Assembly: GCA_902574355.1 (NCBI GenBank)
Contig: CACGNN010000007.1
Location: 1,721 to 65,720 of the forward strand
Length of the DNA stretch: 64,000 bases
Source of the DNA: an uncultured SAR86 cluster bacterium
GTDB lineage: Bacteria; Pseudomonadota; Gammaproteobacteria; Magnimaribacterales; Magnimaribacteraceae
Reading direction: 5' to 3'
Shown: positions 1 to 64,000 of the stretch, one piece after another
Layout of the letters: each line of letters opens with the position of its first letter
Numbering within the stretch: position 1 is the stretch's first letter
The notes under the pieces: generated by a model
Seen by the model: the letters and a program-made list of their open reading frames with translations, nothing else
What the model was told of the DNA's origin: nothing
Databases searched by the model: none
Made by a program: the position numbers and the translations under genes

Positions 1-672
1 GGCATTGAAACAGATCTTGCAAATTTACCAAATATTCAAAGAAAGATAATGTCTAACTGTGCAAAATACGGAGTGAGGTCTATTGTTGCAACTCACCTTC
101 TAGAATCAATGATTGATAATCCTACACCCACAAGAGCAGAGGTTACCGATGTTGCAAATGCAATTTATGAAGGTGCTGATGCGGTTATGCTTTCGGGTGA
201 GACCACTATCGGGAAATATCCAATTGAGTCTGTAAAATTTATATCAAGAATTGCGAAGCAAACCGAAAAATATAGAACTCTTGGCTATGAAAGCCAACTA
301 ATATCAAAAACAGACTGGCAGCATCTTGGAGTGGCAGCAAAGGATATTGCTGAATCTATCAAGGCTGATGGGATTATTGCAATTACTAGATCAGGTCAAA
401 CTGCTGAAATTGTAGCTAATGCTAAACCTTTTATGATCCCTATATTTGCATTTAGCAATAATAAAAAAACCATTAAACAATTGTCTTTAACTGGTTCAGT
501 TCATGCCTATAAATCATCTATGTATTCAGATCACGAAAAAAACCTTCAATCAATTATGAAAATTTTAAAGAAGGAACTTTCACCCACAAGAGAGTTAAAA
601 TTTGTTGTGATTTCTGGAATTCTTTCAGAAAATTCTGCTGATGCGATAGAAGTAAGATCATTGAATGCTTAA
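1..672 (+). CDS. pyk: pyruvate kinase, C-terminal ~220 aa (5' end lies upstream of the window)
   Basis: The frame is open from base 1 (GIETDLANLPNIQRKI precedes the tracked Met at 49). ATHLLESMIDNPTPTRAEVTDVANAIYEGADAVMLSGETTIGKYP is the conserved pyruvate kinase core, followed by the C-terminal regulatory domain. Confidence 0.9.
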   Translation, partial: GIETDLANLPNIQRKIMSNCAKYGVRSIVATHLLESMIDNPTPTRAEVTDVANAIYEGADAVMLSGETTIGKYPIESVKFISRIAKQTEKYRTLGYESQLISKTDWQHLGVAAKDIAESIKADGIIAITRSGQTAEIVANAKPFMIPIFAFSNNKKTIKQLSLTGSVHAYKSSMYSDHEKNLQSIMKILKKELSPTRELKFVVISGILSENSADAIEVRSLNA

Positions 673-755
673 TATAAAACAGGCTGAGTTATTAGGATAA
701 AGTATTATTTAGATAAGACTTTAATCTTTATTTTATACCTATAAACTTATCTGTA

Positions 756-2111
756 ATGACTCAATCTATAGTCGAAAGACTAACTTTGAAAACAAGGATA
801 GGCTATGGGATAGGAGATATAGCAATTTGTTTATACTGGAGTGGTGTAGGCTTATATCTTCTATATTTTTATACTGACGTTGTTGGTATCTCTGGATCCT
901 TAGCAGGTTTGATTTATTTTATTGGGATGGCTTGGGATGCCGCCACTGACCCATTCATGGGTTACATAGCTGAAAGAACAAGAACAAAATGGGGTGTTTA
1001 TCGTCCATATTTATTGTTTGGGAATATTCCTTTGGCTTTGTCATTTGTTTTATTATTTTGGGTTCCACCTCTAGAAGGCTCTTCACTATTCTTTTTTCTT
1101 TTATTCGCAAATTTATTGCATAGGACTTGCTTTACTTTAGTAAGCGTTCCATTTTCATCTCTCACCCCTAGGATAACTTCTGACAGTCAAGAAAGGACCA
1201 ATTTGACCGGCTTTAGAATGCTAGGAGCCCAAACTGGAACAAACCTGATGGCTCTTTTAGCTTTTCCGATTATTTTTTGGGTTGGAGGAGAGGATGAAAG
1301 TATGGGGTTTATATTTTTAGCTTCTGTAGCTGGAATAACTGCCATACTCATTCACTCAATTACATTTTTAACAGTAAAAGAACCAGATAATGATCAGGGT
1401 ATAGAGAGAGTTGGTGGAAGTCTTGCTGACGCAGCAAAGGCAATCAGAAGGAATAAACCCTTTTGGCTAGTTTTTTCCGCAACTTTAATCGTAGGTATAA
1501 CAACTATATTTTTTGGAAATAACCTCATCTATTACACGAAGTACGCTTTAGATCTGCATGAGCACCAAGGAACAATTTTATTCACTAGTGGCATAGTAGC
1601 TTTTTTAAGCATACCAATTTGGTGGATCATTTCTAATAGATTAGGAAAGAAAATTACATGGTTAATCTCAAGCACAGTAACTTTATCTTCTTTAATATTA
1701 TTTTATTTCTATGATATTAAGACACTCAATGAGTTACTTTTTTTAGTTGCCTTTATTGGTTTTGGCAGCGGCGCAGGAGGCATTTTATTTTGGTCCATGC
1801 TTCCAGATACCATTGAATACGGTGAAGTACTTACAGGGGTTAGGAGCGAGTCATCATTATATGGATTTATGACGTTTGCTCAAAAAGGGTCTATAGCAAT
1901 AGCGGTTCTGATACTTGGTTGGGTTTTGGATGCAATTGGTTACCAGGCAAATCAAGCTATGTCGGAAGGTACTATTGATAATATGAAAATCATAATGACT
2001 CTGATACCCATATTAGGCATCTCTTGCAGTCTTATAATAATCTATTTCTATCCTATAGATTCAAAAATGCACAAGGACCTATTGAGACAACTTCAAAAGG
2101 AAGAAATATGA
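756..2111 (+). CDS. glycoside-pentoside-hexuronide (GPH) family cation symporter (MelB/YicJ-like)
   Basis: 451-aa polytopic membrane protein. Loop 2-3 carries the GPH signature DAATDPFMGYIAERTRTKWGVYRPY. Its stop overlaps the next start (ATGA at 2108..2111). Confidence 0.85.
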   Translation: MTQSIVERLTLKTRIGYGIGDIAICLYWSGVGLYLLYFYTDVVGISGSLAGLIYFIGMAWDAATDPFMGYIAERTRTKWGVYRPYLLFGNIPLALSFVLLFWVPPLEGSSLFFFLLFANLLHRTCFTLVSVPFSSLTPRITSDSQERTNLTGFRMLGAQTGTNLMALLAFPIIFWVGGEDESMGFIFLASVAGITAILIHSITFLTVKEPDNDQGIERVGGSLADAAKAIRRNKPFWLVFSATLIVGITTIFFGNNLIYYTKYALDLHEHQGTILFTSGIVAFLSIPIWWIISNRLGKKITWLISSTVTLSSLILFYFYDIKTLNELLFLVAFIGFGSGAGGILFWSMLPDTIEYGEVLTGVRSESSLYGFMTFAQKGSIAIAVLILGWVLDAIGYQANQAMSEGTIDNMKIIMTLIPILGISCSLIIIYFYPIDSKMHKDLLRQLQKEEI

Positions 2112-4105
2112 AAATAATTAAATGGGGAATATTAGGTACTGGTTCAATAGCAAAAGCTTTCGCAGATGCTTTAAAAGAAACTGAAGGTGAATTAGTTGCT
2201 GTAGCCAGTAGTACTGAATTAAGGGCGAAAGAATTTTGTGTACCATATGGTTGTAAGCCAATAGAAGGTCATCACAATTTAATTTCAATGCCAGAAATTG
2301 ATGCTATTTACGTAGCAACGCCTCACACAAGTCACTTTGAACTTACAGCCGAATGCCTAAAAAATAAAAAAGCAGTTCTTTGTGAAAAGCCTATGACTAT
2401 TAATGCGACCGAAACAATGGCTCTTATAGATCTATCTAGAAAAAATAACACACTTCTGATGGAAGCATTTATGTACAAAACACACCCACAAACCAAAAAA
2501 ATAATGGAGATTATTCAAGAGAAGTTAAATGCTCCATTAGATATAAGTGCTGAATTTTGCTTTTCAGTTGATGTCCCAGAAACTCACAGACTGGTTAATC
2601 GTGAATTAGGTGGCGGATCTATTTTAGATATCGGATGTTATCCAGTTTCCATGTCACGACATGCTGTAGGGGCTGTAAATGGTAAAAACTTTTTAAATCC
2701 GATTTCAATAGAAGGAGAGGGAGAGTTAAATTCTCAAGAAATAGATCTAAATGCTTCAGCAATTTTAAAGTTTGAAGATGAATCAATTGCTAAGATAAAG
2801 TCAGCTACCAATCTGAGCACGGAGAGTGATGTAAGAATTACAGATGGAAGAAATACTATTTTAGTCAATCAACCTTGGCATTGTGGAGAATTTACAGACA
2901 GAAAATCCCAATTAAAAATAATAGATAAAGAAGGTAATGAAGAGGAGATTGATATTTCAACTGATAAAGGAATTTATGCATTAGAAATAGATCATTTTTC
3001 AGAAATTTTTCATGCCCAATCTACCGAATCGTCGTTAATTCCGCATAATGATTCTCATGGCAATATGATCGCTCTGGATACATGGAGAAAAGATTTAAGG
3101 GTTGTTTACGATGAAGATAGGGGGGAAAGGAGAAAGTTTCCCATCATTTCAGACAAAATTCCAAGAGAAATACTTCCAGCTCTAAAGATTCCTGGAATTG
3201 ATAAAGAATTATCTCGTTTAGTATTTGGTTGCGATAATCAATCCGATACTAATCATGCATTTGCTATGTTTGATCACTTTTATATGAAAGGAGGAAATGT
3301 TTTTGATACAGCTTATATCTACAATAATGGAAAAAGTGATTATTACCTAGGAAGTTGGATTAGATCCCGGAACTTGAGAGAACAAGTTGTAATTCTTGGA
3401 AAAGGGGCACATACACCCGATTGCGAACCGGATAAAATTAGGCCGCAGTTAGAGGAAACTTTAAATAGAATGTCCTCTGATTATCTGGATATCTATTGCT
3501 TGCATAGAGATAACGACTCTTTACCAGTTGAAGGTTTTATTGATACTTTAAATGATCTCAAAGATGAAGGACTGATAAAGGTTTTTGGTGCATCAAATTG
3601 GTCATTAAAAAGGTTTAAAGAAGCGAATAACTATGCTCTATCCAATGGAAAGGAGCCCTTTACTATTTTGAGTAATAATTTCAGTCTTGCACGAATGAAC
3701 AATCCTGTTTGGCCAGGATGTTACAGCTGTTCTGATGATGAATACGTTGAATATCTTACTGATAGTCAGATTGCTATTTTTCCTTGGTCCAGTCAAGCTA
3801 GAGGTTTTTTTCTAGATTCTCAAGAATTTTCTGGATTAAGACATGTCGCTGATCCAAACAGAGAAGAGCAAGAAAGGGTCTGGGGAAGCAAAGAAAACAA
3901 AGAAAGACGAAAAAGATGTTTTGAGTTAGCTTCTAAAAAGTCAGTTGCTCCAATTCAGTTAGCTCTTTCATTTGTACTTAACCAGAAGTTTCCATCTTTT
4001 CCATTAATAGGTCCTAGAAATTTCTTTGAAACTGAAAGTTCGTTAGAAGCGATCAAAATTGATTTAACCTACGAAGAAATCTCTTGGCTTGATTTAAATT
4101 CTTAA
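2108..4105 (+). CDS. two-domain fusion: Gfo/Idh/MocA-family NAD(P) oxidoreductase (N-terminal) + aldo-keto reductase (C-terminal)
   Basis: The tracked ORF starts at 2024 inside the transporter gene; the ATG at 2108 is the credible start (MKIIKWGILGTGSIAKAF Rossmann motif, CEKPM EKP motif). The first ~340 aa look Gfo/Idh/MocA-like. The last ~290 aa (LVFGCDNQ, GGNVFDTAYIYNNGKSD, LGKGAH, CLHRD) look AKR-like. Confidence 0.8.
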   Translation: MKIIKWGILGTGSIAKAFADALKETEGELVAVASSTELRAKEFCVPYGCKPIEGHHNLISMPEIDAIYVATPHTSHFELTAECLKNKKAVLCEKPMTINATETMALIDLSRKNNTLLMEAFMYKTHPQTKKIMEIIQEKLNAPLDISAEFCFSVDVPETHRLVNRELGGGSILDIGCYPVSMSRHAVGAVNGKNFLNPISIEGEGELNSQEIDLNASAILKFEDESIAKIKSATNLSTESDVRITDGRNTILVNQPWHCGEFTDRKSQLKIIDKEGNEEEIDISTDKGIYALEIDHFSEIFHAQSTESSLIPHNDSHGNMIALDTWRKDLRVVYDEDRGERRKFPIISDKIPREILPALKIPGIDKELSRLVFGCDNQSDTNHAFAMFDHFYMKGGNVFDTAYIYNNGKSDYYLGSWIRSRNLREQVVILGKGAHTPDCEPDKIRPQLEETLNRMSSDYLDIYCLHRDNDSLPVEGFIDTLNDLKDEGLIKVFGASNWSLKRFKEANNYALSNGKEPFTILSNNFSLARMNNPVWPGCYSCSDDEYVEYLTDSQIAIFPWSSQARGFFLDSQEFSGLRHVADPNREEQERVWGSKENKERRKRCFELASKKSVAPIQLALSFVLNQKFPSFPLIGPRNFFETESSLEAIKIDLTYEEISWLDLNS

Positions 4106-4149
4106 ACAATAAAATAATTCTTTTATAAAAATAAATTTATTGATATTCT

Positions 4150-4378
4150 CTATGTAGGCGTCCCACATTCAATTTAACACGAGGGGAATTGAATTTGTGG
4201 ATCTTTATTACCCTCTACAGGAGGTGATCACTATTAGTATTTATTTTAGAAGAGGAACAACAGGAGTATCCTTCTGACACGGGTTACCCCCGGTTCCGGC
4301 TAACAATTTAAACAGTTAGTTGAAAAGTAGTTGAGATACGCTTTTCGGAATCCCCGCTCTAGGGTGGGGATTTTTTTT
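4150..4378 (+). ncRNA. candidate structured small RNA (possible Csr/Rsm-type CsrA sponge); boundaries approximate
   Basis: Non-coding gap with no credible ORF. Extended -10-like TGATATTCT at 4141..4149. Stacked hairpins at 4163-4200, 4207-4228, 4246-4277, 4280-4292, 4300-4319 and 4322-4346. Seven GGA motifs, two of them loop-exposed CAGGAG. Ends in a strong + strand intrinsic terminator. No match to recalled tmRNA, RNase P, SRP or 6S motifs. Confidence 0.4.
4349..4378 (+). terminator. Rho-independent terminator, + strand orientation
   Basis: AATCCCC-gctctagggt-GGGGATT stem-loop followed by a run of eight T (4371..4378). On the minus strand the stem is followed by TTCCGAAAAG (not U-rich), so it is mainly a + strand terminator. 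The T-run overlaps the stop codon of the minus-strand cupin gene. Confidence 0.75.
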
Positions 4379-4775
4379 ACTTTCTAGCACCCTCACTATC
4401 GAAAACTCTCAGATAAATAAGCTGCTCGAGTTTAGATGTATTTTTAACTTTAACGTAGTCACCTTCTTCAGCTAAGATGATATTTCCTGCAGTTATAGTC
4501 AGCTCAGCTTTATGTTCAATGCCAAAACTAGGGTTTGTTCCATGACCAGCTTCGTGATTTGCATACTCCACGACTTCCATTTCACCAACACCAGATAAAA
4601 ACACGTAAACAACTTCGGATTCAATCAGTCTATGTCCACCGGTAGATCCATTCGGGTCTATGATAGTTTTACTCGCAACAAGTTTTTCTAAAATAGTGTT
4701 CGTATATACTTTGTAAGTATTTTCGCTTCTCCAAAGATTTTCTCCGACCTGAAAGTTTTCGTATTTTTTTGCCAT
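4377..4775 (-). CDS. small cupin-fold protein, function unknown
   Basis: 132 aa, beta-rich, with the cupin-like core GSTGGHRLIESEVVYVFLSGVGEMEV ... ITAGNIILAEEGDYVKVKN. The metal-ligand motif is degenerate. Confidence 0.6.
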   Translation of the reverse strand: MAKKYENFQVGENLWRSENTYKVYTNTILEKLVASKTIIDPNGSTGGHRLIESEVVYVFLSGVGEMEVVEYANHEAGHGTNPSFGIEHKAELTITAGNIILAEEGDYVKVKNTSKLEQLIYLRVFDSEGARK

Positions 4776-4863
4776 ATCTATAAAAGTTAAAACTATATTC
4801 TAGCATTACTTCCTCTTTACTGTTTAGTTACTTGCACTATAAGATCTACTCAGGAGAGATTAA

Positions 4864-6489
4864 ATGAGAGCAAGAAAATTTTGGGGATGGGGTTATGAAG
4901 ATGAACTTCTTACTTTAGAAGAAGAAAATAATATAGATAAGCGTATAGCAAAAACTTTTGAATTAGATTCTGTAGAAAGAATAGAAATACCAAAAATAGA
5001 AAATGTAAATCTACCTGAGTCCTCACTAAAGAGTCCAAATAGTCTTAAGGCTATTGTCTCAAATGATAAATTGGAGAGACTTAATCATACCTATGGAAAA
5101 TCTTTCCCGGACTCAGCAAGATCCATATTAGGTCAATTTCCAGCACCTCCCGATTTTGTAGCTTTTCCCGATTCTGAAGAAGATATAACAAATATACTAG
5201 ACTGGGCGTCTTCAAATGATATAGCAGTTATTCCTTACGGTGGAGGCTCCAGTGTATGTGGAGGAGTTGAGACTAATGTTGGTGATGATTACAACGGAGT
5301 TATTTCTTTAGATATGAAAAATCTTAATTCTATTATTGAGATAGATAGAGATAGCAGAACAGCTCTTATACAAGGAGGAATTCTTGGTCCAGATCTTGAA
5401 GGTCAGCTTAAAGAACATGATCTTACAATGCGTCATTATCCTCAAAGTTTTGAGTTCTCCACTCTCGGAGGATGGATAGCAACTAGATCTGGTGGACATT
5501 ATGCTACTTTATATACCCATATAGATGATTTTGTTGAGTCCTTGAAGATGATTACTCCTTCGGGTTTATTTGAATCTAGAAGATTGCCAGGATCTGGTGC
5601 TGGCCCAAGCCCTGATAGGTTAGCTATTGGATCTGAGGGTATCATGGGTGTAATAACTGAAGCATCAATGCGTCTGCAAGACAGACCTACTTATCGATCT
5701 TCTTGCACAGTTGAATTTACCGACTATACAAATGCATTAAGTGCCCTAAGACACATTAGCCAAGCTGGTTTATTTCCAGCAAATTGTAGGTTATTAGATT
5801 CAAATGAAGCCTTATTCAATGGTGCTGGAGATGGGTCTAAACACCTATTAATTATAGCTTTTGAATCTGCTGATCATGACAAAAGTCATTCGCTAAGAAG
5901 AGCTTTAGAAATAGTTGAAGAATATGAAGGCATTTTTGAAGAACCAAAAGAATTGAAAGACGCACATAGAAGCGGATCATCTGGCAGTTGGAGAAGTAGC
6001 TTTATTAGGGCACCTTATTTAAGAGAAAGCTTTACTAGAAGAGGTATTATTCAAGACACATTTGAAACAGCAATAACTTGGGATAAAAGTCATACATTTA
6101 TAGAAAATATCAAAGAACAGACTGCTCAAGCAATTTTAGAAATAACTGGAAAGCCTTCACTAGTAACTTGTCGTATCACTCATAGCTATCCAGATGGATT
6201 GGCTCCTTATTTTACTTTTGGAGCTTTCTCTACTCCCAAATCTATGATGGAAATTTGGAAAGAAATAAAGCTAGCTACTAATGAAATTTGTACTACTAAC
6301 CAAGGGACAGTAACTCATCACCATGCAGTAGGAAGAGATCATCGTCCTAAAGGTTATGATGACCAAAGACCAGATCTTTTCAATAAAGTTTTAGTAGCAG
6401 CTAAATCATCTCTAGATCCCAAAGGAATAATGAATCCCGGCGTTTTAATAGATCCTGAGGGAAAAAATATAAGTAACTGGATGGCATGA
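4864..6489 (+). CDS. FAD-linked oxidase, alkyl-dihydroxyacetonephosphate synthase (AGPS)-like
   Basis: 541 aa. The N-terminal FWGWGYED and the PCMH-type FAD-binding segment (AVIPYGGGSSVCGG) are typical of AGPS / D-lactate dehydrogenase-type FAD oxidases. C-terminal THHHAVGRDH. Confidence 0.8.
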   Translation: MRARKFWGWGYEDELLTLEEENNIDKRIAKTFELDSVERIEIPKIENVNLPESSLKSPNSLKAIVSNDKLERLNHTYGKSFPDSARSILGQFPAPPDFVAFPDSEEDITNILDWASSNDIAVIPYGGGSSVCGGVETNVGDDYNGVISLDMKNLNSIIEIDRDSRTALIQGGILGPDLEGQLKEHDLTMRHYPQSFEFSTLGGWIATRSGGHYATLYTHIDDFVESLKMITPSGLFESRRLPGSGAGPSPDRLAIGSEGIMGVITEASMRLQDRPTYRSSCTVEFTDYTNALSALRHISQAGLFPANCRLLDSNEALFNGAGDGSKHLLIIAFESADHDKSHSLRRALEIVEEYEGIFEEPKELKDAHRSGSSGSWRSSFIRAPYLRESFTRRGIIQDTFETAITWDKSHTFIENIKEQTAQAILEITGKPSLVTCRITHSYPDGLAPYFTFGAFSTPKSMMEIWKEIKLATNEICTTNQGTVTHHHAVGRDHRPKGYDDQRPDLFNKVLVAAKSSLDPKGIMNPGVLIDPEGKNISNWMA

Positions 6490-6544
6490 CTATAGAAAAA
6501 ATTTAGATAATCTGGCAAAATTGAATGTATAAACGGGAGGGTTT

Positions 6545-7123
6545 ATGTCAAAACAAGCAACTTTTACTGAAATGCTAAATGGTACTGCCGAAGATTATGC
6601 AATCATCGGTAGAGAAACTTCTGAATATGCAAAAAATTTACCGGATAGGATATTAGAACATCTAGCCATTTTAAAGGGTGATACTGGTGGTTTTGCTGTT
6701 GATCGTTTTACTCATTGTTTACAAACAGCAACAAGAGCATATAAAGATGGAAGAGATGAAGAATACGTTGTTTGTGCCTTACTCCATGACATTGGAGATA
6801 CTTTGGCTTCGGCAAATCATGCAGACCTAGCTGCCACAATGTTACAACCGTTTGTTTCTGAAGAAAACTACTGGATTGTGAAACATCATGGAATTTTCCA
6901 AGGCTACTACTTCTTTGACTTTTTAGGACTGGATAAAAATATGAGAGATGAGTACAGAGATAGTCCTTACTGGCATGCTTGTGCTGAATTTTGTGCAAAA
7001 TATGATCAAAATTCTTTTGATCCAGAATATGAATGTATGTCCATCGAAGAGTTTGAGCCGATGGTGAGGAATGTATTTGCCAAACCAAGAAACTCTATCT
7101 ATAAAGCAAGAGATTACGCTTAA
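6545..7123 (+). CDS. HD-domain metalloprotein (candidate MIOX/PhnZ-type diiron oxygenase or phosphohydrolase)
   Basis: 192 aa. HD dyad in LLHDIGD, plus extra conserved-looking ligands: H57 (FTHCLQTA), H92 (ANHADL), H114/H115 (KHHGIF) and D154 (AKYDQNSF). Confidence 0.7.
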   Translation: MSKQATFTEMLNGTAEDYAIIGRETSEYAKNLPDRILEHLAILKGDTGGFAVDRFTHCLQTATRAYKDGRDEEYVVCALLHDIGDTLASANHADLAATMLQPFVSEENYWIVKHHGIFQGYYFFDFLGLDKNMRDEYRDSPYWHACAEFCAKYDQNSFDPEYECMSIEEFEPMVRNVFAKPRNSIYKARDYA

Positions 7124-7138
7124 TCACAACTCGCTTCT

Positions 7139-9574
7139 ATGGACAGAATAGAATCCTTAATAGGGGAGCTCACCCTTGAAGAAAAAGTTTCTATTTTGTC
7201 AGGCTCTTCTGCTTGGCATACCACCGCTGTACCTAGACTTAACATTCCTCGAGTAAAGATGACTGACGGCCCCATAGGCGCCAGAGGAGATTCTATTTCT
7301 GGTGCTACTTCGGCTTGCTTTCCAAGTGCCTCTTGTCTTTCTTCTTCTTGGGATAAAGAGAATATAGAAAATATTGCAAGAGCTATTGGAATAGAAGCAA
7401 AAAGCAAAGACGCTGATGTTTTACTGGGTCCAACGATTAACCTACATCGACATCCTTTAGGTGGAAGGCATTTCGAATGTTACTCCGAAGATCCTGTTTT
7501 GACTGGTGAGTTAGCAAGTAGTTATGTACAAGGTGTCCAATCGGTTGGAGTCTCTGCATGCCTCAAACATTTTATAGGTAATGATACTGAATATCAGAGA
7601 CACTTTGTTAGTTCAAATATTGATGAACGAACCTTAAGGGAGCTATATCTTTTACCCTTTGAAATGGGAGTAAAGGCTGGGTCTTTATCAGTTATGTCTG
7701 CTTATAATCAATTAAATAATATATTTTGCTCTTCTCATGATGAGATGCTTAATAAAGTACTTAAAGATGAATGGAATTTTCCTGGATATGTAGTGAGTGA
7801 TTGGGGTGCAGCGCAAGATACAATCGGCAATGCAAATGGAGGACTGGATTGCGAAATGCCAGGTCCTGCAAGAAGTTGGGGTGAAAACTTAGTAAAAGCG
7901 GTAAATAAAGGGAAGGTAGAGGAGGAAGTAGTTGATGATAAGGTAAGGAGGATTCTCAGAGTTGCTGAATTTACAGGAAGACTAGACAAACCAGAAGAAA
8001 AACCAGAAGAAAGTAATAATTTGGAAGAAGATAGAGTTTTGATCAGACAATCTGGGTCTGAGGGCATGGTCTTACTCAAGAATGATGGAGTCCTTCCTTT
8101 GAAACCACAAGCAATAAAAACAATTGCAGTTATAGGTCCCAATGCTCTAAAGGGACAATATATGGGAGGTGGCAGCGCATCACTTAACCCGCATTATGTA
8201 ATACATCCATTAGAGGGGATCGAAGCTGCTTTGGGTAATGAAAAGCAAGTTAATTATGCAAAGGGTTGTCATACACATAAATTTCTTCCCGCTATACCGA
8301 GTAATCTTTTTAAAGAAAATGATGGTTTTCAAGTCGACTTTTATGACGGACAAGAGTTTGATGGAAAACCTATTGAGACTAAAATCCTAAAAGGAAATAA
8401 GTTTTGGGCCATGGGAGGTTTTGGTCTAGATATAGTATCGCAATCAAAGCGACCTTCATTGAGTGTAAGATTTACAGGTGAGTTGCAACCAGATTTCTCT
8501 GGAGAGTATGATTTTGAAATATTTAGTATAGGACCCTCCAGACTTTCTATTAATGGAGAGACCCAAATTGATAATTGGACTTCTCAAGATCCAGGTGACG
8601 CGTTCTTTGGTATGGGCTCTGCTCCAAAAAGAAAAACAATAAGTTTTGAAGAAGGAAAAACATATCTTCTGGAAGTTGAATATAAGTGGGAAGGGCGATT
8701 CCCTGCTGTCCAAATAGGCATGCAGGCACCAGACCAATTCGATTTAATGGAAGAAGCTAAGTCTATAGCCAAAGAGGCGGACGCAGTTATTTTAATAGTT
8801 GGTACGAATTCTGATTGGGAAACTGAAGGTAATGATAGAGCTAACTTAGATCTACCCTCAAATCAAGATGAGCTAATTGAGGAAGTATGCAAACTAAATA
8901 AAAAAACGGTAGTTGTTCTTAATACGGGATCTCCCTGTTTGATGCCATGGGTTGAAGAGGCTGGTTCAATTTTACAGTGTTGGTTTCCAGGTCAAGAATT
9001 TGGAAACTCTTTATCCGATATAATATTTGGAAAAATAAATCCTTCAGGAAAATTACCTACTACTTTCCCAAAATCCATTGAAGATACGCCTGCTTATGCA
9101 ACATACCCAGGTAAAGATCTACAGATGGATTATGAAGAGGGTTTGTACATCGGATATAGATGGTACGATAAAGAAGAAATTGGCCCATTATTTCCATTTG
9201 GTCATGGTCTCTCCTATACTTCTTTCGATTATTCAAATTTAAGAGCAATACCACCTAAAGGTAATGCTTCTGTAGCTGCTTTTGAATTTGAAATTTCCAA
9301 TACAGGTGATGTTGCTGGCAAGGAAGTAATTCAAGGCTATGTAAACGTACCAGATTCAAAAATTGATCGACCAAGAAAAGAGCTCAAGAAATTCACAAAA
9401 ATTTATTTAGAACCAGGTGAGACTCAAAAAGTAAAATTCGAATTATCTGAAAGAGAATTATCATTTTGGAATGTTGATCTTCATGCTTGGCAAGTAGAGC
9501 CTGCAGAGTATATTTTCGAAATAGGAGCTTCTGCTGATGATATTAGAGGTTCGGCTTCTGTCTGGCTTGGTTAA
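7139..9574 (+). CDS. bglX: glycoside hydrolase family 3 beta-glucosidase with PA14 insert
   Basis: 811 aa. GH3 nucleophile region GYVVSDWGA, a PA14-like insert (SVRFTGELQPDFSGEYDFEIFSIGPSRLSINGE) and a C-terminal Fn3-like domain. No signal peptide, so probably cytoplasmic. Confidence 0.9.
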   Translation: MDRIESLIGELTLEEKVSILSGSSAWHTTAVPRLNIPRVKMTDGPIGARGDSISGATSACFPSASCLSSSWDKENIENIARAIGIEAKSKDADVLLGPTINLHRHPLGGRHFECYSEDPVLTGELASSYVQGVQSVGVSACLKHFIGNDTEYQRHFVSSNIDERTLRELYLLPFEMGVKAGSLSVMSAYNQLNNIFCSSHDEMLNKVLKDEWNFPGYVVSDWGAAQDTIGNANGGLDCEMPGPARSWGENLVKAVNKGKVEEEVVDDKVRRILRVAEFTGRLDKPEEKPEESNNLEEDRVLIRQSGSEGMVLLKNDGVLPLKPQAIKTIAVIGPNALKGQYMGGGSASLNPHYVIHPLEGIEAALGNEKQVNYAKGCHTHKFLPAIPSNLFKENDGFQVDFYDGQEFDGKPIETKILKGNKFWAMGGFGLDIVSQSKRPSLSVRFTGELQPDFSGEYDFEIFSIGPSRLSINGETQIDNWTSQDPGDAFFGMGSAPKRKTISFEEGKTYLLEVEYKWEGRFPAVQIGMQAPDQFDLMEEAKSIAKEADAVILIVGTNSDWETEGNDRANLDLPSNQDELIEEVCKLNKKTVVVLNTGSPCLMPWVEEAGSILQCWFPGQEFGNSLSDIIFGKINPSGKLPTTFPKSIEDTPAYATYPGKDLQMDYEEGLYIGYRWYDKEEIGPLFPFGHGLSYTSFDYSNLRAIPPKGNASVAAFEFEISNTGDVAGKEVIQGYVNVPDSKIDRPRKELKKFTKIYLEPGETQKVKFELSERELSFWNVDLHAWQVEPAEYIFEIGASADDIRGSASVWLG

Positions 9575-10483
9575 TTAAACTTTCTTAGGAGCCCCTTTTT
9601 CTTCTACTTCTTGGTCATGGAACTTTTTAGATTCAACTAGCTCAGGAATTAACTGATCTAGCTGATCAAGAGTCCATAAGTTATCTGTGGTAAAAGATTG
9701 AATAATTGCGGGCTGTTGCATAATTCCTAATATTCCTCCTTGTGAATGAATAATTTGTGACGTTACTTGGCTAGCTTCTTCGGTACATAGCCATGCTACT
9801 ACTGGAGCTATTTGACCTGGCCCTTGTGTCCAGTCATTTTCATCATACTTTCTTCCTGCAGCTTCAATAAGATCAATTGTCAGTCTTGTAGCAGCTCCTG
9901 GAGAAATAGTGTTTACAGTACATTTATATTTTGCAACTTCCAATGCAAGAGATCTTGTAAAGCCAGCTATGCCCTCTTTTGCAGCACCATAATTTACTTG
10001 TCCAAAATTTCCAAATAGACCTGAGACAGAAGACATATTGATAATCCTGCAGCCCAAAATATTATTGTCTCTCATATATCTCACTAAGGGTCTAGTGCAG
10101 TTATAGTGTCCTTTTAGATGGACTTCCATTATTACATCCCAATCAGACTCCTCCATGTTGTACAGTGTCTTGTCTCTTAAAATACCTGCATTATTTACAA
10201 GTATATCGGCACGACCAAATGATTCTATGGCGGTATTAAATATGTTTTGACCACCTTCAACTGTTCCTACGGAATCATAGTTGGCTGCTGCATCAGAGCC
10301 AAGGGCTTTTATTTCTTCGACAACCTCATCAGCTACTTTGCCTTCACCGCTTCCATCTCTACCTCCACCTAAATCATTTACTACAATTTTTGCTCCTTCT
10401 GAAGCTAAATAAAGGCATATTTCTCTTCCTATACCTCTTCCAGCCCCAGTGATTATTGCAACCTTATCTTTTAATCTAGCCAT
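9575..10483 (-). CDS. short-chain dehydrogenase/reductase (SDR) with C-terminal extension
   Basis: TGAGRGIG cofactor motif and YGAAKEG (YxxxK). An AGGGGG Shine-Dalgarno lies between the two in-frame ATGs, favouring 10483 (MARLKDK) over the tracked 10498. Confidence 0.85.
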   Translation of the reverse strand: MARLKDKVAIITGAGRGIGREICLYLASEGAKIVVNDLGGGRDGSGEGKVADEVVEEIKALGSDAAANYDSVGTVEGGQNIFNTAIESFGRADILVNNAGILRDKTLYNMEESDWDVIMEVHLKGHYNCTRPLVRYMRDNNILGCRIINMSSVSGLFGNFGQVNYGAAKEGIAGFTRSLALEVAKYKCTVNTISPGAATRLTIDLIEAAGRKYDENDWTQGPGQIAPVVAWLCTEEASQVTSQIIHSQGGILGIMQQPAIIQSFTTDNLWTLDQLDQLIPELVESKKFHDQEVEEKGAPKKV

Positions 10484-10586
10484 ATTTATCCCCCTCATTT
10501 ATTCTACTTCAAAAAAAAATTTAAGGTATTTATTTAGTCTTATTTAATGTATAAATGGACTGAGTTATCAGGGAGAATAACTAATT

Positions 10587-12026
10587 ATGGAGGAGAATAA
10601 TCTAAAAGCTCAATCCGCTTCTGCAAAGACGATGTGGACGTATGGCTTTGGTTCAATAGGCGTTGGAATCAAGAATAACTTGCTAGGGACCTGGTTACTT
10701 TTTTATTATCAAGATGTTTTGGGTTTGGATGCAGTGCTTGTTACTGCAGCAATAGGTATTGCATTGGTAATAGATGCACTCTCAGATCCTTTTGTGGGAG
10801 TTTGGTCCGATCGTCTTAAAACTAAATGGGGAAGAAGACATCCATTTATGTATGGAGCCATAATTCCTTTTGCCCTTTGTTATTATTTGATTTTACAAGA
10901 CCCAGGTGATATTTCGGATTCAGCACTTTTTACTAGACTTTTAGTTTTGATGATCCTTATGAGACTTGCAATGACTTTTTACGAAGTTCCTAGAGGCGCT
11001 TTAGGTCCGGAATTAACTAAAGATTATGACCAGAGAAATATAATAGCTGGTATAGGTATGGCCCTTGGATGGATTGGTGGTGCGGGTATTTCCTTTATCC
11101 ACATGGAATACTTTTTAGTTGATAGTTTCTCTAATGGTGCCGGATACCAATTGTTAGCCTTTTGGGGAGGTCTTGGTATTTTCGTTAGTACTGTAATTAC
11201 GACTGTTGGGACTCATAGTCGCATACCATACTTACATGTCCCACCTGAAAGATCTTTTAAGATTAAAACCTTTTTTCGGGAGGCAAAAGAAACTCTCTCT
11301 AATAGATCATGGTTAGTTTTATTTGCTTCAGGTTGTATTTATTCTCTTGTGGTAGGAACTGATACAGGAGCAGGAACTTACTACAATACTTATTTCTGGG
11401 AGTGGAAACCAAATCAAATATCTACATTTGCTGCTTGGAATGCAGCAAGTGTTGTATTTATAGCTTTGTTTGCACCAAGGATTGCAGTAGGTCGAAGTAA
11501 AAAAAAGATAGCTGTTGGAATCTTTCTAACCTCGATAGTGGTAGGGCCCTTACCTATGGTGCTGAGATTGCTTGAACCTATCATAGGCATACAACTTTTT
11601 CCTGCAAATGGTTCAGATTTAATATGGTGGATCCTTCTGATTCATAGTTGTGCATTAGTATCTATTGGTTCCTTGGGGTTTATCTTTATCACATCTATGG
11701 CAATGGAAATCGTAGAAGACGTAGAAAGAACAACAGGAAGAAGAGAAGAGGGGTTATTAGGTACAGTTAGTTCAATGATACAAAAACTTATTGGTGCCGG
11801 AGGCGTTCTAATTGCTGGGTTGATACTTGCTTGGGCCGGTTTTGATGATCCCGGTATTACAGAAGAAATGAAAAGTGGGGCACTTATAGACAGATTTGCA
11901 ACAATTCATATAGCAATAGGCTTTTTCTTACCTATTATTTCGACTCTTTTGATTCTTAAATATGACATTGATCGGAAAGGTCATCTAGATAATGTAAATG
12001 ATCTTGGTTATGTAGAGAAGAACTAA
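10587..12026 (+). CDS. GPH-family (MelB/MFSD2-like) symporter, paralog A
   Basis: 479-aa polytopic protein with DALSDPFVGVWSDRLKTKWGRRHPFMY. It shares long motifs with the 15057 gene (GFGSIxxGIKNN, FYEVPxxxLGPELT, TGRREEG). Confidence 0.85.
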   Translation: MEENNLKAQSASAKTMWTYGFGSIGVGIKNNLLGTWLLFYYQDVLGLDAVLVTAAIGIALVIDALSDPFVGVWSDRLKTKWGRRHPFMYGAIIPFALCYYLILQDPGDISDSALFTRLLVLMILMRLAMTFYEVPRGALGPELTKDYDQRNIIAGIGMALGWIGGAGISFIHMEYFLVDSFSNGAGYQLLAFWGGLGIFVSTVITTVGTHSRIPYLHVPPERSFKIKTFFREAKETLSNRSWLVLFASGCIYSLVVGTDTGAGTYYNTYFWEWKPNQISTFAAWNAASVVFIALFAPRIAVGRSKKKIAVGIFLTSIVVGPLPMVLRLLEPIIGIQLFPANGSDLIWWILLIHSCALVSIGSLGFIFITSMAMEIVEDVERTTGRREEGLLGTVSSMIQKLIGAGGVLIAGLILAWAGFDDPGITEEMKSGALIDRFATIHIAIGFFLPIISTLLILKYDIDRKGHLDNVNDLGYVEKN

Positions 12027-12814
12027 TGTTCTTCTTCCCAATTTCCGACGACAACGAAAGTGGTTCTAGACCTATAGTTTGTTATTTTATTATCGGTATA
12101 TGTTGCTTTATTTTCTTATGGCAAAGCACTCTTCCTGTAAATTTAAATCAGGAGGCCATATATAATTTTGGAGTCGTTCCTGCAGCTGTGCTGGGTAGTC
12201 AAGAAAGTTTTATAAGTCCGTATTTAACAATTTTCACTTCAATGTTTATGCATGGAGGATGGATGCATTTGATAGGTAATATGGTCTTTCTTTGGATATT
12301 TGGTGACAACATTGAAGATAGTATGGGACATAAGAAGTTTCTTATTTTTTATTTTGTTTGTGGAATAGCTGCTGCTTTACTTCAAGCATTAATTAATCCT
12401 GAGTCCAGTATCCCAATGATAGGGGCAAGTGGAGCAATTGCTGGTATTTTAGGTGCTTATTTAGTTCTTCATCCAAAAGCCAATGTGAATGTTTTATTTT
12501 GGCTTTTTATTTTTATAACAGTAATAAAGGTCCCTGCTTTTATCGTTCTAGTTATCTGGATATTCAGTCAATTCTTTAGTGCATCAATTGGCTCAGAAGG
12601 TGGGGTTGCGTATTTCGCACATATTGGTGGTTTTATTGCAGGCTGCCTATTAATTTATTTCTTTAAACACTCAAATATAAGATTATTTCAGTCGGGAAAT
12701 TCTAAATCGTTCGAGTCCAGTAATTTCTCAATGAATAGACTCTTTAGTCAACAAAAAGAAAGAGATTTTATGCAAGAATTTATCGACACGGCAAACAAAA
12801 AGGATAAAAATTAA
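12026..12814 (+). CDS. rhomboid-family intramembrane serine protease
   Basis: 262 aa. Catalytic GASGAIAGILGAY (GxSG) and HIGGFIAG histidine, plus a WMHLxxNM-like motif (GWMHLIGNM). The start overlaps the upstream stop (TAATG). Confidence 0.85.
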   Translation: MFFFPISDDNESGSRPIVCYFIIGICCFIFLWQSTLPVNLNQEAIYNFGVVPAAVLGSQESFISPYLTIFTSMFMHGGWMHLIGNMVFLWIFGDNIEDSMGHKKFLIFYFVCGIAAALLQALINPESSIPMIGASGAIAGILGAYLVLHPKANVNVLFWLFIFITVIKVPAFIVLVIWIFSQFFSASIGSEGGVAYFAHIGGFIAGCLLIYFFKHSNIRLFQSGNSKSFESSNFSMNRLFSQQKERDFMQEFIDTANKKDKN

Positions 12815-12817
12815 TCT

Positions 12818-15040
12818 ATGCGCTACATTTATTTTCTGTTTGGAACAGTTTTTATTGTTTTTGGTATCTATACCGCTGGCATATATCTAGATTTGTATGG
12901 TGAATTAGAAGAGCCCGGTTATTCTATAAACTCCGAACTACCAAAATCTCTTGTAGATCAAAAACTCATTGCTCAAGAATCATTTGGCAGAGAAAAGCAA
13001 ATTCTATTTGGAGATACTCATGTTCATACAACTTATTCAACAGATGCTTTTCTTTGGAGCTTGCCAATACTCAATGGAGAAGGCCCCCATCCAATAGCTG
13101 ATGCATGTGACTTTGCAAGGTTTTGTGCAAATTTGGACTTTTGGGTTTCTACAGATCATGCAGAGGCATTAACTCCAAGAAAGTGGAAGTCTATAAAGGA
13201 AGCTGTTAGAAACTGTAATAGTCCTACAGATGCTGATGATCCAGATTTAGTAACTTTTCTTGGATACGAGTGGACCCAAGTTGGAAATACAGCAGAAACA
13301 CACTATGGTCATAAAAATGTAATGTTTCTAGACATTGAAGAGGGAAAAGTTCCAGAGCGTGCAATTGGAGCAGGTGGATTAGCTACTAATGGAATGAGAG
13401 CTGGTATACCTGGACAATCAAGACAATTGAGACCTGCTGCATTACTTGATTTTGAGAATAGACATAGATATTTTAATTTTATAGCTTTTGCTGACGAACT
13501 GGCTGAAGCGAAAATGTGTGAAGAGGGAATACCTTCAAGCAAATTAGGTGATGATTGTTATGAGTATGCTGATACTCCAAAAGACTTATTTGAAAAGCTC
13601 AGAGATTTAAACTTTCCTACAATTGTTATACCACATGGCAATACTTGGGGTTTTTATACTCCACCTAACTCTAAGTTAGATAAACAGTTAGAAGCAGATT
13701 TCAACGATGATAATTTACAGATTTTATTTGAAGTTATGTCAGGTCATGGAAATTCTGAAGAATATAGGTCATGGAGATCTTTAACTGAGAATCAAAATGG
13801 TGATTTGATTTGTCCTAAACCTACTAAAGAATATTTACCAAGTTGTTGGAGAGCTGGAGAAATTATTGAAGAGCGATGTCTGGATAATGGATTCTCGGAT
13901 AGTGAGTGCTCTTCGAGAGCAGCAGAGGCAAGGGACAATTATGCTGTAATGGGTGTTGCAGGACACCTAACTGTTCCTGGTGTAACAATAGAAGATTGGT
14001 TGGATTCTGGACAATGTAGAGATTGTTATCTGCCTTCTTTTAATTATAGACCTGCTGGATCAGCACAGTACGGACTTGCAATCTCAAACTTTGATCAAGA
14101 AAATCCAATGAGATTTAATTTTGGATTTATTGCATCGAGTGACAATCATAGAGCCAGACCAGGTACAGGATATAAAGAAATTGACAGATTTGTTACGACT
14201 GAAGCTAATGGACCAAGTCATGATTATGTAGGTGAGGTACTTTATCCTGTCGAAGAAATCAAAGATAGATCAAATGATTTAAGAGATCAGCCTTTACTCG
14301 GTTTAAGGGCGGGATTTGGAGCTTTTGAGGCAGAACGAGAAGCCTCTTTTTTCACAACTGGCGGATTAGCAGCTGTTCATAGTTCTGGAAGAGATCGGGC
14401 ATCTATTTGGAAAAGTCTAACTAATAAGGAAACTTATGGAACTACAGGTGACAGGATTCTTCTTTGGTTTGATTTAGTGCGCCAAGATTCATTGATTCCC
14501 ATGGGTAGTACCGTCAATCAGACAGATAATCCTAGATTCAGAGTCAAAGCAGTTGGTGCATTTGAGCAAAAACCAGGCTGTCCAGATTATTCATCCACAG
14601 ATATTACTCAAGAAGAAATCGAAAGAATTTGTAAAAATGAATGTTATAACCCCTCTGATGAAAGAAAAAATATCTCAAGAATTGAAGTAGTTAAAATTAC
14701 ACCACAAATAACTCAAACCGAACCTATTGAAAAACTTATATTTGATGTATGGAAGACTTTTGAGTGTAATCCAAGTCAACAAGGGTGTGAGATTGAGTTT
14801 GAAGATGAGGATTTCAAAGAGACTTCAAGAGACACAATTTATTACGTAAGAGCTATCCAAGAGCCTTCGCCAGTAGTTAATGGCGGCAATCTAAGATGTA
14901 CTTTCGATGAGAAAGGAGAGTGTATTAAAGTAAATATCTGTTATGGTGATTCAAGAACAGATAAGGAAGATGATTGCCTGACCCTTTCAGAAGAAAGAGC
15001 TTGGTCTTCGCCTATCTATGTTAATTTTACGGGGATTTAG
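12818..15040 (+). CDS. DUF3604-family (PHP-like metal-dependent) protein with N-terminal membrane anchor
   Basis: 740 aa. One N-terminal TM segment, then the DUF3604 hallmark GDTHVHTTYSTDAF, STDHAE and GYEWTQ. It has 20 cysteines, mostly in close pairs, which suggests an extracytoplasmic disulfide-bonded domain. Confidence 0.7.
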   Translation: MRYIYFLFGTVFIVFGIYTAGIYLDLYGELEEPGYSINSELPKSLVDQKLIAQESFGREKQILFGDTHVHTTYSTDAFLWSLPILNGEGPHPIADACDFARFCANLDFWVSTDHAEALTPRKWKSIKEAVRNCNSPTDADDPDLVTFLGYEWTQVGNTAETHYGHKNVMFLDIEEGKVPERAIGAGGLATNGMRAGIPGQSRQLRPAALLDFENRHRYFNFIAFADELAEAKMCEEGIPSSKLGDDCYEYADTPKDLFEKLRDLNFPTIVIPHGNTWGFYTPPNSKLDKQLEADFNDDNLQILFEVMSGHGNSEEYRSWRSLTENQNGDLICPKPTKEYLPSCWRAGEIIEERCLDNGFSDSECSSRAAEARDNYAVMGVAGHLTVPGVTIEDWLDSGQCRDCYLPSFNYRPAGSAQYGLAISNFDQENPMRFNFGFIASSDNHRARPGTGYKEIDRFVTTEANGPSHDYVGEVLYPVEEIKDRSNDLRDQPLLGLRAGFGAFEAEREASFFTTGGLAAVHSSGRDRASIWKSLTNKETYGTTGDRILLWFDLVRQDSLIPMGSTVNQTDNPRFRVKAVGAFEQKPGCPDYSSTDITQEEIERICKNECYNPSDERKNISRIEVVKITPQITQTEPIEKLIFDVWKTFECNPSQQGCEIEFEDEDFKETSRDTIYYVRAIQEPSPVVNGGNLRCTFDEKGECIKVNICYGDSRTDKEDDCLTLSEERAWSSPIYVNFTGI

Positions 15041-15056
15041 ATTAAATTTATAAATC

Positions 15057-16538
15057 ATGGAAGAACAGGTACAAGATACTAAGTTAGATTTTAAGACCAA
15101 GTTCTTTTACGGATTTGGATCTATTTCTTTTGGTATTAAAAATAACGGTTTTAGTTTTTTTGTTCTATTTGTGTACAACTCTGTATTCGGTTTGCCAGGA
15201 TGGATGACAGGACTCGCGTTAAATATAATATTAGTAATTGATGCTATTACAGATCCTTTAGTTGGTTATTATTCTGATCGAACTAGATCTAAATGGGGTA
15301 GGCGACATCCATATATGTACGCTGCCGCTATACCAGTTGCTATAACTTATTATTTTCTTTGGACACCGCCAGAATACTACTCAGATTGGCAATTATTTTT
15401 TTACTTTTTGGTTTGTGCAATCATTATTAGAGTTTTTATAACCTTCTATGAGGTCCCTTCAATTTCTCTTGGACCTGAGCTAACTAGTAATTATGTAGAA
15501 AGGACTTCATTAATGTCTTTTAGATACTTTTTCGGTTGGTTTGGTGGCCTAACTACTTATAATTTAGTTTGGTTTTGGTTTGGACCAAATAATGTAACTG
15601 ATGCTTATTCTGATGGTAGATTCAATCCAGATGCTTGGGCAGATTATGGTCTTGTAGCGGCCATTCTGATTTTTATCGGAATTCTTGTTACAAGTCTTGG
15701 TACACATAAACATATTCCTAGGTTATTAGCCCCGCCCGAATCTAAAGCTGCACCTTTAGGAGAAGTTTTAAAAGAACTTAAAGAAACCTTACTCTCTAAT
15801 AAGTCATATATGTTTTTATTTTTTTCAGGCCTTCTTGCTGCTATGGCAGGCGGAATTGAAGCAGCATTTGCCATATATTTTGATTCTTTCTTTTGGGGTT
15901 TAAATACGAATGAGATGTTAACAAGAGGTTTATGCCTTTACCTTGCTCCAATAATAGCTATTTTCGTTGCTCCAATTCTTACTGATAGATTTGGTAAAAA
16001 GAAAACGGTTATGTCCATTTGGGCATTTCAGATAATATTTGCTGCTTTGCCTTTTGCCTTAAGGTACATAGACTTGGTTTACGGTACTTCACTTTTCCCT
16101 GCAAATGGAACTACTTATCTTCTTCCTGTGTTGTGCGTACATGTAGTTATAAACGTTTCCGCTGGAATCATAGTATTTGCAACACTCGCCTCGATGCTTA
16201 TGGACTTAGTTGAAGATATTCAGCTTAAGACAGGTAGAAGAGAGGAAGGAATACTTTTCTCGGCTAGAAGTTTTGCGGATAAAGCAGTTAGTGGTTTTGG
16301 ATTAACCTTTGCTGGAATAATTTTAACTCTAATTTCTTTCCCTGACCCTGAGGCAAGAAAAATGCTTGATAATGTAGTTCCAGATCAAATATTAGCTAAT
16401 CTAGCCTTGTGGTACGTACCCATTTGTATTATCGCCTTTGGAAGCGCCTTATCTCTAGTTTCAGGCTACACCCTTACCCGAGATGATCATGAAGAAAATG
16501 CTGCAAACCCAGATACTAAGGTTTGGAAAGATAGTTAA
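15057..16538 (+). CDS. GPH-family (MelB/MFSD2-like) symporter, paralog B
   Basis: 493 aa with DAITDPLVGYYSDRTRSKWGRRHPYMY. Clearly paralogous to the 10587..12026 gene. Confidence 0.85.
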   Translation: MEEQVQDTKLDFKTKFFYGFGSISFGIKNNGFSFFVLFVYNSVFGLPGWMTGLALNIILVIDAITDPLVGYYSDRTRSKWGRRHPYMYAAAIPVAITYYFLWTPPEYYSDWQLFFYFLVCAIIIRVFITFYEVPSISLGPELTSNYVERTSLMSFRYFFGWFGGLTTYNLVWFWFGPNNVTDAYSDGRFNPDAWADYGLVAAILIFIGILVTSLGTHKHIPRLLAPPESKAAPLGEVLKELKETLLSNKSYMFLFFSGLLAAMAGGIEAAFAIYFDSFFWGLNTNEMLTRGLCLYLAPIIAIFVAPILTDRFGKKKTVMSIWAFQIIFAALPFALRYIDLVYGTSLFPANGTTYLLPVLCVHVVINVSAGIIVFATLASMLMDLVEDIQLKTGRREEGILFSARSFADKAVSGFGLTFAGIILTLISFPDPEARKMLDNVVPDQILANLALWYVPICIIAFGSALSLVSGYTLTRDDHEENAANPDTKVWKDS

Positions 16539-16996
16539 TGCTTTACGCTCACTTATATAACTCACCAGTTGGGGATATAAGTTTACTCAAGGATGATTCA
16601 GACTTAATAGGCGTATCTTTTTCGAACCAAGTTTTTTGTGACACCAAAGCAAAATGTGATAAAAATACCTTCAAAATAATAATTGATCAGCTTAATGAGT
16701 ACTTTTTTGAAGGTAGAAAAAATTTTACTATTCAATACAGATTGCCTTTTACTGGTTTTAGGTCAGAAGTCTTTAATGAAATGATCAAAATACCTTATGG
16801 AGAATGCGTCACATATTCTTATATTGCTGAGAAAGTCGGTAATCCGAAAGCTTACAGAGCTGTTGGTACTAGTTGTGCAAAGAATCCAATTCCATTAGTG
16901 GTGCCTTGTCACAGGGTTTTGTCAAAATCAGGTTTAGGGGGCTTCACTGGTGGATTAGACATTAAAAAATTTCTCTTAGAGCTTGAAAGCAATTAA
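16538..16996 (+). CDS. ogt: methylated-DNA--protein-cysteine methyltransferase
   Basis: 152 aa with the active-site motif VVPCHRVL and a preceding YRAVGTSCAKNPIP helix-turn-helix region. TAATG overlap with the upstream gene. Confidence 0.9.
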   Translation: MLYAHLYNSPVGDISLLKDDSDLIGVSFSNQVFCDTKAKCDKNTFKIIIDQLNEYFFEGRKNFTIQYRLPFTGFRSEVFNEMIKIPYGECVTYSYIAEKVGNPKAYRAVGTSCAKNPIPLVVPCHRVLSKSGLGGFTGGLDIKKFLLELESN

Positions 16997-17005
16997 AATT
17001 CAATA

Positions 17006-17326
17006 ATGAGTGCAATTACATCTATAGAAGTTAAATTAAAAAAAGCGCTAGACCCTAGTCATCTAGAGGTTATAGACGAAAGTTATCTTCATAACGTAGA
17101 ACCAGGGAGAGAATCCCATGTAAGGATAGTGGCCATCTCTAATCTTTTTGACGGACTAAATTTAGTTAAAAGACATCAGCTTATTTACTCTGAGATACAA
17201 GAAGAAATTGATGGACCAATACATGCCTTATCTATTCATACTTTCACCGAAAACGAGTGGATAGAAAAGAATGAGAAAGCAGAACCTTCTCCTAATTGTC
17301 TGGGCGGCAGTAAAAACGAAAACTAG
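17006..17326 (+). CDS. bolA: BolA-family protein
   Basis: 106 aa. HLEVIDESYLH ... SHVRIVAISNLFDGLNLVKRHQLIY ... IHALSIHTFT matches the BolA fold signature. Confidence 0.8.
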   Translation: MSAITSIEVKLKKALDPSHLEVIDESYLHNVEPGRESHVRIVAISNLFDGLNLVKRHQLIYSEIQEEIDGPIHALSIHTFTENEWIEKNEKAEPSPNCLGGSKNEN

Positions 17327-17335
17327 AAAATTAAA

Positions 17336-18259
17336 ATGGCAGATAATCATGTCGTTACCTTCTATTCCATCGAAAAAATAGGTGACCATAAAAAAGTTGG
17401 CAGGACTGTTGAGCGACACTGTATTAAAAACAGTATAGTTGGAACTTTTTTTTCGACACCGCAGGGTGTCAATACTACTTTGTCTGGAAAGAAAAAGGCC
17501 TTAATTGAGCTTGTTTCCTTATTGGAAAAGAAATTTAAATTAACTATAAAAGATGAAACTTGGTCTTCTTCTAATTCTTTGCCTTTTAAGAGATTAAAAA
17601 TAAAGTGCAGAAATAGATTGTTGCCACTAAAGGGTGATTTTGATCCAGTTACTTCAAGAGGTAAACATTTGAATTACCAGGATTGGAACAAATTAATTAC
17701 AGATCCCAACACAATTATTCTAGATGTCAGGAATAATTACGAAACGGAAATAGGTACCTTCAAGAACTCAATCATTCCTAAAATGGATAATTTAACTGAA
17801 TTCCCCCATTTCGTGGATAAAGAGTTATCTGAAATCAAAAAGAAAAAGATAGCTATGTTCTGTACGGGAGGCATTAGGTGCGAAATAGCCTCTTCTTTCA
17901 TGATGAACGAAGGTTTTGAAGATGTTTATCAACTTGATGGTGGTATTTTAAGATATCTCAAAGATGTTCAAGATGAAAACCTATGGGAAGGGGAATGTTT
18001 TGTTTTTGATGAAAGAGTTACTGTAGATAAGAACTTAAAACCAGGAAATTTTCTTCAATGTTTTGGGTGCAGAAGACCTCTATCAAAAACTGATCTTGAA
18101 TCAAAATATTATGAAAAAGGCGTATCTTGTCATAAGTGCTACAACGTCTCTTCTAAAAAAGATAAGGAAAGATTCTCCCAAAGACAGTTGCAGATTGAAT
18201 TAGCTGAAGAAAGAGGACACGTTCATATGGGTGCTAAAGCAAAACAAGATAAGGTATAA
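17336..18259 (+). CDS. trhO: rhodanese-domain tRNA uridine(34) hydroxylase (UPF0176/YceA family)
   Basis: 307 aa. Rhodanese active-site loop CTGGIRCE and a C-terminal Cys-rich tail (CFGCRRP ... CHKC), typical of TrhO/YceA. Confidence 0.85.
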   Translation: MADNHVVTFYSIEKIGDHKKVGRTVERHCIKNSIVGTFFSTPQGVNTTLSGKKKALIELVSLLEKKFKLTIKDETWSSSNSLPFKRLKIKCRNRLLPLKGDFDPVTSRGKHLNYQDWNKLITDPNTIILDVRNNYETEIGTFKNSIIPKMDNLTEFPHFVDKELSEIKKKKIAMFCTGGIRCEIASSFMMNEGFEDVYQLDGGILRYLKDVQDENLWEGECFVFDERVTVDKNLKPGNFLQCFGCRRPLSKTDLESKYYEKGVSCHKCYNVSSKKDKERFSQRQLQIELAEERGHVHMGAKAKQDKV

Positions 18260-18261
18260 AG

Positions 18262-20739
18262 ATGTCTAAGGTCTTTTCTAAATTCGTTACATCTTACCCA
18301 AAGATGATTTTTATTTCTTTTCTTGTCGCTTTATCTTTCTCTATATTAAATCTTAATAACTTTAAGCTAGACGCCTCATCTGATTCTCTAGTATTAGAGA
18401 GTGATGATGATCTCAAATATTATAGAGAGGTAAATTCTGATTATGCTTCGTCTGACTTTTTAATAGTAATCTTTAAACCAAAGGAAGACCTATTTTCTGG
18501 TGAGACTATTTCTCAAGTTAGAGAAATGGTAAACGTTTTTGAACAAATTGAAGGAGTTGATTCTGTTCTAAGTTATTTAGATGCACCGTTACTTTTTAGT
18601 CCTAAAATGAGTATGAGCGAACTAGCTGATAATCTTCGGACTATTGAAGACGAAGGCACTGATAAAGATTTAGCAAGGCTAGAATTTAAAAATAGCCCCT
18701 TATACACAGAACTGCTCACTGACAAAGATGCAACTTATACCGCAATGCAATTATTGCTAAAAAGCAATGATTCTTATGAAGCGGCTATTGATCAACGTTA
18801 TCATATTCTTGACCTAATAAATTCTGAACAATATTTCCCTAGTGTTCATGATTTACAACTAAAAAATATAAATGAGGAAATAAAAACACTCAATACACAA
18901 GCATCTATAGATAGAGACGCGCTAATTGAATCGACAAGAAATGTTATAAAAAGTTTTAAAGATAAAGGCGATATATACCTTGGCGGCACCGCAATGATTG
19001 CTTCTGACATGATTAGTTTCATAAAAAGCGACCTTCAATATTTCGCTCTTGGTGTGCTGATTATGTTTGTAATAACTTTAAGTATTATTTTTAAAAAATT
19101 ACGTTGGGTTGCAATGCCCTTGGTTTCAAGTGCCTTAATTGCTGTTTTCGTTATTGGGTTTCTGGGCTGGATGGACTGGAGGGTTACAGTGGTTTCTTCA
19201 AATTTCATCTCCCTTCTACTAATAATATCAATCTCATTAACAATACATTTAATTGTTCGATATCAAGAGCTATACGAGATTAATCCTTCACTCGAAAAAA
19301 AGGATTTAGTGGCTTTAACAGTAGAACAAATGTTGAAACCTTGTTTTTATACTGCTCTAACTACAATCATTGCTTTTGCTTCTTTGGGGGTGAGTGAAAT
19401 TAAACCTGTAATGGATTTTGGTAAGATGATGGTTGCAGGAATATTCTTTGCTTTTATTTTTTCCTTTTTTCTTTTTCCGATATTCAGTCTACTTTTTACC
19501 TCTAGTCTTGACCAAGAATCGAAAGATTTCAGTAAAGGGGTAACCGTAGGTTTTTCTAAGCTAACTGAAAAATTAGGGAATTACGTAAGTCTTATCGGAA
19601 TTATTTTATTTTGCATATCGATATACGGTATCAACCAACTTACAGTTGAGAATAGATTTATAGACTATTTCAAGCCATCTACAGAAATCTATAAAGGTAT
19701 GGATTTACTCGATAACAAGCTTGGTGGCACAGCACCTTTAGATGTTGTTATTAATGCACCCAAAAATTGGATAACTGATATAGAAGAAGAATCTTTCGAT
19801 GATGACTTTGGCTTTGAAGATGAAGAATCAAATAATAATGGCTACTGGTGGAATACTATCACTCTAGAAAAGCTTGAGCAGATTCACGACTACTTAGATT
19901 CTTTACCAGAAATAGGAAAAGTTCTTTCTGTTGCTAGTGGTATAAAAGTAGCTACCGAACTAAAAGATGGTGAACCTTTGTCCGAGCTAGATTTAGCTCT
20001 GGTTAAAAACATGCTTCCAGAGGATATTAAAGAGAATTTATTGAGTTCTTATATAAGCAATGATGAAAATCAAGTACGGATATCAGCCAGAGTGATTGAG
20101 TCTGCCGAGGGTCTAAATCGAAATGAACTCTTGTATGAAATTTCTGAGACTCTAAAAACAGATTACAATTTGGAAGAAGAACAATTTAGACTGACTGGTT
20201 TAGCAGTGCTTTATAACAATATGTTACAAAGCTTATTTGATTCGCAGATTGGAACTATTGTTATTGTCTTTAGCATAATTTTTATAATGTTTTTAATTCT
20301 TTTTCGTTCTTTGTATTTATCCATTATTGGGATTATTCCTAATCTATTGGCAGCAGGTGTTGTGTTGGGAACTATGGGTATTTTTTCAATACCACTAGAT
20401 ATCATGACCATTACTGTTGCTGCTATCAGCGTTGGTATGGCTGTAGATAATACGATCCACTATATTCATAGATTTAAAAAAGAATTCAAAGTTTCTGGAA
20501 TCTATGTTCAAGCCATGAAAGATAGTCATAGAACCATTGGCAGGGCTATGTTTTATACTTCATTAACAATAATTCTTGGGTTTTTAGTATTTTCAACTTC
20601 TAACTTCAATCCAAGTGTCTACTTCGGGTTCTTTGTATCGTTAGCGATGGTTATGGCATTATTAGGGGCATTGACGTTATTACCCCAATTGATTCTTTAT
20701 TTTAAACCGTTGGGAAAAGAAAAATTAATAGGAGACTAG
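18262..20739 (+). CDS. RND-superfamily / MMPL-type exporter (COG1033-like)
   Basis: 825 aa with two blocks of about six TM helices, each preceded by a large soluble loop. This is the MMPL/HpnN-like RND architecture. Confidence 0.8.
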   Translation: MSKVFSKFVTSYPKMIFISFLVALSFSILNLNNFKLDASSDSLVLESDDDLKYYREVNSDYASSDFLIVIFKPKEDLFSGETISQVREMVNVFEQIEGVDSVLSYLDAPLLFSPKMSMSELADNLRTIEDEGTDKDLARLEFKNSPLYTELLTDKDATYTAMQLLLKSNDSYEAAIDQRYHILDLINSEQYFPSVHDLQLKNINEEIKTLNTQASIDRDALIESTRNVIKSFKDKGDIYLGGTAMIASDMISFIKSDLQYFALGVLIMFVITLSIIFKKLRWVAMPLVSSALIAVFVIGFLGWMDWRVTVVSSNFISLLLIISISLTIHLIVRYQELYEINPSLEKKDLVALTVEQMLKPCFYTALTTIIAFASLGVSEIKPVMDFGKMMVAGIFFAFIFSFFLFPIFSLLFTSSLDQESKDFSKGVTVGFSKLTEKLGNYVSLIGIILFCISIYGINQLTVENRFIDYFKPSTEIYKGMDLLDNKLGGTAPLDVVINAPKNWITDIEEESFDDDFGFEDEESNNNGYWWNTITLEKLEQIHDYLDSLPEIGKVLSVASGIKVATELKDGEPLSELDLALVKNMLPEDIKENLLSSYISNDENQVRISARVIESAEGLNRNELLYEISETLKTDYNLEEEQFRLTGLAVLYNNMLQSLFDSQIGTIVIVFSIIFIMFLILFRSLYLSIIGIIPNLLAAGVVLGTMGIFSIPLDIMTITVAAISVGMAVDNTIHYIHRFKKEFKVSGIYVQAMKDSHRTIGRAMFYTSLTIILGFLVFSTSNFNPSVYFGFFVSLAMVMALLGALTLLPQLILYFKPLGKEKLIGD

Positions 20740-20740
20740 T

Positions 20741-21871
20741 ATGGGACCACTAAAGGGATTCAAGATAATTGAAATGGCTGGAATAGGCCCAGGACCATTC
20801 TGTGGAATGATTTTGGCTGATCTTGGAGCAGAGATTATAAGAGTTGATAGAGCTTCTGCTGCAGGGACTGGCTCAAGAGAAGAGCCAGCGAACCGTGGAA
20901 AGAAATCAATCGCTGTAGACTTAAAGAGCGAAGATGGAGTTGAGGTAGTATTGAAATTAGTTGAAAGTGCAGACGCTATTTTCGAAGGTTTTAGACCCGG
21001 TGTAATGGAAAGATTAGGACTAGGACCTGATATATGCCAAAAAAGGAATGAGAAAATAGTTTTCGGAAGAATGACTGGATGGGGTCAAACTGGACCATTA
21101 GCGAATGCAGCTGGACATGATATTAACTATATTGCTTTGTCAGGAGCTTTAGCTGCCATAGGAAGAGACGATTCTCCTCCTGTTCCACCTTTAAATCTAA
21201 TCGGAGATTTTGGAGGTGGTGGCATGTTATTGGCTTTAGGTATTGTGGCTGCTCTCTTAGAGACTAAAAATTCCGGTAAAGGGCAGGTCATTGATGCAGC
21301 CATGACTGACGGATCTTCTTTACTAATGACAATGATGTATTCAATGCATCAATCAGGATTCTGGAACTTGGAACGTCAAACTAATCTTTTAGATGGAGCG
21401 GCACATTTTTATGATACTTACGAGTGTAAGGATGGTAAGTATATATCACTAGGATCGATTGAACCTCAATTTTATGCCTTGCTTTGTGAAAAGGCTGAGT
21501 TATCTCAAGATGATTTTGGAGATCAAATGAAAAGAGATACTTGGCAAAATAAAAAACAAATGATTAAGAATGTTTTTTTAACAAAGACAAGAGAAGAATG
21601 GTGTGATCTTATGGAGGGAAGTGATGTATGTTTTGCGCCCGTATTAGATATGAGTGAGGCACCTATGCATCCGCATAATATTGCTCGACAAACATTTATT
21701 GAAATTGAGGGTGTAACCCAACCCGCACCTGCTCCAAGATTCGATAGAACTCAAAATGAAATTACACTACCACCCGCCATTGCAGGTGAACATTCAAAAG
21801 AAATATTAGAATCACTAGGTATTGATAGTGATGAATATGACAGATTAATTTCTTCGGGTTCTATAGTTTGA
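20741..21871 (+). CDS. family III CoA-transferase (CaiB/BaiF; alpha-methylacyl-CoA racemase-like)
   Basis: 376 aa. The N-terminal LKGFKIIEMAGIGPGPFCGMILADLGAEIIRVDR and GHDINYIALSG are typical of the CaiB/BaiF/AMACR family. Confidence 0.85.
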   Translation: MGPLKGFKIIEMAGIGPGPFCGMILADLGAEIIRVDRASAAGTGSREEPANRGKKSIAVDLKSEDGVEVVLKLVESADAIFEGFRPGVMERLGLGPDICQKRNEKIVFGRMTGWGQTGPLANAAGHDINYIALSGALAAIGRDDSPPVPPLNLIGDFGGGGMLLALGIVAALLETKNSGKGQVIDAAMTDGSSLLMTMMYSMHQSGFWNLERQTNLLDGAAHFYDTYECKDGKYISLGSIEPQFYALLCEKAELSQDDFGDQMKRDTWQNKKQMIKNVFLTKTREEWCDLMEGSDVCFAPVLDMSEAPMHPHNIARQTFIEIEGVTQPAPAPRFDRTQNEITLPPAIAGEHSKEILESLGIDSDEYDRLISSGSIV

Positions 21872-22095
21872 AGGAGCTTATCCTAATCTCTGGAAAAGAC
21901 TGTAATTTATGCAGAGAAGCTCAATTATTACTTTCTCAGATAAATCTCAAAGACTGCATACTGACCACTGTCGATATATATTCAAAGAGAATGTATGTCG
22001 ATAAATATTGGGATAAAATTCCAGTCATTCTCTATGGTGAGCAAGAGCTACTTTGGCCATTCGATAAAGAAAAAGTAATTAAACTTTTAGACTGA
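21868..22095 (+). CDS. glutaredoxin-like small protein (DUF836-like)
   Basis: 75 aa with a CNLC redox motif near the N-terminus and a thioredoxin-fold-sized length. TTG start overlaps the upstream TGA. Confidence 0.55.
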   Translation: MKELILISGKDCNLCREAQLLLSQINLKDCILTTVDIYSKRMYVDKYWDKIPVILYGEQELLWPFDKEKVIKLLD

Positions 22096-22890
22096 TATAT
22101 CAAAAAAGTCTAATGAATTCATATAAATAGCAGTAAAAACTAATTCTTCACTTTCTTTTCTAAACTCTGCAACTTTTTTTGCAATATGACTTAAATATTT
22201 TGGTTCATTTCTTGAAGAATTATCTATTCCCATATCCCTAGGCAGAAGATAAGGCGCATCGGTTTCAATCATTAATTTTTCTAGTGGTATCAAAGATATG
22301 AGCTTTTCCAAATGTTTTCCTCTTCTCTCATCACATAACCAGCCCGTTATTCCAATGTAGAATCCCATGTCCAGATACTTTAGTAATGCGTCTTCTGTTC
22401 CTGTAAAACAGTGCACGACACTCTTAGGCAAATCTTTCAAATATGGTGAAGTAATTTCAACAAATTTTTCATGAGCATCCCTCTCATGAAGAAATAATGG
22501 TTTACTTATTTCAATGGATAATTCTAGGTGTGCTTCAAAGCTTTTTTGTTGATCTTCTGGAGATGAAAAATTTCTATTAAAATCTAAACCAGTTTCTCCT
22601 ATTGATTTAACTAAATCATTTTTTAATAGATCTTTTATTTCACTAAAGGATTCTGGAGAATATTCCTTTGAATTATGCGGGTGAATTCCAGCGGTAGAAA
22701 TACAAGATTCGGGATATCTTCTACTAATTTCAAAAGCCTCTATGCTCTCTTTCAAAGAACTTCCAGTGACTGAGAGTCTTCTAACTCCCAGTTTATTTGC
22801 TTCAGCTAGTACTAAACCTAAGTCTTCCTTAAAAGACTTGTGTGTCAAATTGGCTCCGATATCAAAAAATTGTTCTTGAATAAGTGGCAT
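22087..22890 (-). CDS. tatD: TatD-family metal-dependent hydrolase/DNase
   Basis: FFDIGANLTH, TAGIHPH, GETGLDF, FLHERDAH, VVHCFTG and IETDAPYL form the TatD motif series. The start was moved to the internal Met (MPLIQEQFFDIG), because the tracked N-terminal extension overlaps the divergent gene. Confidence 0.85.
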   Translation of the reverse strand: MPLIQEQFFDIGANLTHKSFKEDLGLVLAEANKLGVRRLSVTGSSLKESIEAFEISRRYPESCISTAGIHPHNSKEYSPESFSEIKDLLKNDLVKSIGETGLDFNRNFSSPEDQQKSFEAHLELSIEISKPLFLHERDAHEKFVEITSPYLKDLPKSVVHCFTGTEDALLKYLDMGFYIGITGWLCDERRGKHLEKLISLIPLEKLMIETDAPYLLPRDMGIDNSSRNEPKYLSHIAKKVAEFRKESEELVFTAIYMNSLDFFDISV

Positions 22891-22932
22891 TATGAGCACT
22901 ATTATAAAACACAATATTTTTTAGGGGGAGAT

Positions 22933-24156
22933 ATGAGCGGACCATTTAAAGGAGTAAGAGTACTTGAATTGACTTCTACAGTATCAGGACCTTTTGCTGG
23001 AATGATGCTTGCTGATCAAGGTGCCGAGGTTATAAAGATTGAGCCACCTGGTATAGGAGACCTTGCTAGATTCATGGGAACCATTAAAGATGGCATGGGG
23101 GCCATGTTTTCTACTCTAAACAGAAACAAGAAATGTATTTGTTTGGATTTCAAAAATGAGGAAGACCTATCAATTTTAATGGAGCTAGTTTCAACTGCTG
23201 ATGTGTTAATCGAAAATTATAGGCCAGGTATAGTTAAAAAACTTGGAATCGATTATGAGACTTTAAAAAAGATTAAGCCTGATTTGATATATTGTTCTAT
23301 ATCAGGTTACGGTCAATCAGGGCCCTATAAAGAAAAGAAAGTATATGATCCATTAATCCAGGGAACAGTTGGAATTCCTCATGCTCAAAATAGTGAATTT
23401 CCTGAATTGATAAGAACAATCATTTATGACAAGGTCACTGGATTAACAAGCGCCCAAGCAATTTCAGCTGCTCTATACCAGAAAGCTAATGGAGAAGGCG
23501 GTCAATATCTTCCAATATCTATGATGGAATCTGCTCTCTACTATAATTGGCCTGATCTCATGATGAATTATACATTTGACGAGGGCGGTCTAAATTTAGG
23601 TGAACTGGCAGATCTATTTGAGGTATATGAAACTAAAGATGGAGGAGTGGTTTTGATAATTATTGCAAATGATGAAGTATTCACAAAATTTTGTGAGGTT
23701 TTTAGCCTCTCATTATACTTAGATGAGAAGTACAATAATCTTGTCTCTAGAATTATCAATAAAGAAGAATTAACAGAGGAAATAAATAAAATTACCAGAA
23801 ATCTATCTAGCAAAGAACTCGAGGATAAAATGGACGATGAAGGAATCTCAGCTTCACTTTGCAATGATTTAAACAAAGTTCATCTTGATCCTCAGGTTAT
23901 TGAACAAGGTTCGATTGTTGAAATAGATCATCCTGAGTTAGGCAAAATGAGAATGCCAAAACCCCCAGCAAACTTAAAAGGCCAAAAAGAGTTCCCAAGA
24001 ACTCTAGCGCCTATTCTAGGCTTTGATAATAGGCAAATCCTTGAAGAGCTTAAGGTTGGTGATGATATAATAAAGAGAATGGAAGAAAGAGAGAATCAAA
24101 ACAGGATGTTGATAAAAGCAATGATGGATGCTCAAAATCAATCCCAAAATGATTAA
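22933..24156 (+). CDS. family III CoA-transferase (CaiB/BaiF), second paralog
   Basis: FKGVRVLELTSTVSGPFAGMMLADQGAEVIKIE. The credible start is the ATG at 22933, preceded by GGGGGAG. The tracked start at 22840 lies inside the tatD upstream region. Confidence 0.85.
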   Translation: MSGPFKGVRVLELTSTVSGPFAGMMLADQGAEVIKIEPPGIGDLARFMGTIKDGMGAMFSTLNRNKKCICLDFKNEEDLSILMELVSTADVLIENYRPGIVKKLGIDYETLKKIKPDLIYCSISGYGQSGPYKEKKVYDPLIQGTVGIPHAQNSEFPELIRTIIYDKVTGLTSAQAISAALYQKANGEGGQYLPISMMESALYYNWPDLMMNYTFDEGGLNLGELADLFEVYETKDGGVVLIIIANDEVFTKFCEVFSLSLYLDEKYNNLVSRIINKEELTEEINKITRNLSSKELEDKMDDEGISASLCNDLNKVHLDPQVIEQGSIVEIDHPELGKMRMPKPPANLKGQKEFPRTLAPILGFDNRQILEELKVGDDIIKRMEERENQNRMLIKAMMDAQNQSQND

Positions 24157-24607
24157 ATCATTCTTTGATTTACTATTGACCGTTTTAGTTGTAACAATAC
24201 TAGTTGTAGTTGTATCTACATCTAGTAATCTTCTGTGGCTTAATTCTATGAATATGCCGATTGATTTTAATTTAGTAACTTCTACTTTCTTAAAAGATAT
24301 AGTCGGTATGAATTTTAACTCTCAGATACCACTCTATCTGCTCATTTCAGTACCCTTAATTCTGTTTTTATTTTGCACAAAAATAATATCCAAAAGATTT
24401 TTAACAAACAGAATATTTCCTTATGTTCTCTCCGGAGGAATATCTATGCTCTTATTAATGGTTCTCTTGCCATTCGCCCTTGATAACTTGGAACCTATCT
24501 CTGGATCTAGAACAAATATCGGTAAGTTGTGTATGACAATATGCGGTTGCCTCGGTGGGTATTTATATGGTTTTAGACAAATTAGGAATGTTGATAATGA
24601 AATTTAA
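24149..24607 (+). CDS. hypothetical membrane protein (about 4 TM)
   Basis: Hydrophobic 152-159 aa ORF with no recognisable motif. The start (24128 or 24149) is uncertain. Confidence 0.45.
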   Translation: MIKSFFDLLLTVLVVTILVVVVSTSSNLLWLNSMNMPIDFNLVTSTFLKDIVGMNFNSQIPLYLLISVPLILFLFCTKIISKRFLTNRIFPYVLSGGISMLLLMVLLPFALDNLEPISGSRTNIGKLCMTICGCLGGYLYGFRQIRNVDNEI

Positions 24608-25694
24608 GCAACTTGCGTTAGTTATACTCATATCAATACTATCTCTCTTTCTTCGGTCTGAAGATGTTGATTACAATTACACAATAATTGCTGAAGGACT
24701 AGATAGGCCTTGGAGTCTTGCTGTTATCGATGATAAAAATATTATTTTTACAGAGTTATCTGGAAATTTAAGGCAAATAAAAGATGGTAAGTTACTCTCT
24801 GCTCCAGTAGCTGGCACGCCTGAAGTACTTTTCAAGGGACAAGGTGGTATGTCCGGTGTTGTTTTGGATCCAGATTTTCAAAAGAATAAAGTTTTGTATT
24901 TGGCATTTTCTGCGCGTGATGAAGGTGCTAGGACTAATACATTAAAAGTAATCAAAGCAGTCCTTTCTGATAATGAGCTTAAAGATGTAAATGAAATCTA
25001 CAGCGCCTTTCCTTCTCGAAATACCGCTCTTCATTATGGAGCTAAAATGGTATTTATGGATGATGGTACTTTACTAATTACTAATGGTGATGGTTTTAAC
25101 TACCGTGAGAAGGCTCAAACATTGGATAACCATTTTGGAAAAATTGTTAGGATAAATTCAGATGGCTCTTTGCCAGAAGGTAATCCTTTTTCAGATGATC
25201 CAAATGCTCTTCCTGAGATCTGGTCTTATGGACATAGAAATCCTCAAGGCATAATAAATTACAAAGGAGAGATTTATGGTTTGGAGCATGGTCCAATGGG
25301 TGGAGATGAAATAAATGTAATTAAACCAGGAAATAATTATGGTTGGCCTGCCATAACTTATGGCAAGGATTATAACGGTTCAGTTATTTCTCCATTTACT
25401 GAGATGCAAGGTATGGAACAACCTATTAAATACTGGGTACCATCTATAGCACCTTCAGGAATGATGCTTTATGACAAAGACTTATTTCCTGAATGGAAAG
25501 GAAGTATATTTGTCTCGTCAATGAAACCTGGAAGCGTTAGAAGATTGGAGCTTAAAGAGAATAAGATTATTCAGGAACATATAATTTTCGATGATTTAAG
25601 TAGGATTCGTGATATCGCATTTCTTCCAAATGGTTCAATACTTCTAGCAACTGATGGAAGTGGAGGAGAGATAATACGTGTACAACCAAATTAA
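24597..25694 (+). CDS. PQQ-dependent soluble sugar (glucose/sorbosone) dehydrogenase, YliI-like, secreted
   Basis: Signal peptide MKFKQLALVILISILSLFL. Beta-propeller motifs include GHRNPQG, and GWPAITYG is typical of the family. Confidence 0.85.
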   Translation: MKFKQLALVILISILSLFLRSEDVDYNYTIIAEGLDRPWSLAVIDDKNIIFTELSGNLRQIKDGKLLSAPVAGTPEVLFKGQGGMSGVVLDPDFQKNKVLYLAFSARDEGARTNTLKVIKAVLSDNELKDVNEIYSAFPSRNTALHYGAKMVFMDDGTLLITNGDGFNYREKAQTLDNHFGKIVRINSDGSLPEGNPFSDDPNALPEIWSYGHRNPQGIINYKGEIYGLEHGPMGGDEINVIKPGNNYGWPAITYGKDYNGSVISPFTEMQGMEQPIKYWVPSIAPSGMMLYDKDLFPEWKGSIFVSSMKPGSVRRLELKENKIIQEHIIFDDLSRIRDIAFLPNGSILLATDGSGGEIIRVQPN

Positions 25695-25703
25695 GGAAAG
25701 AAT

Positions 25704-26078
25704 ATGTGGGCAAGGATAATTCCAGGAATCATAGGTTCAATTATGATCTTAACTGCTTTCAATTGGATAATAGACCCATCCTCAGCTGCTGCAGGCTTAT
25801 CTATGTCTTTATTACAAGGAGAAGGTGGTAATACTCAAATAGGTGATTTCACCTCTTTCTTTTTTACTGCTGGCATCATGGCCATCATAGGTGCTTATAG
25901 AAATGAGCATATATGGATATATGCCACTGTGAGCCTTCTGGGTTCAGCGGCTATATTTAGAATTTATGCAGGTCTTATGCACGGAACTGAATTCTTAATG
26001 TCAGCAATTTTTTTCGAAATCTTGACTTCAATATTATTAATAATAAGTTTAAAAAAGATTAAATCAGCAAATCAATAA
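25704..26078 (+). CDS. hypothetical small membrane protein (4 TM)
   Basis: 124 aa with four hydrophobic segments and no recognisable motif. Confidence 0.5.
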   Translation: MWARIIPGIIGSIMILTAFNWIIDPSSAAAGLSMSLLQGEGGNTQIGDFTSFFFTAGIMAIIGAYRNEHIWIYATVSLLGSAAIFRIYAGLMHGTEFLMSAIFFEILTSILLIISLKKIKSANQ

Positions 26079-26193
26079 GCTTGTAAGTTTATAAATATCA
26101 ATACTGGGATGCTGGAAGATCTAACTCTAAAAAGTTGGTTAGTGATTCTTTTAGTTTGTGATAAAGTCACGATAAATTTTAAAAGGAATAACT

Positions 26194-27048
26194 ATGAAAT
26201 TTAAAGGGACTGATTCTTACATTTCAACTGAAGATCTTAGTATGGCAGTCAATGCTGCAATAGAGCTTGAAAAGCCATTACTAATTAAAGGTGAGCCAGG
26301 AACTGGTAAAACTATGCTAGCTGAGCAAGTTGCCGAATCACTCAATATGCCATTAATTGAGTGGCATATAAAATCTACGACGAAAGCTAGACAAGGCCTT
26401 TATGAATATGACGCTGTAACTAGACTAAGGGATTCACAACTTGGGGATGAACGAGTAAAAGACATCTCTAACTATATTCAAAAGGGAAAAATGTGGGAGG
26501 CTTTTACCTCCGATGAAAGAGCAGTTTTGCTTGTTGATGAAATTGATAAGGCAGATATTGAGTTTCCAAATGACTTGTTACAAGAGATAGATCGTATGGA
26601 GTTTTATGTTTATGAGACTAAAGAGACGATTAAAGCTGTTCAAAGGCCTTTAGTAATCATTACCAGTAACAATGAGAAAGAACTTCCTGATGCTTTCCTG
26701 AGAAGATGTTTCTTCCACTATATTAACTTCCCTGATAGACCGACAATGGAAAAAATTGTAAAAGTCCATCATCCTAAGGTTAAGAAAAATTTAGTAAAAG
26801 ATGCCTTAGAAATTTTCTTTGATATAAGAAAAGTTCCAGGAATGAAGAAAAAACCTTCTACTTCTGAGTTAATTGATTGGTTAAAGCTTCTCATGGCTGA
26901 TGATATCCCTGATGAGATTTTTAAAAATAGAGATCCCTCTAAAGCAATACCACCTTTATATGGTGCACTCGTGAAAAACGAACAAGATGTTCAATTACTT
27001 GAAAGATTAGCATTTATGGCTAGAAGGGAAGGTAATACTAGTTCTTAA
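26194..27048 (+). CDS. MoxR/CoxD-like AAA+ ATPase
   Basis: Walker A GEPGTGKT, Walker B LLVDEIDK, sensor region ITSNNEKELPDAFLRRC. The ~284 aa single-AAA architecture fits the MoxR class. Confidence 0.85.
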   Translation: MKFKGTDSYISTEDLSMAVNAAIELEKPLLIKGEPGTGKTMLAEQVAESLNMPLIEWHIKSTTKARQGLYEYDAVTRLRDSQLGDERVKDISNYIQKGKMWEAFTSDERAVLLVDEIDKADIEFPNDLLQEIDRMEFYVYETKETIKAVQRPLVIITSNNEKELPDAFLRRCFFHYINFPDRPTMEKIVKVHHPKVKKNLVKDALEIFFDIRKVPGMKKKPSTSELIDWLKLLMADDIPDEIFKNRDPSKAIPPLYGALVKNEQDVQLLERLAFMARREGNTSS

Positions 27049-28223
27049 TGTTTATATCTCTTTTTAATACTTTAAAAGCTACTGGAGTACCGTGTTCTTT
27101 AAGAGAACTCTTGGACTTAATTGCTGCTGTAGATAAGAGGCTAGCTTTTGCAAACATGAATGAATTTTACTTCTTAAGTAGGGCTATTCTGGTGAAAGAT
27201 GAAAAGCACTATGACAAATTCGATAGGGCTTTTGATATTTACTTTAAAGGAATTGAAAGCATAGATGATATTTTAGAAATGTTAATTCCAGATGAATGGT
27301 TGAAAGCTGAATTTGAAAAGCACCTGACTGAAGAGGAGTTAAAGGAAATTCAGTCCTTAGGTGGACTGGAGAAACTGCTTGAAGAGTTCAAGAAAAAACT
27401 CGAAGAACAAGAAGAAAGGCATGAGGGTGGCAATAAACAAATAGGAACCGGAGGCACATCTCCATTCGGAAATTCAGGCGAGAATCCAGAAGGTATCAGA
27501 GTAGGTGGTGAGGGAGGAAAAGGAAAAGCAGCTAAAGTTTGGGAAGCCAGAGACTTTAAAAATCTTGATGATGATGTTGAGCTCGGTACTAGAAATATGA
27601 AAGTTGCTCTCAGAAGACTCAGAAAATTAATTAGAGATAGTGCTAATGAAGAGTTTGATTTAGATAATACCATTAGTTCAACTGCTAAAAAGGCTGGCCT
27701 ATTAGATGTTAAGTTTCGTCCTGAAAAAAGAAATGCTGTAAAAGTGCTTGTTTTGTTTGATGTGGGTGGTTCTATGGACCCTCACATTAGAGTTTGTGAA
27801 GAATTGTTCTCTGCTGCCAAAACAGAATTTAAAAATTTAGAATATTTCTATTTCCATAACTTTATATATGAGACTGTATGGAAAGATAACAGAAGAAGAC
27901 AAAATGAAAGAGTTTACACAGAAGACATAATTCATAAGTATTCAGCAGACTATAAAATTATTTTCGTTGGAGATGCAACTATGGCTCCATATGAAATCAC
28001 TAATCCTGGTGGAAGCATTGAGCACTGGAATGAAGAGGCAGGAGCTCTGTGGATGAAAAGAATGGTAGGTATATATGACAAATTAGTTTGGCTAAATCCT
28101 GTACCTAAGGAACATTGGGAATATAGTGCATCTGTTGAACTAACTAGAAGCCTTGTTGAAGATAATATGTTTCCTTTAACTATAAGGGGTCTTGAAGAGA
28201 GTATGGCTTATTTGAGTAAGTAA
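27048..28223 (+). CDS. VWA-domain protein, CoxE-like (MoxR partner)
   Basis: 391 aa. Gly-rich linker (GTGGTSPFGNSGENPEGIRVGGEGGKG), then a VWA domain with a MIDAS-like LFDVGGSMD. TAATG overlap with the ATPase gene. Confidence 0.8.
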   Translation: MFISLFNTLKATGVPCSLRELLDLIAAVDKRLAFANMNEFYFLSRAILVKDEKHYDKFDRAFDIYFKGIESIDDILEMLIPDEWLKAEFEKHLTEEELKEIQSLGGLEKLLEEFKKKLEEQEERHEGGNKQIGTGGTSPFGNSGENPEGIRVGGEGGKGKAAKVWEARDFKNLDDDVELGTRNMKVALRRLRKLIRDSANEEFDLDNTISSTAKKAGLLDVKFRPEKRNAVKVLVLFDVGGSMDPHIRVCEELFSAAKTEFKNLEYFYFHNFIYETVWKDNRRRQNERVYTEDIIHKYSADYKIIFVGDATMAPYEITNPGGSIEHWNEEAGALWMKRMVGIYDKLVWLNPVPKEHWEYSASVELTRSLVEDNMFPLTIRGLEESMAYLSK

Positions 28224-28226
28224 CTC

Positions 28227-29156
28227 ATGAAAGCCCTTTCCATCTCTAATTTAAAGAAAGAATATGCTGGAGGCTTACAAGCCTTGAAAGGCATCGATTT
28301 AGAAGTCAGTCAAGGTGATTTCTTTGCATTACTCGGACCAAATGGTGCAGGAAAATCAACAACAATAGGAGTTATAAGCTCGCTAGTTACTAAAACCTCA
28401 GGCCAAGTAAAAATTCTAGATATTGATATTGATGAAAGCCACTCCTTAGCAAAAAAGAAACTCGGTGTAGTAGGCCAAGAAGTTAATTTTAATCAATTCG
28501 AAAAAGTCGGCGATATAATTAGGAATCAAGCCGGTTATCATGGGTTGAGTTTTAAAGAAGCTAGAGAAAATGCCAAGTACTATATGCAGAAGCTCGATAT
28601 ATGGGATAAACGTAATGAGCAAGCCAGAAAACTATCTGGTGGTATGAAAAGAAGGGTGATGGTTGCGAAAGCCTTAGTAAACAACCCTGAACTTTTAATA
28701 TTAGATGAACCAACTGCTGGAGTGGATATTGAGCTTCGTCGATCACTTTGGGATTTTCTAACTGAAATCAATAATGAAGGAACTACCATAATTTTAACTA
28801 CACATTATCTTGAAGAAGCTGAGAGATTATGCAGGAACATAGCGATAATAGATTCAGGAGAAATTGTTGAAAATACAAGCATGCAAGAACTTTTAACGCG
28901 TCTGGAAGAAGAAACATTTGTCTTTGATCTTAAAAATCCTCTACAAACATTACCTGATAATCTTGGGTACCAAGCTGTTTTAGAAAACCCACAAAAACTT
29001 AAAGTAACTATTGGAAAAGGCCAAGGTCTTAATACTATTTTTGAAGTTTTATCTAATTCTGGAATTCAAATATCGAGTATGAGGAACGATACAGGTCGTT
29101 TAGAAGAATTATTCATGGGGTTAGTTGATTCAAACTTAAATGGAGGTGAAAGATGA
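28227..29156 (+). CDS. ABC transporter ATP-binding protein (ABC-2 / YadG-like)
   Basis: Walker A GPNGAGKST, signature LSGGMKRR, Walker B LLILDEPT. Confidence 0.9.
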   Translation: MKALSISNLKKEYAGGLQALKGIDLEVSQGDFFALLGPNGAGKSTTIGVISSLVTKTSGQVKILDIDIDESHSLAKKKLGVVGQEVNFNQFEKVGDIIRNQAGYHGLSFKEARENAKYYMQKLDIWDKRNEQARKLSGGMKRRVMVAKALVNNPELLILDEPTAGVDIELRRSLWDFLTEINNEGTTIILTTHYLEEAERLCRNIAIIDSGEIVENTSMQELLTRLEEETFVFDLKNPLQTLPDNLGYQAVLENPQKLKVTIGKGQGLNTIFEVLSNSGIQISSMRNDTGRLEELFMGLVDSNLNGGER

Positions 29157-29941
29157 CTCCATTAGAGCAGTATAGAGCACTACTGACAATTTTGTATAAA
29201 GAGATCCATAGGTTTATGAGGATTTGGACACAAACCCTTATTCCACCAGCAATCATGATTATGCTTTATTTTGTCATTTTCGGAACGCTCATCGGTAAAA
29301 GAATTGGACAAATGGGAGGCTTCGACTATATGCAATTTATGATCCCAGGCTTAATTATGATGTCGGTCATAAGCAATTCTTATTCCAATGTTGTTTCTTC
29401 TTTTTTTGGTCAAAAGTTTGCAAGAAGTATCGAGGAGTTATTAATTACTCCATTACCTCACTATTTAATTTTACTTGGTTGGGTTCTTGGTGGAGTTGCT
29501 AGAGGACTTCTTGTTGGAGCAATAGTCACGATTGTATCACTGTGGTTTTACGATTTATCAGTAAATAACTGGAGTTTGAGTATATTTGTAGTGATTTCCA
29601 CATCTATTCTGTTTTCATTAGGAGGGTTTTTGAACGCTCTTTTCGCAGAATCGTTTGATGACATATCAATTATTCCAACCTTTATAATGCAACCTCTGAT
29701 CTATCTTGGCGGAGTTTTCTACTCCATTCAATTATTACCCTCTTTCTGGCAGACAGTTTCACTAGCTAATCCAATTCTTTATATGATTAATGCTTTTAGA
29801 TATTCTATTTTAGGCGCTTCAGATTTGGAGGCTCTCGGATTTTCAATTAACTATGCAATTTTCATGATTATTGGATTTATAGTTCTTTTCGCTTCTATTT
29901 GTTTGTGGTTCCTTCATAAAGGACGAGGTATAAGATCTTAG
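29153..29941 (+). CDS. ABC-2 type transporter permease (YadH-like)
   Basis: 262 aa with six TM segments. ATGA overlap with the ATPase gene. Confidence 0.85.
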   Translation: MTPLEQYRALLTILYKEIHRFMRIWTQTLIPPAIMIMLYFVIFGTLIGKRIGQMGGFDYMQFMIPGLIMMSVISNSYSNVVSSFFGQKFARSIEELLITPLPHYLILLGWVLGGVARGLLVGAIVTIVSLWFYDLSVNNWSLSIFVVISTSILFSLGGFLNALFAESFDDISIIPTFIMQPLIYLGGVFYSIQLLPSFWQTVSLANPILYMINAFRYSILGASDLEALGFSINYAIFMIIGFIVLFASICLWFLHKGRGIRS

Positions 29942-29944
29942 AGA

Positions 29945-30742
29945 ATGGAAAATACAATCCTAGGTCAAGATTCAATTATTCCTTTGCAGTATGATCCTGC
30001 AATCCTGTCTCCAATAAACAGATTGGATTCAAGAATAAAAAATGGCTTAAATGAATTTTCTGATTTTCATGGTAGAGATTTTTGGACTTCCTATGAAACT
30101 TCATGGCTGAATGATTTCGGGATTCCTCAAAATAAGATTCTCAATATCTCTTATGATTGCAACTCAAAATTTTTTGTGGAGTCAAAATCTTTTAAGTTAT
30201 ATTTATATTCTCTTAATAACAAAAAATTTAAATCTATAGATTCTCTAAAGGATCTAATCAAAGATGATTTAGAGAAAGCATTGAAGACTGATGTTAATGT
30301 TGATTTAGACATGTTACCAAGATCAATCACAGACAGCTCAACTTCAATAGATGAAGAATATCTAGACAAGATAGATTCTTATCCAAATTCTCAGGTAATC
30401 CAACCAGGTGAAAAGGAATACACTTGCGAACATCTGTCTTGTAGTCTTTTCAGAAGTCTATGTCCTGTTACCTCGCAGCCTGACTGGGCGACGATACATA
30501 TTTCCTATAATGGAAACTCTATTCAACATGATGGACTTCTTCGTTATCTTCTTTCTTACCGAAATCATCAGGGATTCCATGAGGAATGTGTAGAAAGAAT
30601 TTTTACAGACTTATTGAAAAGGTGTAGATTAAAAGAACTTTCAGTAAGAGCAAATTTCCTTAGAAGAGGTGGAATTGAAATCAATCCAATCAGAACTACA
30701 CCAAATTATGATATCGAAATCACAAGAGATATTAGACAATAA
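29945..30742 (+). CDS. queF: NADPH-dependent 7-cyano-7-deazaguanine (preQ0) reductase, two-domain type
   Basis: QueF motif ESKSFKLYLYS and the active-site Cys context LCPVTSQPDWATI. The 265 aa length fits the bimodular type II QueF of gammaproteobacteria. Confidence 0.9.
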   Translation: MENTILGQDSIIPLQYDPAILSPINRLDSRIKNGLNEFSDFHGRDFWTSYETSWLNDFGIPQNKILNISYDCNSKFFVESKSFKLYLYSLNNKKFKSIDSLKDLIKDDLEKALKTDVNVDLDMLPRSITDSSTSIDEEYLDKIDSYPNSQVIQPGEKEYTCEHLSCSLFRSLCPVTSQPDWATIHISYNGNSIQHDGLLRYLLSYRNHQGFHEECVERIFTDLLKRCRLKELSVRANFLRRGGIEINPIRTTPNYDIEITRDIRQ

Positions 30743-30754
30743 TATTTTTAATCA

Positions 30755-30955
30755 ATGAAAGATTCAGAGAGTAAAAGATTAAAAGAATTGGAAGTAAGGG
30801 CAACCTTTCAGGAAGATACAATAGAAAAGCTTAGTAAAGAATTAAGCATTCAACAGAAAGAGATTATTTTATTAAAAGAAGAATTAAAGTCTTTAAAAGA
30901 ATCTCACGAGAAGAATATCATTGAAGATACAGGTGAAAGACCCCCTCATTACTGA
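30755..30955 (+). CDS. slyX: SlyX-family coiled-coil protein
   Basis: 66 aa. RLKELEVRATFQEDTIEKLSKEL and the C-terminal ERPPHY match the SlyX pattern (RLAFQE ... PPPHY). Confidence 0.8.
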   Translation: MKDSESKRLKELEVRATFQEDTIEKLSKELSIQQKEIILLKEELKSLKESHEKNIIEDTGERPPHY

Positions 30956-30969
30956 TAAACAACTTGTTA

Positions 30970-30998
30970 TTCAGACATTTTTAAAAAAACACTATAAT
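30970..30998 (+). promoter_or_regulatory. sigma70-like promoter for tRNA-Ser (TTCAGA-N17-TATAAT)
   Basis: A perfect TATAAT at 30993..30998 lies 15 nt upstream of the mature tRNA 5' end. A 4/6 -35 match (TTCAGA) sits at 17-nt spacing. Confidence 0.45.
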
Positions 30999-31013
30999 GC
31001 CGCAACAAAAAAA

Positions 31014-31103
31014 GGAGAGATGGCAGAGTGGTCGAATGCGCACGCTTGGAAAGCGTGTAAGGTGTCAAAGCCTTCGAGGGTTCGAATCCCTCTCTCTCCG
31101 CCA
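31014..31103 (+). tRNA. tRNA-Ser (anticodon GGA)
   Basis: Hand-folded cloverleaf. Acceptor GGAGAGA/TCTCTCC, anticodon stem CACGC/GCGTG with loop TTGGAAA, long variable arm (class II), T-arm GAGGG-TTCGAAT-CCCTC, encoded CCA. Confidence 0.95.
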
Positions 31104-31255
31104 CCATTCAGTTATCTGAATGAGAGTGCAGATTTATATAGCAAAAAAGAATGGAAAAGGTAATAGGGTTATCCGTTAATAGAGTTGATATACTTAAGGT
31201 AATAGAGACTCAACAGTCCTATGACAAACTATCCGCTAAGTAAAAGGAGAAAAAT

Positions 31256-32116
31256 ATGAATGATCTTAAAAATAAAACTTTATTTGTTTCAGGGGCGAGC
31301 AGGGGTATAGGCCTCGCAATTGCTAAAAGAGCTGCCAAGGATGGAGCAAATATTATTTTAGCTGCAAAAACAGCTGAGCCTCATCCTAAGCTCCCAGGTA
31401 CTATTTATACCGCTGCAGATGAAATTATCGAAGAAGGTGGTCAGGCATTACCTGTAATTTGCGACATACGAGATGAAGAAAACGTAAGAGATGCAGTAAA
31501 TAAAGGTTTAGATCATTTCGGTGGCATTGATATTTGCGTAAACAATGCGTCTGCAATTCAACTGACTGGTACTCTTCAAACTGATATGAAAAGGTATGAT
31601 TTAATGAATCAAATAAATGCCAGAGGCACTTTTTTGGTCAGTAAAGTCTGCCTTCCTCATCTGCTAAAGTCTGATAATCCTCATATTCTAAATTTGTCAC
31701 CCCCTCTGGATATGGATCCAAAATGGTTTGGTCCGCATGTTGCGTATACGATGGCTAAATTTGGAATGAGTCTTTGCGTTCTTGGTATGGCAGAGGAATT
31801 TAAAGAAGATGGGGTTGCTGTAAATGCCCTGTGGCCCAGGACTGCTGTTGCGACTGCAGCTATAAAAAATGCGTTAGGAGGAGACAGTATTATGAATATA
31901 TCAAGATCTCCAGAGATAATGGCAGATGCAGCTTATGTAATATTAACTAAAGATTCTAAGGAATTTACAGGGAATTTCTGTATTGATGATAATTTGCTTG
32001 CTGATAATGGAGTGACTGATTTCTCCCAGTATGCCGAAGTTCCTTTTTCAGAATTGGCACCAGACTTTTTTGTTCCTGATGATATTGAACCACCCGAAGC
32101 TGCAAAAAATAGTTAA
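31256..32116 (+). CDS. SDR-family oxidoreductase (HSDL2-like)
   Basis: SGASRGIGLAIA cofactor motif, NNAS, and YTMAKFG (YxxxK). Confidence 0.85.
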   Translation: MNDLKNKTLFVSGASRGIGLAIAKRAAKDGANIILAAKTAEPHPKLPGTIYTAADEIIEEGGQALPVICDIRDEENVRDAVNKGLDHFGGIDICVNNASAIQLTGTLQTDMKRYDLMNQINARGTFLVSKVCLPHLLKSDNPHILNLSPPLDMDPKWFGPHVAYTMAKFGMSLCVLGMAEEFKEDGVAVNALWPRTAVATAAIKNALGGDSIMNISRSPEIMADAAYVILTKDSKEFTGNFCIDDNLLADNGVTDFSQYAEVPFSELAPDFFVPDDIEPPEAAKNS

Positions 32117-32589
32117 TGAAAAGATTCTTTCTTACAGTTTTTGTTTTCTATCTACCTATTTTTTTAGCTTCAGATGAAAAAAAAATTGAAGACTGTACTC
32201 TGATAGCAAACGACAGAGAAAGACTATCTTGTTTTGATAGCTTCTTTAAAACTGATAAGAAATTAATACTTGTCGATCAGGAAGACATAGTTCTCTTTCA
32301 AGAGAAGATCGAAGATGCTGATGGAGATGATGATAAGGTAATAGTTAAAGCACCACGATCCGTTATAAATGACAATCTCGTCCTAGTAGGAGTGAGACTG
32401 TCTGGAAGAGACTATTTATTTGAGTTGAATGATAAGTCTGTTTGGAAAAATATAGAAACTATTAGAAAAAAGGATATTCCTAGGCCGGGAGATAAAGTTA
32501 TTCTTGAAACTGGTTTGTTTGGATCCATGTTTTTAAAAATAAAAGGTGAAAAAAATAAAATTCGAATAAAAAAAGTAAGAAATCCATGA
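32116..32589 (+). CDS. hypothetical secreted protein
   Basis: 157 aa. N-terminal signal-like segment FFLTVFVFYLPIFLA and a CTLIANDRERLSCFD motif. TAATG overlap upstream and ATGA overlap downstream. Confidence 0.5.
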   Translation: MKRFFLTVFVFYLPIFLASDEKKIEDCTLIANDRERLSCFDSFFKTDKKLILVDQEDIVLFQEKIEDADGDDDKVIVKAPRSVINDNLVLVGVRLSGRDYLFELNDKSVWKNIETIRKKDIPRPGDKVILETGLFGSMFLKIKGEKNKIRIKKVRNP

Positions 32590-32975
32590 ACAAGATAAAA
32601 GAAAAAAGGGAGTTTGAAGCTTCTCCAGAGAGTATTTGGAATATAGTGAGTAATATCTCTAGAAGTGACTGGGTGCCAGGAGTTGAGAGTATTGAACTTG
32701 AAGGCAATAAGAGGATCTTCAAGATGACAGGTATGGGCAGACTAGTTGAAGAAATAATAGAATGCGATGATGAGAATATGGAGCTTACCTATTCTGCGAT
32801 AGAGACTATGATTCCTATTCAACACCATCTAGCAAAAATTAAATTGTTAGAAATGGAAGGTAATACGATTTTTGAATGGACTACCGAGATTGATCCTCCT
32901 GAATTTTCTGAGCCTATAAGACAAGGTATGCTTTCATCTCTTGACCAACTCGAAAAAGTACTAAAAAACGCTTAA
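32586..32975 (+). CDS. SRPBCC (START/polyketide-cyclase-like) family protein
   Basis: 129 aa. The length and pattern (SPESIWNIVSNISRSDWVPGVESIELEG ... ) are typical of SRPBCC ligand-binding proteins. Confidence 0.6.
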   Translation: MNKIKEKREFEASPESIWNIVSNISRSDWVPGVESIELEGNKRIFKMTGMGRLVEEIIECDDENMELTYSAIETMIPIQHHLAKIKLLEMEGNTIFEWTTEIDPPEFSEPIRQGMLSSLDQLEKVLKNA

Positions 32976-33043
32976 AAAACCTTTTTCTTATCATGCATAA
33001 CTGATAAGGTTCTTACACATACATAGATTACTGGGGAGGGTTT

Positions 33044-33211
33044 ATGTTAGTACTAAGCAGGAAGGCTGAAGAGTCAATGTACATCGGGGATAATATCAAA
33101 ATTACGGTTTTAGATATCAGAGGAGGGCAAGTAAGGATAGGTATTACTGCTCCTGATGATATTAAGATTCATCGAGAGGAAGTATACAATCGTATCTCAA
33201 GTGAAAATTAG
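33044..33211 (+). CDS. csrA: carbon storage regulator CsrA (not in the supplied ORF track: 55 aa)
   Basis: Own translation: [55 protein letters not shown]. It aligns along its length with E. coli CsrA ([51 protein letters not shown]). GGGGAGGG Shine-Dalgarno 5 nt upstream. Confidence 0.92.
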
Positions 33212-33240
33212 ATAGCGAATGAAGTTATCTAAATAGGAGT

Positions 33241-33246
33241 TATAAT
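33241..33246 (+). promoter_or_regulatory. -10 box (TATAAT) for tRNA-Arg
   Basis: A perfect TATAAT ends 8 nt upstream of the mature tRNA 5' end. No convincing -35. Read-through from csrA is also possible. Confidence 0.35.
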
Positions 33247-33254
33247 CTATTCTA

Positions 33255-33331
33255 GGGGCTGTAGCTCATTTGGATAGAGTGTCTGGCTACGAACTAGAAG
33301 GTAGCAGGTTCGAATCCTGCCAGCCCCGCCA
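33255..33331 (+). tRNA. tRNA-Arg (anticodon ACG)
   Basis: Hand-folded. Acceptor GGGGCTG/CAGCCCC, anticodon stem TCTGG/CTAGA with loop CTACGAA, T-arm GCAGG-TTCGAAT-CCTGC, encoded CCA. Confidence 0.95.
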
Positions 33332-33358
33332 CAAAAAACATTGAATGAGGATATAAAA

Positions 33359-33790
33359 ATGAATGCAGTAGATAAATGGCATGATGTAATGAAAAGCGGC
33401 GGCTCAGGAGCAGAAGATAAACTAGATGAGCTTCTTCACGAAGATGTTATATTTTATTCACCAGTAGTATTTACACCCCAAAGAGGAAAAGAAATTACGA
33501 AATTATATTTGTCAGCTGCCTCTGGCGTATTTACTTCTGAAAAAACAAATAAAGATTCAAATAAAAAGAACTCTAAGTTTAAGTATGTGAAAGAGATTAT
33601 TAGCGGTAATTCTGCGTGTTTAGAATTTGAAACTGAAATGAATGGAATCTACGTTAATGGAATTGATCTCATTACCTGGGATCAAGACAACAAAATTATT
33701 GAATTTAAAGTAATAGTTAGACCCCTTCAGGCAGTCAATACGCTACATGCAATGATGGGTAAAATGCTAGATAAATTAAAGTCAGAGTAA
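33359..33790 (+). CDS. NTF2/SnoaL-like fold protein
   Basis: About 143 aa. The tracked TTG start at 33341 abuts the tRNA. The ATG at 33359 has a GAGGA 8 nt upstream. The pattern (VDKWHDVMKSG ... DVIFYSPVVFTP) is SnoaL-like. Confidence 0.55.
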   Translation: MNAVDKWHDVMKSGGSGAEDKLDELLHEDVIFYSPVVFTPQRGKEITKLYLSAASGVFTSEKTNKDSNKKNSKFKYVKEIISGNSACLEFETEMNGIYVNGIDLITWDQDNKIIEFKVIVRPLQAVNTLHAMMGKMLDKLKSE

Positions 33791-33792
33791 TT

Positions 33793-34482
33793 TTGAGAGT
33801 CTTTCTTTCATATGGAGTACATCTTTTTACTGTATCTGGTGTTTTCTTTAGCTTTTTAGCTCTGATTGCATCAATTGAAAGAAATTTACCTTTAGTTTTT
33901 TTCTATCTAGCAATAGCACTCTTTATAGATGGAGTAGATGGGTCTTTAGCCAGAAGGGTCGATGTAAAAAAATATACACCAAACATAAACGGCGAAAATT
34001 TAGATAATATCATCGACTATCTAAATTATGTTTTTCTACCTGCTTTTGTAATTTATTGGCTTGATTTAGTTCCTGAAGGAATGGCTTTAATATCTATAGC
34101 TAGTATTCTCATAGTATCTTGTTACACATTTGCGAATAATAATATCAAAACTTCTGATTTCTATTTCTCCGGCTTTCCTGCACTTTGGAATGTTGTAATC
34201 CTCTACTTTTATATATTAGACACTGATCCTTTTACCAATCTTTTGGTTATCTTTGCCTTGTCCTTTCTTACTTTTATTCCTTTTAAGTACAGTCATCCAT
34301 TTAGGGTAAAAGAGTTTAGAAAATCAACTTTATCCGTTTTGATGATATGGATGATAACAACGGTGCTTTTGTTGTATTTTGATCATTTAGAAGAAACGCT
34401 TTTAAAAATATCTTTTTTAATTTGGTCATTAACAAATGTATATTTTATCTTTTTAACAATTTTAAGAAGCTTAAAGAGCTAG
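33793..34482 (+). CDS. pcs: phosphatidylcholine synthase (CDP-alcohol phosphatidyltransferase family)
   Basis: 229 aa, multi-TM. CDP-alcohol motif DGVDGSLARRVDVKKYTPNINGENLDNIIDY. YFFSGFPALWNVV and SHPFRVKEFR resemble Sinorhizobium Pcs (DGIDGPIARKV ... GDTLDNVIDY, YFFSGFPVVWNMV, LHPVRVKRLR). TTG start. Confidence 0.8.
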   Translation: MRVFLSYGVHLFTVSGVFFSFLALIASIERNLPLVFFYLAIALFIDGVDGSLARRVDVKKYTPNINGENLDNIIDYLNYVFLPAFVIYWLDLVPEGMALISIASILIVSCYTFANNNIKTSDFYFSGFPALWNVVILYFYILDTDPFTNLLVIFALSFLTFIPFKYSHPFRVKEFRKSTLSVLMIWMITTVLLLYFDHLEETLLKISFLIWSLTNVYFIFLTILRSLKS

Positions 34483-34513
34483 TTGTTTTTTTAAAAAGAA
34501 AAAATTTAATTTT

Positions 34514-35305
34514 TTATTTTTCTCGAAACCATTTTGTAATAATGGTTTTATTACCTTTGAGAACAGGATGTGCTTGATGCGTGGTATTGCCGTTAAGCGT
34601 CTTATCCTCATTAAGATTATTCCATATAAGTGCCTTTCCGACTTCGGGTGAAAACATTCTATTTAATTTAGGGAATTCTGTTTCACCACCTTCAAGAACA
34701 CTATTTAAATAGATCATAAAGGTATATGTTCTTTGACCTCTGCCTTTATCATGCAATAGAAGTTGATCTGCATCGAAGTAATCGGTATGTTCTTTGAATT
34801 CTTGACCCTCAAGGTAATGTTGACCTTGAAGTATTTCACCATGAGAAATATCTATGCCAATAAAATTGCATATTTTTTTATCAATATCATTAATAAAGGA
34901 AGAATCTCTGTAGCCTAAATCACAGGTACTACTTGTTCTAAAGGTAGGATCATATTCACCAGAACTTGCAATTGTTGAAGGTCTAAGTTTACTTGTAATT
35001 TCAAAAATTAATCTCTGGCAATCCTCTTTTGAAAGAAAGTTTTCAACCTCATAAATCTCTGCAGGTACATGTTGGATATTATCTACTGGTATTATTTTGT
35101 TTGGGTAATATTTTTGTTGAATTACAGGAGCTTCCTTTACCTGAACTAAATCATCAATGCCAAGCTCTAAACCTAGAGCCATTTTACATTGAGAAATGTC
35201 AAAACCTTCGCATAGTAGAGTCTCTAATAGCTCATTTTCATTACTATCTTTTTTGATATTTTTAAATATCCAGTCTAATTTCTCTTGCGTTAAGTCTTTC
35301 TGCAT
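34514..35305 (-). CDS. 2-oxoglutarate/Fe(II)-dependent oxygenase, prolyl 4-hydroxylase-like
   Basis: 263 aa. HxD...H facial triad (KEHTDYFD ... THQAHPV) and the 2OG-binding KTIITKW. About 80 aa N-terminal extra domain. Confidence 0.8.
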   Translation of the reverse strand: MQKDLTQEKLDWIFKNIKKDSNENELLETLLCEGFDISQCKMALGLELGIDDLVQVKEAPVIQQKYYPNKIIPVDNIQHVPAEIYEVENFLSKEDCQRLIFEITSKLRPSTIASSGEYDPTFRTSSTCDLGYRDSSFINDIDKKICNFIGIDISHGEILQGQHYLEGQEFKEHTDYFDADQLLLHDKGRGQRTYTFMIYLNSVLEGGETEFPKLNRMFSPEVGKALIWNNLNEDKTLNGNTTHQAHPVLKGNKTIITKWFREK

Positions 35306-35308
35306 TAA

Positions 35309-36421
35309 CTATAGATTAGGCTTTATAAGATATTTTTCTCCGGTAGCTTGTTTTGTATAAGAAATAATACTTTCTCTACTCAGTGCTCCTTCTAAGGAAA
35401 TAATATTAGAGTATTTACTTTCAAAAGTAGTGTGAATTTCATCAGCTACTTTTTTGCGTAATTCTCCAAACTTTTCGGGCCCAATTCTGCCTATAAAAGG
35501 TGTGAGTAACCAACCGCCTAATCCCCAAGAAAACCCAAAAGAACGCGTAAGTGTAGTCGGATTTCTATCAAGTCCACCATATATATACACCTGTTTAAAT
35601 TTATCTGATCCATATCTGCTATATTCAGTTGCAGTTTTATTTGCAGCAACTTCCATCGCAGTTAATATTTGACTAGATAGTTTTCCACCTCCGGTCGCAT
35701 CAAAACCTAAAGTAGATCCTGACTGAACAAGAGCTTCCACAAGATCATCCATAAAGCTGTCCAAACTTGAATTGCAGATATAATTTGCTCCAAGGGATTT
35801 AAGCATATCCACATGTTCTTCTTTTCTAACTACATTCACCAAAGGAATATCTTCCGATAAGCAAATTTTGATTAACATTTGTCCTAAATTAGATGCTGCT
35901 GCTGTATGAACAAGGCCGGTATGATTCTCCATTCTCATAGTCTCTACCATCCCCAGAGCAGTTAATGGATTAACAAAACAAGATGCAGCTTGTTCTGGAG
36001 TAGTCCCGTCATTCATCTCCAAGCAACTTGCTGCTGGAACACATCTATATTCAGAATACATTGCGCCTCCAGCTAGACCTACAGTTTTTCCTATCAAATG
36101 TTCTGCCCCTTTACCTGCAGATTCAACTATTCCAGCGCCTTCATTACCAACAGGCAAGTTTTGATTAAATCTTGCTGCAACAGATCTAATTAATCCATCT
36201 GGAACTTTCATTTCTATCACTGAACCTTTTTCTACTTCTTTTAGTGAAGATACATCTGCTGGTCCAACCAAGAGACCAAGATCCGATGGATTTATTGGTG
36301 TTGCTAGAACTTTAATCAGCACCTCACCATCACCAGGCTCAGGCACATTTACTTCATCTAAAGATATAGTAAGCAAACCTTCCTTGGAGATTTTAGACTT
36401 GATTTGTTTGGATACTGTCAT
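35309..36421 (-). CDS. medium-chain dehydrogenase/reductase (quinone oxidoreductase-like)
   Basis: 370 aa. GroES-like N-domain (PGDGEVLIKVLATPINPSD) and a Rossmann domain (HTAAASNLGQM). Confidence 0.8.
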   Translation of the reverse strand: MTVSKQIKSKISKEGLLTISLDEVNVPEPGDGEVLIKVLATPINPSDLGLLVGPADVSSLKEVEKGSVIEMKVPDGLIRSVAARFNQNLPVGNEGAGIVESAGKGAEHLIGKTVGLAGGAMYSEYRCVPAASCLEMNDGTTPEQAASCFVNPLTALGMVETMRMENHTGLVHTAAASNLGQMLIKICLSEDIPLVNVVRKEEHVDMLKSLGANYICNSSLDSFMDDLVEALVQSGSTLGFDATGGGKLSSQILTAMEVAANKTATEYSRYGSDKFKQVYIYGGLDRNPTTLTRSFGFSWGLGGWLLTPFIGRIGPEKFGELRKKVADEIHTTFESKYSNIISLEGALSRESIISYTKQATGEKYLIKPNL

Positions 36422-36428
36422 GATTTAT

Positions 36429-37106
36429 TTAATTAAGGCTAGTAACTTGATAGCTTTCAACCAATTTTCCATATTTCTCTTCATCAAACCATTCCATTTG
36501 TTTCTCTTGCCATTCGGTATCACTCTCTAAAGATGAAAGAGACTTTGCTTGAGCTTCTTCTGAAGTTGATAACATAACAAATTGATAGTAATTTTTACTA
36601 CCCAATCCATGCTGCCATAGATCAATAAGAAAGCCATGTTTTTCAAAAATAGTTTTTGCCTCTTCTAGAGCCTCCAATGTTTCAGCTGCTTTACCTTTCT
36701 TTGGATCCCATATCCATACCTGAACTATGTAATCTCCGGGATCGATATCATCTAAGGAAGTCATTTGGTAACTTCTTACTGGTTCGAGGATTTCTTGGCT
36801 ATTAAATTTTTCGAGGTAAGGTGTCCAAGCTTCAGCAGTATATGCTTTAGCCCTATCTTCATATGTGTTGAAGAAGTCAACCCATAAGAACATTTTTTCT
36901 GCTCCTCTACCGATATTTTGTTGATGCACAATCACCAGTTGGTCATTTGCAAGACCAATATCTCTTCCTTCTCTCATCAATTCTGCAGCTTCGGTTAATT
37001 TGCCTGGTTTGGCTTTATAGAAATAAGCATCAGCATAACCAGCAGAATATGTAGTTGAAAGAAAACCTATGCATAAAACTGCAACATAATATTTTAGTGA
37101 CTTCAT
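36429..37106 (-). CDS. secreted protein with two tandem ~100-aa modules, function unknown
   Basis: Signal peptide MKSLKYYVAVLCIGFLSTTYSAG. Both halves end in SYQ(M/V)TSL and share a K-x-GK ... E pattern. Confidence 0.55.
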   Translation of the reverse strand: MKSLKYYVAVLCIGFLSTTYSAGYADAYFYKAKPGKLTEAAELMREGRDIGLANDQLVIVHQQNIGRGAEKMFLWVDFFNTYEDRAKAYTAEAWTPYLEKFNSQEILEPVRSYQMTSLDDIDPGDYIVQVWIWDPKKGKAAETLEALEEAKTIFEKHGFLIDLWQHGLGSKNYYQFVMLSTSEEAQAKSLSSLESDTEWQEKQMEWFDEEKYGKLVESYQVTSLN

Positions 37107-37224
37107 AAAAACTCCAATTTTTTTTCGATTATAAGATAACAGACAATGGTGTCTTCATGAAGTTTTTTAAAAGTCTTCTTTACACACAGCACCATGAGAG
37201 TAAGGTAACACGAGGAGAAAATTT

Positions 37225-37587
37225 ATGAAAAAAATAGTAACAATTCTAGTTTTATCATTACCGCTCACAATCTTTTCATCTACATTAGTAATTCTCGAAT
37301 GTGAATTAATAGAGAATGGAACAATGGAAGACGTGAAAAGAATTAATTCAGCATGGGTTAAGAGTGTAAATGAACTGAATGATAAACAGGTAAGTAGTCA
37401 AGTTTTGGAGGCAGTGTTGTCAGAAAATATGGAAGGTTTTATGTATATAGATACTTACGAAGATTCCATACATTGGGGACAAATTAGATATGAAATAAAA
37501 AATGGCTCTATCCAAGATATTGACGAACAATTTGATGCAGTTTCTAAGTGTACCGCAGGTAAAATGTATGAAGCTGAACAAAGCTAA
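37225..37587 (+). CDS. secreted single-module protein, related to the 36429 gene
   Basis: Signal peptide MKKIVTILVLSLPLTIFS. It shares the TYED motif (FMYIDTYED versus VDFFNTYED) with the divergent neighbour. Confidence 0.5.
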   Translation: MKKIVTILVLSLPLTIFSSTLVILECELIENGTMEDVKRINSAWVKSVNELNDKQVSSQVLEAVLSENMEGFMYIDTYEDSIHWGQIRYEIKNGSIQDIDEQFDAVSKCTAGKMYEAEQS

Positions 37588-37648
37588 TCATTCAAGACAT
37601 TACAGAGTTTAGCAGGTTCATATGTAGAATACATTCATAGATTTTATG

Positions 37649-37654
37649 TATAAT
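37649..37654 (+). promoter_or_regulatory. -10 box (TATAAT) for tRNA-Gly
   Basis: A perfect TATAAT ends 12 nt upstream of the mature tRNA 5' end. Confidence 0.4.
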
Positions 37655-37666
37655 GCATGCCCTTTT

Positions 37667-37742
37667 GCGGGTATCGTATAATGGCTTATTACCTCAGCCT
37701 TCCAAGCTGATGATGTCGGTTCGATTCCGACTACCCGCTCCA
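37667..37742 (+). tRNA. tRNA-Gly (anticodon UCC)
   Basis: Hand-folded. Acceptor GCGGGTA/TACCCGC, anticodon stem TCAGC/GCTGA with loop CTTCCAA, T-arm GTCGG-TTCGATT-CCGAC, encoded CCA. Confidence 0.95.
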
Positions 37743-37759
37743 ACTAAAGGTTTTATTAG

Positions 37760-38008
37760 ATGAATGTAACAATAGATATAAGTATGTATCCAAATAGGGA
37801 GGAATTTGTTGAACCAATAAAAGGATTTATTGAGATTATAAATACTTTCCCAGAAATAAAGATAAAGACTTTTCCAACCAGTACTGTCATCCAAGGAGAA
37901 TATGCCTACACAATGAAAGCTGCACAGGATGCGATATCTGAGGCTCATGTAAAATATGACAAAGCCGTTTACGTAATGAAAATAATACCAGGCTACGAAG
38001 CCTTATAG
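37760..38008 (+). CDS. MTH1187/YkoF-like (DUF77) small protein
   Basis: 82 aa. The pattern VTIDISMYP ... FPTSTVIQGEY ... AHVKYDKAVYVMKI matches the ferredoxin-like UPF0045/YkoF thiamine-binding family layout. Confidence 0.6.
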   Translation: MNVTIDISMYPNREEFVEPIKGFIEIINTFPEIKIKTFPTSTVIQGEYAYTMKAAQDAISEAHVKYDKAVYVMKIIPGYEAL

Positions 38009-38030
38009 AATTTCTTTGCTTTAAGTTCTT

Positions 38031-38450
38031 CTAGTTAGCAACTTGTTTAGGTTGAGTATTCCAAATATAAACTAAAGAGTAGAACCAAAATCCATTGAGT
38101 AAAGGTTCTACAATGGCATCCACAACAGCTTTGTCTAGAGCGAAACCAAGTAATAAGAAGCTCCAAGATGTAGCGATAGTAAAATGTCCAATCGTATAAA
38201 TAACAGCTAATGTGCTTGTCTTAAGTTTTTTGTGAGCATATTTGTGGAGAAGATAGAACCAAAATCCATTGATGATCGGTTCTAAGATAGCATCAGCAGA
38301 CGCAACTAGAAAGCTCGCATTAAATATTAAAGTAGCACAAACCCAAGCAATGAAGACATGTCCGACAGTGTACAAAATTGAAAGACCGAAGCTACTTAGC
38401 GAATGGATTAGTGAGTTAATCCTACTAACTTCTATTAAGAACCTATTCAA
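38031..38450 (-). CDS. membrane protein with two tandem DUF2061-like repeats
   Basis: 139 aa. YTVGHVFIAW ... ADAILEPIINGFWFYLLHKY is repeated as YTIGHFTIAT ... VDAIVEPLLNGFWFYSLVYI. Confidence 0.55.
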   Translation of the reverse strand: MNRFLIEVSRINSLIHSLSSFGLSILYTVGHVFIAWVCATLIFNASFLVASADAILEPIINGFWFYLLHKYAHKKLKTSTLAVIYTIGHFTIATSWSFLLLGFALDKAVVDAIVEPLLNGFWFYSLVYIWNTQPKQVAN

Positions 38451-38543
38451 AATTTATCCCTTTTTTGTTTATTGTTTACGATTAATTTAATTAATATAAC
38501 TCTAACAAGAATTAAAAAAATATCACTACCTACTTTAACCTTT

Positions 38544-39218
38544 TTACATGATTTGATTCCAAAGTTCCAATTCCTCAATTCTTAGGTAACTATTAATCTT
38601 CTTCACTTCTTGAAGAGTTGCATATTCTTTGGGACCATAATTATGTCCAGGGTAGATGATTGTTTCATCAGGAAGTTTAGAAAGTTTACGGAGACTATGG
38701 AACATATCTTCAGAGTTTGCACCAGGTAAATCAACCCTCCCACATCCTTGAACAAATAGGGTATCACCTGAGATAAGAGTATTATTTACTTTGAAGCACT
38801 GAGACCCAGGTGTATGTCCTGGAGTATGAATAAACTCTATATCATTATCTCCAATCTTAAAATGATCTCCTGAATCTACTATATTCATATCTATCTTAGA
38901 TAAACCAGTAACTTTTTTGAGGCCATCAACCTCATGTTTATTGACAAAAGTTTTTACAGGTTCTTTTTCTAATACTTCAGCAAGACCCTCAATTGAGTGT
39001 CCTCCCATACTTCCACCTACATGATCTGGGTGACAATGAGTTACTAAAACACACGAAAGTTTTAGATCTCTTGCTTGAATATGGTTAAGTAAACCTTCAA
39101 CATCCCAGGCAGGATCAATTAAAGCCACTTCTCGAGTTTTTTTGGAACCTAACAAATAAATAAAGTTTTCCATTGGACCTATAAGTATTTGCTCAATATA
39201 TAAATCATCATTAATCAT
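38544..39218 (-). CDS. metallo-beta-lactamase-fold hydrolase (glyoxalase II / persulfide dioxygenase-like)
   Basis: THCHPDHVGG (HxHxDH), HTPGHTPGS and PGHNYG. The Met at 39218 starts 1 nt after the upstream stop; the tracked start at 39248 would overlap the MFS gene. Confidence 0.85.
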   Translation of the reverse strand: MINDDLYIEQILIGPMENFIYLLGSKKTREVALIDPAWDVEGLLNHIQARDLKLSCVLVTHCHPDHVGGSMGGHSIEGLAEVLEKEPVKTFVNKHEVDGLKKVTGLSKIDMNIVDSGDHFKIGDNDIEFIHTPGHTPGSQCFKVNNTLISGDTLFVQGCGRVDLPGANSEDMFHSLRKLSKLPDETIIYPGHNYGPKEYATLQEVKKINSYLRIEELELWNQIM

Positions 39219-39219
39219 A

Positions 39220-40518
39220 TTAACTTTCCTCTTTAAAAGTTTCTTCAAGGACTATCTTATCCTCTTTGTACTTTATTCCTGCTAGATAATAACAAGGAAT
39301 GGATACAATACTAATGATTGAAAAAATTACCAGCATTAAAGTATAGGGCTCAGAGTAGCCAGAAGATCTGAGAATATCTGCACATAATCCTCCTCCTAGC
39401 GAGCCAATGGTTAATCCAATTAGATTTAGTGTAAGGATATAAAATGATACGACTGTTGCTTTAATATTATCAGGAACTAGTTCTTGTACGGTAGAAAAAG
39501 TAGGCCCGAAGAAACATCCTAATTGAAAATATCCTATGATGATTCCAATCCAAAATACTGAGGTTCCTGGTTCCACAAATCTGTAGAATATTCCAATAGG
39601 TAAAGTAAGTAGTGCTAGCCAGAATAAAAACATAGGTCGTCCTTGGTTGGTATTCTCTTGCCACCAATCACTCAATATTCCACCTATTAAATTTCCTGAT
39701 AGACCTGCAAATACACCTATCCAGCCAACAAGCTGAGCTATCTCAGATCTTTCATATCCTCTTTCCTGAACTAACCAAAGTTGTTCAAAACCGGAAGCTC
39801 CAAGCACTATATGATAAAAAACACCTGCTACTATTGTAAATCTTAAAGCAGATGAAGTTTTAAGAGCTTTTATTAGTGTCTTTACAATATTTGCAGTACT
39901 TTCCTTAGACAAAGTAGGGCTCTTATTATCCGGTGTATTACTTTGTCTTTTTCTATCTTTAAAGAGTAGTGCACATAGACCTAATATGAGTCCAATGCCA
40001 CCTAACATATAAAAACAATTTCTCCATCCTAAGGATTCACCAAGATAACCAGCAATTAAAAGACTTACCCCTACACCAATTGGGACACCCATATAATAAA
40101 ATCCTGCAGCAAAACCCATTTTTTTTGATGGAAATGAGTCTGATAAAAGAGACATAGATGTTGGAGTTAGAATTGACTCACCCACACCAATGAACATTCT
40201 TGGAAGTGCCATTGATACGAAACCTTTAGCTGCACCTGTGAGGGCAGTAAAAATACTCCATAAAACTACACCAAATGCTATGAGTTTTGGTCTATTCACC
40301 ATATCTGCAAGAACACCCATAAACAGACCTGCAATAGAATAAAAAACAATAAAAGGAACGGTTGTTAAGAATCCGTATTGTGTATCCGTGAGGCCCAAGT
40401 CAGGTACAATAAAATTAGCAAAGCTGGCAATAAGTTGTCGATCTACAAAATTAAGAAGATTGAGAAGTGTTAGGAAGAATAAAAGCCTATATGCGTTCAT
40501 AGGAACCCCTTTTTCCAA
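39220..40518 (-). CDS. major facilitator superfamily transporter
   Basis: 432 aa, 12 TM, MFS motif A (GVLADMVNRPK). Confidence 0.85.
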   Translation of the reverse strand: MEKGVPMNAYRLLFFLTLLNLLNFVDRQLIASFANFIVPDLGLTDTQYGFLTTVPFIVFYSIAGLFMGVLADMVNRPKLIAFGVVLWSIFTALTGAAKGFVSMALPRMFIGVGESILTPTSMSLLSDSFPSKKMGFAAGFYYMGVPIGVGVSLLIAGYLGESLGWRNCFYMLGGIGLILGLCALLFKDRKRQSNTPDNKSPTLSKESTANIVKTLIKALKTSSALRFTIVAGVFYHIVLGASGFEQLWLVQERGYERSEIAQLVGWIGVFAGLSGNLIGGILSDWWQENTNQGRPMFLFWLALLTLPIGIFYRFVEPGTSVFWIGIIIGYFQLGCFFGPTFSTVQELVPDNIKATVVSFYILTLNLIGLTIGSLGGGLCADILRSSGYSEPYTLMLVIFSIISIVSIPCYYLAGIKYKEDKIVLEETFKEES

Positions 40519-40606
40519 AGATCATATCATAGAGATTACATTTAATAATATTTGAAAAAATCTAATTCTAAGTGTTATAGTTAAGTAACACACTTGGGGT
40601 GTTTCA

Positions 40607-41203
40607 ATGAAAATAAAAAGAGATTGGTCAAATTCAGATATGAGGTCAGTAATGCGAGGAGAGGCCATGCATTATTTTTCAGGTGGCCAACATTATTATG
40701 TTTCAAAAGATTGGTATGTCTGGTTTCTGGGCAATTCCACAAGGTACTCTATTTTTCATACCTTCCTTTGGAAGTACGGAAATGGCGAAATGGTAAGTTA
40801 TACAGACTTAACTAGAACGGAAAAGATTGGATCTCAAAGACTAAAAATAGACTCTATCAAAGCTACAATAAGAGAGGGATTAAATCTAGGTTATATACAA
40901 GCATTTAAATCTGAAAAGGACAGAAGGGTAACTATGTACTCTTTCGACGATTCTATCTTACAAGAAGTAACAGATTATTGTTTTATGATGAGACGGAATC
41001 GTATGTGGGAGTCGGCATCATTTATCAGTCAAGGATCTACAGCAACTATCAATAAAGAACTTGCTAATGCAGGAATGAAAAAAGAGTGGTTTGATTCGAT
41101 AAACAGCTTCATTTCTCTTTTGGCTGGAACAGCTAAAGCTGTTTTTGGCCAGGAACAGCTTCCGAATGTAATTGCTATAGATAAAAATAAAAATAAAAGC
41201 TAA
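40607..41203 (+). CDS. hypothetical protein, possible MarR-like winged-helix regulator
   Basis: 198 aa. The central segment IKATIREGLNLGYIQAFKSEKDRRVTMYSF resembles the MarR recognition helix and wing (DRR motif). This is a weak call. Confidence 0.4.
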   Translation: MKIKRDWSNSDMRSVMRGEAMHYFSGGQHYYVSKDWYVWFLGNSTRYSIFHTFLWKYGNGEMVSYTDLTRTEKIGSQRLKIDSIKATIREGLNLGYIQAFKSEKDRRVTMYSFDDSILQEVTDYCFMMRRNRMWESASFISQGSTATINKELANAGMKKEWFDSINSFISLLAGTAKAVFGQEQLPNVIAIDKNKNKS

Positions 41204-41361
41204 GAAATTAGCTGTAACTTTTAGTCTTTATAAATCTTGTAGATATGCAAATTCTCTATAAATTACCCTTGTTACATGGATGTAACTTGAGTGGGCTCAT
41301 TTTCTAGATTTCACCCATCCCTTCCCAGGATATAGTCTTTATTTTGGGTCCACTTTTTTAA

Positions 41362-42159
41362 TTAAGAATTCTCATTGAACATAGCAGTTCTGCCGCCATC
41401 GACTACGATATCTTGGCAACTAACAAAACTTCCTGCATCACTAGCCAGATAGAGTGCAGCTTCTGCTATATCTGATGCTAGACCTGATCTTTTCAAAGGT
41501 ACTGCTTGAGCAAGGTTACCTTCGAGTTTTTTTAATTTTCTTTCATTCTCTTCAGCGCTGAGTGTATTAGACACTCCTGAACCACCCCAGAATATTGGAG
41601 TCGCAATAGCTCCAGGTGATATCGCATTTACTCTAATATTGTCTTTCCCAAGTTCAACTCCAGACATTTTTGTAAAATGAGTAACACCTGCTTTTAAAGC
41701 AGAATAAAGCGGATCCCCTTGTCTATATCTAATTCCCGCAATACTAGAATTATTGATAATGCAACCTCCACCATTTTTTCTCATGGGACCGATAGCGTAT
41801 CTGGTACCAAGAATGACGCTAGCCAGAAGCAAATGAACCCCATAATCAATATCCTTTTGAGTGACATTTTCAAGGCCAGCGCCAACAGGCCCACCAGCAT
41901 TATTAAATAGAATATCCAACTTACCTAAGTTATCAGTTGTAAAAGAAATTGCCTTTTTTATATCCTCTTCTTTTGTTATATCTGATAAGCAGTAAGAGGC
42001 ATTTTCACCCAATTCTTCTGCTAATTTTGATCCTTTTTCTTCAGACCTACCTGAAATAACAACTTGTGCACCTTCTTTAATAAACAATCTAGCTGTCTCT
42101 GCTCCAATGCCACTAGTTCCACCTGTAATAAGCGCTACTTTATTTTCTAGTCGAGACAT
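41362..42159 (-). CDS. SDR-family oxidoreductase
   Basis: TGGTSGIGAETA, NNAG, YSALKAG. Confidence 0.88.
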   Translation of the reverse strand: MSRLENKVALITGGTSGIGAETARLFIKEGAQVVISGRSEEKGSKLAEELGENASYCLSDITKEEDIKKAISFTTDNLGKLDILFNNAGGPVGAGLENVTQKDIDYGVHLLLASVILGTRYAIGPMRKNGGGCIINNSSIAGIRYRQGDPLYSALKAGVTHFTKMSGVELGKDNIRVNAISPGAIATPIFWGGSGVSNTLSAEENERKLKKLEGNLAQAVPLKRSGLASDIAEAALYLASDAGSFVSCQDIVVDGGRTAMFNENS

Positions 42160-42160
42160 A

Positions 42161-43288
42161 TTAATTTTCTCCTTTTAAACATCTATATGTTTCGTTTATG
42201 AGTTCTAGAGATCTTCCATCGGCTGCAAAATTATTTTTCATATTATTCATGACATAAGAAATTCCAATTTTGTTGATAGGATCTCCAAATCCACACGATC
42301 CCCCCCATCCAGAATGGCCAAAAGAACTTTCCTCTGGCCCATATATTACTTTATGCATATTCATAATAAATCCTGAACCCCATCTTGTAACAACATCTAA
42401 AACTAAATCTCTATTAGTAATTCTATCCTTTGTCATGGTTTCAATTGTTGCATCTTTAAGAATTTTTTTTGATTCTTCATCAGTAACAACTAAGCTATAA
42501 AGCTTAGCAATACCAGAAGCGCAACCCTGACCATTGGCCGACGGTATTTCTGCAGCTCTCCATTCTCTTGTATTTTGATGTTTAAGCAGATTAGGACCTC
42601 TTCCAGTTGCAATTTGAGCTTCATTCGGATGATTATTTGATTCATTATTCTCCTTTGCGAATGGAACCATTTCGGCGACTCTATATTCTTCTACTTCAGG
42701 AAGACCGATATAGAAATCAATATTTTTTGGATCACCTATCTCACTTCTAAAATAATTGCCTAAAGATTTTCCAGAGACTCTTAACATTAACTCAGACGTT
42801 AGCCATCCGTAAGTCATGGAATGATATCCTGAAGCTGTTCCTGGCTCCCAAAGTGGTTTCATTAGAGCAAGTTCATTAGCCATTATTTTTTGATCGTAAT
42901 AGTCTTCAGCTTTTGTTGCCATGGACCCACAAATACCAGCTTGATGAGATAGAAGCATACCTACAGTGATGTCTTCTTTTCCGTTGCAGCCAAACTCAGG
43001 CCAGTATTCACAAACTTTCTCCTCGTAATCTATTAAGTCATTTTCGTAGGCATGAGCTAGAGTTATAGCAGCAACACCTTTAGTGGTTGACCATACGTTA
43101 GCTAAGGTATTTTGTTCCCATTCCTTTTCTTTCTCTTTGCTTGAGAAGCCTCCCCATATATCAATTATTGGCTCCCCATCTTTATAAACTGCAAAAGAAG
43201 ATCCTATCTCTCTATCTGTGTTATGTAACTCATCAAACAATTCTTTTACTTTTAAAAATTTATCTTCACATGTTCCCTTTACGTTCAT
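42161..43288 (-). CDS. serine hydrolase, beta-lactamase/esterase (class C-like) family
   Basis: SxxK motif in VWSTTKGV. AAGGA lies 7 nt upstream of the second ATG (43288), which I prefer over the tracked 43315. Confidence 0.8.
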   Translation of the reverse strand: MNVKGTCEDKFLKVKELFDELHNTDREIGSSFAVYKDGEPIIDIWGGFSSKEKEKEWEQNTLANVWSTTKGVAAITLAHAYENDLIDYEEKVCEYWPEFGCNGKEDITVGMLLSHQAGICGSMATKAEDYYDQKIMANELALMKPLWEPGTASGYHSMTYGWLTSELMLRVSGKSLGNYFRSEIGDPKNIDFYIGLPEVEEYRVAEMVPFAKENNESNNHPNEAQIATGRGPNLLKHQNTREWRAAEIPSANGQGCASGIAKLYSLVVTDEESKKILKDATIETMTKDRITNRDLVLDVVTRWGSGFIMNMHKVIYGPEESSFGHSGWGGSCGFGDPINKIGISYVMNNMKNNFAADGRSLELINETYRCLKGEN

Positions 43289-43319
43289 TTTTTTCCTTTT
43301 ATTATTTAAAAACAATAAT

Positions 43320-44960
43320 TTACAGAATTTTCTTAAATTTTAAAATTTTATCTAAATCCTTTAAATCATTCCGTATATCTGAAATTATAATAAAACCATA
43401 TTTTTTAAACTCTATTTGATCATTTTTGATATTTATATTTGATGAAATATTACTATCAACACTTATGTCACCTTTATCAATTAGGTAAGCATTCTCACTC
43501 AAATTAAATATACAAAGTGTTTTTGTATCTTGATTCTCTCTATTGAATATAAGTAAGTCCTCGTGTTCATTCAAGAAATTATGCTTTCCTGCTAACAAAG
43601 CTGGGTCGGATTTTCTGAAAAAAATAAATTGTTTATAAAAATTTAAGATTGAGTTTGATTCATTTTTCTGAAGACTTACCGATCTATTTTTCTGTTTTTC
43701 TTTTACTGGTAACCATGGAGACTTATTACTAAAACCTGCATTGATCTTTTGGTGATCCCATGTCATTGGTGTTCTGCACCCATCCCTCCCTTTATTTTTT
43801 GGCCAAAATCTGATTCCTGGAGGATCAGTTAATTCATCAAATTCTAATTCTGTTTCTACTTGACCGAGTTCCTCACCCTGATATAAACATGGAGTTCCCG
43901 GCAGTGAAAGGAGCAGGGCACAACTTAACTTTGCAAAACTATCACTTTCATTTTTATCCCATCTAGAAAGATGTCTTATGACGTCATGATTTGAAAAACT
44001 CCAACAAGGCCAACTGTCAGAACCCTCATTAAAAAATTCTTTGATGGTGTCTCTAAAGAATGGAGCTGAAAACTCTTTACCAAGAAGCTTAAAGCTGTAA
44101 GCCATATGAATCCTTGACTCTTTGGTATATTCCTTCATTAATTTGATCGCTCTATGTGAATCGCCAATCTCACCAATAGAAGCTTTCTCTGGATAACAAT
44201 TTAATAAATTTCTAAATTTATTTAAAAATACTAAGTTCTCATCTTGATTAATAGCAAATAATTGATTTTGCATATAATAAGGATTAACCGGGGGGCTCTT
44301 GAAAGACAAAGGACTCTTCGGATTATCCCTCAATTCCTGATCATGAAAGTAATAATTAACTGTATCAAGCCTAAAACCATCTACACCTTTTTTTAGCCAA
44401 AATTCAACTTCTCCTAATAAGAAATCTTGAACCTCTTCATTGTGAAAATTAAAGTCAGGTTGGCTAGGCAGGAAGTTATGAAGATAGTATTGTCCTCTAA
44501 GAGGTTCCCATTCCCATGCAGAGCCACCAAAGACAGATAACCAATTATTAGGCGGAGATCCGTCATCATTTGCATCAGCCCATACATACCAGTCTGATTT
44601 TCTCGAAGATTTACTGCTTTTACTATCTATAAAAGCTTCATGCTTGTCTGAGCTATGCGAAAGAACTTGATCAATGATGACTCTTATATTTTTTTTATGT
44701 GCCTCTTCAAGTAATTCATCAAAGTCATCCATATCACCAAACAAAGGGTCTACTTGAACATAGTTACTGACGTCATATCCCATATCCTTCATAGGCGACA
44801 TGAAAAAAGGTGATAGCCAGATAGCATCGATACCTAGACTCGAAATATAATTTATTTTTTTTGTTATGCCTTTGAGGTCACCGACGCCATTATTAGATGT
44901 GTCTAAATATGACCTAGGATAAATTTGATAGATAATTGCGTTTTTCCACCATTCATTCAT
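43320..44960 (-). CDS. GH13 alpha-glucosidase / oligo-1,6-glucosidase
   Basis: GIDAIWLSPF, GVDGFRLDTVNY (nucleophile), IGEIGD (acid/base) and FSNHD form the alpha-amylase family conserved regions I-IV. Confidence 0.9.
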   Translation of the reverse strand: MNEWWKNAIIYQIYPRSYLDTSNNGVGDLKGITKKINYISSLGIDAIWLSPFFMSPMKDMGYDVSNYVQVDPLFGDMDDFDELLEEAHKKNIRVIIDQVLSHSSDKHEAFIDSKSSKSSRKSDWYVWADANDDGSPPNNWLSVFGGSAWEWEPLRGQYYLHNFLPSQPDFNFHNEEVQDFLLGEVEFWLKKGVDGFRLDTVNYYFHDQELRDNPKSPLSFKSPPVNPYYMQNQLFAINQDENLVFLNKFRNLLNCYPEKASIGEIGDSHRAIKLMKEYTKESRIHMAYSFKLLGKEFSAPFFRDTIKEFFNEGSDSWPCWSFSNHDVIRHLSRWDKNESDSFAKLSCALLLSLPGTPCLYQGEELGQVETELEFDELTDPPGIRFWPKNKGRDGCRTPMTWDHQKINAGFSNKSPWLPVKEKQKNRSVSLQKNESNSILNFYKQFIFFRKSDPALLAGKHNFLNEHEDLLIFNRENQDTKTLCIFNLSENAYLIDKGDISVDSNISSNINIKNDQIEFKKYGFIIISDIRNDLKDLDKILKFKKIL

Positions 44961-45828
44961 TTTTTGATTTCAGCCAGTTTATAAGATTCTCTTCAAATGG
45001 TTTGATAACTTTATATGTTTTCATATCTTGCTCAAGATTTCGAATTGCTTGAATTAGATCAGAAATAGCTTTTTTATTATTAATTATGTCAGTTATAGGG
45101 TTAACGTGAACTCTTACCGCGAATAAAACTGCTCTTGAATAATCTAACCGTCTAATCGTTTGCCTTTCAACTCTTAAGAAAAGTTTGTCTGGTTGAGTGT
45201 TTTTGATTTCTACTAAACTCTTATTACCTACCGGTTGAAAAAGTTCAGGACTATCAAATATAGACCAATTATACCTTTCAAAGATTTTCTGATCTGGCAA
45301 CTTAGTAAATATGGTATTAACTCTTGAATCTATTTTATCTTTGTAACCAGGAACAGATCGATGAAGTTCTGAAAGAGATTGTTGAAATTTTTCTTTTAAT
45401 GACCATCTAGTCGGCGCGCAAAGTGAAGCTGAATCAAGATAAAAGATATTTTCTTTTGGCTTCATGATGATCAGATCCTCTTGAATAAGAAGTGATGCCA
45501 ATTCTAAAGGGTCTTGAAAATCATCATAATAATAAAGACGATTATTCCTTTTGGATTCGACGGAATCCGTCTTTAGTTCATATGAATCATTATGATGATT
45601 CTTAAGATGCTCTAACACGAGATCTAAAGCCTCTTTTTGAGTATCTTGCGAATCATGAGAAGTTACTAAAACTTCGTCTTTTTTTTCTGAGTATAATTTT
45701 TCTTTTAGAGCAATTTCTTCCGAAAAAAGATGATCTATTTCTAACCAAGAACTATCTTCGATCGGCCTTAAACCAATATCAACCCCACCTTTTCCATCCT
45801 TGAAGGGCAGGTGGACTGGGTTATTCAA
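44953..45828 (-). CDS. DUF3445-family protein (heme-dependent oxidative N-demethylase alpha-subunit family)
   Basis: 291 aa. RYNWSIFDSPELFQP and FLRVERQTIRRLDYSRAVLFAVRVH match my recollection of the DUF3445 core (ERQTLRRLP ... FTIR). Confidence 0.65.
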   Translation of the reverse strand: MNNPVHLPFKDGKGGVDIGLRPIEDSSWLEIDHLFSEEIALKEKLYSEKKDEVLVTSHDSQDTQKEALDLVLEHLKNHHNDSYELKTDSVESKRNNRLYYYDDFQDPLELASLLIQEDLIIMKPKENIFYLDSASLCAPTRWSLKEKFQQSLSELHRSVPGYKDKIDSRVNTIFTKLPDQKIFERYNWSIFDSPELFQPVGNKSLVEIKNTQPDKLFLRVERQTIRRLDYSRAVLFAVRVHVNPITDIINNKKAISDLIQAIRNLEQDMKTYKVIKPFEENLINWLKSKNE

Positions 45829-45830
45829 GA

Positions 45831-47921
45831 TTAATTCAATCCTCTTTTTTTCAGAAGTGGTTCTATTTCGGGCTCCTTGCCTCTAAATCTAACATACTGA
45901 GTCATTAGATCGTCTGTGTTACCCGCTGAATAGACGTATTTTTTAAGTCTATCAGCAGTTTCTTTATCAAATAGTCCTTTGTCTTTAAAAGCTTCAAAAG
46001 CATCAGCTTCGAGTACCTCTGTCCATAAGTAACTGTAATATCCTGATGAATATCCGCCTGCAAATATGTGACCAAAATAAGTACTTCTATATCTCGTTTC
46101 AATTTCATCAATTAAACCTAGATCCTCTAAAGCCTGATCTTCAAATTTATCTATATTTGTGATTGGATTTTTATCTGTGTGGTAAGCCATGTCCAAATGA
46201 GCTGCAGCCACATATTCTGTTATTGCGAAACCTTCATTGAATGTTCCGGCATCGGATATCTTGTCTAGCAATTCATCAGAAATGACCTCACCTGTTTGAT
46301 AATGTTTTGCAAAAGTTTTGATTACTTCTGGTTCTCTTGCCCAGTTTTCCATCATTTGTGATGGAAATTCGACATAGTCTCTGGTTACGGAAGTTCCGGA
46401 TAGACTTGGATATTGAGCGTTTGATAGAAGGCCATGTAGCCCATGACCAAATTCATGAAACAAAGTCTCGACTTGTTCAAAGGATAGAAGAGAAACGCCA
46501 TCAGCATTTTCTGGAGGAAAATTACATACATTTATAACAATGGGTATTACATCTCCGTCAAACTTACTTTGACTTCTAAAAGTACTCATCCATGCACCAC
46601 CACTTTTGTTTGGCCTCAGTGTAAAGTCTGTATAAAAAATACCCATCACTTTATTGTCAGAGTCCTCTACAACAAATGAACGAATATTATCGCGGTATTT
46701 TGGCAAGTCATTTCTTTCACTAAAAGTTATACCAAACAATTTATTCGCAACATCAAAAGCACCCTCTAAGACCTTTTCTTCACTGAAGTATGGCTTGACC
46801 TCTTCCTCTTTAAAATCAAATTTCTCTTGTCTTAATTTTTCTGAGTAGTGCCACCAATCCCATGCTGCCAACTGAAAGTTAGCACCTTCTTCGGAAATTA
46901 ACTTCTGCATTGCCTGAACTTCTCCTTTGGCTTTTTCGATACCGGGTTCCCAAACTGTTTGAAGAAGTTTGTTAACATTTTCGGGAGTCTTTGCCATGCT
47001 ATTATCTAAGACATAGTCAGAATGACTATCGAAACCTAGCATTGAAGCTTTCTCTTGCCTAAGCGCAATCATTTCAGCAATTATTTTTTTATTATCAAAT
47101 TCGTTGTCATTATCTCCGCGGTGTATATAAGAATTGTAAAGCTCTTCTCTAAGGTCTCTTTGGGTAGAGTATGTAAGGAAAGGGTACATGCTGACTCGAG
47201 TTGGTTTGAATACCCATTTACCAATTTCCCCTTCAGATTCAGCTAAAAGAGCAGCCTGTCTTATTTCTTCATCAGGTAGTCCATCTAGATCGTCTTCATT
47301 ATCAATAACCATGCTATAAGAATTTGTTTCTTTAAGAACATTTTGATCGAATTGAACAGATAAGGATGATAACGAACTGTTAATTTCAGTTAACCTATCC
47401 ATTGAATTTTTATTAAGATTTGCCCCTGATCTAATGAATCTTTTATAAGTCTCTGCGACTAATCTAGCTTGCTCTACTGACAGACTAAGCGATTGCTTGT
47501 TTTCATAAATTTCCTTAATCCTCATGAAGAGTTTTTTATTTAAAAGAATTGAATCATTATGTGAAGATAGTTTTGGACTTATTGTCCTCTGAAGAGAATC
47601 CATATCGTCATCTGTATTAGATCCCTGAAGATTAAAAAAGACACTACTCACTTTGTCTAATGTTTTACCTGAGCGCTCTAAAGCTTCTATGGTATTTTCA
47701 AAGGTAGGTGCCTCAGTATTATTAGCAATTACATCTATTTCCTCTAGGTGCTCTTTCATCCCTTGAATGAAGGCGGGTTCATAGTGAGAAAATTTAATAG
47801 CCTCAAAAGGAGGAATTTGAAAAGGGGTCTCGTATTCGTCTAGAAAGGGGTTCATAGAATTATCCTCATATGTAAAACTAAAAATTAAAAGCAAAAGAAA
47901 AGGAACGTGCTTCTTTAACAT
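45831..47921 (-). CDS. dcp: M3-family peptidyl-dipeptidase, secreted
   Basis: 696 aa. Signal peptide, zinc motif HEFGHGLH, and a downstream EFPSQ glutamate region. Confidence 0.9.
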   Translation of the reverse strand: MLKKHVPFLLLLIFSFTYEDNSMNPFLDEYETPFQIPPFEAIKFSHYEPAFIQGMKEHLEEIDVIANNTEAPTFENTIEALERSGKTLDKVSSVFFNLQGSNTDDDMDSLQRTISPKLSSHNDSILLNKKLFMRIKEIYENKQSLSLSVEQARLVAETYKRFIRSGANLNKNSMDRLTEINSSLSSLSVQFDQNVLKETNSYSMVIDNEDDLDGLPDEEIRQAALLAESEGEIGKWVFKPTRVSMYPFLTYSTQRDLREELYNSYIHRGDNDNEFDNKKIIAEMIALRQEKASMLGFDSHSDYVLDNSMAKTPENVNKLLQTVWEPGIEKAKGEVQAMQKLISEEGANFQLAAWDWWHYSEKLRQEKFDFKEEEVKPYFSEEKVLEGAFDVANKLFGITFSERNDLPKYRDNIRSFVVEDSDNKVMGIFYTDFTLRPNKSGGAWMSTFRSQSKFDGDVIPIVINVCNFPPENADGVSLLSFEQVETLFHEFGHGLHGLLSNAQYPSLSGTSVTRDYVEFPSQMMENWAREPEVIKTFAKHYQTGEVISDELLDKISDAGTFNEGFAITEYVAAAHLDMAYHTDKNPITNIDKFEDQALEDLGLIDEIETRYRSTYFGHIFAGGYSSGYYSYLWTEVLEADAFEAFKDKGLFDKETADRLKKYVYSAGNTDDLMTQYVRFRGKEPEIEPLLKKRGLN

Positions 47922-47979
47922 GAGGTAATATTACTTCAATATCTTTTATTGTGAATAAATATTTTAGGGTATAAGAATT

Positions 47980-48258
47980 ATGAAAAATCCTGCATTTATT
48001 TTTTCTTTATTGAAACGTTTTGTAGGAATAATATTTTTAATTCTTAATTATCTTTGTTATGGGTTAATGGTAAAACTTGCAGCAGACTCTAGCTTGTCAG
48101 CATTTGAAAGAATAATCTATCCATCCCTAGTATATTTTATTAGCTGGATATTTGTCATTCTCGGTATTTATTTGGCTGGACCTGAGCTTGTTGCTAAGAT
48201 CAAAGAGTTTTTTATATACATTAAAAATAAATTCTTGAGGAAAAAAAATGATAGATAG
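47980..48258 (+). CDS. hypothetical small membrane protein (2-3 TM)
   Basis: 92 aa, hydrophobic, no motif. Confidence 0.4.
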   Translation: MKNPAFIFSLLKRFVGIIFLILNYLCYGLMVKLAADSSLSAFERIIYPSLVYFISWIFVILGIYLAGPELVAKIKEFFIYIKNKFLRKKNDR

Positions 48259-49093
48259 ACTCGACCATATAATTGTCTCTGTTAAAGACATTTCTGCTGC
48301 TGAAGAAAATTTTACTAAGTTTTTTGGCATAGAACCTGTTTGGAGGGGCGAACACTCTGAACTAGGAACTATAAATGCTATCTATAATTTTAGTAACACT
48401 TACTTCGAGATTTTAGCGGCAAAAGGAGAAGGAATAGGTGCAGAACTCGTAAAACAATCCATACAAGAAAAGGGTGAAGGATTAACCGGTCTAGTGCTGG
48501 GCAGCGATAATCTAAAAGATTGCGAAAATCAAATCTCAAAAAAACATTTTAAATCTCCTCCTATCTCAATTGGAGAAGGAATGGATTCTGATAGAGGTGA
48601 AATAAGAAGATGGAAAAGTTTGTTTCTTCCTAATGAGCTCACACGCGGCTTGTTTGCCTTTTTAATAGAGCACACCGAAGGACAGTTACCCTTACCTAAT
48701 GAATTTCCTGATTCTTCCGTCAATAAACTTGATCATGTTGTTATCAACACAAATGATCCTGATGGATTTATCGAGGTCTATCAAGACATATATGGAATAA
48801 GACTTGCACTGGATCAGACCATAGAAAAATGGGGCGGTAGAATGCTCTTTTTTAGACTCAATAAAACTACCATAGAAGTCATAGCAAAAAAGGATGAAAA
48901 TGAAATAGAAGACAAATTATGGGGTCTTGCATGGGATGTGGAAGATATCAAAAAAACTCATTCAAGACTTTGTAATGAAGGATTTGAAATAACACCTGTA
49001 AAAGAGGGTAGAAAGCCCAATACTTTAGTTGCAACTGTAAAATCAGATGTCTACGACATACCAACTTTACTTATCCAACATCTTTCCTCTTAA
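48248..49093 (+). CDS. two-domain VOC (glyoxalase/bleomycin-resistance/dioxygenase) family protein
   Basis: 281 aa. Each half starts with the LDHIIVSV / LDHVVINT first-strand His motif of the VOC fold. Confidence 0.75.
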   Translation: MIDRLDHIIVSVKDISAAEENFTKFFGIEPVWRGEHSELGTINAIYNFSNTYFEILAAKGEGIGAELVKQSIQEKGEGLTGLVLGSDNLKDCENQISKKHFKSPPISIGEGMDSDRGEIRRWKSLFLPNELTRGLFAFLIEHTEGQLPLPNEFPDSSVNKLDHVVINTNDPDGFIEVYQDIYGIRLALDQTIEKWGGRMLFFRLNKTTIEVIAKKDENEIEDKLWGLAWDVEDIKKTHSRLCNEGFEITPVKEGRKPNTLVATVKSDVYDIPTLLIQHLSS

Positions 49094-49781
49094 ATTTATC
49101 GTATATCCAATAGGGTGAATAAATTATAAAAAATAAAACTGCTCCAATGATAATCAAAAGAGGTATATGCAAAGGTGGTTCTGGAAAAAAGTCTAGAATA
49201 CTCTCACCAATTGGTTTTGTGCCTAGATACCAATAGTTTGCTGGAGGTCCTAAAAGCATATTTACTACATATATGATCGGTAGAATCGATAAAGAGACAT
49301 AAATACCATTTTTAACAGAGCTGAGAGTGGGCCGATTTTTTAAAGCTATGCAGGCATAGGCTATTGCAATTATTAAGAGCCCATGTCCTATGAAAAATAA
49401 GATAAATTGTGGATCTGGAAAAGTTTTAGGAATATCAGGGGTAACTAATGCGTTAATTCCGCCTCCGATCCCCCAGAAAAAAGATACCTCAAAAAATATT
49501 CTTTTTTCCGTGAGCAAAAATATCCCAATAAACAATGTAGATAAATTGCACATATGAATAGGTATAAGTTTTATCCAGGGAAAATCCATCCAATAGTGCC
49601 AGATAAAAGGTTTAATTAACTCCAAAGTAATAGCAGAGAATCCCAATACTTTAGCAATTAATGCTTTATTACTTAGATCGCTATTTTTTATAAAAAGAGG
49701 CAGTAAGAATGCTAAAGCTAATATCAATAGTAATGTAACTAAGTGAGACTCCCCAAAGATCTCAAAAGGCTGCGCGTCCAT
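49071..49781 (-). CDS. integral membrane protein, YwaF/TIGR02206-like
   Basis: 236 aa, about 7 TM. The N-terminal FEIFGESHLVTLLLI pattern resembles that family. Its 3' end overlaps the convergent VOC gene by 23 nt. Confidence 0.55.
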   Translation of the reverse strand: MDAQPFEIFGESHLVTLLLILALAFLLPLFIKNSDLSNKALIAKVLGFSAITLELIKPFIWHYWMDFPWIKLIPIHMCNLSTLFIGIFLLTEKRIFFEVSFFWGIGGGINALVTPDIPKTFPDPQFILFFIGHGLLIIAIAYACIALKNRPTLSSVKNGIYVSLSILPIIYVVNMLLGPPANYWYLGTKPIGESILDFFPEPPLHIPLLIIIGAVLFFIIYSPYWIYDKFKRKDVG

Positions 49782-49845
49782 TAATTAAGTATAAAAATAA
49801 ATTTACCTGTATGGTAGTTAAGAATTTCAACAATATAATGACAAT

Positions 49846-51117
49846 ATGGAAAAAAATTTAATTAGTTTTTTGCCAAAAATAGAGAAAAACGAAAAGATAA
49901 TTTTGTTAAGAGCTTTCTTATTTTTCTTTTTCGTTTTGGCTTCTTGGTATGCATTACGACCTGTTAGAAATGAACTAGCTGTTCAAGGAGGAATTTATAA
50001 TCTTCCTTGGTTATTGATTGGAGTTATGCTGGCTATGCTCATTATCAATCCTATTTATTCCTGGTTGGTTTCTCGTATAAATCAAAATCGTTTAATTCTC
50101 TATATCTACTCTTTCTTCATTCTGAATTTAATCCTATTTTTAACAATGTGGACATTTGCAGGAGAAGACGGTCGTATCTGGACAGGCAGAGCTTTCTATA
50201 TTTGGGCAAATGTATACTCATTTTTTGTTGTATCCATTTTTTGGGTAACTATGATTAATTTCTTTTCGCATACAGACTCAAAAAAATTCTTTGGTATTAT
50301 CAGCGCAGGAGGTTCATTAGGTGCTTTTTTTGGATCTACTGTTGCAAGATATTTTTCAACTGAAATTTGTGGCAATACCTCTATTTCTGATTTAGGGCCT
50401 ATGAGCTTGATAGTTTTTTCCATTTTTTCACTTCTTTTCGCTATATTTTTTTCTAGGTCATTCAAGCCTAAAGCATTAGACATGGACAATTCCTCAAAAG
50501 AGTTAGGTGGTTCTAGCTTTGAGGCAATTCAAAATATTATCAAAGATCCCGCTATAAGGAATATAGGCCTTTATGTCATATTATTCACCATGTTAATGAC
50601 AACCTCTTGGATGATTTCTTTAGGAATTGTTGAGGAATGGTCAAAAGATCCATGCGAAAGGACTGGCTTTTTTGCAAGAATAGAGCAAATTGTTACTCCT
50701 TTAACTCTTTTAATGCAGCTCTTCCTTGCTTCCTATATCTTACGAAGAGTAGGTTCCTTAGCTGTGTTATCTATTTATGGTGTCTTGTTTGCCATTGCTT
50801 TCATGGCTTATGCTTTTTATCCAACTATTACAACTGTGATGATGGTTGTGATAAGTCTGAGAATATTTGAATATGGACTAAATAAGCCCACTAGAGAGTC
50901 AATCTATACAAAGCTAAAACAACAAGATAGATATAAATCAACGGTTTTCATAGATACCTTTCTTGCAAGATCTGGCGATGTTATTGGAGGATGGTTTGTA
51001 AGAGGTTTAGTTGGAACTGGAATAGCGGTGTTATCCGTCACATGGGCCGCATTGCCTTTTGCATTATTTATCTCTTACATGGGTTTCCAAGTAAATAAGG
51101 CAGTTAATGATGAGTGA
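49846..51117 (+). CDS. MFS-fold transporter of the ATP/ADP-translocase-like (TLC / Npt, COG3202) type
   Basis: 423 aa, about 12 TM. LRAFLFFFFVLASWYALRPVRNELAV and FYIWANVYSFFVVSIFW ... GIISAGGSLGAFFGS resemble TLC-family conserved blocks. Confidence 0.6.
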   Translation: MEKNLISFLPKIEKNEKIILLRAFLFFFFVLASWYALRPVRNELAVQGGIYNLPWLLIGVMLAMLIINPIYSWLVSRINQNRLILYIYSFFILNLILFLTMWTFAGEDGRIWTGRAFYIWANVYSFFVVSIFWVTMINFFSHTDSKKFFGIISAGGSLGAFFGSTVARYFSTEICGNTSISDLGPMSLIVFSIFSLLFAIFFSRSFKPKALDMDNSSKELGGSSFEAIQNIIKDPAIRNIGLYVILFTMLMTTSWMISLGIVEEWSKDPCERTGFFARIEQIVTPLTLLMQLFLASYILRRVGSLAVLSIYGVLFAIAFMAYAFYPTITTVMMVVISLRIFEYGLNKPTRESIYTKLKQQDRYKSTVFIDTFLARSGDVIGGWFVRGLVGTGIAVLSVTWAALPFALFISYMGFQVNKAVNDE

Positions 51118-51433
51118 TGAATTTATTAACGTTGCAGACATAACAGATATAGAAATTAATCAATCTCAATCTGTAGAATTAGAAGGGAAAGCTGTATTAA
51201 TTTGTCATACAACCAAGGGAATATTTGCTGTAGAGGATAAATGCAGCCATGCAGATATTCCTCTTTGTGGAGGACAAATTATAGATAATTTCATAACTTG
51301 TCCTGTTCATGGGGCTGTATTTGATCTAACTGATGGATCTGTACAGTCACCTCCAGCCTTCGAAGATCTAGAAACTTTTGAAGTACAAATTGAGGGTACT
51401 TCTATTAGTGTTAAAAAAAGTATTTCAGAGTAA
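51107..51433 (+). CDS. Rieske [2Fe-2S] ferredoxin-type protein
   Basis: 108 aa with CSHADIPL (CxH) and CPVHGAVF (CxxH). Confidence 0.85.
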   Translation: MMSDEFINVADITDIEINQSQSVELEGKAVLICHTTKGIFAVEDKCSHADIPLCGGQIIDNFITCPVHGAVFDLTDGSVQSPPAFEDLETFEVQIEGTSISVKKSISE

Positions 51434-51442
51434 TATTAATTT

Positions 51443-52273
51443 ATGGATTATGAATTTATTGACTGTATTGAAATCGAGCCCTCAATAAGGCGTATTTTCT
51501 TAGATAGGCCTAATAAAAGAAATGCTCTTTGCAACCCATTAAGAAAAGAACTTTTCAATTGTTTAGAGGCTTTAGATAATGACTCTAAAGTAAAAGTTAT
51601 CATCATATCTGGCAAGGGGTCATGTTTCTGCGCAGGATACGATCTTTCATATGATAACAGCAAAGATTTACCATACCATGCCAGTAAGACAGATGGCTTT
51701 TGGCCACGTCATGTAGTTGAAGGAGCCTTTAAGATATGGGATCTTTCAACACCCGTCATTGCAGAAGTGCATGGCTATTGTTTGGCAGGAGGAACAGAAC
51801 TCGCAGCTTCATGTGATCTTGTTTATTGCTCAGATGATGCTGAAATAGGGTATCCAGTAGTTCGATCAATGAGCCCTCCAGATAATCAATTCTTTCCTTG
51901 GTTGTTGGGCATGAGAAACGCAATGGAGATGATGCTTACTGGAGAAACAATAACAGGAAAACAAGCAGCAGAAAATGGGTTTGCAAATAAGTCTTTCTCT
52001 GCTGACATTTTGTCAAAAGAGGTTGAAAAAATTGCAAGTAAAGTAGCAAAAGTACCTTCAGACATACAGGCGATCAATAAAAGATCAATACATAGACAGA
52101 TGGAGATTATGGGTATGAGAGATGGCATTAGGGCCGGTACAGAATTACAAGCTCTTGCCATGCACAGTAATTCCACTAAAGAACATCTCAAAGAGCTTTC
52201 ATCAGGATTAAAAGAAGCATTGGATAATAGAGACAAAGACTTTGGCGACTATAGGACAAAAAATAAAACATAA
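51443..52273 (+). CDS. enoyl-CoA hydratase/isomerase (crotonase) family protein
   Basis: NKRNAL, FCAGYDL and HGYCLAGGTELAASCD are the crotonase oxyanion-hole segments. Confidence 0.88.
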   Translation: MDYEFIDCIEIEPSIRRIFLDRPNKRNALCNPLRKELFNCLEALDNDSKVKVIIISGKGSCFCAGYDLSYDNSKDLPYHASKTDGFWPRHVVEGAFKIWDLSTPVIAEVHGYCLAGGTELAASCDLVYCSDDAEIGYPVVRSMSPPDNQFFPWLLGMRNAMEMMLTGETITGKQAAENGFANKSFSADILSKEVEKIASKVAKVPSDIQAINKRSIHRQMEIMGMRDGIRAGTELQALAMHSNSTKEHLKELSSGLKEALDNRDKDFGDYRTKNKT

Positions 52274-52610
52274 AATACTGATAATTTTTGTGAGTTTAAT
52301 TTTAGGCTCCTGCTCGAATTCAACGCAACCAAATGGTGTTGAATGGAGTGGCCCACTTAATTTCATGCATATTACAAAAGAAAAAATGGAAATGATTTAT
52401 TCGGTTAATATCACAGGACAAAAAGTTTTTCTTGATGGTTTCTACGAAGTCACAAAAAACAATACTGATGAAGTCTTGTTTCGTTTAAAAGTTGAAGAAT
52501 TAGAGCTAGGAAATAGAGAGGACGGAAGAAGCTTTTGTAGAGTATGGGGTGAGATCGATGAAAGCAATATCCAAAGTTACTTATTCGCTCTTGATTGTAA
52601 GCCAATCTAA
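52242..52610 (+). CDS. hypothetical lipoprotein
   Basis: TTG start. K-rich n-region, hydrophobic core and a lipobox-like LILGSC. The 5' end overlaps the crotonase gene by 32 nt. Confidence 0.45.
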   Translation: MATIGQKIKHKILIIFVSLILGSCSNSTQPNGVEWSGPLNFMHITKEKMEMIYSVNITGQKVFLDGFYEVTKNNTDEVLFRLKVEELELGNREDGRSFCRVWGEIDESNIQSYLFALDCKPI

Positions 52611-52613
52611 TAG

Positions 52614-53162
52614 ATGAAAGCTGATTTTTTAAAGTCCCAAAAAATAATTCATTGGATAATGGCTATCATTATTATGCTGGATCTCAATATCGCACAAAAA
52701 TTTGGAGGAGAGATGGATATTTTGGATAGGCTGGAGTCAAGGATTGATCACACTAGTGTCGGACTATTCATAACATTTCTTTTTTTATTGAGAGTCTTTT
52801 TGAGATATAAATATGGATCTCCAGGCTATCCCGACTCTATGCCTAGATGGCAAGTAATCTCAGCTAAGGTTGGTCATTACGGACTTTACTTCTTGATGGG
52901 TGGATTGATTGTTACTGGTTTGTTGACAGCAAGATATGCAACTGACCCGATTCTTGCTTTTAATACGTTAAATCTAACGATGGGCAATGGAGATCTACAA
53001 ATTTATAACGTAATTAGATTTTTTCATGAGGTTTTTACAAATTTAATCATAGCCTTTATCGCTATTCATATTTTCGCTTCTATGTATCATCATTTCATTG
53101 CTAAAGATTCAACAACTTTGAATATGATTAAATTTTGGAAGAATTCATTAAAGTCCAACTAA
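52614..53162 (+). CDS. cytochrome b561 family protein (CybB-like)
   Basis: 182 aa, 4 TM. Heme-ligand histidines in HWIMAI and FHEVFTNLIIAFIAIHIFASMYHH. Confidence 0.75.
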   Translation: MKADFLKSQKIIHWIMAIIIMLDLNIAQKFGGEMDILDRLESRIDHTSVGLFITFLFLLRVFLRYKYGSPGYPDSMPRWQVISAKVGHYGLYFLMGGLIVTGLLTARYATDPILAFNTLNLTMGNGDLQIYNVIRFFHEVFTNLIIAFIAIHIFASMYHHFIAKDSTTLNMIKFWKNSLKSN

Positions 53163-53173
53163 ATTTAGCCTTA

Positions 53174-54688
53174 TTAATTAATTATTCTCATTTTTAAGTC
53201 GTTGATAAGCATATCAATAGAAATATTTGAATTTGTAGATCCAAAAATATATCTATCAGGTCTAACTAGGAAGGCTCTATCTTTTTCCATAAAAGATTTC
53301 ATCCAAGGATTTTTCTCAATATATTTTTTTTCAAGAATGACTAACTTACATTCTATCAAATCAAGAAATTCATAATGATCTTCAGAGATTTCCAAAGGAG
53401 ATTTTGATATCAAAGAAAAGTTTTTCCCTAGAATATGATCCATTCTCTTTACAACTTTTTCACTGTCATACTCTACAGGTTGGGGAAAGATCTCTCCAGC
53501 ATTCATTGACTCATCAGCTTTTCCACCGAAAAACAGACCCTTCGTAAGATTAGGTAATATAAAGGATCCATAACCCTTCTGAACTAAATCCTGTGATACC
53601 TCTTCTGGAGTTTCTGCCTCAGCATAAGCTTCCATTAATTCTCCAATACCCGCAGAATTTTTCACAACAAATCTAGAATGCGGAATTCTCTCTATCTCGA
53701 AGCTATCTACTAAATTTGTATTTAACTTATTTTTAATTGATGCCGCAATTTTCCAGGATAAGTTCACTGCATCTCTATAACCAGACATCATGCCTTCTCC
53801 CATAAATGGAGGAGCTTGATGCGCGGCATCGCCTATTAAAAAGCAGTTACCTTTCTGAAAATTTTTAGCTATTACCGAATGGAATTGGTAAACAGCCTTT
53901 CTTATGATTTTATATTCTTCTGGTTGCAACCATTTAGCTATTAGCTCGTGAATGGTTTTGTCATCTAAGAAGCTTTCCTTATCTTCATGCTCATGAATAA
54001 TGAATTCCCATCTTCGAAAAGGTAAGTGAGAAGGAACAAAAGTTGCAAGCCTTTCTTTATCACAAACTTGTATTAACTTATCACCAAGTTTATCAGGCTC
54101 ATTAAGTTCAACATCAATAACAACCCAATCACGATTATAATTTAAGTCCTCTTGAGAGATACCTAGCTGTTTTCTTACAATACTTGATCCTCCATCAGAA
54201 CCAATTAAATATCTAGAAGTAAAATCTTTCTCTTCTTGATTATTTAAATTGATAGTTTTAAAACTTACAGATTCTTTATTTTGATCAAGACTTATGAATT
54301 CATGTTCTAAAATAATTTCAACATTAGAATTTTCTAATTTTTTTCTTATATCACGATCTGTATAAGGCTGATGAAATAAACTTGATGCCGGCCAACCATT
54401 TGCTGATACAAAACCTTTTAAATCAATAGAACCGCCAATAATTTCCAAATTCTTGTCAGAAAAGTAAGCACCTCCAAGAATAGTGCTATTTTTTAGGTAA
54501 ATGTCTTCAATTCCAGCTAATTGAGACATTCTAAAACCTTGATCGCTAACAGTTACTGCTCTTGGAAGATTGTAAATATCTTTTTCTTTATCGATGCACA
54601 GGACTCTCATGCCGTATGATTCTAAGAGAAGTGCGGCCATACTTCCGGCAGGTCCTATACCTATGATGGCTACATCAAAATGATTCAC
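53174..54688 (-). CDS. FAD-dependent aromatic-ring monooxygenase (MhpA/PcpB-like)
   Basis: 504 aa. FDVAIIGIGPAGSMAAL (GxGxxG) and GDAAHQAPPFMGEGMMSGYRDAVNLSWK. GTG start overlapping the GST stop (GTGA). Confidence 0.88.
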   Translation of the reverse strand: MNHFDVAIIGIGPAGSMAALLLESYGMRVLCIDKEKDIYNLPRAVTVSDQGFRMSQLAGIEDIYLKNSTILGGAYFSDKNLEIIGGSIDLKGFVSANGWPASSLFHQPYTDRDIRKKLENSNVEIILEHEFISLDQNKESVSFKTINLNNQEEKDFTSRYLIGSDGGSSIVRKQLGISQEDLNYNRDWVVIDVELNEPDKLGDKLIQVCDKERLATFVPSHLPFRRWEFIIHEHEDKESFLDDKTIHELIAKWLQPEEYKIIRKAVYQFHSVIAKNFQKGNCFLIGDAAHQAPPFMGEGMMSGYRDAVNLSWKIAASIKNKLNTNLVDSFEIERIPHSRFVVKNSAGIGELMEAYAEAETPEEVSQDLVQKGYGSFILPNLTKGLFFGGKADESMNAGEIFPQPVEYDSEKVVKRMDHILGKNFSLISKSPLEISEDHYEFLDLIECKLVILEKKYIEKNPWMKSFMEKDRAFLVRPDRYIFGSTNSNISIDMLINDLKMRIIN

Positions 54689-55611
54689 AAATTTAATGCA
54701 CTTAGTTCCTTATGAAAGGATTTAAGAAATGGATTATTTTGAATGGCATATTTGAGCTCTTTTATACCTTTTTGAAGGTTAGGATTGTTTTGATCAACTA
54801 TTCCTTTTATGAAACTATCTCTCTGTTTGATTTTTTCATAGTAAGTATTGATGAATGGTTTTTTTTCAAGTAAAAGACCGCTCCAACCGCACTCATCAAG
54901 GCGATGAAGGATAACGGACCAACTTATATCTGCGAGAGAGAAATTGTTAGATGCAAGCCAATCTTTTTTACTTGATGACAGTTCAGTTTCTAACTCACAT
55001 AGATGGTTATTCAGTTCTTTAAAGGCAGATTTAATGAGATTTTGAATCGGTGGTAATTTTATGAAAGTAAACCCAAATATTTTTAGCAGCAAAAAAATAA
55101 ATACTCTCTGTTTCATTGGATGAGAAATTAATCCTTTAATAACTTCTAGGATAGAAACGTTTTTTAACATAGTTGTAAAAAGTGGAAAGGTAAGGGGTCC
55201 AATCGTATTACCGGCATATTTTTCATGATCTTTTACTGGATTACCGACCATCGACGCTTTATCTGTCCAATAATTTATTGATTTAACATCACGGTCTTCA
55301 AGCGTATTTAAGTTTTCCTTACTATTGAATATGAATTTAATTTGTTCATGTGATTCGTATATAGGCCTACCTTTATTGAGCAAGACAGGAACGGTTGCTC
55401 CTGGATTTATTCTTAAAAATGATTTTGAGGCTACTTCATATTTTCCTGTTTCAATGAGATCTATATGCTTCGAATCATATTTGAAACCTGCCTCGTGAAG
55501 ACAAATTCTTACTTTCCTGGAACACAGTGAAAAATCATTATGATAAAGGGTCCATTCTGCTGAGGTTTGCTCGACTAGGTAATCTTGAAGGCCTACTTGC
55601 ATCCTTTGCAT
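54685..55611 (-). CDS. glutathione S-transferase family protein with zeta-like active-site motif and a hydrophobic insert
   Basis: N-domain SLCSRKVRICL (compare the zeta-class motif SSCxWRVRIAL), TVPVL cis-Pro and ESHEQI. At 308 aa it is about 90 aa longer than typical GSTs. Confidence 0.75.
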   Translation of the reverse strand: MQRMQVGLQDYLVEQTSAEWTLYHNDFSLCSRKVRICLHEAGFKYDSKHIDLIETGKYEVASKSFLRINPGATVPVLLNKGRPIYESHEQIKFIFNSKENLNTLEDRDVKSINYWTDKASMVGNPVKDHEKYAGNTIGPLTFPLFTTMLKNVSILEVIKGLISHPMKQRVFIFLLLKIFGFTFIKLPPIQNLIKSAFKELNNHLCELETELSSSKKDWLASNNFSLADISWSVILHRLDECGWSGLLLEKKPFINTYYEKIKQRDSFIKGIVDQNNPNLQKGIKELKYAIQNNPFLKSFHKELSALNL

Positions 55612-55628
55612 TTGTTTAGAGCAAACTA

Positions 55629-56402
55629 TTAGACAATAAGGTGATGTCCACCATCCATGAGCATTGTCTCACCCGTTACTACTTTTGATATTTCAATAAA
55701 GTTATATATACCTTCAGCAACCTGTTCTGGAGTAACAGTAAGTTTTAGTGGAGTAGTCGAAGTTAAATTCTCCTTAGCTGCATGATAAAGATCATCACCC
55801 ATGCCTTTTCTTAGCCAATCTCCTTGAATAAAACCAGGGCAAATTGCATTGACTCTTATAGGACCGAGATTTCTGGCCATAGATTTCGTCATTGTATTTA
55901 GCGCACCTTTTGATGATGCATAGGCAAGAGAGCTACCAATGCCTTTTATCCCTGCAATTGAAGAGATATTAACAACACTTGGATTTTCACTATTCATTAG
56001 CATTTCTTTACAAGCCTTTACCATCTGGAAGGGCCCCACAACATTAACTTTGTAAATATGTAAAAAATCATCAGCATCTAAACCATCTAGATCGGCATGA
56101 TTAAATACAAATTTTGTTGTTCCAGCATTATTTACAAGAGCGTCGATTCTTCCCCATTTTTCGATCGTTTGATGGACTGTTTCTACGCAATCATCATTCT
56201 CAGAAACATCTGCCTTTATGGCTAGAGCTTCGACTCCTAATCCCTCACATTCTTGGACTATATCATTTGCATCCTGAATAGAGCTTGTACATGTTATTGT
56301 TACATTCCACCCCTTTGAGGCGAGCAATTTTGCTGTAGCTGCTCCAACGCCTCTACTTCCACCAGTTATTATTGCTACTTTATTGGATGTTGCATTAGCC
56401 AT
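55629..56402 (-). CDS. SDR-family oxidoreductase
   Basis: TGGSRGVGAATA, NNAG, YASSKGA. Confidence 0.88.
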   Translation of the reverse strand: MANATSNKVAIITGGSRGVGAATAKLLASKGWNVTITCTSSIQDANDIVQECEGLGVEALAIKADVSENDDCVETVHQTIEKWGRIDALVNNAGTTKFVFNHADLDGLDADDFLHIYKVNVVGPFQMVKACKEMLMNSENPSVVNISSIAGIKGIGSSLAYASSKGALNTMTKSMARNLGPIRVNAICPGFIQGDWLRKGMGDDLYHAAKENLTSTTPLKLTVTPEQVAEGIYNFIEISKVVTGETMLMDGGHHLIV

Positions 56403-56418
56403 ATTTAAATCCCTTCAA

Positions 56419-56940
56419 TTATCTATTCACAAACTCTTTTGTACTTTCTTCTTTAAGTACAAAACCTGGTTTATCTTTGAATGTATTTTCTACCCATTTT
56501 AAGGCATCTTTTTCGTCTAACTCTGGATTCCATGGCTCACCTTGGGGTTGTTCTACATCCCAGGGAGTATCTAAAAATATCTCCATCCCATTATTTTCAG
56601 GATCATTGAAATAAAAGGATAGCGCATTTCCATGACATAAAGGCATGTATTCATGATTGATAGCATCAAATTTCTTTTTGAACTCTTTCAATTCTGAATA
56701 AGTTTCAACTCTAAATGAAATGTGGTTCAAAGCAGTTGGAGTTCCTATATCTTCTCTACCTAGTACAAATGCTAATTGATGATGTTCATCTGGATCATAA
56801 CTAATAAAGATTATTTCAGGACCATTTTCAAAGATTGGGCCACTGTCACTCACTTTAAAGCCCAAAGTATTTATATAAAAATCTAATATTTTCTCTTTAT
56901 CTTTAATATTAAGTACTGTGTGTGACCATCCTAGTTTCAT
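56419..56940 (-). CDS. single-domain VOC-fold metalloenzyme (candidate one-domain extradiol/hydroquinone ring-cleavage dioxygenase)
   Basis: 173 aa. Candidate metal ligands sit in the expected strands: GWSHTVLNI, LNHISFRV, NGMEIFLD. Confidence 0.7.
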   Translation of the reverse strand: MKLGWSHTVLNIKDKEKILDFYINTLGFKVSDSGPIFENGPEIIFISYDPDEHHQLAFVLGREDIGTPTALNHISFRVETYSELKEFKKKFDAINHEYMPLCHGNALSFYFNDPENNGMEIFLDTPWDVEQPQGEPWNPELDEKDALKWVENTFKDKPGFVLKEESTKEFVNR

Positions 56941-56988
56941 CTCTTCACCAATTTTATTATTTATTTATTCTATCTAAGCAAGCTTGTC

Positions 56989-57852
56989 TTACTCAACCCC
57001 CGAATGATTTGTAATTCTTTTGCATACATTTTCTAATGAACCAAGACCTTCAATACTTGTCGTGAGAACATCGCCTTCTTTTAGGAATTTACCTTCCATT
57101 ACTCCAACACCCCCAGGTGTTCCTGTAAAGATTACATCGCCAACATTAAGAGTAACTATCTCAGATAGATATTTAATAATGGAAGGAATATCGAATATAA
57201 GATCATTTGTGTTGTCATTTTGCCTTATTTCATCATTGACCTTACATTTTATATTGAGTTTTTCCTTATTTTCCAAAGCATCTAACGAGACAAGGTAAGG
57301 ACCCATGGGTCCGAAAGTATCAAACGATTTACCTAGATTAAATTGAGGTGGTTTGGCAGCAAATTGAACGACTCGATCTGAGATATCTTGACCTATACAT
57401 AATCCAGCAACATGATCCCAGGCATCATCTACACCTATATCCTTTCCAGACTTACCAATAACAGCTACTAATTCAGCTTCATAATCAACATGATCACTTC
57501 TCATTTCAATCTCTGCATGTGGCCCAACTAGGCAGCTGGTATGCTTTGTAAATATCATGGGCACACTAGGTATTTCCATACCAGCCTCTTCGGCATGATT
57601 TCTATAATTTAAACCTACAGCATAACAATTTTTTGGTGAAGAAATAGGAGCATCTATTTTAGCTTCTTCTAATAAGCCAGTAGGCGTTTTTTCATCTAAA
57701 ATACCATTCAATTCATGCAGTTCGTCCAAACGATTTAAGGCATTGAGTGTATCTTCATCGAAAGTATCATTTGATATTACTTTCAGATCATAATAATGTT
57801 CACCTTTTACAAGAGCTGCTTTGCCAGATATGTTGGCTAATTTAAATGCCAT
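56989..57852 (-). CDS. fumarylacetoacetate hydrolase (FAH) family hydrolase/hydratase (COG0179)
   Basis: 287 aa. The C-terminal FAH domain includes DYEAELVAVIGK, GDVIFTGTPGGVG and other family blocks. Confidence 0.88.
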   Translation of the reverse strand: MAFKLANISGKAALVKGEHYYDLKVISNDTFDEDTLNALNRLDELHELNGILDEKTPTGLLEEAKIDAPISSPKNCYAVGLNYRNHAEEAGMEIPSVPMIFTKHTSCLVGPHAEIEMRSDHVDYEAELVAVIGKSGKDIGVDDAWDHVAGLCIGQDISDRVVQFAAKPPQFNLGKSFDTFGPMGPYLVSLDALENKEKLNIKCKVNDEIRQNDNTNDLIFDIPSIIKYLSEIVTLNVGDVIFTGTPGGVGVMEGKFLKEGDVLTTSIEGLGSLENVCKRITNHSGVE

Positions 57853-57929
57853 GAGATCTCCTATCTTTTAATAAATTGATTATAGGCAATTCTTAATATT
57901 TTATAAGCTTTATATACCGATAAAAATTG

Positions 57930-58811
57930 ATGGAAAGGAAAACTTTTACAAATAAAGAAGGTGAAGACTTCTCTTACTTGGTTCATAAATCTGAAGGTAA
58001 TAGTAAGAATTTTGTTTTCTTTCACGCAACAGGTTTTAACTCTGAAACTTATAAGATTCTTTTCGACAAACTGCTATCTCATTATGACAATGAAATAAAT
58101 ATTTATGCTTTAGACCAAAGAGGGCATGGATTATCTGCTGCTAAATCGAATCCCGACGAGTTAAAGACCTGGGATGTTTTTGTCCGTGATGGCGAGGAAT
58201 TTATTGAGAGTATAAGCGGAACCGTAATCCTTTCAGGACACTCTATGGGATCTATCATTGCTGCAAAGATAGCTTCTTTAAAACCCAGAAAGGTCTCACA
58301 TTTATTCATGATAGAGCCAGTTTTATATGGGCCAATGGAGTCTTTAAAATTTAGATTAAAGTCAATGCTCCGTATCAATCGAGAGTTGGCTATTGCTGGT
58401 GGTGCAGCAAAAAGAAGAAGAAACTTTTCTTCGATTGATGAGGCAGTCACTTCTTATACTGGAAGAGGCGCTTTTACCACTTGGTCACAAGAATGGATAG
58501 AAAATTATTTAAAGGGGGGAACTCAAACAACTGAATCAGGTATTGAATTATCGTGCTCTCCTAATTGGGAAGCAGCAACCTTTAGATCATCCTCTATGGA
58601 TAGCTGGAGATACCTCAAAAAAATAAAAATGAATGTTAAGGTAGTCTATGGAAACATTGGATCGACTTTTTCATCTCAAGCAAGAAGAGCATTATTTAAA
58701 ATCGGTCCAAATTGGAAATCTAATTATTATAAAGAAGCTTCCCATTTTCTCCCCATGGAATATACCGACTCAATTATCAAAGATCTGGAATCTTACTTAG
58801 AAAATAATTAA
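57930..58811 (+). CDS. alpha/beta-fold hydrolase
   Basis: HATGF oxyanion region, nucleophile elbow GHSMGS, C-terminal His in ASHFLP. The start is either the ATG at 57930 or the TTG at 57927. Confidence 0.8.
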   Translation: MERKTFTNKEGEDFSYLVHKSEGNSKNFVFFHATGFNSETYKILFDKLLSHYDNEINIYALDQRGHGLSAAKSNPDELKTWDVFVRDGEEFIESISGTVILSGHSMGSIIAAKIASLKPRKVSHLFMIEPVLYGPMESLKFRLKSMLRINRELAIAGGAAKRRRNFSSIDEAVTSYTGRGAFTTWSQEWIENYLKGGTQTTESGIELSCSPNWEAATFRSSSMDSWRYLKKIKMNVKVVYGNIGSTFSSQARRALFKIGPNWKSNYYKEASHFLPMEYTDSIIKDLESYLENN

Positions 58812-59671
58812 AGACTCTCTACGAATTTTCTTAAAGCAGCGCCTATTTCTTCTGAAGAATCTTCCTGTATAAAGTGATTTCCACTCACTGTTATCTCTGT
58901 CTGATTCTTCCAACTTCTAGCGAATTCTCTCTGATCACCAATTAAAATTGATCCCGGATCAGCATTGATAAACAATTTAGGTATATCCGATTCTTTATGA
59001 AATTCAGCATTAAGTCTTACTTCTTCAACAACCTCGCTCGGCTCACCATCCAGTGGAATTTGTCTAGGCCAGGTAAGAGTAGGGCGTCTGTCTTCTCCTG
59101 GATTCATAAAAGGTCTTATGTACTCAGATTTTTCTTCTTCTGTGTAGCCAGTTGACGAATCTGCTAGAAGTATTCTTTCAACAAAAAAGTTTTTTTCTAG
59201 CACAAGTTCCTCTCCAGCCTCAGACCTAAATAATCCAAAAATTTTAGTTGCAGGATCGGGCCATTGATCCCAAGTTAGTGGCATAACGATAGCTTCCATA
59301 TATGTTATGGACTTAATTCTATCTTTGTTTTCTCTAGCAAATTGGAAACCCATAGCCGAACCCCAATCATGAATAATGAGATGGATATTGTCTCCTAAAT
59401 CTAGCTCGTCCATCAGAGCTGTTAAGTAACTATACTGACCATGATACTTATAGCCAGGATTATCCACTCCCTCGAGTTTATCAGAATCACCCATACCAAT
59501 TAAATCTGGGATAACTATTCTTCCAATATCTTCTACATGGGGAGCAATATTTCTCCATAAAAAAGATGATGTTGGATTGCCATGTAGAAATAAAAAAGTA
59601 TCACCACTGCCTTCATCAATGAAGGCCATCTTACTGTTCTTTATATCTTTGTATTTTTTTGTATATTTCAT
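58808..59671 (-). CDS. haloalkane dehalogenase (HLD-II, DhaA/LinB-like)
   Basis: 287 aa. FLHGNPTSSFLWRN, nucleophile context IIHDWGSAMGF, C-terminal GNHFIQED. It shares a TTAA double stop with the convergent hydrolase gene. Confidence 0.85.
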   Translation of the reverse strand: MKYTKKYKDIKNSKMAFIDEGSGDTFLFLHGNPTSSFLWRNIAPHVEDIGRIVIPDLIGMGDSDKLEGVDNPGYKYHGQYSYLTALMDELDLGDNIHLIIHDWGSAMGFQFARENKDRIKSITYMEAIVMPLTWDQWPDPATKIFGLFRSEAGEELVLEKNFFVERILLADSSTGYTEEEKSEYIRPFMNPGEDRRPTLTWPRQIPLDGEPSEVVEEVRLNAEFHKESDIPKLFINADPGSILIGDQREFARSWKNQTEITVSGNHFIQEDSSEEIGAALRKFVESL

Positions 59672-59675
59672 ATTG

Positions 59676-61121
59676 TTAATCTAAATTAGGAACGACAAAG
59701 GCCTTGAATTCTTCTTCGTAGAGTTCAGCAAATTTAATTGTTGTCTTATCTTCATAAGCTCCACCGATAACCTGTAGACCAATTGGCATACCATCCGCTG
59801 ATAGACCTGTTGGAAAAACGGTACTCGGTAAATGAGCATTTACCGCAAGACCTGGCCAGAAGATTTGTTGAAAATATCTTTGTTCTTGATTATCTACCAT
59901 GACAGTTCTCTCAGAGATTTTTCTGTGATCATGCTCAATAGCGGTTGTGGCGAGCTGCGGACAAATTAATACATCCCATTCTTCAAAAAACTTTGACCAA
60001 GATATTTTGATTTGTTCTCTGGCATAGTTCTGTCTTATCCAATTTCTGTGCGATAACACAGTACCTTTGGCTAAGATTGCGTCTACTGATAAATCATTTT
60101 TATCTAAACTTGAAGCCAATTTTTCTATTTTTTGATACTCATCTTCAGGTAATCCACTTTGCATGACGGATTGTAAAAGTAATTGATAATTAATTTCAGC
60201 TTTCATGAAATCATGTTCAGGTTTTGCTACAAAGGATATTGTTGTTCCAACAGAATTTAGTTGATTGCCGACTTCTTCACATCTTTGAGCTATTTCCTTT
60301 GAAACTGGAGCCAATTCATCATTACTCCAAATAGCCACTTTAAAATCTTTCAGAGAAGTTTTATTACATTCTGCTAGATTGAGTTGCCATCCCTTAGATC
60401 TTCTTTCCATAGGGCCTGCCATTACATCTAATGCTATTTCTAAGTCTTTTGCACTTCTAGCTAAAGGACCACAGACCGATAGATCAGGTTCAGGAACATT
60501 AGGAATTAATTCATGACCTGATGAAGGTATGATGCCGTGACTTGGCTTATGTCCAAAAACTCCGCAATAGTGCGCAGGATTTCTTATGGAACCACCGATG
60601 TCGGATCCAGCCTCCAATGAACAAAACCCTGCCGCGAGTGCAGCAGCACTTCCTCCTGATGAACCTCCTGGAGTCTTTTTCAGATCCCAAGGATTCCCTG
60701 TAATTCCATAGATATCGTTATAGCTTTGAAAGTCAGCTAAATTCATAGGAACATTAGTTTTACCTAAGAAATGAGCTCCCGCTTTTTTTAATCTCTTAAC
60801 AGCCAATCCATCTTCTTTGGCTATATTTCCTTTGTAGTCAGGTATACCCCAACTTGTACATTGACCTTGTATATTGTAAGACTCTTTTATAGTCATCGGT
60901 ATGCCATGCAGTGGACCTAAAGAATCTTGCTTCGAAATGGCTTCGTCTGCTTTTTTAGCAGCTTTTATAGCATCATCAAAAGTTCTTACTACAACGGCAT
61001 TTATCTTGTCATCGTATTTCTCTATTCTATTTATGAAATGTTGGGTGAGCTCTAGTGAACTTATCTCTTTATTTTTTATTTTGTTAGCCAATTCATAGGC
61101 AGGTAAGTGATGAATATCCAA
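59676..61121 (-). CDS. amidase-signature family amidase
   Basis: 481 aa with GGSSGGSAAALAAG and the upstream catalytic Lys context (IPMTIKES). Confidence 0.9.
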   Translation of the reverse strand: MDIHHLPAYELANKIKNKEISSLELTQHFINRIEKYDDKINAVVVRTFDDAIKAAKKADEAISKQDSLGPLHGIPMTIKESYNIQGQCTSWGIPDYKGNIAKEDGLAVKRLKKAGAHFLGKTNVPMNLADFQSYNDIYGITGNPWDLKKTPGGSSGGSAAALAAGFCSLEAGSDIGGSIRNPAHYCGVFGHKPSHGIIPSSGHELIPNVPEPDLSVCGPLARSAKDLEIALDVMAGPMERRSKGWQLNLAECNKTSLKDFKVAIWSNDELAPVSKEIAQRCEEVGNQLNSVGTTISFVAKPEHDFMKAEINYQLLLQSVMQSGLPEDEYQKIEKLASSLDKNDLSVDAILAKGTVLSHRNWIRQNYAREQIKISWSKFFEEWDVLICPQLATTAIEHDHRKISERTVMVDNQEQRYFQQIFWPGLAVNAHLPSTVFPTGLSADGMPIGLQVIGGAYEDKTTIKFAELYEEEFKAFVVPNLD

Positions 61122-61123
61122 AA

Positions 61124-61906
61124 CTAACTGTCTCCTGGTTTCCAGCCTTCAAATCTTTCTTGAAGTCTTTGCATGCCAGTTATCCAGCGATCTCTATCAT
61201 TTCCTTTTCTAGATACATATTCCAAGACCTCTGCATGAGGAGTCACAAGAAATCTTTCATTTTCAATGGCATCAAGTACATCGGCAGCTGCCTCATCTGC
61301 TTCAATCATCCCATCAACTCCAGCTACTCCAGCACCTTGAGCTGTCATGGCTGTTCTTACAGCTTGAGGACAAAGACATGAGACACCAATTCCTTTATTT
61401 CCATAAGTAATTTTTATCCACTCCGCAAAACTCACTGCAGCTGCTTTAGTTACTGAATATCCTGCAGAACCTATCTGAGTAAGTAAACCTGCAGCAGATG
61501 AAGTGTTCATTAAATATCCTTCGCCTCTTTCTAACATTTGAGGCAGAACATGCTTGGCTGCAAAGATATGAGATTGTACATTTACTTCCCAGATATTTTG
61601 CCAATCGCTAGTCTCTACTTCAAAAAATCCATGTACTCCACCAATCCCTGCATTAGAACAAAAAATATCGATTCCACCTGAATATTCATTTGCTTTATCT
61701 ATTACATTGATAATATCTGCTTCTTTTCCAACATTAGCTTGGACCGCTAAGCCATTGATATCATTAGCAGTTTCAGTAGAACCTTCAATGTTCATATCAA
61801 CACAAACAACTGATCTAGCTCCTGCCTTATTAAACGCTTCACATAAGGCTTTGCCTATTCCGCTAGCAGCCCCAGTCACCACAACTCTTTTATCTTGTAT
61901 TTGCAT
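61124..61906 (-). CDS. SDR-family oxidoreductase
   Basis: TGAASGIGKAL and YSVTKAA. The credible start is Met-33 of the tracked ORF (MQIQDKRVVVTG), in a TAATG overlap with the upstream stop. The K/R-rich tracked extension lies inside the synthetase gene. Confidence 0.88.
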   Translation of the reverse strand: MQIQDKRVVVTGAASGIGKALCEAFNKAGARSVVCVDMNIEGSTETANDINGLAVQANVGKEADIINVIDKANEYSGGIDIFCSNAGIGGVHGFFEVETSDWQNIWEVNVQSHIFAAKHVLPQMLERGEGYLMNTSSAAGLLTQIGSAGYSVTKAAAVSFAEWIKITYGNKGIGVSCLCPQAVRTAMTAQGAGVAGVDGMIEADEAAADVLDAIENERFLVTPHAEVLEYVSRKGNDRDRWITGMQRLQERFEGWKPGDS

Positions 61907-63624
61907 TAATCTAGTCCTAATTCTTTTATGGCATCTTCTCGCATTTGTTTTTTTGCAATTTTTCCAGCTGCTACTTTTGGTAATTCCTCGGCTTGAAACC
62001 ATGTATATTCAGGTATCTTAAATTTAGCTATTTTTGCTGCTAAAAATGATGAAAGATCCTCTTCTGAAAGTTCTGCTCCAGGATTAAGAGATATCCTTGT
62101 TGCTAGTTTTTCTCCTAGCCTTTCATCTGGAATACCAAAGACGGATGCTTCTCTAACAGAAGGATGCTCATAGATTGCAGCTTCTATCTCTAAACAAGCT
62201 ATGTTTTCTCCACCTCTTATGACAATATCTTTGATTCTGTCTTTAATATAAAGGAATCCATCTTCATCAATAATGCCTACATCACCACTTCTAAACCAAC
62301 CTTCACTGTCTAAAACTTCATTAGTCGCTTCTTCATTCTTAAGATAACATCTGAAATTACATGTCGATTTAATGGCCACTTCTCCAAGTTCATTGGGTCC
62401 CAGCTTATTACCTTCTTCGTCCATAATTTTTATGAGATTTAAAAAAGGAGTAGGATAGCCAGCAGTACTTGGTCTCTCATACAAAGTCATTCCACTAGCA
62501 TTCGTCGCATGAGCGTTAGTTTCAGTAAGTCCATAGCCTACGGTAGCAACTTTATCTGGATGTTCTTTCTCTTGAGCTTTAATTTGTTCAGGAGGTCTTG
62601 CTGCTCCTCCAGAACCTAATCCTTTTAGGCTCGAAATGTCTATTTCTGGATTATCTTTATGTGCTTGCAGAACTTCTGCTGACATAGTTGGTACGCCAGT
62701 CATATCAGTCACTTTATGTTTTTCAATAAGACGTAAAGCTTCCACGGCATCCCATTTATACATAAAAACAATCTTTCTCGCTGTTACCAAAGACAATAAA
62801 AAGACAGCATGAGAACCTGTTACATGGAATAAGGGTACTGCAGCAATTGTGCAAGGATTTTCACCAGAAATTGGAGACGGCAAAGGCTCTCCATCAACTT
62901 CAATTTGCGTAGCAAGTTGACCCATAAGCGCCCAGGTAATTGGAGCAGATACTACTGCTCTGTGAGTAGAAACTACACCTTTTGGATAACCTGTACTGCC
63001 AGATGTATACATAATACTTGCATCATCTTCAGGATCAATTTCAACCTCAGGAAAAGCATCCATCGGCGACACAACTTCATCAAAAGCTGCTGTGTTTGTA
63101 AATTTACTTGCATCACAACGCACTGCTATACGAGGCATCTCTTCCACATGACCTTCTAATCTTTGAAGTCTCTCTTCATCAGCTATGAATATTGATGATT
63201 CACTATGAGTTAAACCATAATCAAGTTCCTCACCTTGCCACCATGAGTTTAAGGGAACTGCTACAGCTCCGATTGAGGTAACAGCAATATAACTGTATAT
63301 CCATTCTGGATAATTCCTCATAGAAAAAGCAACCTTATCTCCTTTTTTAATGCCGTATTTATCCATAAGGGTATGTGCTAGTCCGGCAGCAGTATTTAGA
63401 ACCTCTTGATAACTATACGTTTCATCCTCATACGCCAAAAAATCCCACTCTCCATGTATTAGTGGAAATTGAAAATAATCTCTTAATGTTTGAGGTAAGT
63501 TAGCAAATACATGATATTTGTTACCTCTAATGGTTTCTTCTTTAAGTTCGAACAAACCTTCTTTTGTAAATTCTTTAGTTAAACTTTCTCTGCCTTCTAT
63601 TTTAATAAATTCCTTTATATCCAT
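61906..63624 (-). CDS. AMP-dependent acyl-CoA synthetase/ligase
   Basis: 572 aa. AMP-binding motif MYTSGSTGYPKGV, GYGLTET, and the C-terminal GKIAKK lysine. Confidence 0.9.
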   Translation of the reverse strand: MDIKEFIKIEGRESLTKEFTKEGLFELKEETIRGNKYHVFANLPQTLRDYFQFPLIHGEWDFLAYEDETYSYQEVLNTAAGLAHTLMDKYGIKKGDKVAFSMRNYPEWIYSYIAVTSIGAVAVPLNSWWQGEELDYGLTHSESSIFIADEERLQRLEGHVEEMPRIAVRCDASKFTNTAAFDEVVSPMDAFPEVEIDPEDDASIMYTSGSTGYPKGVVSTHRAVVSAPITWALMGQLATQIEVDGEPLPSPISGENPCTIAAVPLFHVTGSHAVFLLSLVTARKIVFMYKWDAVEALRLIEKHKVTDMTGVPTMSAEVLQAHKDNPEIDISSLKGLGSGGAARPPEQIKAQEKEHPDKVATVGYGLTETNAHATNASGMTLYERPSTAGYPTPFLNLIKIMDEEGNKLGPNELGEVAIKSTCNFRCYLKNEEATNEVLDSEGWFRSGDVGIIDEDGFLYIKDRIKDIVIRGGENIACLEIEAAIYEHPSVREASVFGIPDERLGEKLATRISLNPGAELSEEDLSSFLAAKIAKFKIPEYTWFQAEELPKVAAGKIAKKQMREDAIKELGLD

Positions 63625-63628
63625 GATT

Positions 63629-64000
63629 TTATTTCCCTGTAAATTTTGCTTCTCTTTTTTCTACAAAATGTGAAACACCTTCTTTGAAATCCTCAGACTT
63701 AAAACTATCAAGCATTGCTTGCATTGAACTATCTAGATTCTCTTGAATTGTTTCTCCCTGAGCGTTATAAATTTGCTGCTTCATAATTCGAAGTGATCGT
63801 GGTGAAACATTTTTTGCTAGATCGGCTGCATAATTAAAAACTTCGCTATCGAATTCATCTTCAGAAAAGGTTTGATTAACTATACCCATATTTTCAGCCT
63901 CTTCAGCAGTAAACTTTCTTGAAGAAAACAAAATATCATTTGCTCTCGCAATACCTACGAGTCTAGGAAGAATCCATCCAACACCCCATTCAGCTATAAG
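63629..64000 (-). CDS. enoyl-CoA hydratase/isomerase family protein, C-terminal part (5' end beyond the window)
   Basis: The frame stays open to base 64000 (LIAEWGVGWILPRLVGIARANDILFSSRKFTAEEAENMGIVNQ ...). The tracked start is an internal TTG. The C-terminal EGVSHFVEKREAKF is typical of crotonases. Confidence 0.85.
   Translation of the reverse strand, partial: LIAEWGVGWILPRLVGIARANDILFSSRKFTAEEAENMGIVNQTFSEDEFDSEVFNYAADLAKNVSPRSLRIMKQQIYNAQGETIQENLDSSMQAMLDSFKSEDFKEGVSHFVEKREAKFTGK

What the first reader, a model, noticed from the sequence alone, without database searches (positions are those of the whole stretch)
4140..4380. Candidate Csr/Rsm-type CsrA-sponge sRNA in the longest non-coding gap of the window
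The 271-nt gap between the + strand Gfo-AKR stop (4105) and the minus-strand cupin stop (4377) is visibly more G+C-rich than other spacers and holds no credible ORF. It ends in the only canonical intrinsic terminator I found in 64 kb (AATCCCC-N10-GGGGATT + T8, 4349..4378). That terminator is oriented for the + strand, yet the nearest + strand CDS ends about 245 nt upstream. An extended -10-like TGATATTCT (4141..4149) with TTTATA 16 nt upstream could start a transcript of about 220 nt. Hand folding gives these stacked hairpins: 4163-4174/4187-4200 (12 bp, loop TAACACGAGGGG); 4207-4212/4223-4228 (loop CTCTACAGGA); 4246-4254/4270-4277 (loop GAACAACAGGAGTAT); 4280-4283/4289-4292; 4300-4304/4315-4319; 4322-4327/4341-4346. 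There are seven GGA trinucleotides (starting at 4185, 4199, 4220, 4254, 4263, 4347 and 4368), against roughly two expected at this base composition (my rough estimate). Two of them are CAGGAG (4218..4223 and 4261..4266) in predicted loops, close to the CAGGA(U/C/A)G repeat of E. coli CsrB. A GGA also sits in the single-stranded spacer just before the terminator, as in RsmY/RsmZ. csrA itself is encoded at 33044..33211. No Csr sponge RNA is, to my knowledge, described for streamlined marine lineages of this type.
Basis: partly seen in the sequence, partly recalled or inferred. Interest (0 to 1): 0.8.

Follow-up and report, generated by a model that had tools for sequence, protein, structure and literature searches.

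The report
Conserved structured small RNA of SAR86
The gap holds a real, separately transcribed, about 222-base structured RNA gene that is conserved across the abundant marine SAR86 bacteria. It does not look like a classic CsrA-sponge RNA, and its function is still unknown.

Summary
Window 4106..4376 is a gene-free gap with an extended -10 promoter, a strongly folding + strand (z = -3.3; - strand -1.1) and the best intrinsic terminator in 60 kb.

The element (about 4157..4378, +) occurs once in each of 61 SAR86 loci. Among the loci found through the neighbouring Gfo/AKR protein, it is 92-97% identical where that protein is only 73-95% identical. Helices P1, P4, P5 and the terminator show compensatory changes (97.6% of cells paired against 34-55% in slid controls; 0/500 shuffles).

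Immediate neighbours differ between lineages: a TonB receptor with its own terminator, a tRNA-Arg, alkaline phosphatase, or a convergent cupin. So it is a stand-alone gene, not a 3' UTR or leader.

The Csr/Rsm-sponge reading is not supported:
- No Rfam match.
- GGA is not enriched (7 against 5.9 in dinucleotide shuffles; no homolog reaches p&lt;0.05).
- Only four GGA are conserved, and about two lie in predicted loops.
- There is no conserved GacA box.
- Long invariant blocks unrelated to GGA are present.

It sits in the kind of sugar-metabolism region where Dupont et al. (2012) placed an "abundant non-coding RNA" from marine metatranscriptomes, so it is probably the same RNA. It has no Rfam family.

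The most likely function is a trans-acting regulator. Base pairing is my leading guess, and protein or ribosome binding remains open.

The parts
4120..4149 (+). Promoter. It has a weak -35-like TTTTAT/CTTTTA and an extended -10, TG-A-TATTCT (4141..4149). In deeper SAR86 clades the same position reads TTGGGA(AC)-17 nt-TG-n-TAATCT.
   Evidence: The alignment of upstream regions from about 55 loci shows a conserved TTG(A/T)TA(A/T)TCT. The 7 nt after it are variable. Several loci have the upstream gene's own terminator or a tRNA just before this promoter.
4157..4378 (+). The RNA itself, about 222 nt. The 5' end is inferred from the promoter and the onset of conservation; the 3' end is the T-run.
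   Evidence: nhmmer and cmsearch give one full-length copy per locus at 203-253 bits. The fold z-score is -3.27 on the + strand only. No Rfam family matches.
4163..4200 (+). P1 hairpin (4163-4175 / 4186-4200). Its loop, UUUAACACGAGGGG, is partly conserved and ends in GGGGA.
   Evidence: 8 of 13 pairs show changes on both sides that keep pairing.
4207..4229 (+). P2 hairpin. The anti-SD-like AUUACCCU (4207-4214) pairs with GGAGGUGAU (4220-4228). The invariant Shine-Dalgarno-like AGGAGGUGAUC lies at 4219-4229 and includes the first CAGGAG (4218-4223).
   Evidence: 99.8% of cells are paired. Only one-sided wobble-compatible changes occur (A-U to G-U in 17 sequences, U-A to U-G in 21), so P2 is compatible but unproven. 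AGGAGGTGAT occurs once in 64 kb.
4233..4244 (+). Block AUUAGUAUUUAU, invariant at 10 of 12 positions (the other two >=90%). It is flanked by variable linkers and is predicted partly unpaired. It is a candidate seed or binding site.
   Evidence: Conserved in 52 sequences, and it was not part of the search pattern. Mean unpaired probability is 0.2-0.8.
4254..4297 (+). P3 three-way junction: P3 GGAAC/GUUCC (4254-4258/4293-4297), P3a CAGGAG/CUUCUG (4261-4266/4271-4276), P3b CGGG/CCCG (4280-4283/4289-4292). The joining bases are invariant.
   Evidence: Invariant in all 16 loci found through the neighbouring protein, which is unbiased for the RNA. In the 46 metagenome loci part of this invariance was imposed by the search pattern. 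No covariation is available.
4298..4321 (+). P4 hairpin (GGCUAAC / GUUAG-UU) with a variable loop.
   Evidence: Compensatory changes: A-U to G-C in 11 sequences, and C-G to A-U in 22.
4322..4346 (+). P5 hairpin (GAAAAG..GU / AC.CUUUUC). It carries the nearly invariant block GUUGAGAUAC (4330-4339), whose ends form the inner GU/AC pairs.
   Evidence: 5 of 8 pairs have changes on both sides. The loop is predicted unpaired and is almost invariant.
4347..4378 (+). Rho-independent terminator: a 10-12 bp G+C-rich stem followed by T8.
   Evidence: It is the best terminator-like site in 60 kb. 6 of 8 stem pairs covary, and a T-run is present in all homologs, one of them interrupted by a C.

Best explanation
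Window 4157..4378 (+) is a stand-alone gene for a structured small RNA of about 222 nt, found throughout the SAR86 clade. It is transcribed from its own sigma-70-type promoter with an extended -10 and ends at a strong intrinsic terminator. These points are shown by sequence and comparison.

The RNA folds into five hairpin domains plus the terminator. P1, P4 and P5 are scaffolds that tolerate compensatory change. The functional information sits in invariant or near-invariant blocks:
- UUACCCUYU...AGGAGGUGRUC
- AUUAGUAUUUAU
- the P3 three-way junction
- the P5 loop, GUUGAGAUAC

The next step is inferred. The RNA acts in trans as a post-transcriptional regulator. My leading guess is that exposed conserved blocks base-pair with mRNAs. 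The U-tailed terminator and the A/U-rich single strand look like the usual Hfq-type module. The C/U-rich anti-SD-like block could occlude ribosome-binding sites.

Its fixed position in a sugar-uptake and glycolysis region, and its probable identity with the 'abundant ncRNA' of Dupont et al. 2012, suggest a role in carbon or nutrient-uptake control. It is not a canonical multi-GGA CsrA sponge.

Confidence by layer: about 0.9 that it is a real independent structured sRNA gene, and about 0.35-0.4 for the base-pairing mechanism.
For: Conservation exceeds that of the flanking genes. RNA identity is 92-97% where the adjacent protein is 73-95% identical, and 78-85% where the protein is 63-66% identical.

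There is one copy in each of 61 SAR86 loci.

The structure is supported. 97.6% of cells are paired against 34-55% in slid controls. 21 pairs have double changes against 3-10 in slid controls. 0/500 shuffles reach the observed values.

Folding is strand-specific.

The promoter is conserved. An upstream-gene terminator or a tRNA-Arg lies directly before it in several clades.

The immediate neighbours vary on both sides, including a convergent gene downstream in the window. This rules out a leader or a 3' UTR.

A T-run of 6-8 follows the terminator stem in nearly all homologs.

Conserved blocks that were not imposed by the search pattern are flanked by variable linkers.

Gene callers leave the gap empty in 8 further contigs.

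Literature: PMC3358033 reports an abundant metatranscriptome ncRNA in the SAR86 glycolysis/glucose-uptake region. The window context is pyruvate kinase, an MFS sugar transporter, the RNA, and a GH3 enzyme nearby.
Against: No target was found. Duplex scans of the conserved blocks against the translation-initiation regions in the window gave nothing beyond background. The one striking 10-nt match, to csrA, is not conserved.

The amount of invariant sequence (>100 nt, including helices P2, P3 and P3a) is more than base-pairing sRNAs usually show. It looks more like a protein-, ribosome- or ligand-binding RNA.

hfq was not found in the window, and the rest of the genome was not available.

Expression was not measured here. 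The identity with the published ncRNA is inferred from context only, because Supplementary Fig. S5 and Shi et al. 2009 could not be read.
Confidence: 0.45

Rival explanations
1. Low-valency CsrA antagonist. The two invariant CAGGAG(G) motifs, plus AGGAA and the GGGGA of the P1 loop, bind one or two CsrA dimers and titrate the CsrA encoded at 33044..33211.
For: csrA is present and widespread in SAR86. Two invariant CAGGAG(G) motifs lie 43 nt apart, and the first is partly in the P2 apical loop. High abundance is reported for the probable same RNA, as expected for a titrating RNA. No other Csr-type RNA matched in the window.
Against: No Rfam Csr/Rsm match at E<10. GGA is not enriched in any of 52 homologs. 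Only 4 GGA are conserved, two of them in predicted stems. No conserved GacA box was found. Long invariant non-GGA blocks are left unexplained by this model. There is no repeat architecture.
Confidence: 0.15
2. A structured RNA that works through its fold rather than by base pairing. It would be a partner or decoy for another macromolecule, or a ligand-binding RNA acting in trans. One candidate partner is the 30S subunit, through the 11-nt perfect Shine-Dalgarno sequence AGGAGGUGAUC held in an SD/anti-SD-like hairpin.
For: More than 100 invariant positions include helices P2, P3 and P3a and their junction bases. This pattern is typical of RNPs and aptamers. AGGAGGUGAUC is complementary to the E. 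coli-type 16S 3' end, GAUCACCUCCU (my own knowledge; the SAR86 16S was not checked). It is unique in 64 kb. Its only variant, A to G, keeps pairing. A mutually exclusive pairing of CCCUY with the P1 loop RAGGG is 97% compatible and has one covarying pair, which hints at a switch. The RNA is probably abundant.
Against: No known family, motif or partner could be tied to it. The invariance of P3 is partly due to ascertainment. No protein gene co-occurs with it. The downstream genes vary, so a classical riboswitch is excluded.
Confidence: 0.25
3. An mRNA for a tiny peptide, or a dual-function RNA. The strong SD at 4219-4224 is followed 8 nt later by AUU (4233) and a 14-codon frame that ends at UGA 4275-4277.
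For: SD-to-start spacing is ideal. The 45-nt frame has no gaps and no in-frame stops in all 52 homologs.
Against: There is no AUG, GUG or UUG start. The GUG-start version is broken by a 1-nt insertion in three loci. Third codon positions are invariant, while codons 5-7 change radically and first and second positions change as often as third ones. This is an RNA-level pattern, not a coding one. The SD is predicted to be sequestered in P2.
Confidence: 0.05
4. A cis element of a neighbouring gene: a structured 3' UTR plus terminator of the GFO/AKR gene, or a shared terminator region. No independent RNA would exist.
For: It lies directly downstream of a + strand gene in most loci.
Against: The same element follows a TonB receptor (after that gene's own terminator), a beta-lactamase-like gene, an SDR or a tRNA-Arg in other clades. 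It has its own conserved promoter. Its conservation is far higher than that of the upstream gene.
Confidence: 0.03

Closest known systems
Csr/Rsm sponge sRNAs (CsrB, CsrC, RsmX/Y/Z)
   Same: A stand-alone gammaproteobacterial sRNA with stacked hairpins and a terminator, in a genome that encodes CsrA. It has two CAGGAG(G) motifs resembling the CsrB repeat CAGGA(U/C/A)G. It is probably very abundant.
   Different: No covariance-model match. GGA density is 2-3 times lower and not above chance. Half of the conserved GGA are in stems. There is no GacA box and no repeat structure. Sequence conservation outside GGA is extreme.
Long Hfq-type base-pairing sRNAs of Gammaproteobacteria (GcvB, SgrS, GlmZ; about 200-230 nt)
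   Same: Similar size, own promoter, Rho-independent terminator with a U-tail, and invariant single-stranded blocks between variable scaffolding hairpins. It lies next to sugar-uptake genes, as SgrS does.
   Different: No sequence or model similarity. No divergent regulator gene such as sgrR or gcvA. No target identified. Much more invariant sequence than those sRNAs.
Unnamed 'abundant non-coding RNA' of SAR86 (Dupont et al. 2012, PMC3358033; psRNA of Shi et al. 2009)
   Same: Same clade. It lies in a comparable variable glycolysis/glucose-uptake region, between genes, and is conserved between SAR86 genomes.
   Different: Identity could not be checked at the sequence level, because the supplementary alignment and Shi et al. 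are not held. No structure, family or mechanism is given in the parts of Dupont et al. I could read.
Orphan structured RNAs from marine metagenomes (IMES-1 to IMES-4 and similar Rfam families)
   Same: An environmental, lineage-restricted, highly structured RNA of unknown function.
   Different: No match to any of the 4227 Rfam 15 models at E<10.

Membership tests
Csr/Rsm sponge sRNA | Matches a CsrB/CsrC/RsmX/RsmY/RsmZ covariance model | tested here: not met
   cmscan of the whole window at gathering thresholds, and of 4050..4450 at E<10, returned no Csr/Rsm family.
Csr/Rsm sponge sRNA | Many GGA/ANGGA motifs (about 1 per 16-24 nt), above compositional expectation | tested here: not met
   7 GGA in 222 nt, against 5.9 in dinucleotide shuffles (p = 0.36). 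52 homologs have a mean of 5.69 against 5.33 expected, and none is significant. Only 4 are conserved.
Csr/Rsm sponge sRNA | GGA motifs presented in hairpin loops or single-stranded linkers | tested here: inconclusive
   Of the four conserved GGA, two sit at loop edges (P1 loop, P2 apex). Two lie in the predicted stems P3 and P3a. Those stems are invariant, so they are unproven.
Csr/Rsm sponge sRNA | GacA/UvrY upstream activating sequence (TGTAAG-N6-CTTACA) | tested here: not met
   10 of 57 upstream regions have a match with up to 3 mismatches, at scattered positions, against 13% in the background. In some clades a terminator or a tRNA lies within about 60-100 nt upstream.
Csr/Rsm sponge sRNA | CsrA encoded in the genome and bound by the RNA | not testable with these tools
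   csrA is present. Binding needs a gel shift.
Hfq-type trans-acting base-pairing sRNA | Own promoter and Rho-independent terminator with a U-tail, outside any ORF | tested here: met
Hfq-type trans-acting base-pairing sRNA | Conserved accessible seed with conserved complementary mRNA sites | tested here: inconclusive
   Partly unpaired conserved blocks exist. No target above background was found in the 64-kb window. Whole genomes were not available.
Hfq-type trans-acting base-pairing sRNA | hfq (or proQ) present in the organism | not tested
   A motif scan of the window found no hfq.
Riboswitch or cis-regulatory leader | Lies in the 5' UTR of a consistent class of downstream genes | tested here: not met
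   The downstream gene is convergent in the window. Elsewhere it is alkaline phosphatase, a 153-aa ORF, or panB.
6S RNA and other housekeeping RNAs (tmRNA, RNase P, SRP) | Match to the Rfam model. For 6S, a rod-like fold with a central bubble. | tested here: not met
   No Rfam match. The comparative structure is a series of separate hairpins.
Small-protein gene | Conserved start codon and a coding-type substitution pattern | tested here: not met
   The only gap-free frame starts with AUU, and its substitutions are not concentrated at third positions.

The most novel reading that the evidence does not exclude
The RNA founds a new class of fold-dependent regulatory RNA in one of the ocean's most abundant bacterial clades. 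Its invariant SD/anti-SD-like hairpin, which can switch to pair with the P1 loop, and its invariant three-way junction would form a binding platform. That platform would titrate a component of the translation apparatus (30S subunits, or an SD-recognising protein such as CsrA in an unusual low-valency mode). It would not act as an ordinary antisense sRNA.
Probability: 0.25. Interest if true: 0.8.

Novelty: new member of a known kind. Interest (0 to 1): 0.55.

Why it matters
SAR86 is among the most abundant heterotrophic bacterial clades of the surface ocean. It is uncultured and has a streamlined genome. From my own knowledge, such genomes carry few protein regulators.

This single RNA is conserved well beyond the level of its flanking genes. 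It is probably highly expressed, and it anchors a hypervariable carbon and nutrient-uptake island. That makes it a strong candidate for a central regulator of how these cells use carbon.

The work here gives it a covariance model, boundaries, a promoter and a tested secondary structure. With these it can be counted in metatranscriptomes, added to RNA family databases and tested biochemically. It also removes a tempting but unsupported annotation as a CsrB-like sponge.

Tried and rejected
1. Rfam at gathering thresholds and at E<10 gave only terminator-driven weak matches (rnk leader, NsiR1, PyrR); I dismissed them.
2. Phage database (blastn) and IMG/VR pattern scan: no match.
3. The GGA-enrichment statistics failed.
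4. Small-ORF reading: rejected on substitution pattern and on the lack of a canonical start.
5. Plain mutual information over all column pairs was swamped by clade-correlated changes, so I did not use it.
6. RNAalifold paired the 5' end (GUCCCRC) with the terminator's 3' strand. I treat this as an alternative or an artefact, because P1 explains the same bases and has better compensation.
7. Duplex scan of five conserved blocks against all translation-initiation regions in the window: nothing beyond the 1% background tail.
8. A 10-nt perfect match between the P5 loop (4331-4340) and the 3' end of csrA (33189-33198) looked exciting. However, most SAR86 CsrA proteins end in RINQE rather than RISSE, so the site cannot be conserved while the loop is invariant. 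I judge it a coincidence.
9. GacA box search: at background level.
10. Attempts to read Shi et al. 2009, Weinberg et al. 2009 and the Dupont supplement failed because they are not held. Other literature searches found no further description of the RNA.
11. A second copy or paralog in the window or in the loci: none. Extra nhmmer hits were the terminator palindrome only.
Full report
OBSERVATION

- The + strand GFO/IDH/MocA plus aldo-keto-reductase fusion gene ends at 4105. Its real start is probably the ATG at 2108 (Pfam).
- A 132-aa ORF on the - strand ends at 4377.
- The 271 nt between them hold no ORF of 30 aa or more.
- With crude gene calls, this is the longest spacer in the window that contains no gene or tRNA.
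- The RNA body has 41.9% G+C, against a mean of 28.7% for the other spacers.
- TGATATTCT is at 4141..4149, and the terminator AATCCCC-N10-GGGGATT plus T8 is at 4349..4378.
- That terminator is the top hit of the terminator scan over 1..60000.
- The + strand of 4150..4380 folds at -71 kcal/mol (z = -3.27, 0 of 200 shuffles as good). The - strand has z = -1.11.
- Seven GGA and two CAGGAG are at the stated positions.
- csrA at 33044..33211 is genuine.

The one statistical claim that fails is GGA enrichment. Dinucleotide-preserving shuffles give 5.9 +/- 1.6 (p = 0.36). Base composition alone gives 3.1. About 8% of equal-sized windows in the 64 kb have 7 or more.

WHERE IT COMES FROM AND HOW CONSERVED IT IS

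A scan of one genome per species with the upstream protein found orthologous loci only in SAR86-cluster Gammaproteobacteria, plus distant partial matches elsewhere.

The spacer is far better conserved than the protein next to it.
- RNA identity is 92-97% in 12 genomes whose Gfo/AKR protein is 73-95% identical.
- RNA identity is 78-85% where the protein is 63-66% identical.

A pattern scan of metagenome contigs gave 46 more loci. The pattern came from the core and was deliberately set to exclude the window's own clade. Each locus has one full-length copy. A more distant Gfo/AKR homolog (L013, 55% identity) has no copy.

There is no second copy in the window or in any locus. No Rfam 15 family matches, even at E<10 on the 400-nt region. 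There is nothing in phage collections.

AN INDEPENDENT GENE

The immediate neighbours change between SAR86 lineages.
- Upstream: Gfo/AKR, a TonB-dependent receptor followed by its own terminator, a beta-lactamase-like protein, an SDR, or a tRNA-Arg(TCG).
- Downstream: the convergent 132-aa ORF, an alkaline phosphatase, a three-gene set ending in a hybrid histidine kinase, or panB/panC.
- The FAD-oxidase/HD/GH3 block further downstream is retained in most loci.

Directly upstream of the conserved body every clade keeps an extended -10: TG-n-TA(A/T)TCT. Most clades outside the window's also have TTGGGA/TTGGAA 17 nt before it. The 7 nt between the -10 and the conserved body are variable, as expected around a start site.

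So the element is neither a 3' UTR of one gene nor a leader of another. It has its own promoter and terminator. This gives an RNA of about 222 nt, from about 4157 to 4378. Gene callers leave the gap empty in eight further contigs.

STRUCTURE

RNAalifold on 14 and on 52 sequences, followed by a hand-checked model (R1), gives these elements:

| Element | Window coordinates |
|---|---|
| P1 | 4163-4175 / 4186-4200 |
| P2 | 4207-4214 / 4220-4228 |
| P3 (three-way junction) | 4254-4258 / 4293-4297 |
| P3a | 4261-4266 / 4271-4276 |
| P3b | 4280-4283 / 4289-4292 |
| P4 | 4298-4304 / 4315-4321 |
| P5 | 4322-4331 / 4338-4346 |
| Terminator | 4347-4378 |

On the model-based alignment of 52 distinct sequences:
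- 97.6% of cells are standard pairs, against 34-55% when partners are slid by 1-3 columns.
- 21 pairs have changes on both sides, against 3-10 in the slid controls.
- None of 500 shuffles reaches the observed values.
- The compensatory changes are in P1 (8 pairs), P4 (2), P5 (5) and the terminator (6).
- P2 shows only one-sided, wobble-compatible changes.
- P3, P3a and P3b never vary, so they are compatible but unproven.

Part of the invariance of P3 in the metagenome set was imposed by my search pattern. In the 16 loci found through the neighbouring protein it is invariant without that bias.

The sixth (4246-4254/4270-4277) is not conserved.

WHAT IS CONSERVED

The scaffolding helices vary. 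Several blocks that were not part of the search pattern are conserved in all 52 sequences. AGGAGGUG, AGGAA and GGCU are fully invariant. The longer blocks have one or two positions that vary in a minority of sequences.
- UUACCCUYU ... A(C/A)AGGAGGUG(A/G)UC (4209-4229)
- AUUAGUAUUUAU (4233-4244)
- AGGAA (4253-4257)
- GGCU (4298-4301)
- GUUGAGAUAC, the P5 loop (4330-4339)

AGGAGGUGAUC is an 11-nt perfect Shine-Dalgarno sequence. It is complementary to the E. coli-type 16S 3' end (my own knowledge; the SAR86 16S was not checked). AGGAGGTGAT occurs once in 64 kb. In P2 it pairs with an anti-SD-like strand.

The same CCCUY can instead pair with RAGGG in the P1 loop. That alternative is 97.3% compatible, and one pair covaries (A-U 31, G-C 17, G-U 4). 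It is suggestive of a switch, but it rests on what may be a single evolutionary event.

TESTING THE CSR-SPONGE READING

Against:
- No model match.
- No GGA enrichment in any of 52 homologs (mean 5.69 against 5.33).
- Only four GGA are conserved: P1-loop edge, P2 apex, P3 strand and P3a strand. Averaged base-pair probabilities put about two of them in loops.
- No conserved GacA box. Matches with up to 3 mismatches occur in 10 of 57 upstream regions at scattered positions, against 13% in the background.
- There is no repeat architecture.
- Long invariant non-GGA blocks are present, which the sponge model does not explain.

For:
- csrA is present and widespread in SAR86.
- The two CAGGAG(G) motifs are invariant and 43 nt apart.

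I therefore keep CsrA binding as a minority possibility (about 0.15) and reject membership in the Csr/Rsm family.

OTHER READINGS TESTED

A 14-codon frame runs from AUU (4233) to UGA (4277), 8 nt after the SD. It has no gaps and no in-frame stops in all homologs. However, it has no canonical start, and its third codon positions are invariant while codons 5-7 vary radically. That is an RNA-level pattern, not a coding one.

A riboswitch or leader is excluded by the variable or convergent downstream genes.

Duplex scans of five conserved blocks against all translation-initiation regions of the window gave nothing beyond background.

A 10-nt perfect match between the P5 loop and the 3' end of csrA turned out not to be conservable. 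Most SAR86 CsrA proteins end in RINQE rather than RISSE. I treat it as chance.

LITERATURE

Dupont et al. 2012 (PMC3358033) describe a SAR86 genomic region that encodes glycolysis and glucose-uptake steps. [quoted passage not shown]

The window context is pyruvate kinase, an MFS sugar transporter, Gfo/AKR, the RNA and a GH3 enzyme nearby. Together with the variable neighbours, it fits that description closely. I could not read the supplementary alignment or Shi et al., so identity is probable (about 0.7) but not shown.

No later paper in the library names or characterises the RNA.

MOST LIKELY MECHANISM

Shown: an independent gene with a conserved promoter and terminator, and a structured RNA under very strong purifying selection across SAR86.

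Inferred: it acts in trans. My leading guess (about 0.35-0.4) is base pairing through the exposed invariant blocks. The terminator U-tail and the A/U-rich strand would serve as a chaperone module, and the C/U-rich block would act as an anti-SD seed.

The sheer amount of invariant sequence, including whole helices and a junction, keeps a fold-dependent role well alive (about 0.25). That role would be binding a protein, the 30S subunit or a ligand.

VERDICT

This is a real and interesting RNA gene. It was glimpsed before but is unclassified.

Noticed in passing
window 1..9600; loci L005, L080-L125: The RNA gene is a fixed point in a hypervariable island. Genes immediately on either side differ between SAR86 lineages: Gfo/AKR fusion, TonB receptor, beta-lactamase-like hydrolases, alkaline phosphatase, hybrid histidine kinase, SDR, panBC. 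The FAD-oxidase/HD/GH3 block is kept in most loci. A 2025 long-read study (PMC12379486) also reports an alkaline-phosphatase insertion as a structural variant in a SAR86 MAG.
   Followed up: partly
L113 6692-6768 (-), L104 1405-1481, L099 2272-2348: In three divergent loci a tRNA-Arg(TCG) gene lies directly upstream of the RNA's promoter on the same strand. This raises the question of whether the tRNA/sRNA pair marks an integration hotspot.
   Followed up: partly
upstream of the RNA in L011, L081, L110, L089, L099, L113 (equivalent to window 4120..4155): In deeper clades the promoter reads GGAACTT-N16-TCTAA. From my own knowledge, this is also the E. coli sigma-E consensus, overlapping the sigma-70 reading TTGGGA-17-TAATCT. 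The window's own clade has lost the GGAAC.
   Followed up: no
window 4331..4340 and 33189..33198: There is a 10-nt perfect complementarity between the invariant P5 loop and the 3' end of the csrA coding sequence. It cannot be conserved in most SAR86 csrA genes (RINQE C-termini), so it is judged coincidental.
   Followed up: yes
window 4161..4166 and 4365..4370 (A3 columns 6-11 and 226-231): The 5' end, GUCCCRC, can pair with the 3' strand of the terminator as well as with the 3' strand of P1. The R/Y position changes in step in all of these segments (A-U 17, G-C 27, G-U 7). This could be an alternative conformation or just clade-correlated change.
   Followed up: partly
window 2108..4105: The upstream gene is a 665-aa fusion of a GFO/IDH/MocA oxidoreductase and an aldo-keto reductase. 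Full-length relatives were found almost only in SAR86, plus one Actinomycetota MAG at 42% identity. Its start overlaps the stop of the MFS transporter (ATGA at 2108-2111).
   Followed up: no
L092 5445-8090 (also L005, L082, L094, L101): In one sub-clade a hybrid sensor histidine kinase of about 880 aa, with several receiver domains, lies about 1.9 kb downstream of the RNA on the same strand. It was not tested for any relation to BarA/GacS.
   Followed up: no

What the first reader, a model, noticed from the sequence alone, without database searches (positions are those of the whole stretch)
10587..16538. GPH symporter - rhomboid protease - cysteine-rich DUF3604 - GPH symporter module
Four tightly packed + strand genes (1-nt overlap, then 3-nt and 16-nt gaps). 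The two flanking 479/493-aa symporters are close paralogs. They share GFGSIxxGIKNN, SDRxxxKWGRRHP(F/Y)MY, FYEVPxxxLGPELT and TGRREEG, and both differ clearly from the third GPH gene at 756. Between them lie a rhomboid intramembrane serine protease and a 740-aa DUF3604 protein. DUF3604 is an uncharacterised PHP-like metal hydrolase family. This member has a single N-terminal membrane anchor and 20 cysteines, mostly in close pairs, which argues for a periplasmic disulfide-bonded ectodomain. One hypothesis: the ectoenzyme cleaves an external (phospho)ester or glycoconjugate, and the paired symporters import the products. GPH relatives include MFSD2-type lysolipid carriers. The rhomboid could process or release the anchored enzyme. 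A rhomboid embedded in a nutrient-uptake cluster is unusual.
Basis: partly seen in the sequence, partly recalled or inferred. Interest (0 to 1): 0.6.

Follow-up and report, generated by a model that had tools for sequence, protein, structure and literature searches.

The report
SAR86 periplasmic hydrolase beside bystander rhomboid
The four genes are real, but they look like a lineage-specific neighbourhood in SAR86 marine bacteria rather than a four-part uptake machine: the rhomboid protease is a fixed backbone gene, and the unknown cysteine-rich hydrolase has different conserved partners in other bacteria.

Summary
Observation confirmed. MFS_2 symporter (10587-12026), rhomboid (12026-12814), 740-aa DUF3604-like protein (12818-15040) and a second MFS_2 symporter (15057-16538) lie on the + strand with a 1-nt overlap, then 3- and 16-nt gaps. 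The genome is a 1.4-Mb SAR86 (Magnimaribacterales) genome.

- The hydrolase is very probably periplasmic. It has a confident PHP fold, a fully conserved trinuclear-metal ligand set and 20 conserved cysteines.
- Tight spacing is the genome norm: the median same-strand gap is 4 nt.
- The order is kept only in two of the four SAR86 families. Between those two, 68% of all four-gene windows are collinear anyway.
- The rhomboid keeps its place next to bolA-MMPL in SAR86 families that lack the other three genes at this locus.
- Of 79 loci of the hydrolase family kept apart from the syntenic SAR86 locus, none has a rhomboid within 8 kb and three have an MFS_2 gene.
- The recurrent partners are a SurA-like PPIase and a HupE/UreJ-2 permease. 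This genome encodes that pair on another contig.
- The genome has four paralogs of the hydrolase, in unrelated contexts.

Hydrolase-symporter coupling remains possible (about 0.2-0.3). Rhomboid processing of the hydrolase is unlikely (about 0.05-0.1). The scan reached the same reading earlier on other SAR86 DNA (e1-2348460).

The parts
10499..10586 (.). 88-nt divergent intergenic region between the SDR gene (-) and MFS2a (+). It is the only sizeable non-coding gap at the locus and has a purine-rich stretch (AGGGAG) about 11 nt before the ATG.
   Evidence: Metatranscriptome contig depth is low here in all four runs. The promoter scan does not exceed chance.
10587..12026 (+). MFS2a: a 479-aa MFS_2 (GPH-related) cation symporter from a divergent branch that is not typical of glycoside carriers.
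   Evidence: Pfam MFS_2 253 bits. TIGR00792 159 bits against a cut-off of 231. 35% identical to MFS2b. Orthologs lie beside the rhomboid only in SAR86 families f1 and f3.
12026..12814 (+). Rhomboid intramembrane serine protease, 262 aa, the only copy found in the genome. The catalytic motifs are intact: GASG (Ser135), AHIGG (His199) and H81xxxN85.
   Evidence: Pfam Rhomboid 126 bits, motifs, only blastp hit in the genome's ORF set. Below the GlpG and rhombosortase cut-offs. The ortholog keeps its position before bolA-MMPL in families that lack the flanking genes.
12818..15040 (+). DUF3604-like protein, 740 aa. It has an N-terminal hydrophobic anchor or signal (residues 4-22), a PHP barrel with helical and Cys-rich insertions (about 60-540) and a C-terminal beta-sandwich (about 545-740). 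Invariant residues are H68, H70, D76, H114, E151, H165, H273, H310, D442 and H444. All 20 Cys are conserved.
15057..16538 (+). MFS2b: a 493-aa MFS_2 cation symporter. The cation-site motif reads DAITDP, as in the aligned MFSD2A chain. The position aligned to 'KD' of MelB's GKD motif reads Phe-Gly.
   Evidence: Pfam MFS_2 294 bits. TIGR00792 153 bits against 231. Alignments to MelB and MFSD2A chains. Orthologs (43% identity or more) occur only in f1 and f3.
16538..21871 (+). Continuation of the same tightly packed + strand run: ogt (variable), bolA, a rhodanese-like gene, an MMPL/RND transporter and a family III CoA-transferase. The bolA-MMPL part is shared by all four SAR86 families; the rhodanese and CoA-transferase genes were not found at this place in f4.

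Best explanation
The locus is a lineage-specific gene neighbourhood, not a dedicated four-gene module.

The centre gene encodes an extracytoplasmic, disulfide-rich metallohydrolase with a PHP fold, from a divergent branch of DUF3604. An N-terminal hydrophobic segment exports or tethers it. A complete HxH...D...H...E...H...H...DxH ligand set would bind a trinuclear metal centre. By analogy with other PHP enzymes it most probably hydrolyses a phosphate ester, or a similar ester, in the periplasm. The gene neighbourhoods hint at an amphipathic or lipid-derived substrate.

It is one of four paralogs in this 1.4-Mb SAR86 genome. Its conserved partners across bacterial phyla are a membrane-anchored SurA/PpiD-like PPIase (folding helper) and a two-domain HupE/UreJ-2 permease with a histidine directly after its signal peptide (metal capture or supply). 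In this genome that pair lies together on another contig, where it could serve all four paralogs.

The rhomboid is a housekeeping backbone gene with intact catalytic residues. It keeps its place beside bolA-MMPL whether or not the hydrolase and the symporters are present. It most probably works in general membrane-protein processing or quality control.

The two MFS_2 genes are old paralogs from a branch not typical of glycoside carriers. They are cation-coupled symporters of unknown substrate. They entered or stayed at this locus only in the f1/f3 branch.

Shown: gene content, fold, conserved residues, distribution and synteny. Inferred: periplasmic location, phosphoesterase chemistry, the roles of the PPIase and HupE/UreJ-2 partners, and the bystander status of the rhomboid.
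For: Fold. The AF2 model has pLDDT 90 and pTM 0.91. The best structural matches are all PHP enzymes: 3e38 Z 16.9, 2anu Z 15.2, PsfC 12.5, EndoQ 12.0, 3o0f 11.9. Foldseek also ranks 3e38 first.

Ligands and cysteines. They are invariant or at least 90% conserved in 50 sequences from many phyla.

Partners. The PPIase and HupE/UreJ-2 families each occur in 31 of 79 loci by clustering. The PPIase lies directly downstream in 22, HupE/UreJ-2 in 21 and both in 19 of the 64 loci with at least 2.5 kb of downstream sequence. The pair is present and adjacent at G000 C5:65737-67785. The HupE/UreJ-2 protein has a His right after its signal peptide, like the 'anglerase'-HupE/UreJ-2 proteins of PMC12537917. 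Within SAR86, the 740-aa family and the roughly 400-aa HupE/UreJ-2 form are present or absent together in 17 of 19 genera.

Rhomboid as backbone gene. Orthologs occur in f4 and in f2 genera g18 and g19 at the same position, with other or no genes in the slot. Only one rhomboid was found in G000's ORF set.

Paralogs in unrelated contexts. They lie among ECH/SDR genes, between purA and nusB/ribH, and beside PhyH and OTCase genes. In f2 genera the best homolog sits in the purA-ribH slot, far from the rhomboid and from the MFS2b-like gene in the closed genome G080. A 65%-identical homolog (L034) has neither a rhomboid nor an MFS_2 gene beside it.

Background. Background synteny is 68-82% and the median gap is 4 nt.
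Against: The four genes are never separated in any f1 or f3 genome examined, even where GH3, ogt and extra SDR genes come and go around them.

MFS2a, MFS2b and this hydrolase copy share one distribution within SAR86, namely f1 and f3.

One locus outside SAR86 (Rhodobiaceae, L072) has hydrolase, acyl-CoA synthetase and an MFS2b-like gene (41% identity) on one strand with gaps under 100 nt.

Metatranscriptome contigs from separate studies bridge the MFS2a|rhomboid and hydrolase|MFS2b junctions. Contigs cannot prove a single transcript.

No biochemical datum exists for any DUF3604 protein, so the chemistry is inferred from fold alone. One structural neighbour, PsfC, is recalled from memory as an oxidative rather than hydrolytic enzyme.
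Confidence: 0.65

Rival explanations
1. A three-gene 'cleave and import' unit specific to one SAR86 branch. The tethered periplasmic hydrolase cleaves an external ester, for example a lysophospholipid, glycerophosphodiester or alkyl phosphate. The two cation-coupled MFS_2 symporters take up the two products and feed the beta-oxidation-centred metabolism of SAR86. The rhomboid merely lies in between.
For: The three genes share one distribution in the order and their adjacency is unbroken in all f1 and f3 genomes examined. The L072 locus has hydrolase, acyl-CoA synthetase and an MFS2b-like gene together. Both families show similar neighbour themes elsewhere: acyl-CoA dehydrogenase, TetR, acyl-CoA synthetase, thioesterase and alkylsulfatase genes. 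MFS2b reads DAITDP, the same letters as the aligned MFSD2A chain, and lacks the Asp that aligns with MelB's GKD motif. RNA-library contigs bridge the hydrolase|MFS2b junction. Beta-oxidation is central to SAR86 metabolism (PMC11582366).
Against: Families f1 and f3 probably form one sister pair (PMC11582366; the mapping is inferred), so the shared distribution is a single evolutionary event. Background collinearity of four-gene windows is 68%. Only 3 of 79 further loci have an MFS_2 gene within 8 kb. In 401 sampled genomes the 28 other holders of an MFS2b-like gene and the one other holder of the hydrolase do not overlap. The other three paralogs have no transporter neighbour.
Confidence: 0.22
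2. One reading: all four genes act together, and the rhomboid cleaves or releases the membrane-anchored hydrolase.
For: The rhomboid stop lies 3 nt before the hydrolase start. The rhomboid has intact catalytic residues and the hydrolase has one N-terminal transmembrane segment. Adjacency is kept throughout f1 and f3.
Against: The rhomboid ortholog is retained at the same position in 14 of 15 f4 genomes, and the hydrolase family was not found in any of the 15. In f2 genera that have both genes, they lie hundreds of kb apart. No rhomboid lies next to the hydrolase in any of 79 further loci. The rhomboid scores below the rhombosortase cut-off, and the only strongly hydrophobic segment of the hydrolase is N-terminal, so a GlyGly-CTERM anchor is unlikely. 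The N-terminal segment and the following LxLYG motif are equally conserved in lineages without an adjacent rhomboid. From general knowledge, an N-in/C-out anchor is not the usual orientation for a rhomboid substrate, and a T-A-G sequence after the hydrophobic core could simply be a signal-peptidase site.
Confidence: 0.07
3. The PHP-fold protein is not a hydrolase. It could be an oxidative or otherwise non-hydrolytic metalloenzyme, or a non-catalytic metal-binding envelope protein, working with the HupE/UreJ-2 permease in metal handling.
For: PsfC is the third-best structural match at Z 12.5. The most constant partner is a metal permease with a metal-capturing domain. No activity has been reported for DUF3604.
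Against: The full nine-ligand PHP pattern typical of trinuclear hydrolases is invariant. The top two structural matches, and most of the rest, are phosphoesterases or nucleases.
Confidence: 0.06

Closest known systems
Pfam PF12228 (DUF3604), an uncharacterised PHP-like family
   Same: All 50 aligned family members score above the Pfam cut-off. The FGD(L/T)HVHT and ERAWSSPI(Y/W) end motifs are shared with the genome's canonical DUF3604 copy. That copy is a predicted lipoprotein and so is also extracytoplasmic.
   Different: Only partial, weak coverage of the model: 86.5 bits in three stretches, against 727 bits for the canonical copy. Identity to the canonical copy is about 25%, over the C-terminal half only. 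This branch has about 740 aa, 20 conserved Cys and an N-terminal anchor instead of a lipobox.
PHP-family metal-dependent phosphoesterases (PDB 3e38 BVU_3505, 2anu TM0559, 3o0f BAD_1165, RNase AM, histidinol-phosphate phosphatase, YcdX)
   Same: Same distorted barrel fold (Z 16.9 down to 6.7). Same ligand pattern: HxH, D, H, E, H, H, DxH.
   Different: The solved relatives are about 225-400 residues long in the search table and, from memory, cytoplasmic. This protein is exported, about twice as long, has large helical and Cys-rich insertions (including a twin Cx9-10C hairpin) and a C-terminal beta-sandwich. Sequence identity is 13-20%, and a profile search of PDB sequences finds no PHP chain.
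Hydrolase / SurA-like PPIase / 'anglerase'-HupE/UreJ-2 trio (earlier scan note e1-3649069; Ang-HupE/UreJ-2 proteins of PMC12537917)
   Same: The same hydrolase family. The PPIase and HupE/UreJ-2 genes are present in this genome, adjacent to each other, and the permease has a signal peptide followed by His.
   Different: Here the pair is on another contig, unlinked from all four hydrolase paralogs. The hydrolase copy under study is flanked instead by a rhomboid and MFS_2 genes. A sequence search of the PDB with this genome's HupE/UreJ-2 protein found no chain.
MelB / GPH glycoside:cation symporters and MFSD2A lysolipid:Na+ symporters
   Same: MFS_2 fold family. The D-x-x-x-D-P...R-x-x-x-G-(R/K)-x-(R/K)-P loop is conserved. 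MelB and MFSD2A chains are the best PDB hits (E 5e-11 and 3e-10).
   Different: Below the TIGR00792 cut-off. The Asp of MelB's GKD motif aligns with Gly. The best aligned stretch to MFSD2A covers only the N-terminal 150 or so residues, with a second weak stretch. Homologs in Alphaproteobacteria lie near acyl-CoA dehydrogenase, TetR, DegP-like protease and monooxygenase genes, not glycosidases.
Bacterial rhomboid proteases (GlpG, AarA, YqgP) and rhombosortase
   Same: Rhomboid domain with the Ser/His dyad and the HxxxN motif. The best PDB hit is H. influenzae GlpG.
   Different: Far below the GlpG (36 against 250 bits) and rhombosortase (38 against 84 bits) equivalog cut-offs. No GlyGly-CTERM client is evident at the locus.

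Membership tests
PHP superfamily metallohydrolase | Distorted (beta/alpha)7 PHP barrel fold | tested here: met
   AF2 model with pLDDT 90. VIA-align gives Z 16.9 (3e38), 15.2 (2anu), 11.9 (3o0f) and 9.8 (RNase AM), well above the unrelated rows. Foldseek ranks 3e38 first with probability 0.99.
PHP superfamily metallohydrolase | Nine conserved His/Asp/Glu ligands for a trinuclear metal site (HxH, D, H, E, H, H, DxH) | tested here: met
   H68, H70, D76, H114, E151, H165, H273, D442 and H444 (plus H310) are invariant in 50 sequences. Mapping them onto the ligands follows the known PHP motif order and is inferred. The model's coordinates could not be inspected.
PHP superfamily metallohydrolase | Metal-dependent (phospho)esterase activity | not testable with these tools
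   No biochemical data. The only two papers that mention DUF3604 report no activity.
Pfam DUF3604 (PF12228) | Score above the gathering cut-off | tested here: met
   86.5 bits against 20.4, but in three partial stretches. All 50 family members match.
GPH glycoside-pentoside-hexuronide:cation symporter (TIGR00792) | Score above the curated cut-off of 231 bits | tested here: not met
   MFS2a 158.6 bits and MFS2b 153.3 bits. The gene at 756 scores 336.1 bits and passes. Pfam MFS_2 is met for all three.
MelB-type galactoside carrier | The Lys-Asp pair of MelB's GKD motif in helix I (recalled from memory as sugar-binding) | tested here: not met
   In the HMMER alignment to MelB chains these positions read Phe-Gly in MFS2b.
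MFSD2A-type lysolipid:Na+ symporter | Cation-site motif and lipid-binding cavity residues | tested here: inconclusive
   DAITDP is identical to the aligned MFSD2A chain. The best stretch covers only the first 150 or so residues (E 3e-10), with a second weak stretch. Cavity residues were not assessed.
Rhomboid intramembrane serine protease | Rhomboid domain with GxSG Ser, His and HxxxN | tested here: met
   PF01694 126 bits. GASG at 133-136, AHIGG with His199, and H81xxxN85.
Rhombosortase / GlyGly-CTERM system | TIGR03902 cut-off met, and a client with a C-terminal GlyGly-CTERM anchor | tested here: not met
   37.9 bits against a cut-off of 84. The hydrolase's only strongly hydrophobic segment is N-terminal and its C-terminus ends in the conserved WSSPIYV motif.
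Functionally coupled gene cluster (operon-like module) | Adjacency conserved beyond background synteny and in independent lineages | tested here: not met
   The order is kept only in f1 and f3, where 68% of four-gene windows are collinear. A rhomboid is adjacent in 0 of 79 and an MFS_2 gene in 3 of 79 further loci. The rhomboid alone stays in place in f4 and f2.
Functionally coupled gene cluster (operon-like module) | Co-transcription | tested here: inconclusive
   RNA-library contigs from four studies cover all four genes. They bridge MFS2a|rhomboid (X1, X2) and hydrolase|MFS2b (X1, X9). Contigs cannot show a single transcript and DNA carry-over is not excluded. Promoter and terminator scans are at chance level.
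Hydrolase-PPIase-HupE/UreJ-2 envelope trio | All three genes present; adjacency | tested here: inconclusive
   All three are present in G000. The PPIase-HupE/UreJ-2 pair is at C5:65737-67785, unlinked from the four hydrolase paralogs. Adjacency is met in 19-31 of the other loci, depending on the method.

The most novel reading that the evidence does not exclude
In the f1/f3 branch of SAR86 (probably Magnimaribacteraceae plus RedeBAC7D11), MFS2a, the tethered PHP hydrolase and MFS2b form a true periplasmic 'cleave-and-import' unit. An exported trinuclear-metal esterase would split an abundant amphipathic ester of marine dissolved organic matter, such as a lysophospholipid or an alkyl or glycerol phosphate ester. 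Two MFSD2A-like cation symporters would import the two halves for beta-oxidation and phosphorus supply. The intervening rhomboid might trim the anchor.
Probability: 0.2. Interest if true: 0.65.

Novelty: new member of a known kind. Interest (0 to 1): 0.3.

Why it matters
SAR86 is among the most abundant bacterial groups in the surface ocean, and its genomes are extremely small. This genome spends about 8.8 kb (0.6%) on four paralogs of one uncharacterised exported metallohydrolase. That suggests the enzyme matters for how these cells use dissolved organic matter, whether lipid-derived carbon or organic phosphorus. No DUF3604 protein has a known substrate.

The practical value of this check is negative but useful. 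The rhomboid-and-symporter context should not be used to guess the enzyme's function, because gene order in this streamlined lineage is largely inherited backbone. The informative partners are the SurA-like chaperone and the His1 HupE/UreJ-2 permease. These point to an envelope enzyme that needs oxidative folding and a dedicated metal supply.

Tried and rejected
Neighbourhoods were obtained instead through the search for related loci, the genome search and the fetch from genomes.
- A profile search of PDB sequences with the hydrolase family found no PHP chain, only a weak CHCH-domain similarity.
- A PDB sequence search with this genome's HupE/UreJ-2 protein found nothing.
- The protein atlas returned only DUF3604 clusters.
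- The homolog search for MFS2b listed only close relatives (59% identity or more); the few named ones are SAR86 or Gammaproteobacteria, with generic names.
- Promoter and terminator consensus scans were at or below shuffled expectation.
- Rfam found no RNA family inside the locus.
- Literature searches for DUF3604 and PF12228 gave no functional study.
- The first tree attempt used wrong frames for high-GC loci and was discarded. It was redone. The final FastTree is midpoint-rooted and used only descriptively.
- Metatranscriptome contig depth was not used to rank genes. The low cover over the 3' half of the rhomboid gene (12410-12710) is not interpreted.
- Rhombosortase and GlpG identities for the rhomboid were considered and rejected on score.
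- The mapping of families f1-f4 to the named SAR86 families rests on genome sizes, genus numbers and the sister relations in PMC11582366. It was not tested.
- The tally of 28 other genomes with an MFS2b-like gene includes one unpublished genome, G446. No other claim rests on it.

Full report
**1. Observation**

The ORF list reproduces the four + strand genes at 10587-12026, 12026-12814, 12818-15040 and 15057-16538. The sequence at the junctions shows a shared TAATG, then a 3-nt gap, then a 16-nt gap.

Pfam assigns MFS_2, Rhomboid, DUF3604 and MFS_2. The DUF3604 match is weak and partial: 86.5 bits in three stretches.

Each is 26-27% identical to the GPH gene at 756. Both fall below the curated TIGR00792 cut-off, while the gene at 756 passes.

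The 740-aa protein has 20 cysteines (2.7% against a genome mean of 0.95%) and one hydrophobic segment at residues 4-22. The rhomboid has GASG (Ser135), AHIGG (His199) and HxxxN, so it should be active.

**2. Organism and packing**

The window is part of a 1.435-Mb assembly in 34 contigs with about 35% G+C. Named homologs come from 'SAR86 cluster bacterium'.

The genome is about 94% coding. The median same-strand intergenic distance is 4 nt, and 69% of such gaps are 16 nt or less. The tight spacing of the four genes is therefore the norm.

The same tight + strand run continues through ogt, bolA, a rhodanese-like gene, an MMPL transporter and a family III CoA-transferase to 21871.

**3. The hydrolase**

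An alignment of 50 family members from many phyla shows invariant H68, H70, D76, H114, E151, H165, H273, H310, D442 and H444. All 20 cysteines are invariant or at least 90% conserved.

AlphaFold2 on this alignment gives pLDDT 90 and pTM 0.91. The model has an N-terminal helix (2-23), a barrel with long helical insertions, and a C-terminal beta-sandwich.

A search of about 48,000 PDB representatives that does not depend on Foldseek places PHP enzymes at the top. These are 3e38 (Z 16.9, 245 residues aligned), 2anu (15.2), PsfC (12.5), EndoQ (12.0), 3o0f (11.9) and RNase AM (9.8). DNA polymerase PHP domains, histidinol-phosphate phosphatases and YcdX follow. Foldseek agrees.

The order of the invariant residues matches the classical nine-ligand trinuclear PHP site. 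This mapping is an inference from the known motif order.

No PHP chain is detectable by sequence in the PDB. All 50 members hit only PF12228. The only two papers that mention DUF3604 report no function. The family comprises 335 clusters at 50% identity with E of 1e-30 or better.

**4. Location**

Four lines of evidence point to an extracytoplasmic, oxidatively folded enzyme.

- One basic residue (Arg2) precedes the hydrophobic segment and an acidic stretch follows it.
- The 20 cysteines are conserved across phyla.
- SurA-like PPIase and DsbA genes recur as neighbours in other bacteria.
- The genome's canonical DUF3604 copy is a predicted lipoprotein.

Whether the N-terminal segment stays as an anchor or is removed by signal peptidase cannot be decided here. 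A T-A-G sequence follows the hydrophobic core.

**5. Paralogs**

The genome holds four paralogs of the 740-aa protein at 42-48% identity, plus one canonical DUF3604. The other three paralogs lie in unrelated contexts:

- between an SDR gene and enoyl-CoA hydratase genes;
- between purA and nusB/ribH;
- next to a PhyH dioxygenase gene and an OTCase gene, with a DsbD gene a few genes away.

None has a transporter or a rhomboid beside it.

**6. Synteny inside SAR86**

The order o6545-(GH3)-SDR(-)-MFS2a-rhomboid-hydrolase-MFS2b-(ogt)-bolA-rhodanese-MMPL-CoA-transferase holds in the genus, in other genera of family f1 and in family f3. Hydrolase identity falls to 51% across these. GH3, ogt and extra SDR copies vary.

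This is weak evidence for three reasons.

First, a published phylogeny of the order describes four families in two sister pairs (PMC11582366). Their shared order would then be one evolutionary event.

Second, I fetched 400 kb of an f3 genome and paired it with G000 by reciprocal best hits. Of adjacent gene pairs, 82% are still adjacent, and 68% of all four-gene windows are collinear.

Third, the rhomboid ortholog (45-54% identity) is present in f4 and in f2 genera g18 and g19 at the same backbone position, without the other three genes at the locus.

- In f4 the order is metallophosphoesterase-amidohydrolase-GT4-rhomboid-bolA-MMPL.
- In g18 and g19 an FAD amine oxidase, DUF1365 and cyclopropane-fatty-acid synthase genes, or ogt alone, fill the slot between the rhomboid and bolA.

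The slot downstream of the rhomboid is therefore variable and the rhomboid itself is fixed.

**7. More on distribution in the order**

The 740-aa family was found in 14 of 14 other f1 genomes, 21 of 25 f3 genomes, 0 of 15 f4 genomes, and in f2 only in genera g16, g18 and g19.

In those f2 genera the best homolog of the window's protein (48-51% identity) lies between purA and ribH/nusB. That is the position of G000's C2 paralog. In the closed genome G080 it is about 370 kb from the rhomboid and about 515 kb from the MFS2b-like gene. So even inside SAR86, the hydrolase and the rhomboid are unlinked wherever both occur outside f1 and f3.

MFS2b orthologs (43% identity or more) and the MFS2a genes beside the rhomboid occur only in f1 and f3. 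Other families carry more distant members of the subfamily elsewhere in the genome.

**8. Outside SAR86**

A scan of one genome per species returned at least 528 confirmed relatives. The best 80 loci were kept. They come from Leptospira, Binatia, Myxococcota, Spirochaetales, Bacteriovoracales, many marine Alphaproteobacteria (PS1, OCS116, Parvibaculales, Hyphomonadaceae), Woeseiaceae, Halioglobus, Nevskiales and others.

One locus (L033) shows the full SAR86 synteny. Among the other 79, a rhomboid lies within 8 kb in none and an MFS_2 homolog in three: L063, L072 and L099.

Clustering the neighbouring ORFs shows two strongly recurrent families, each in 31 of 79 loci:

- a 290-aa SurA_N/Rotamase_2 protein;
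- a roughly 400-aa HupE_UreJ_2 membrane protein.

Acyl-CoA dehydrogenase follows in 15 loci, SDR in 10, acyl-CoA synthetase in 7, alkylsulfatase in 6, DsbA in 6, TonB-dependent receptor in 5 and thioesterase in 5.

By tblastn, among the 64 loci with enough downstream sequence, the PPIase lies directly downstream in 22, HupE/UreJ-2 in 21 and both in 19. Several more loci have the pair just upstream.

A 65%-identical homolog from a gammaproteobacterial MAG (L034) is followed by Zn-dehydrogenase, TPP-enzyme, MBL-fold and thiolase genes. It has neither a rhomboid nor an MFS_2 gene.

**9. The real partners in this genome**

G000 encodes the PPIase and the HupE/UreJ-2 protein side by side at C5:65737-67785, unlinked from all four paralogs.

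The permease has a signal peptide followed directly by His (VLFS|HQ). This is the hallmark of the 'anglerase'-HupE/UreJ-2 metal-capturing permeases described in PMC12537917.

Across 19 SAR86 genera, the 740-aa family and the long (368-400 aa) HupE/UreJ-2 form are present or absent together in 17. Genera g3 and g7 are the exceptions with this query. This pattern includes a split inside family f2. It therefore involves at least one further gain or loss event than the MFS_2 pattern does.

**10. The symporters**

The best PDB sequence matches are MelB and MFSD2A.

- The cation-site loop is conserved. It reads DAITDP in MFS2b, the same letters as in the aligned MFSD2A chain, and DALSDP in MFS2a.
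- The Lys-Asp pair of MelB's GKD motif aligns with Phe-Gly.

In a sample of 401 complete Pseudomonadota genomes, 28 others carry an MFS2b-like gene (31-47% identity). Most belong to three families outside the window's class, and some carry tandem pairs. One of the 28, G446, is unpublished.

The neighbours of these homologs include acyl-CoA dehydrogenase, TetR, DegP-like protease, MBL-fold and flavin monooxygenase genes. None is a glycosidase.

Only one other genome of the same sample carries the hydrolase, and it is not among the 28.

The symporters are thus probably cation-coupled carriers of a non-sugar solute, perhaps an amphipathic one. They show no general dependence on the hydrolase.

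**11. Expression**

Seawater metatranscriptome assemblies from four studies contain contigs at 92-100% identity over all four genes.

- Contigs bridge MFS2a|rhomboid in X1 and X2.
- Contigs bridge hydrolase|MFS2b in X1 and X9.
- Two other junction crossings are borderline.

The tool warns that contigs show neither a single transcript nor transcription as such. I take this as compatible with expression and read-through, nothing more. Consensus promoter and terminator scans are uninformative.

**12. Verdict**

The periplasmic, disulfide-bonded PHP hydrolase reading is well supported. The four-gene module is not.

The rhomboid is a backbone gene. The hydrolase's conserved partners are elsewhere in the genome. 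The order of the four genes is no better conserved than that of average neighbours.

A hydrolase-symporter link limited to one SAR86 branch cannot be excluded. One Rhodobiaceae locus, with hydrolase, acyl-CoA synthetase and an MFS2b-like gene together, is a hint in its favour.

The scan had already reached essentially the same conclusion on other SAR86 genomes (e1-2348460) and had described the hydrolase-chaperone-permease trio (e1-3649069). I reached these points from my own searches before reading those notes. The anglerase paper is the exception: I took it from the second note and then checked it.

Noticed in passing
window 13811-13909 (hydrolase residues 332-364): A twin Cx10C/Cx9C helical hairpin (C332, C343, C354, C364; all invariant) gives the only PDB sequence hits of the family profile. 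These are weak matches (E 0.015 and above) to mitochondrial CHCH-domain protein CHCHD1/mS37. It may be a disulfide-stapled helical hairpin, analogous to intermembrane-space CHCH domains, inserted into a bacterial PHP barrel.
   Followed up: no
L139:9741-11789 (G000 contig C5:65737-67785): A SurA_N/Rotamase_2 PPIase and a HupE_UreJ_2 permease lie side by side with no gap, unlinked from all four hydrolase paralogs. The permease has a signal peptide followed directly by His, as in the published 'anglerase'-HupE/UreJ-2 proteins.
   Followed up: partly
L117:5674-9644 and L119:10070-13146 (SAR86 family f2, genera g18 and g19): The slot between the rhomboid and bolA holds an FAD amine oxidase, an unassigned 298-aa ORF, DUF1365 and cyclopropane-fatty-acid synthase genes in place of hydrolase-MFS2b. 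The position downstream of the rhomboid appears to be a hot spot for gene-content change in SAR86.
   Followed up: partly
L160-L164 (SAR86 f2 genera g16, g18, g19), about 8830-11310 in each: The hydrolase homolog in the purA-ribH/nusB slot is closer in sequence to the window's copy (48-51%) than to any other G000 protein, including the paralog that occupies that same slot in G000. This suggests unequal rates of change, or a duplication and relocation history worth resolving with a proper tree.
   Followed up: no
L095:7896-11596 and L101:7929-11635 (Halioglobus): The hydrolase gene overlaps the start of an SdsA1-type alkylsulfatase gene by 4 nt. Alkylsulfatase genes occur in 6 of 79 loci. This may hint at surfactant-like ester substrates.
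   Followed up: no
window 20741-21871: A family III CoA-transferase (AMACR-like) lies 5.7 kb downstream of the hydrolase. Homologs at 53-62% identity lie within 8 kb of the hydrolase in six further loci (L066, L070, L072, L074, L100, L101). This may be a lipid-catabolism link or chance.
   Followed up: partly
L033:10196-10867 and L120:6344-7013 (the latter is SAR86 genus g11): A gap of about 670 nt separates the hydrolase and MFS2b genes in these two loci, against 16 nt in the window. Its content was not examined.
   Followed up: no
proteins P0157-P0235: Many relatives of MFS2b, some named SAR86, are 566-583 aa long. The best local alignment covers only about half of the query, and the genome search reports their matches in two pieces within one 570-577-aa frame. 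This suggests an insertion of about 80 residues in the middle of the transporter.
   Followed up: no
L013:1369-3336 (G000 contig C1:241563-243530): The canonical DUF3604 copy (655 aa, 727 bits to PF12228) has a lipobox (LNAC) and shares the FGDLHVHT and ERAWSSPIW motifs with the 740-aa branch. In other SAR86 genomes, roughly 700-aa DUF3604 genes lie 1.4-3.6 kb from roughly 320-aa HupE_UreJ_2 genes (G025, G028, G029).
   Followed up: no
window 15045-15046: RNA-library contigs from three studies carry one extra T in the 16-nt spacer between the hydrolase and MFS2b genes. This is a population length polymorphism in an intergenic A/T-rich spacer.
   Followed up: no
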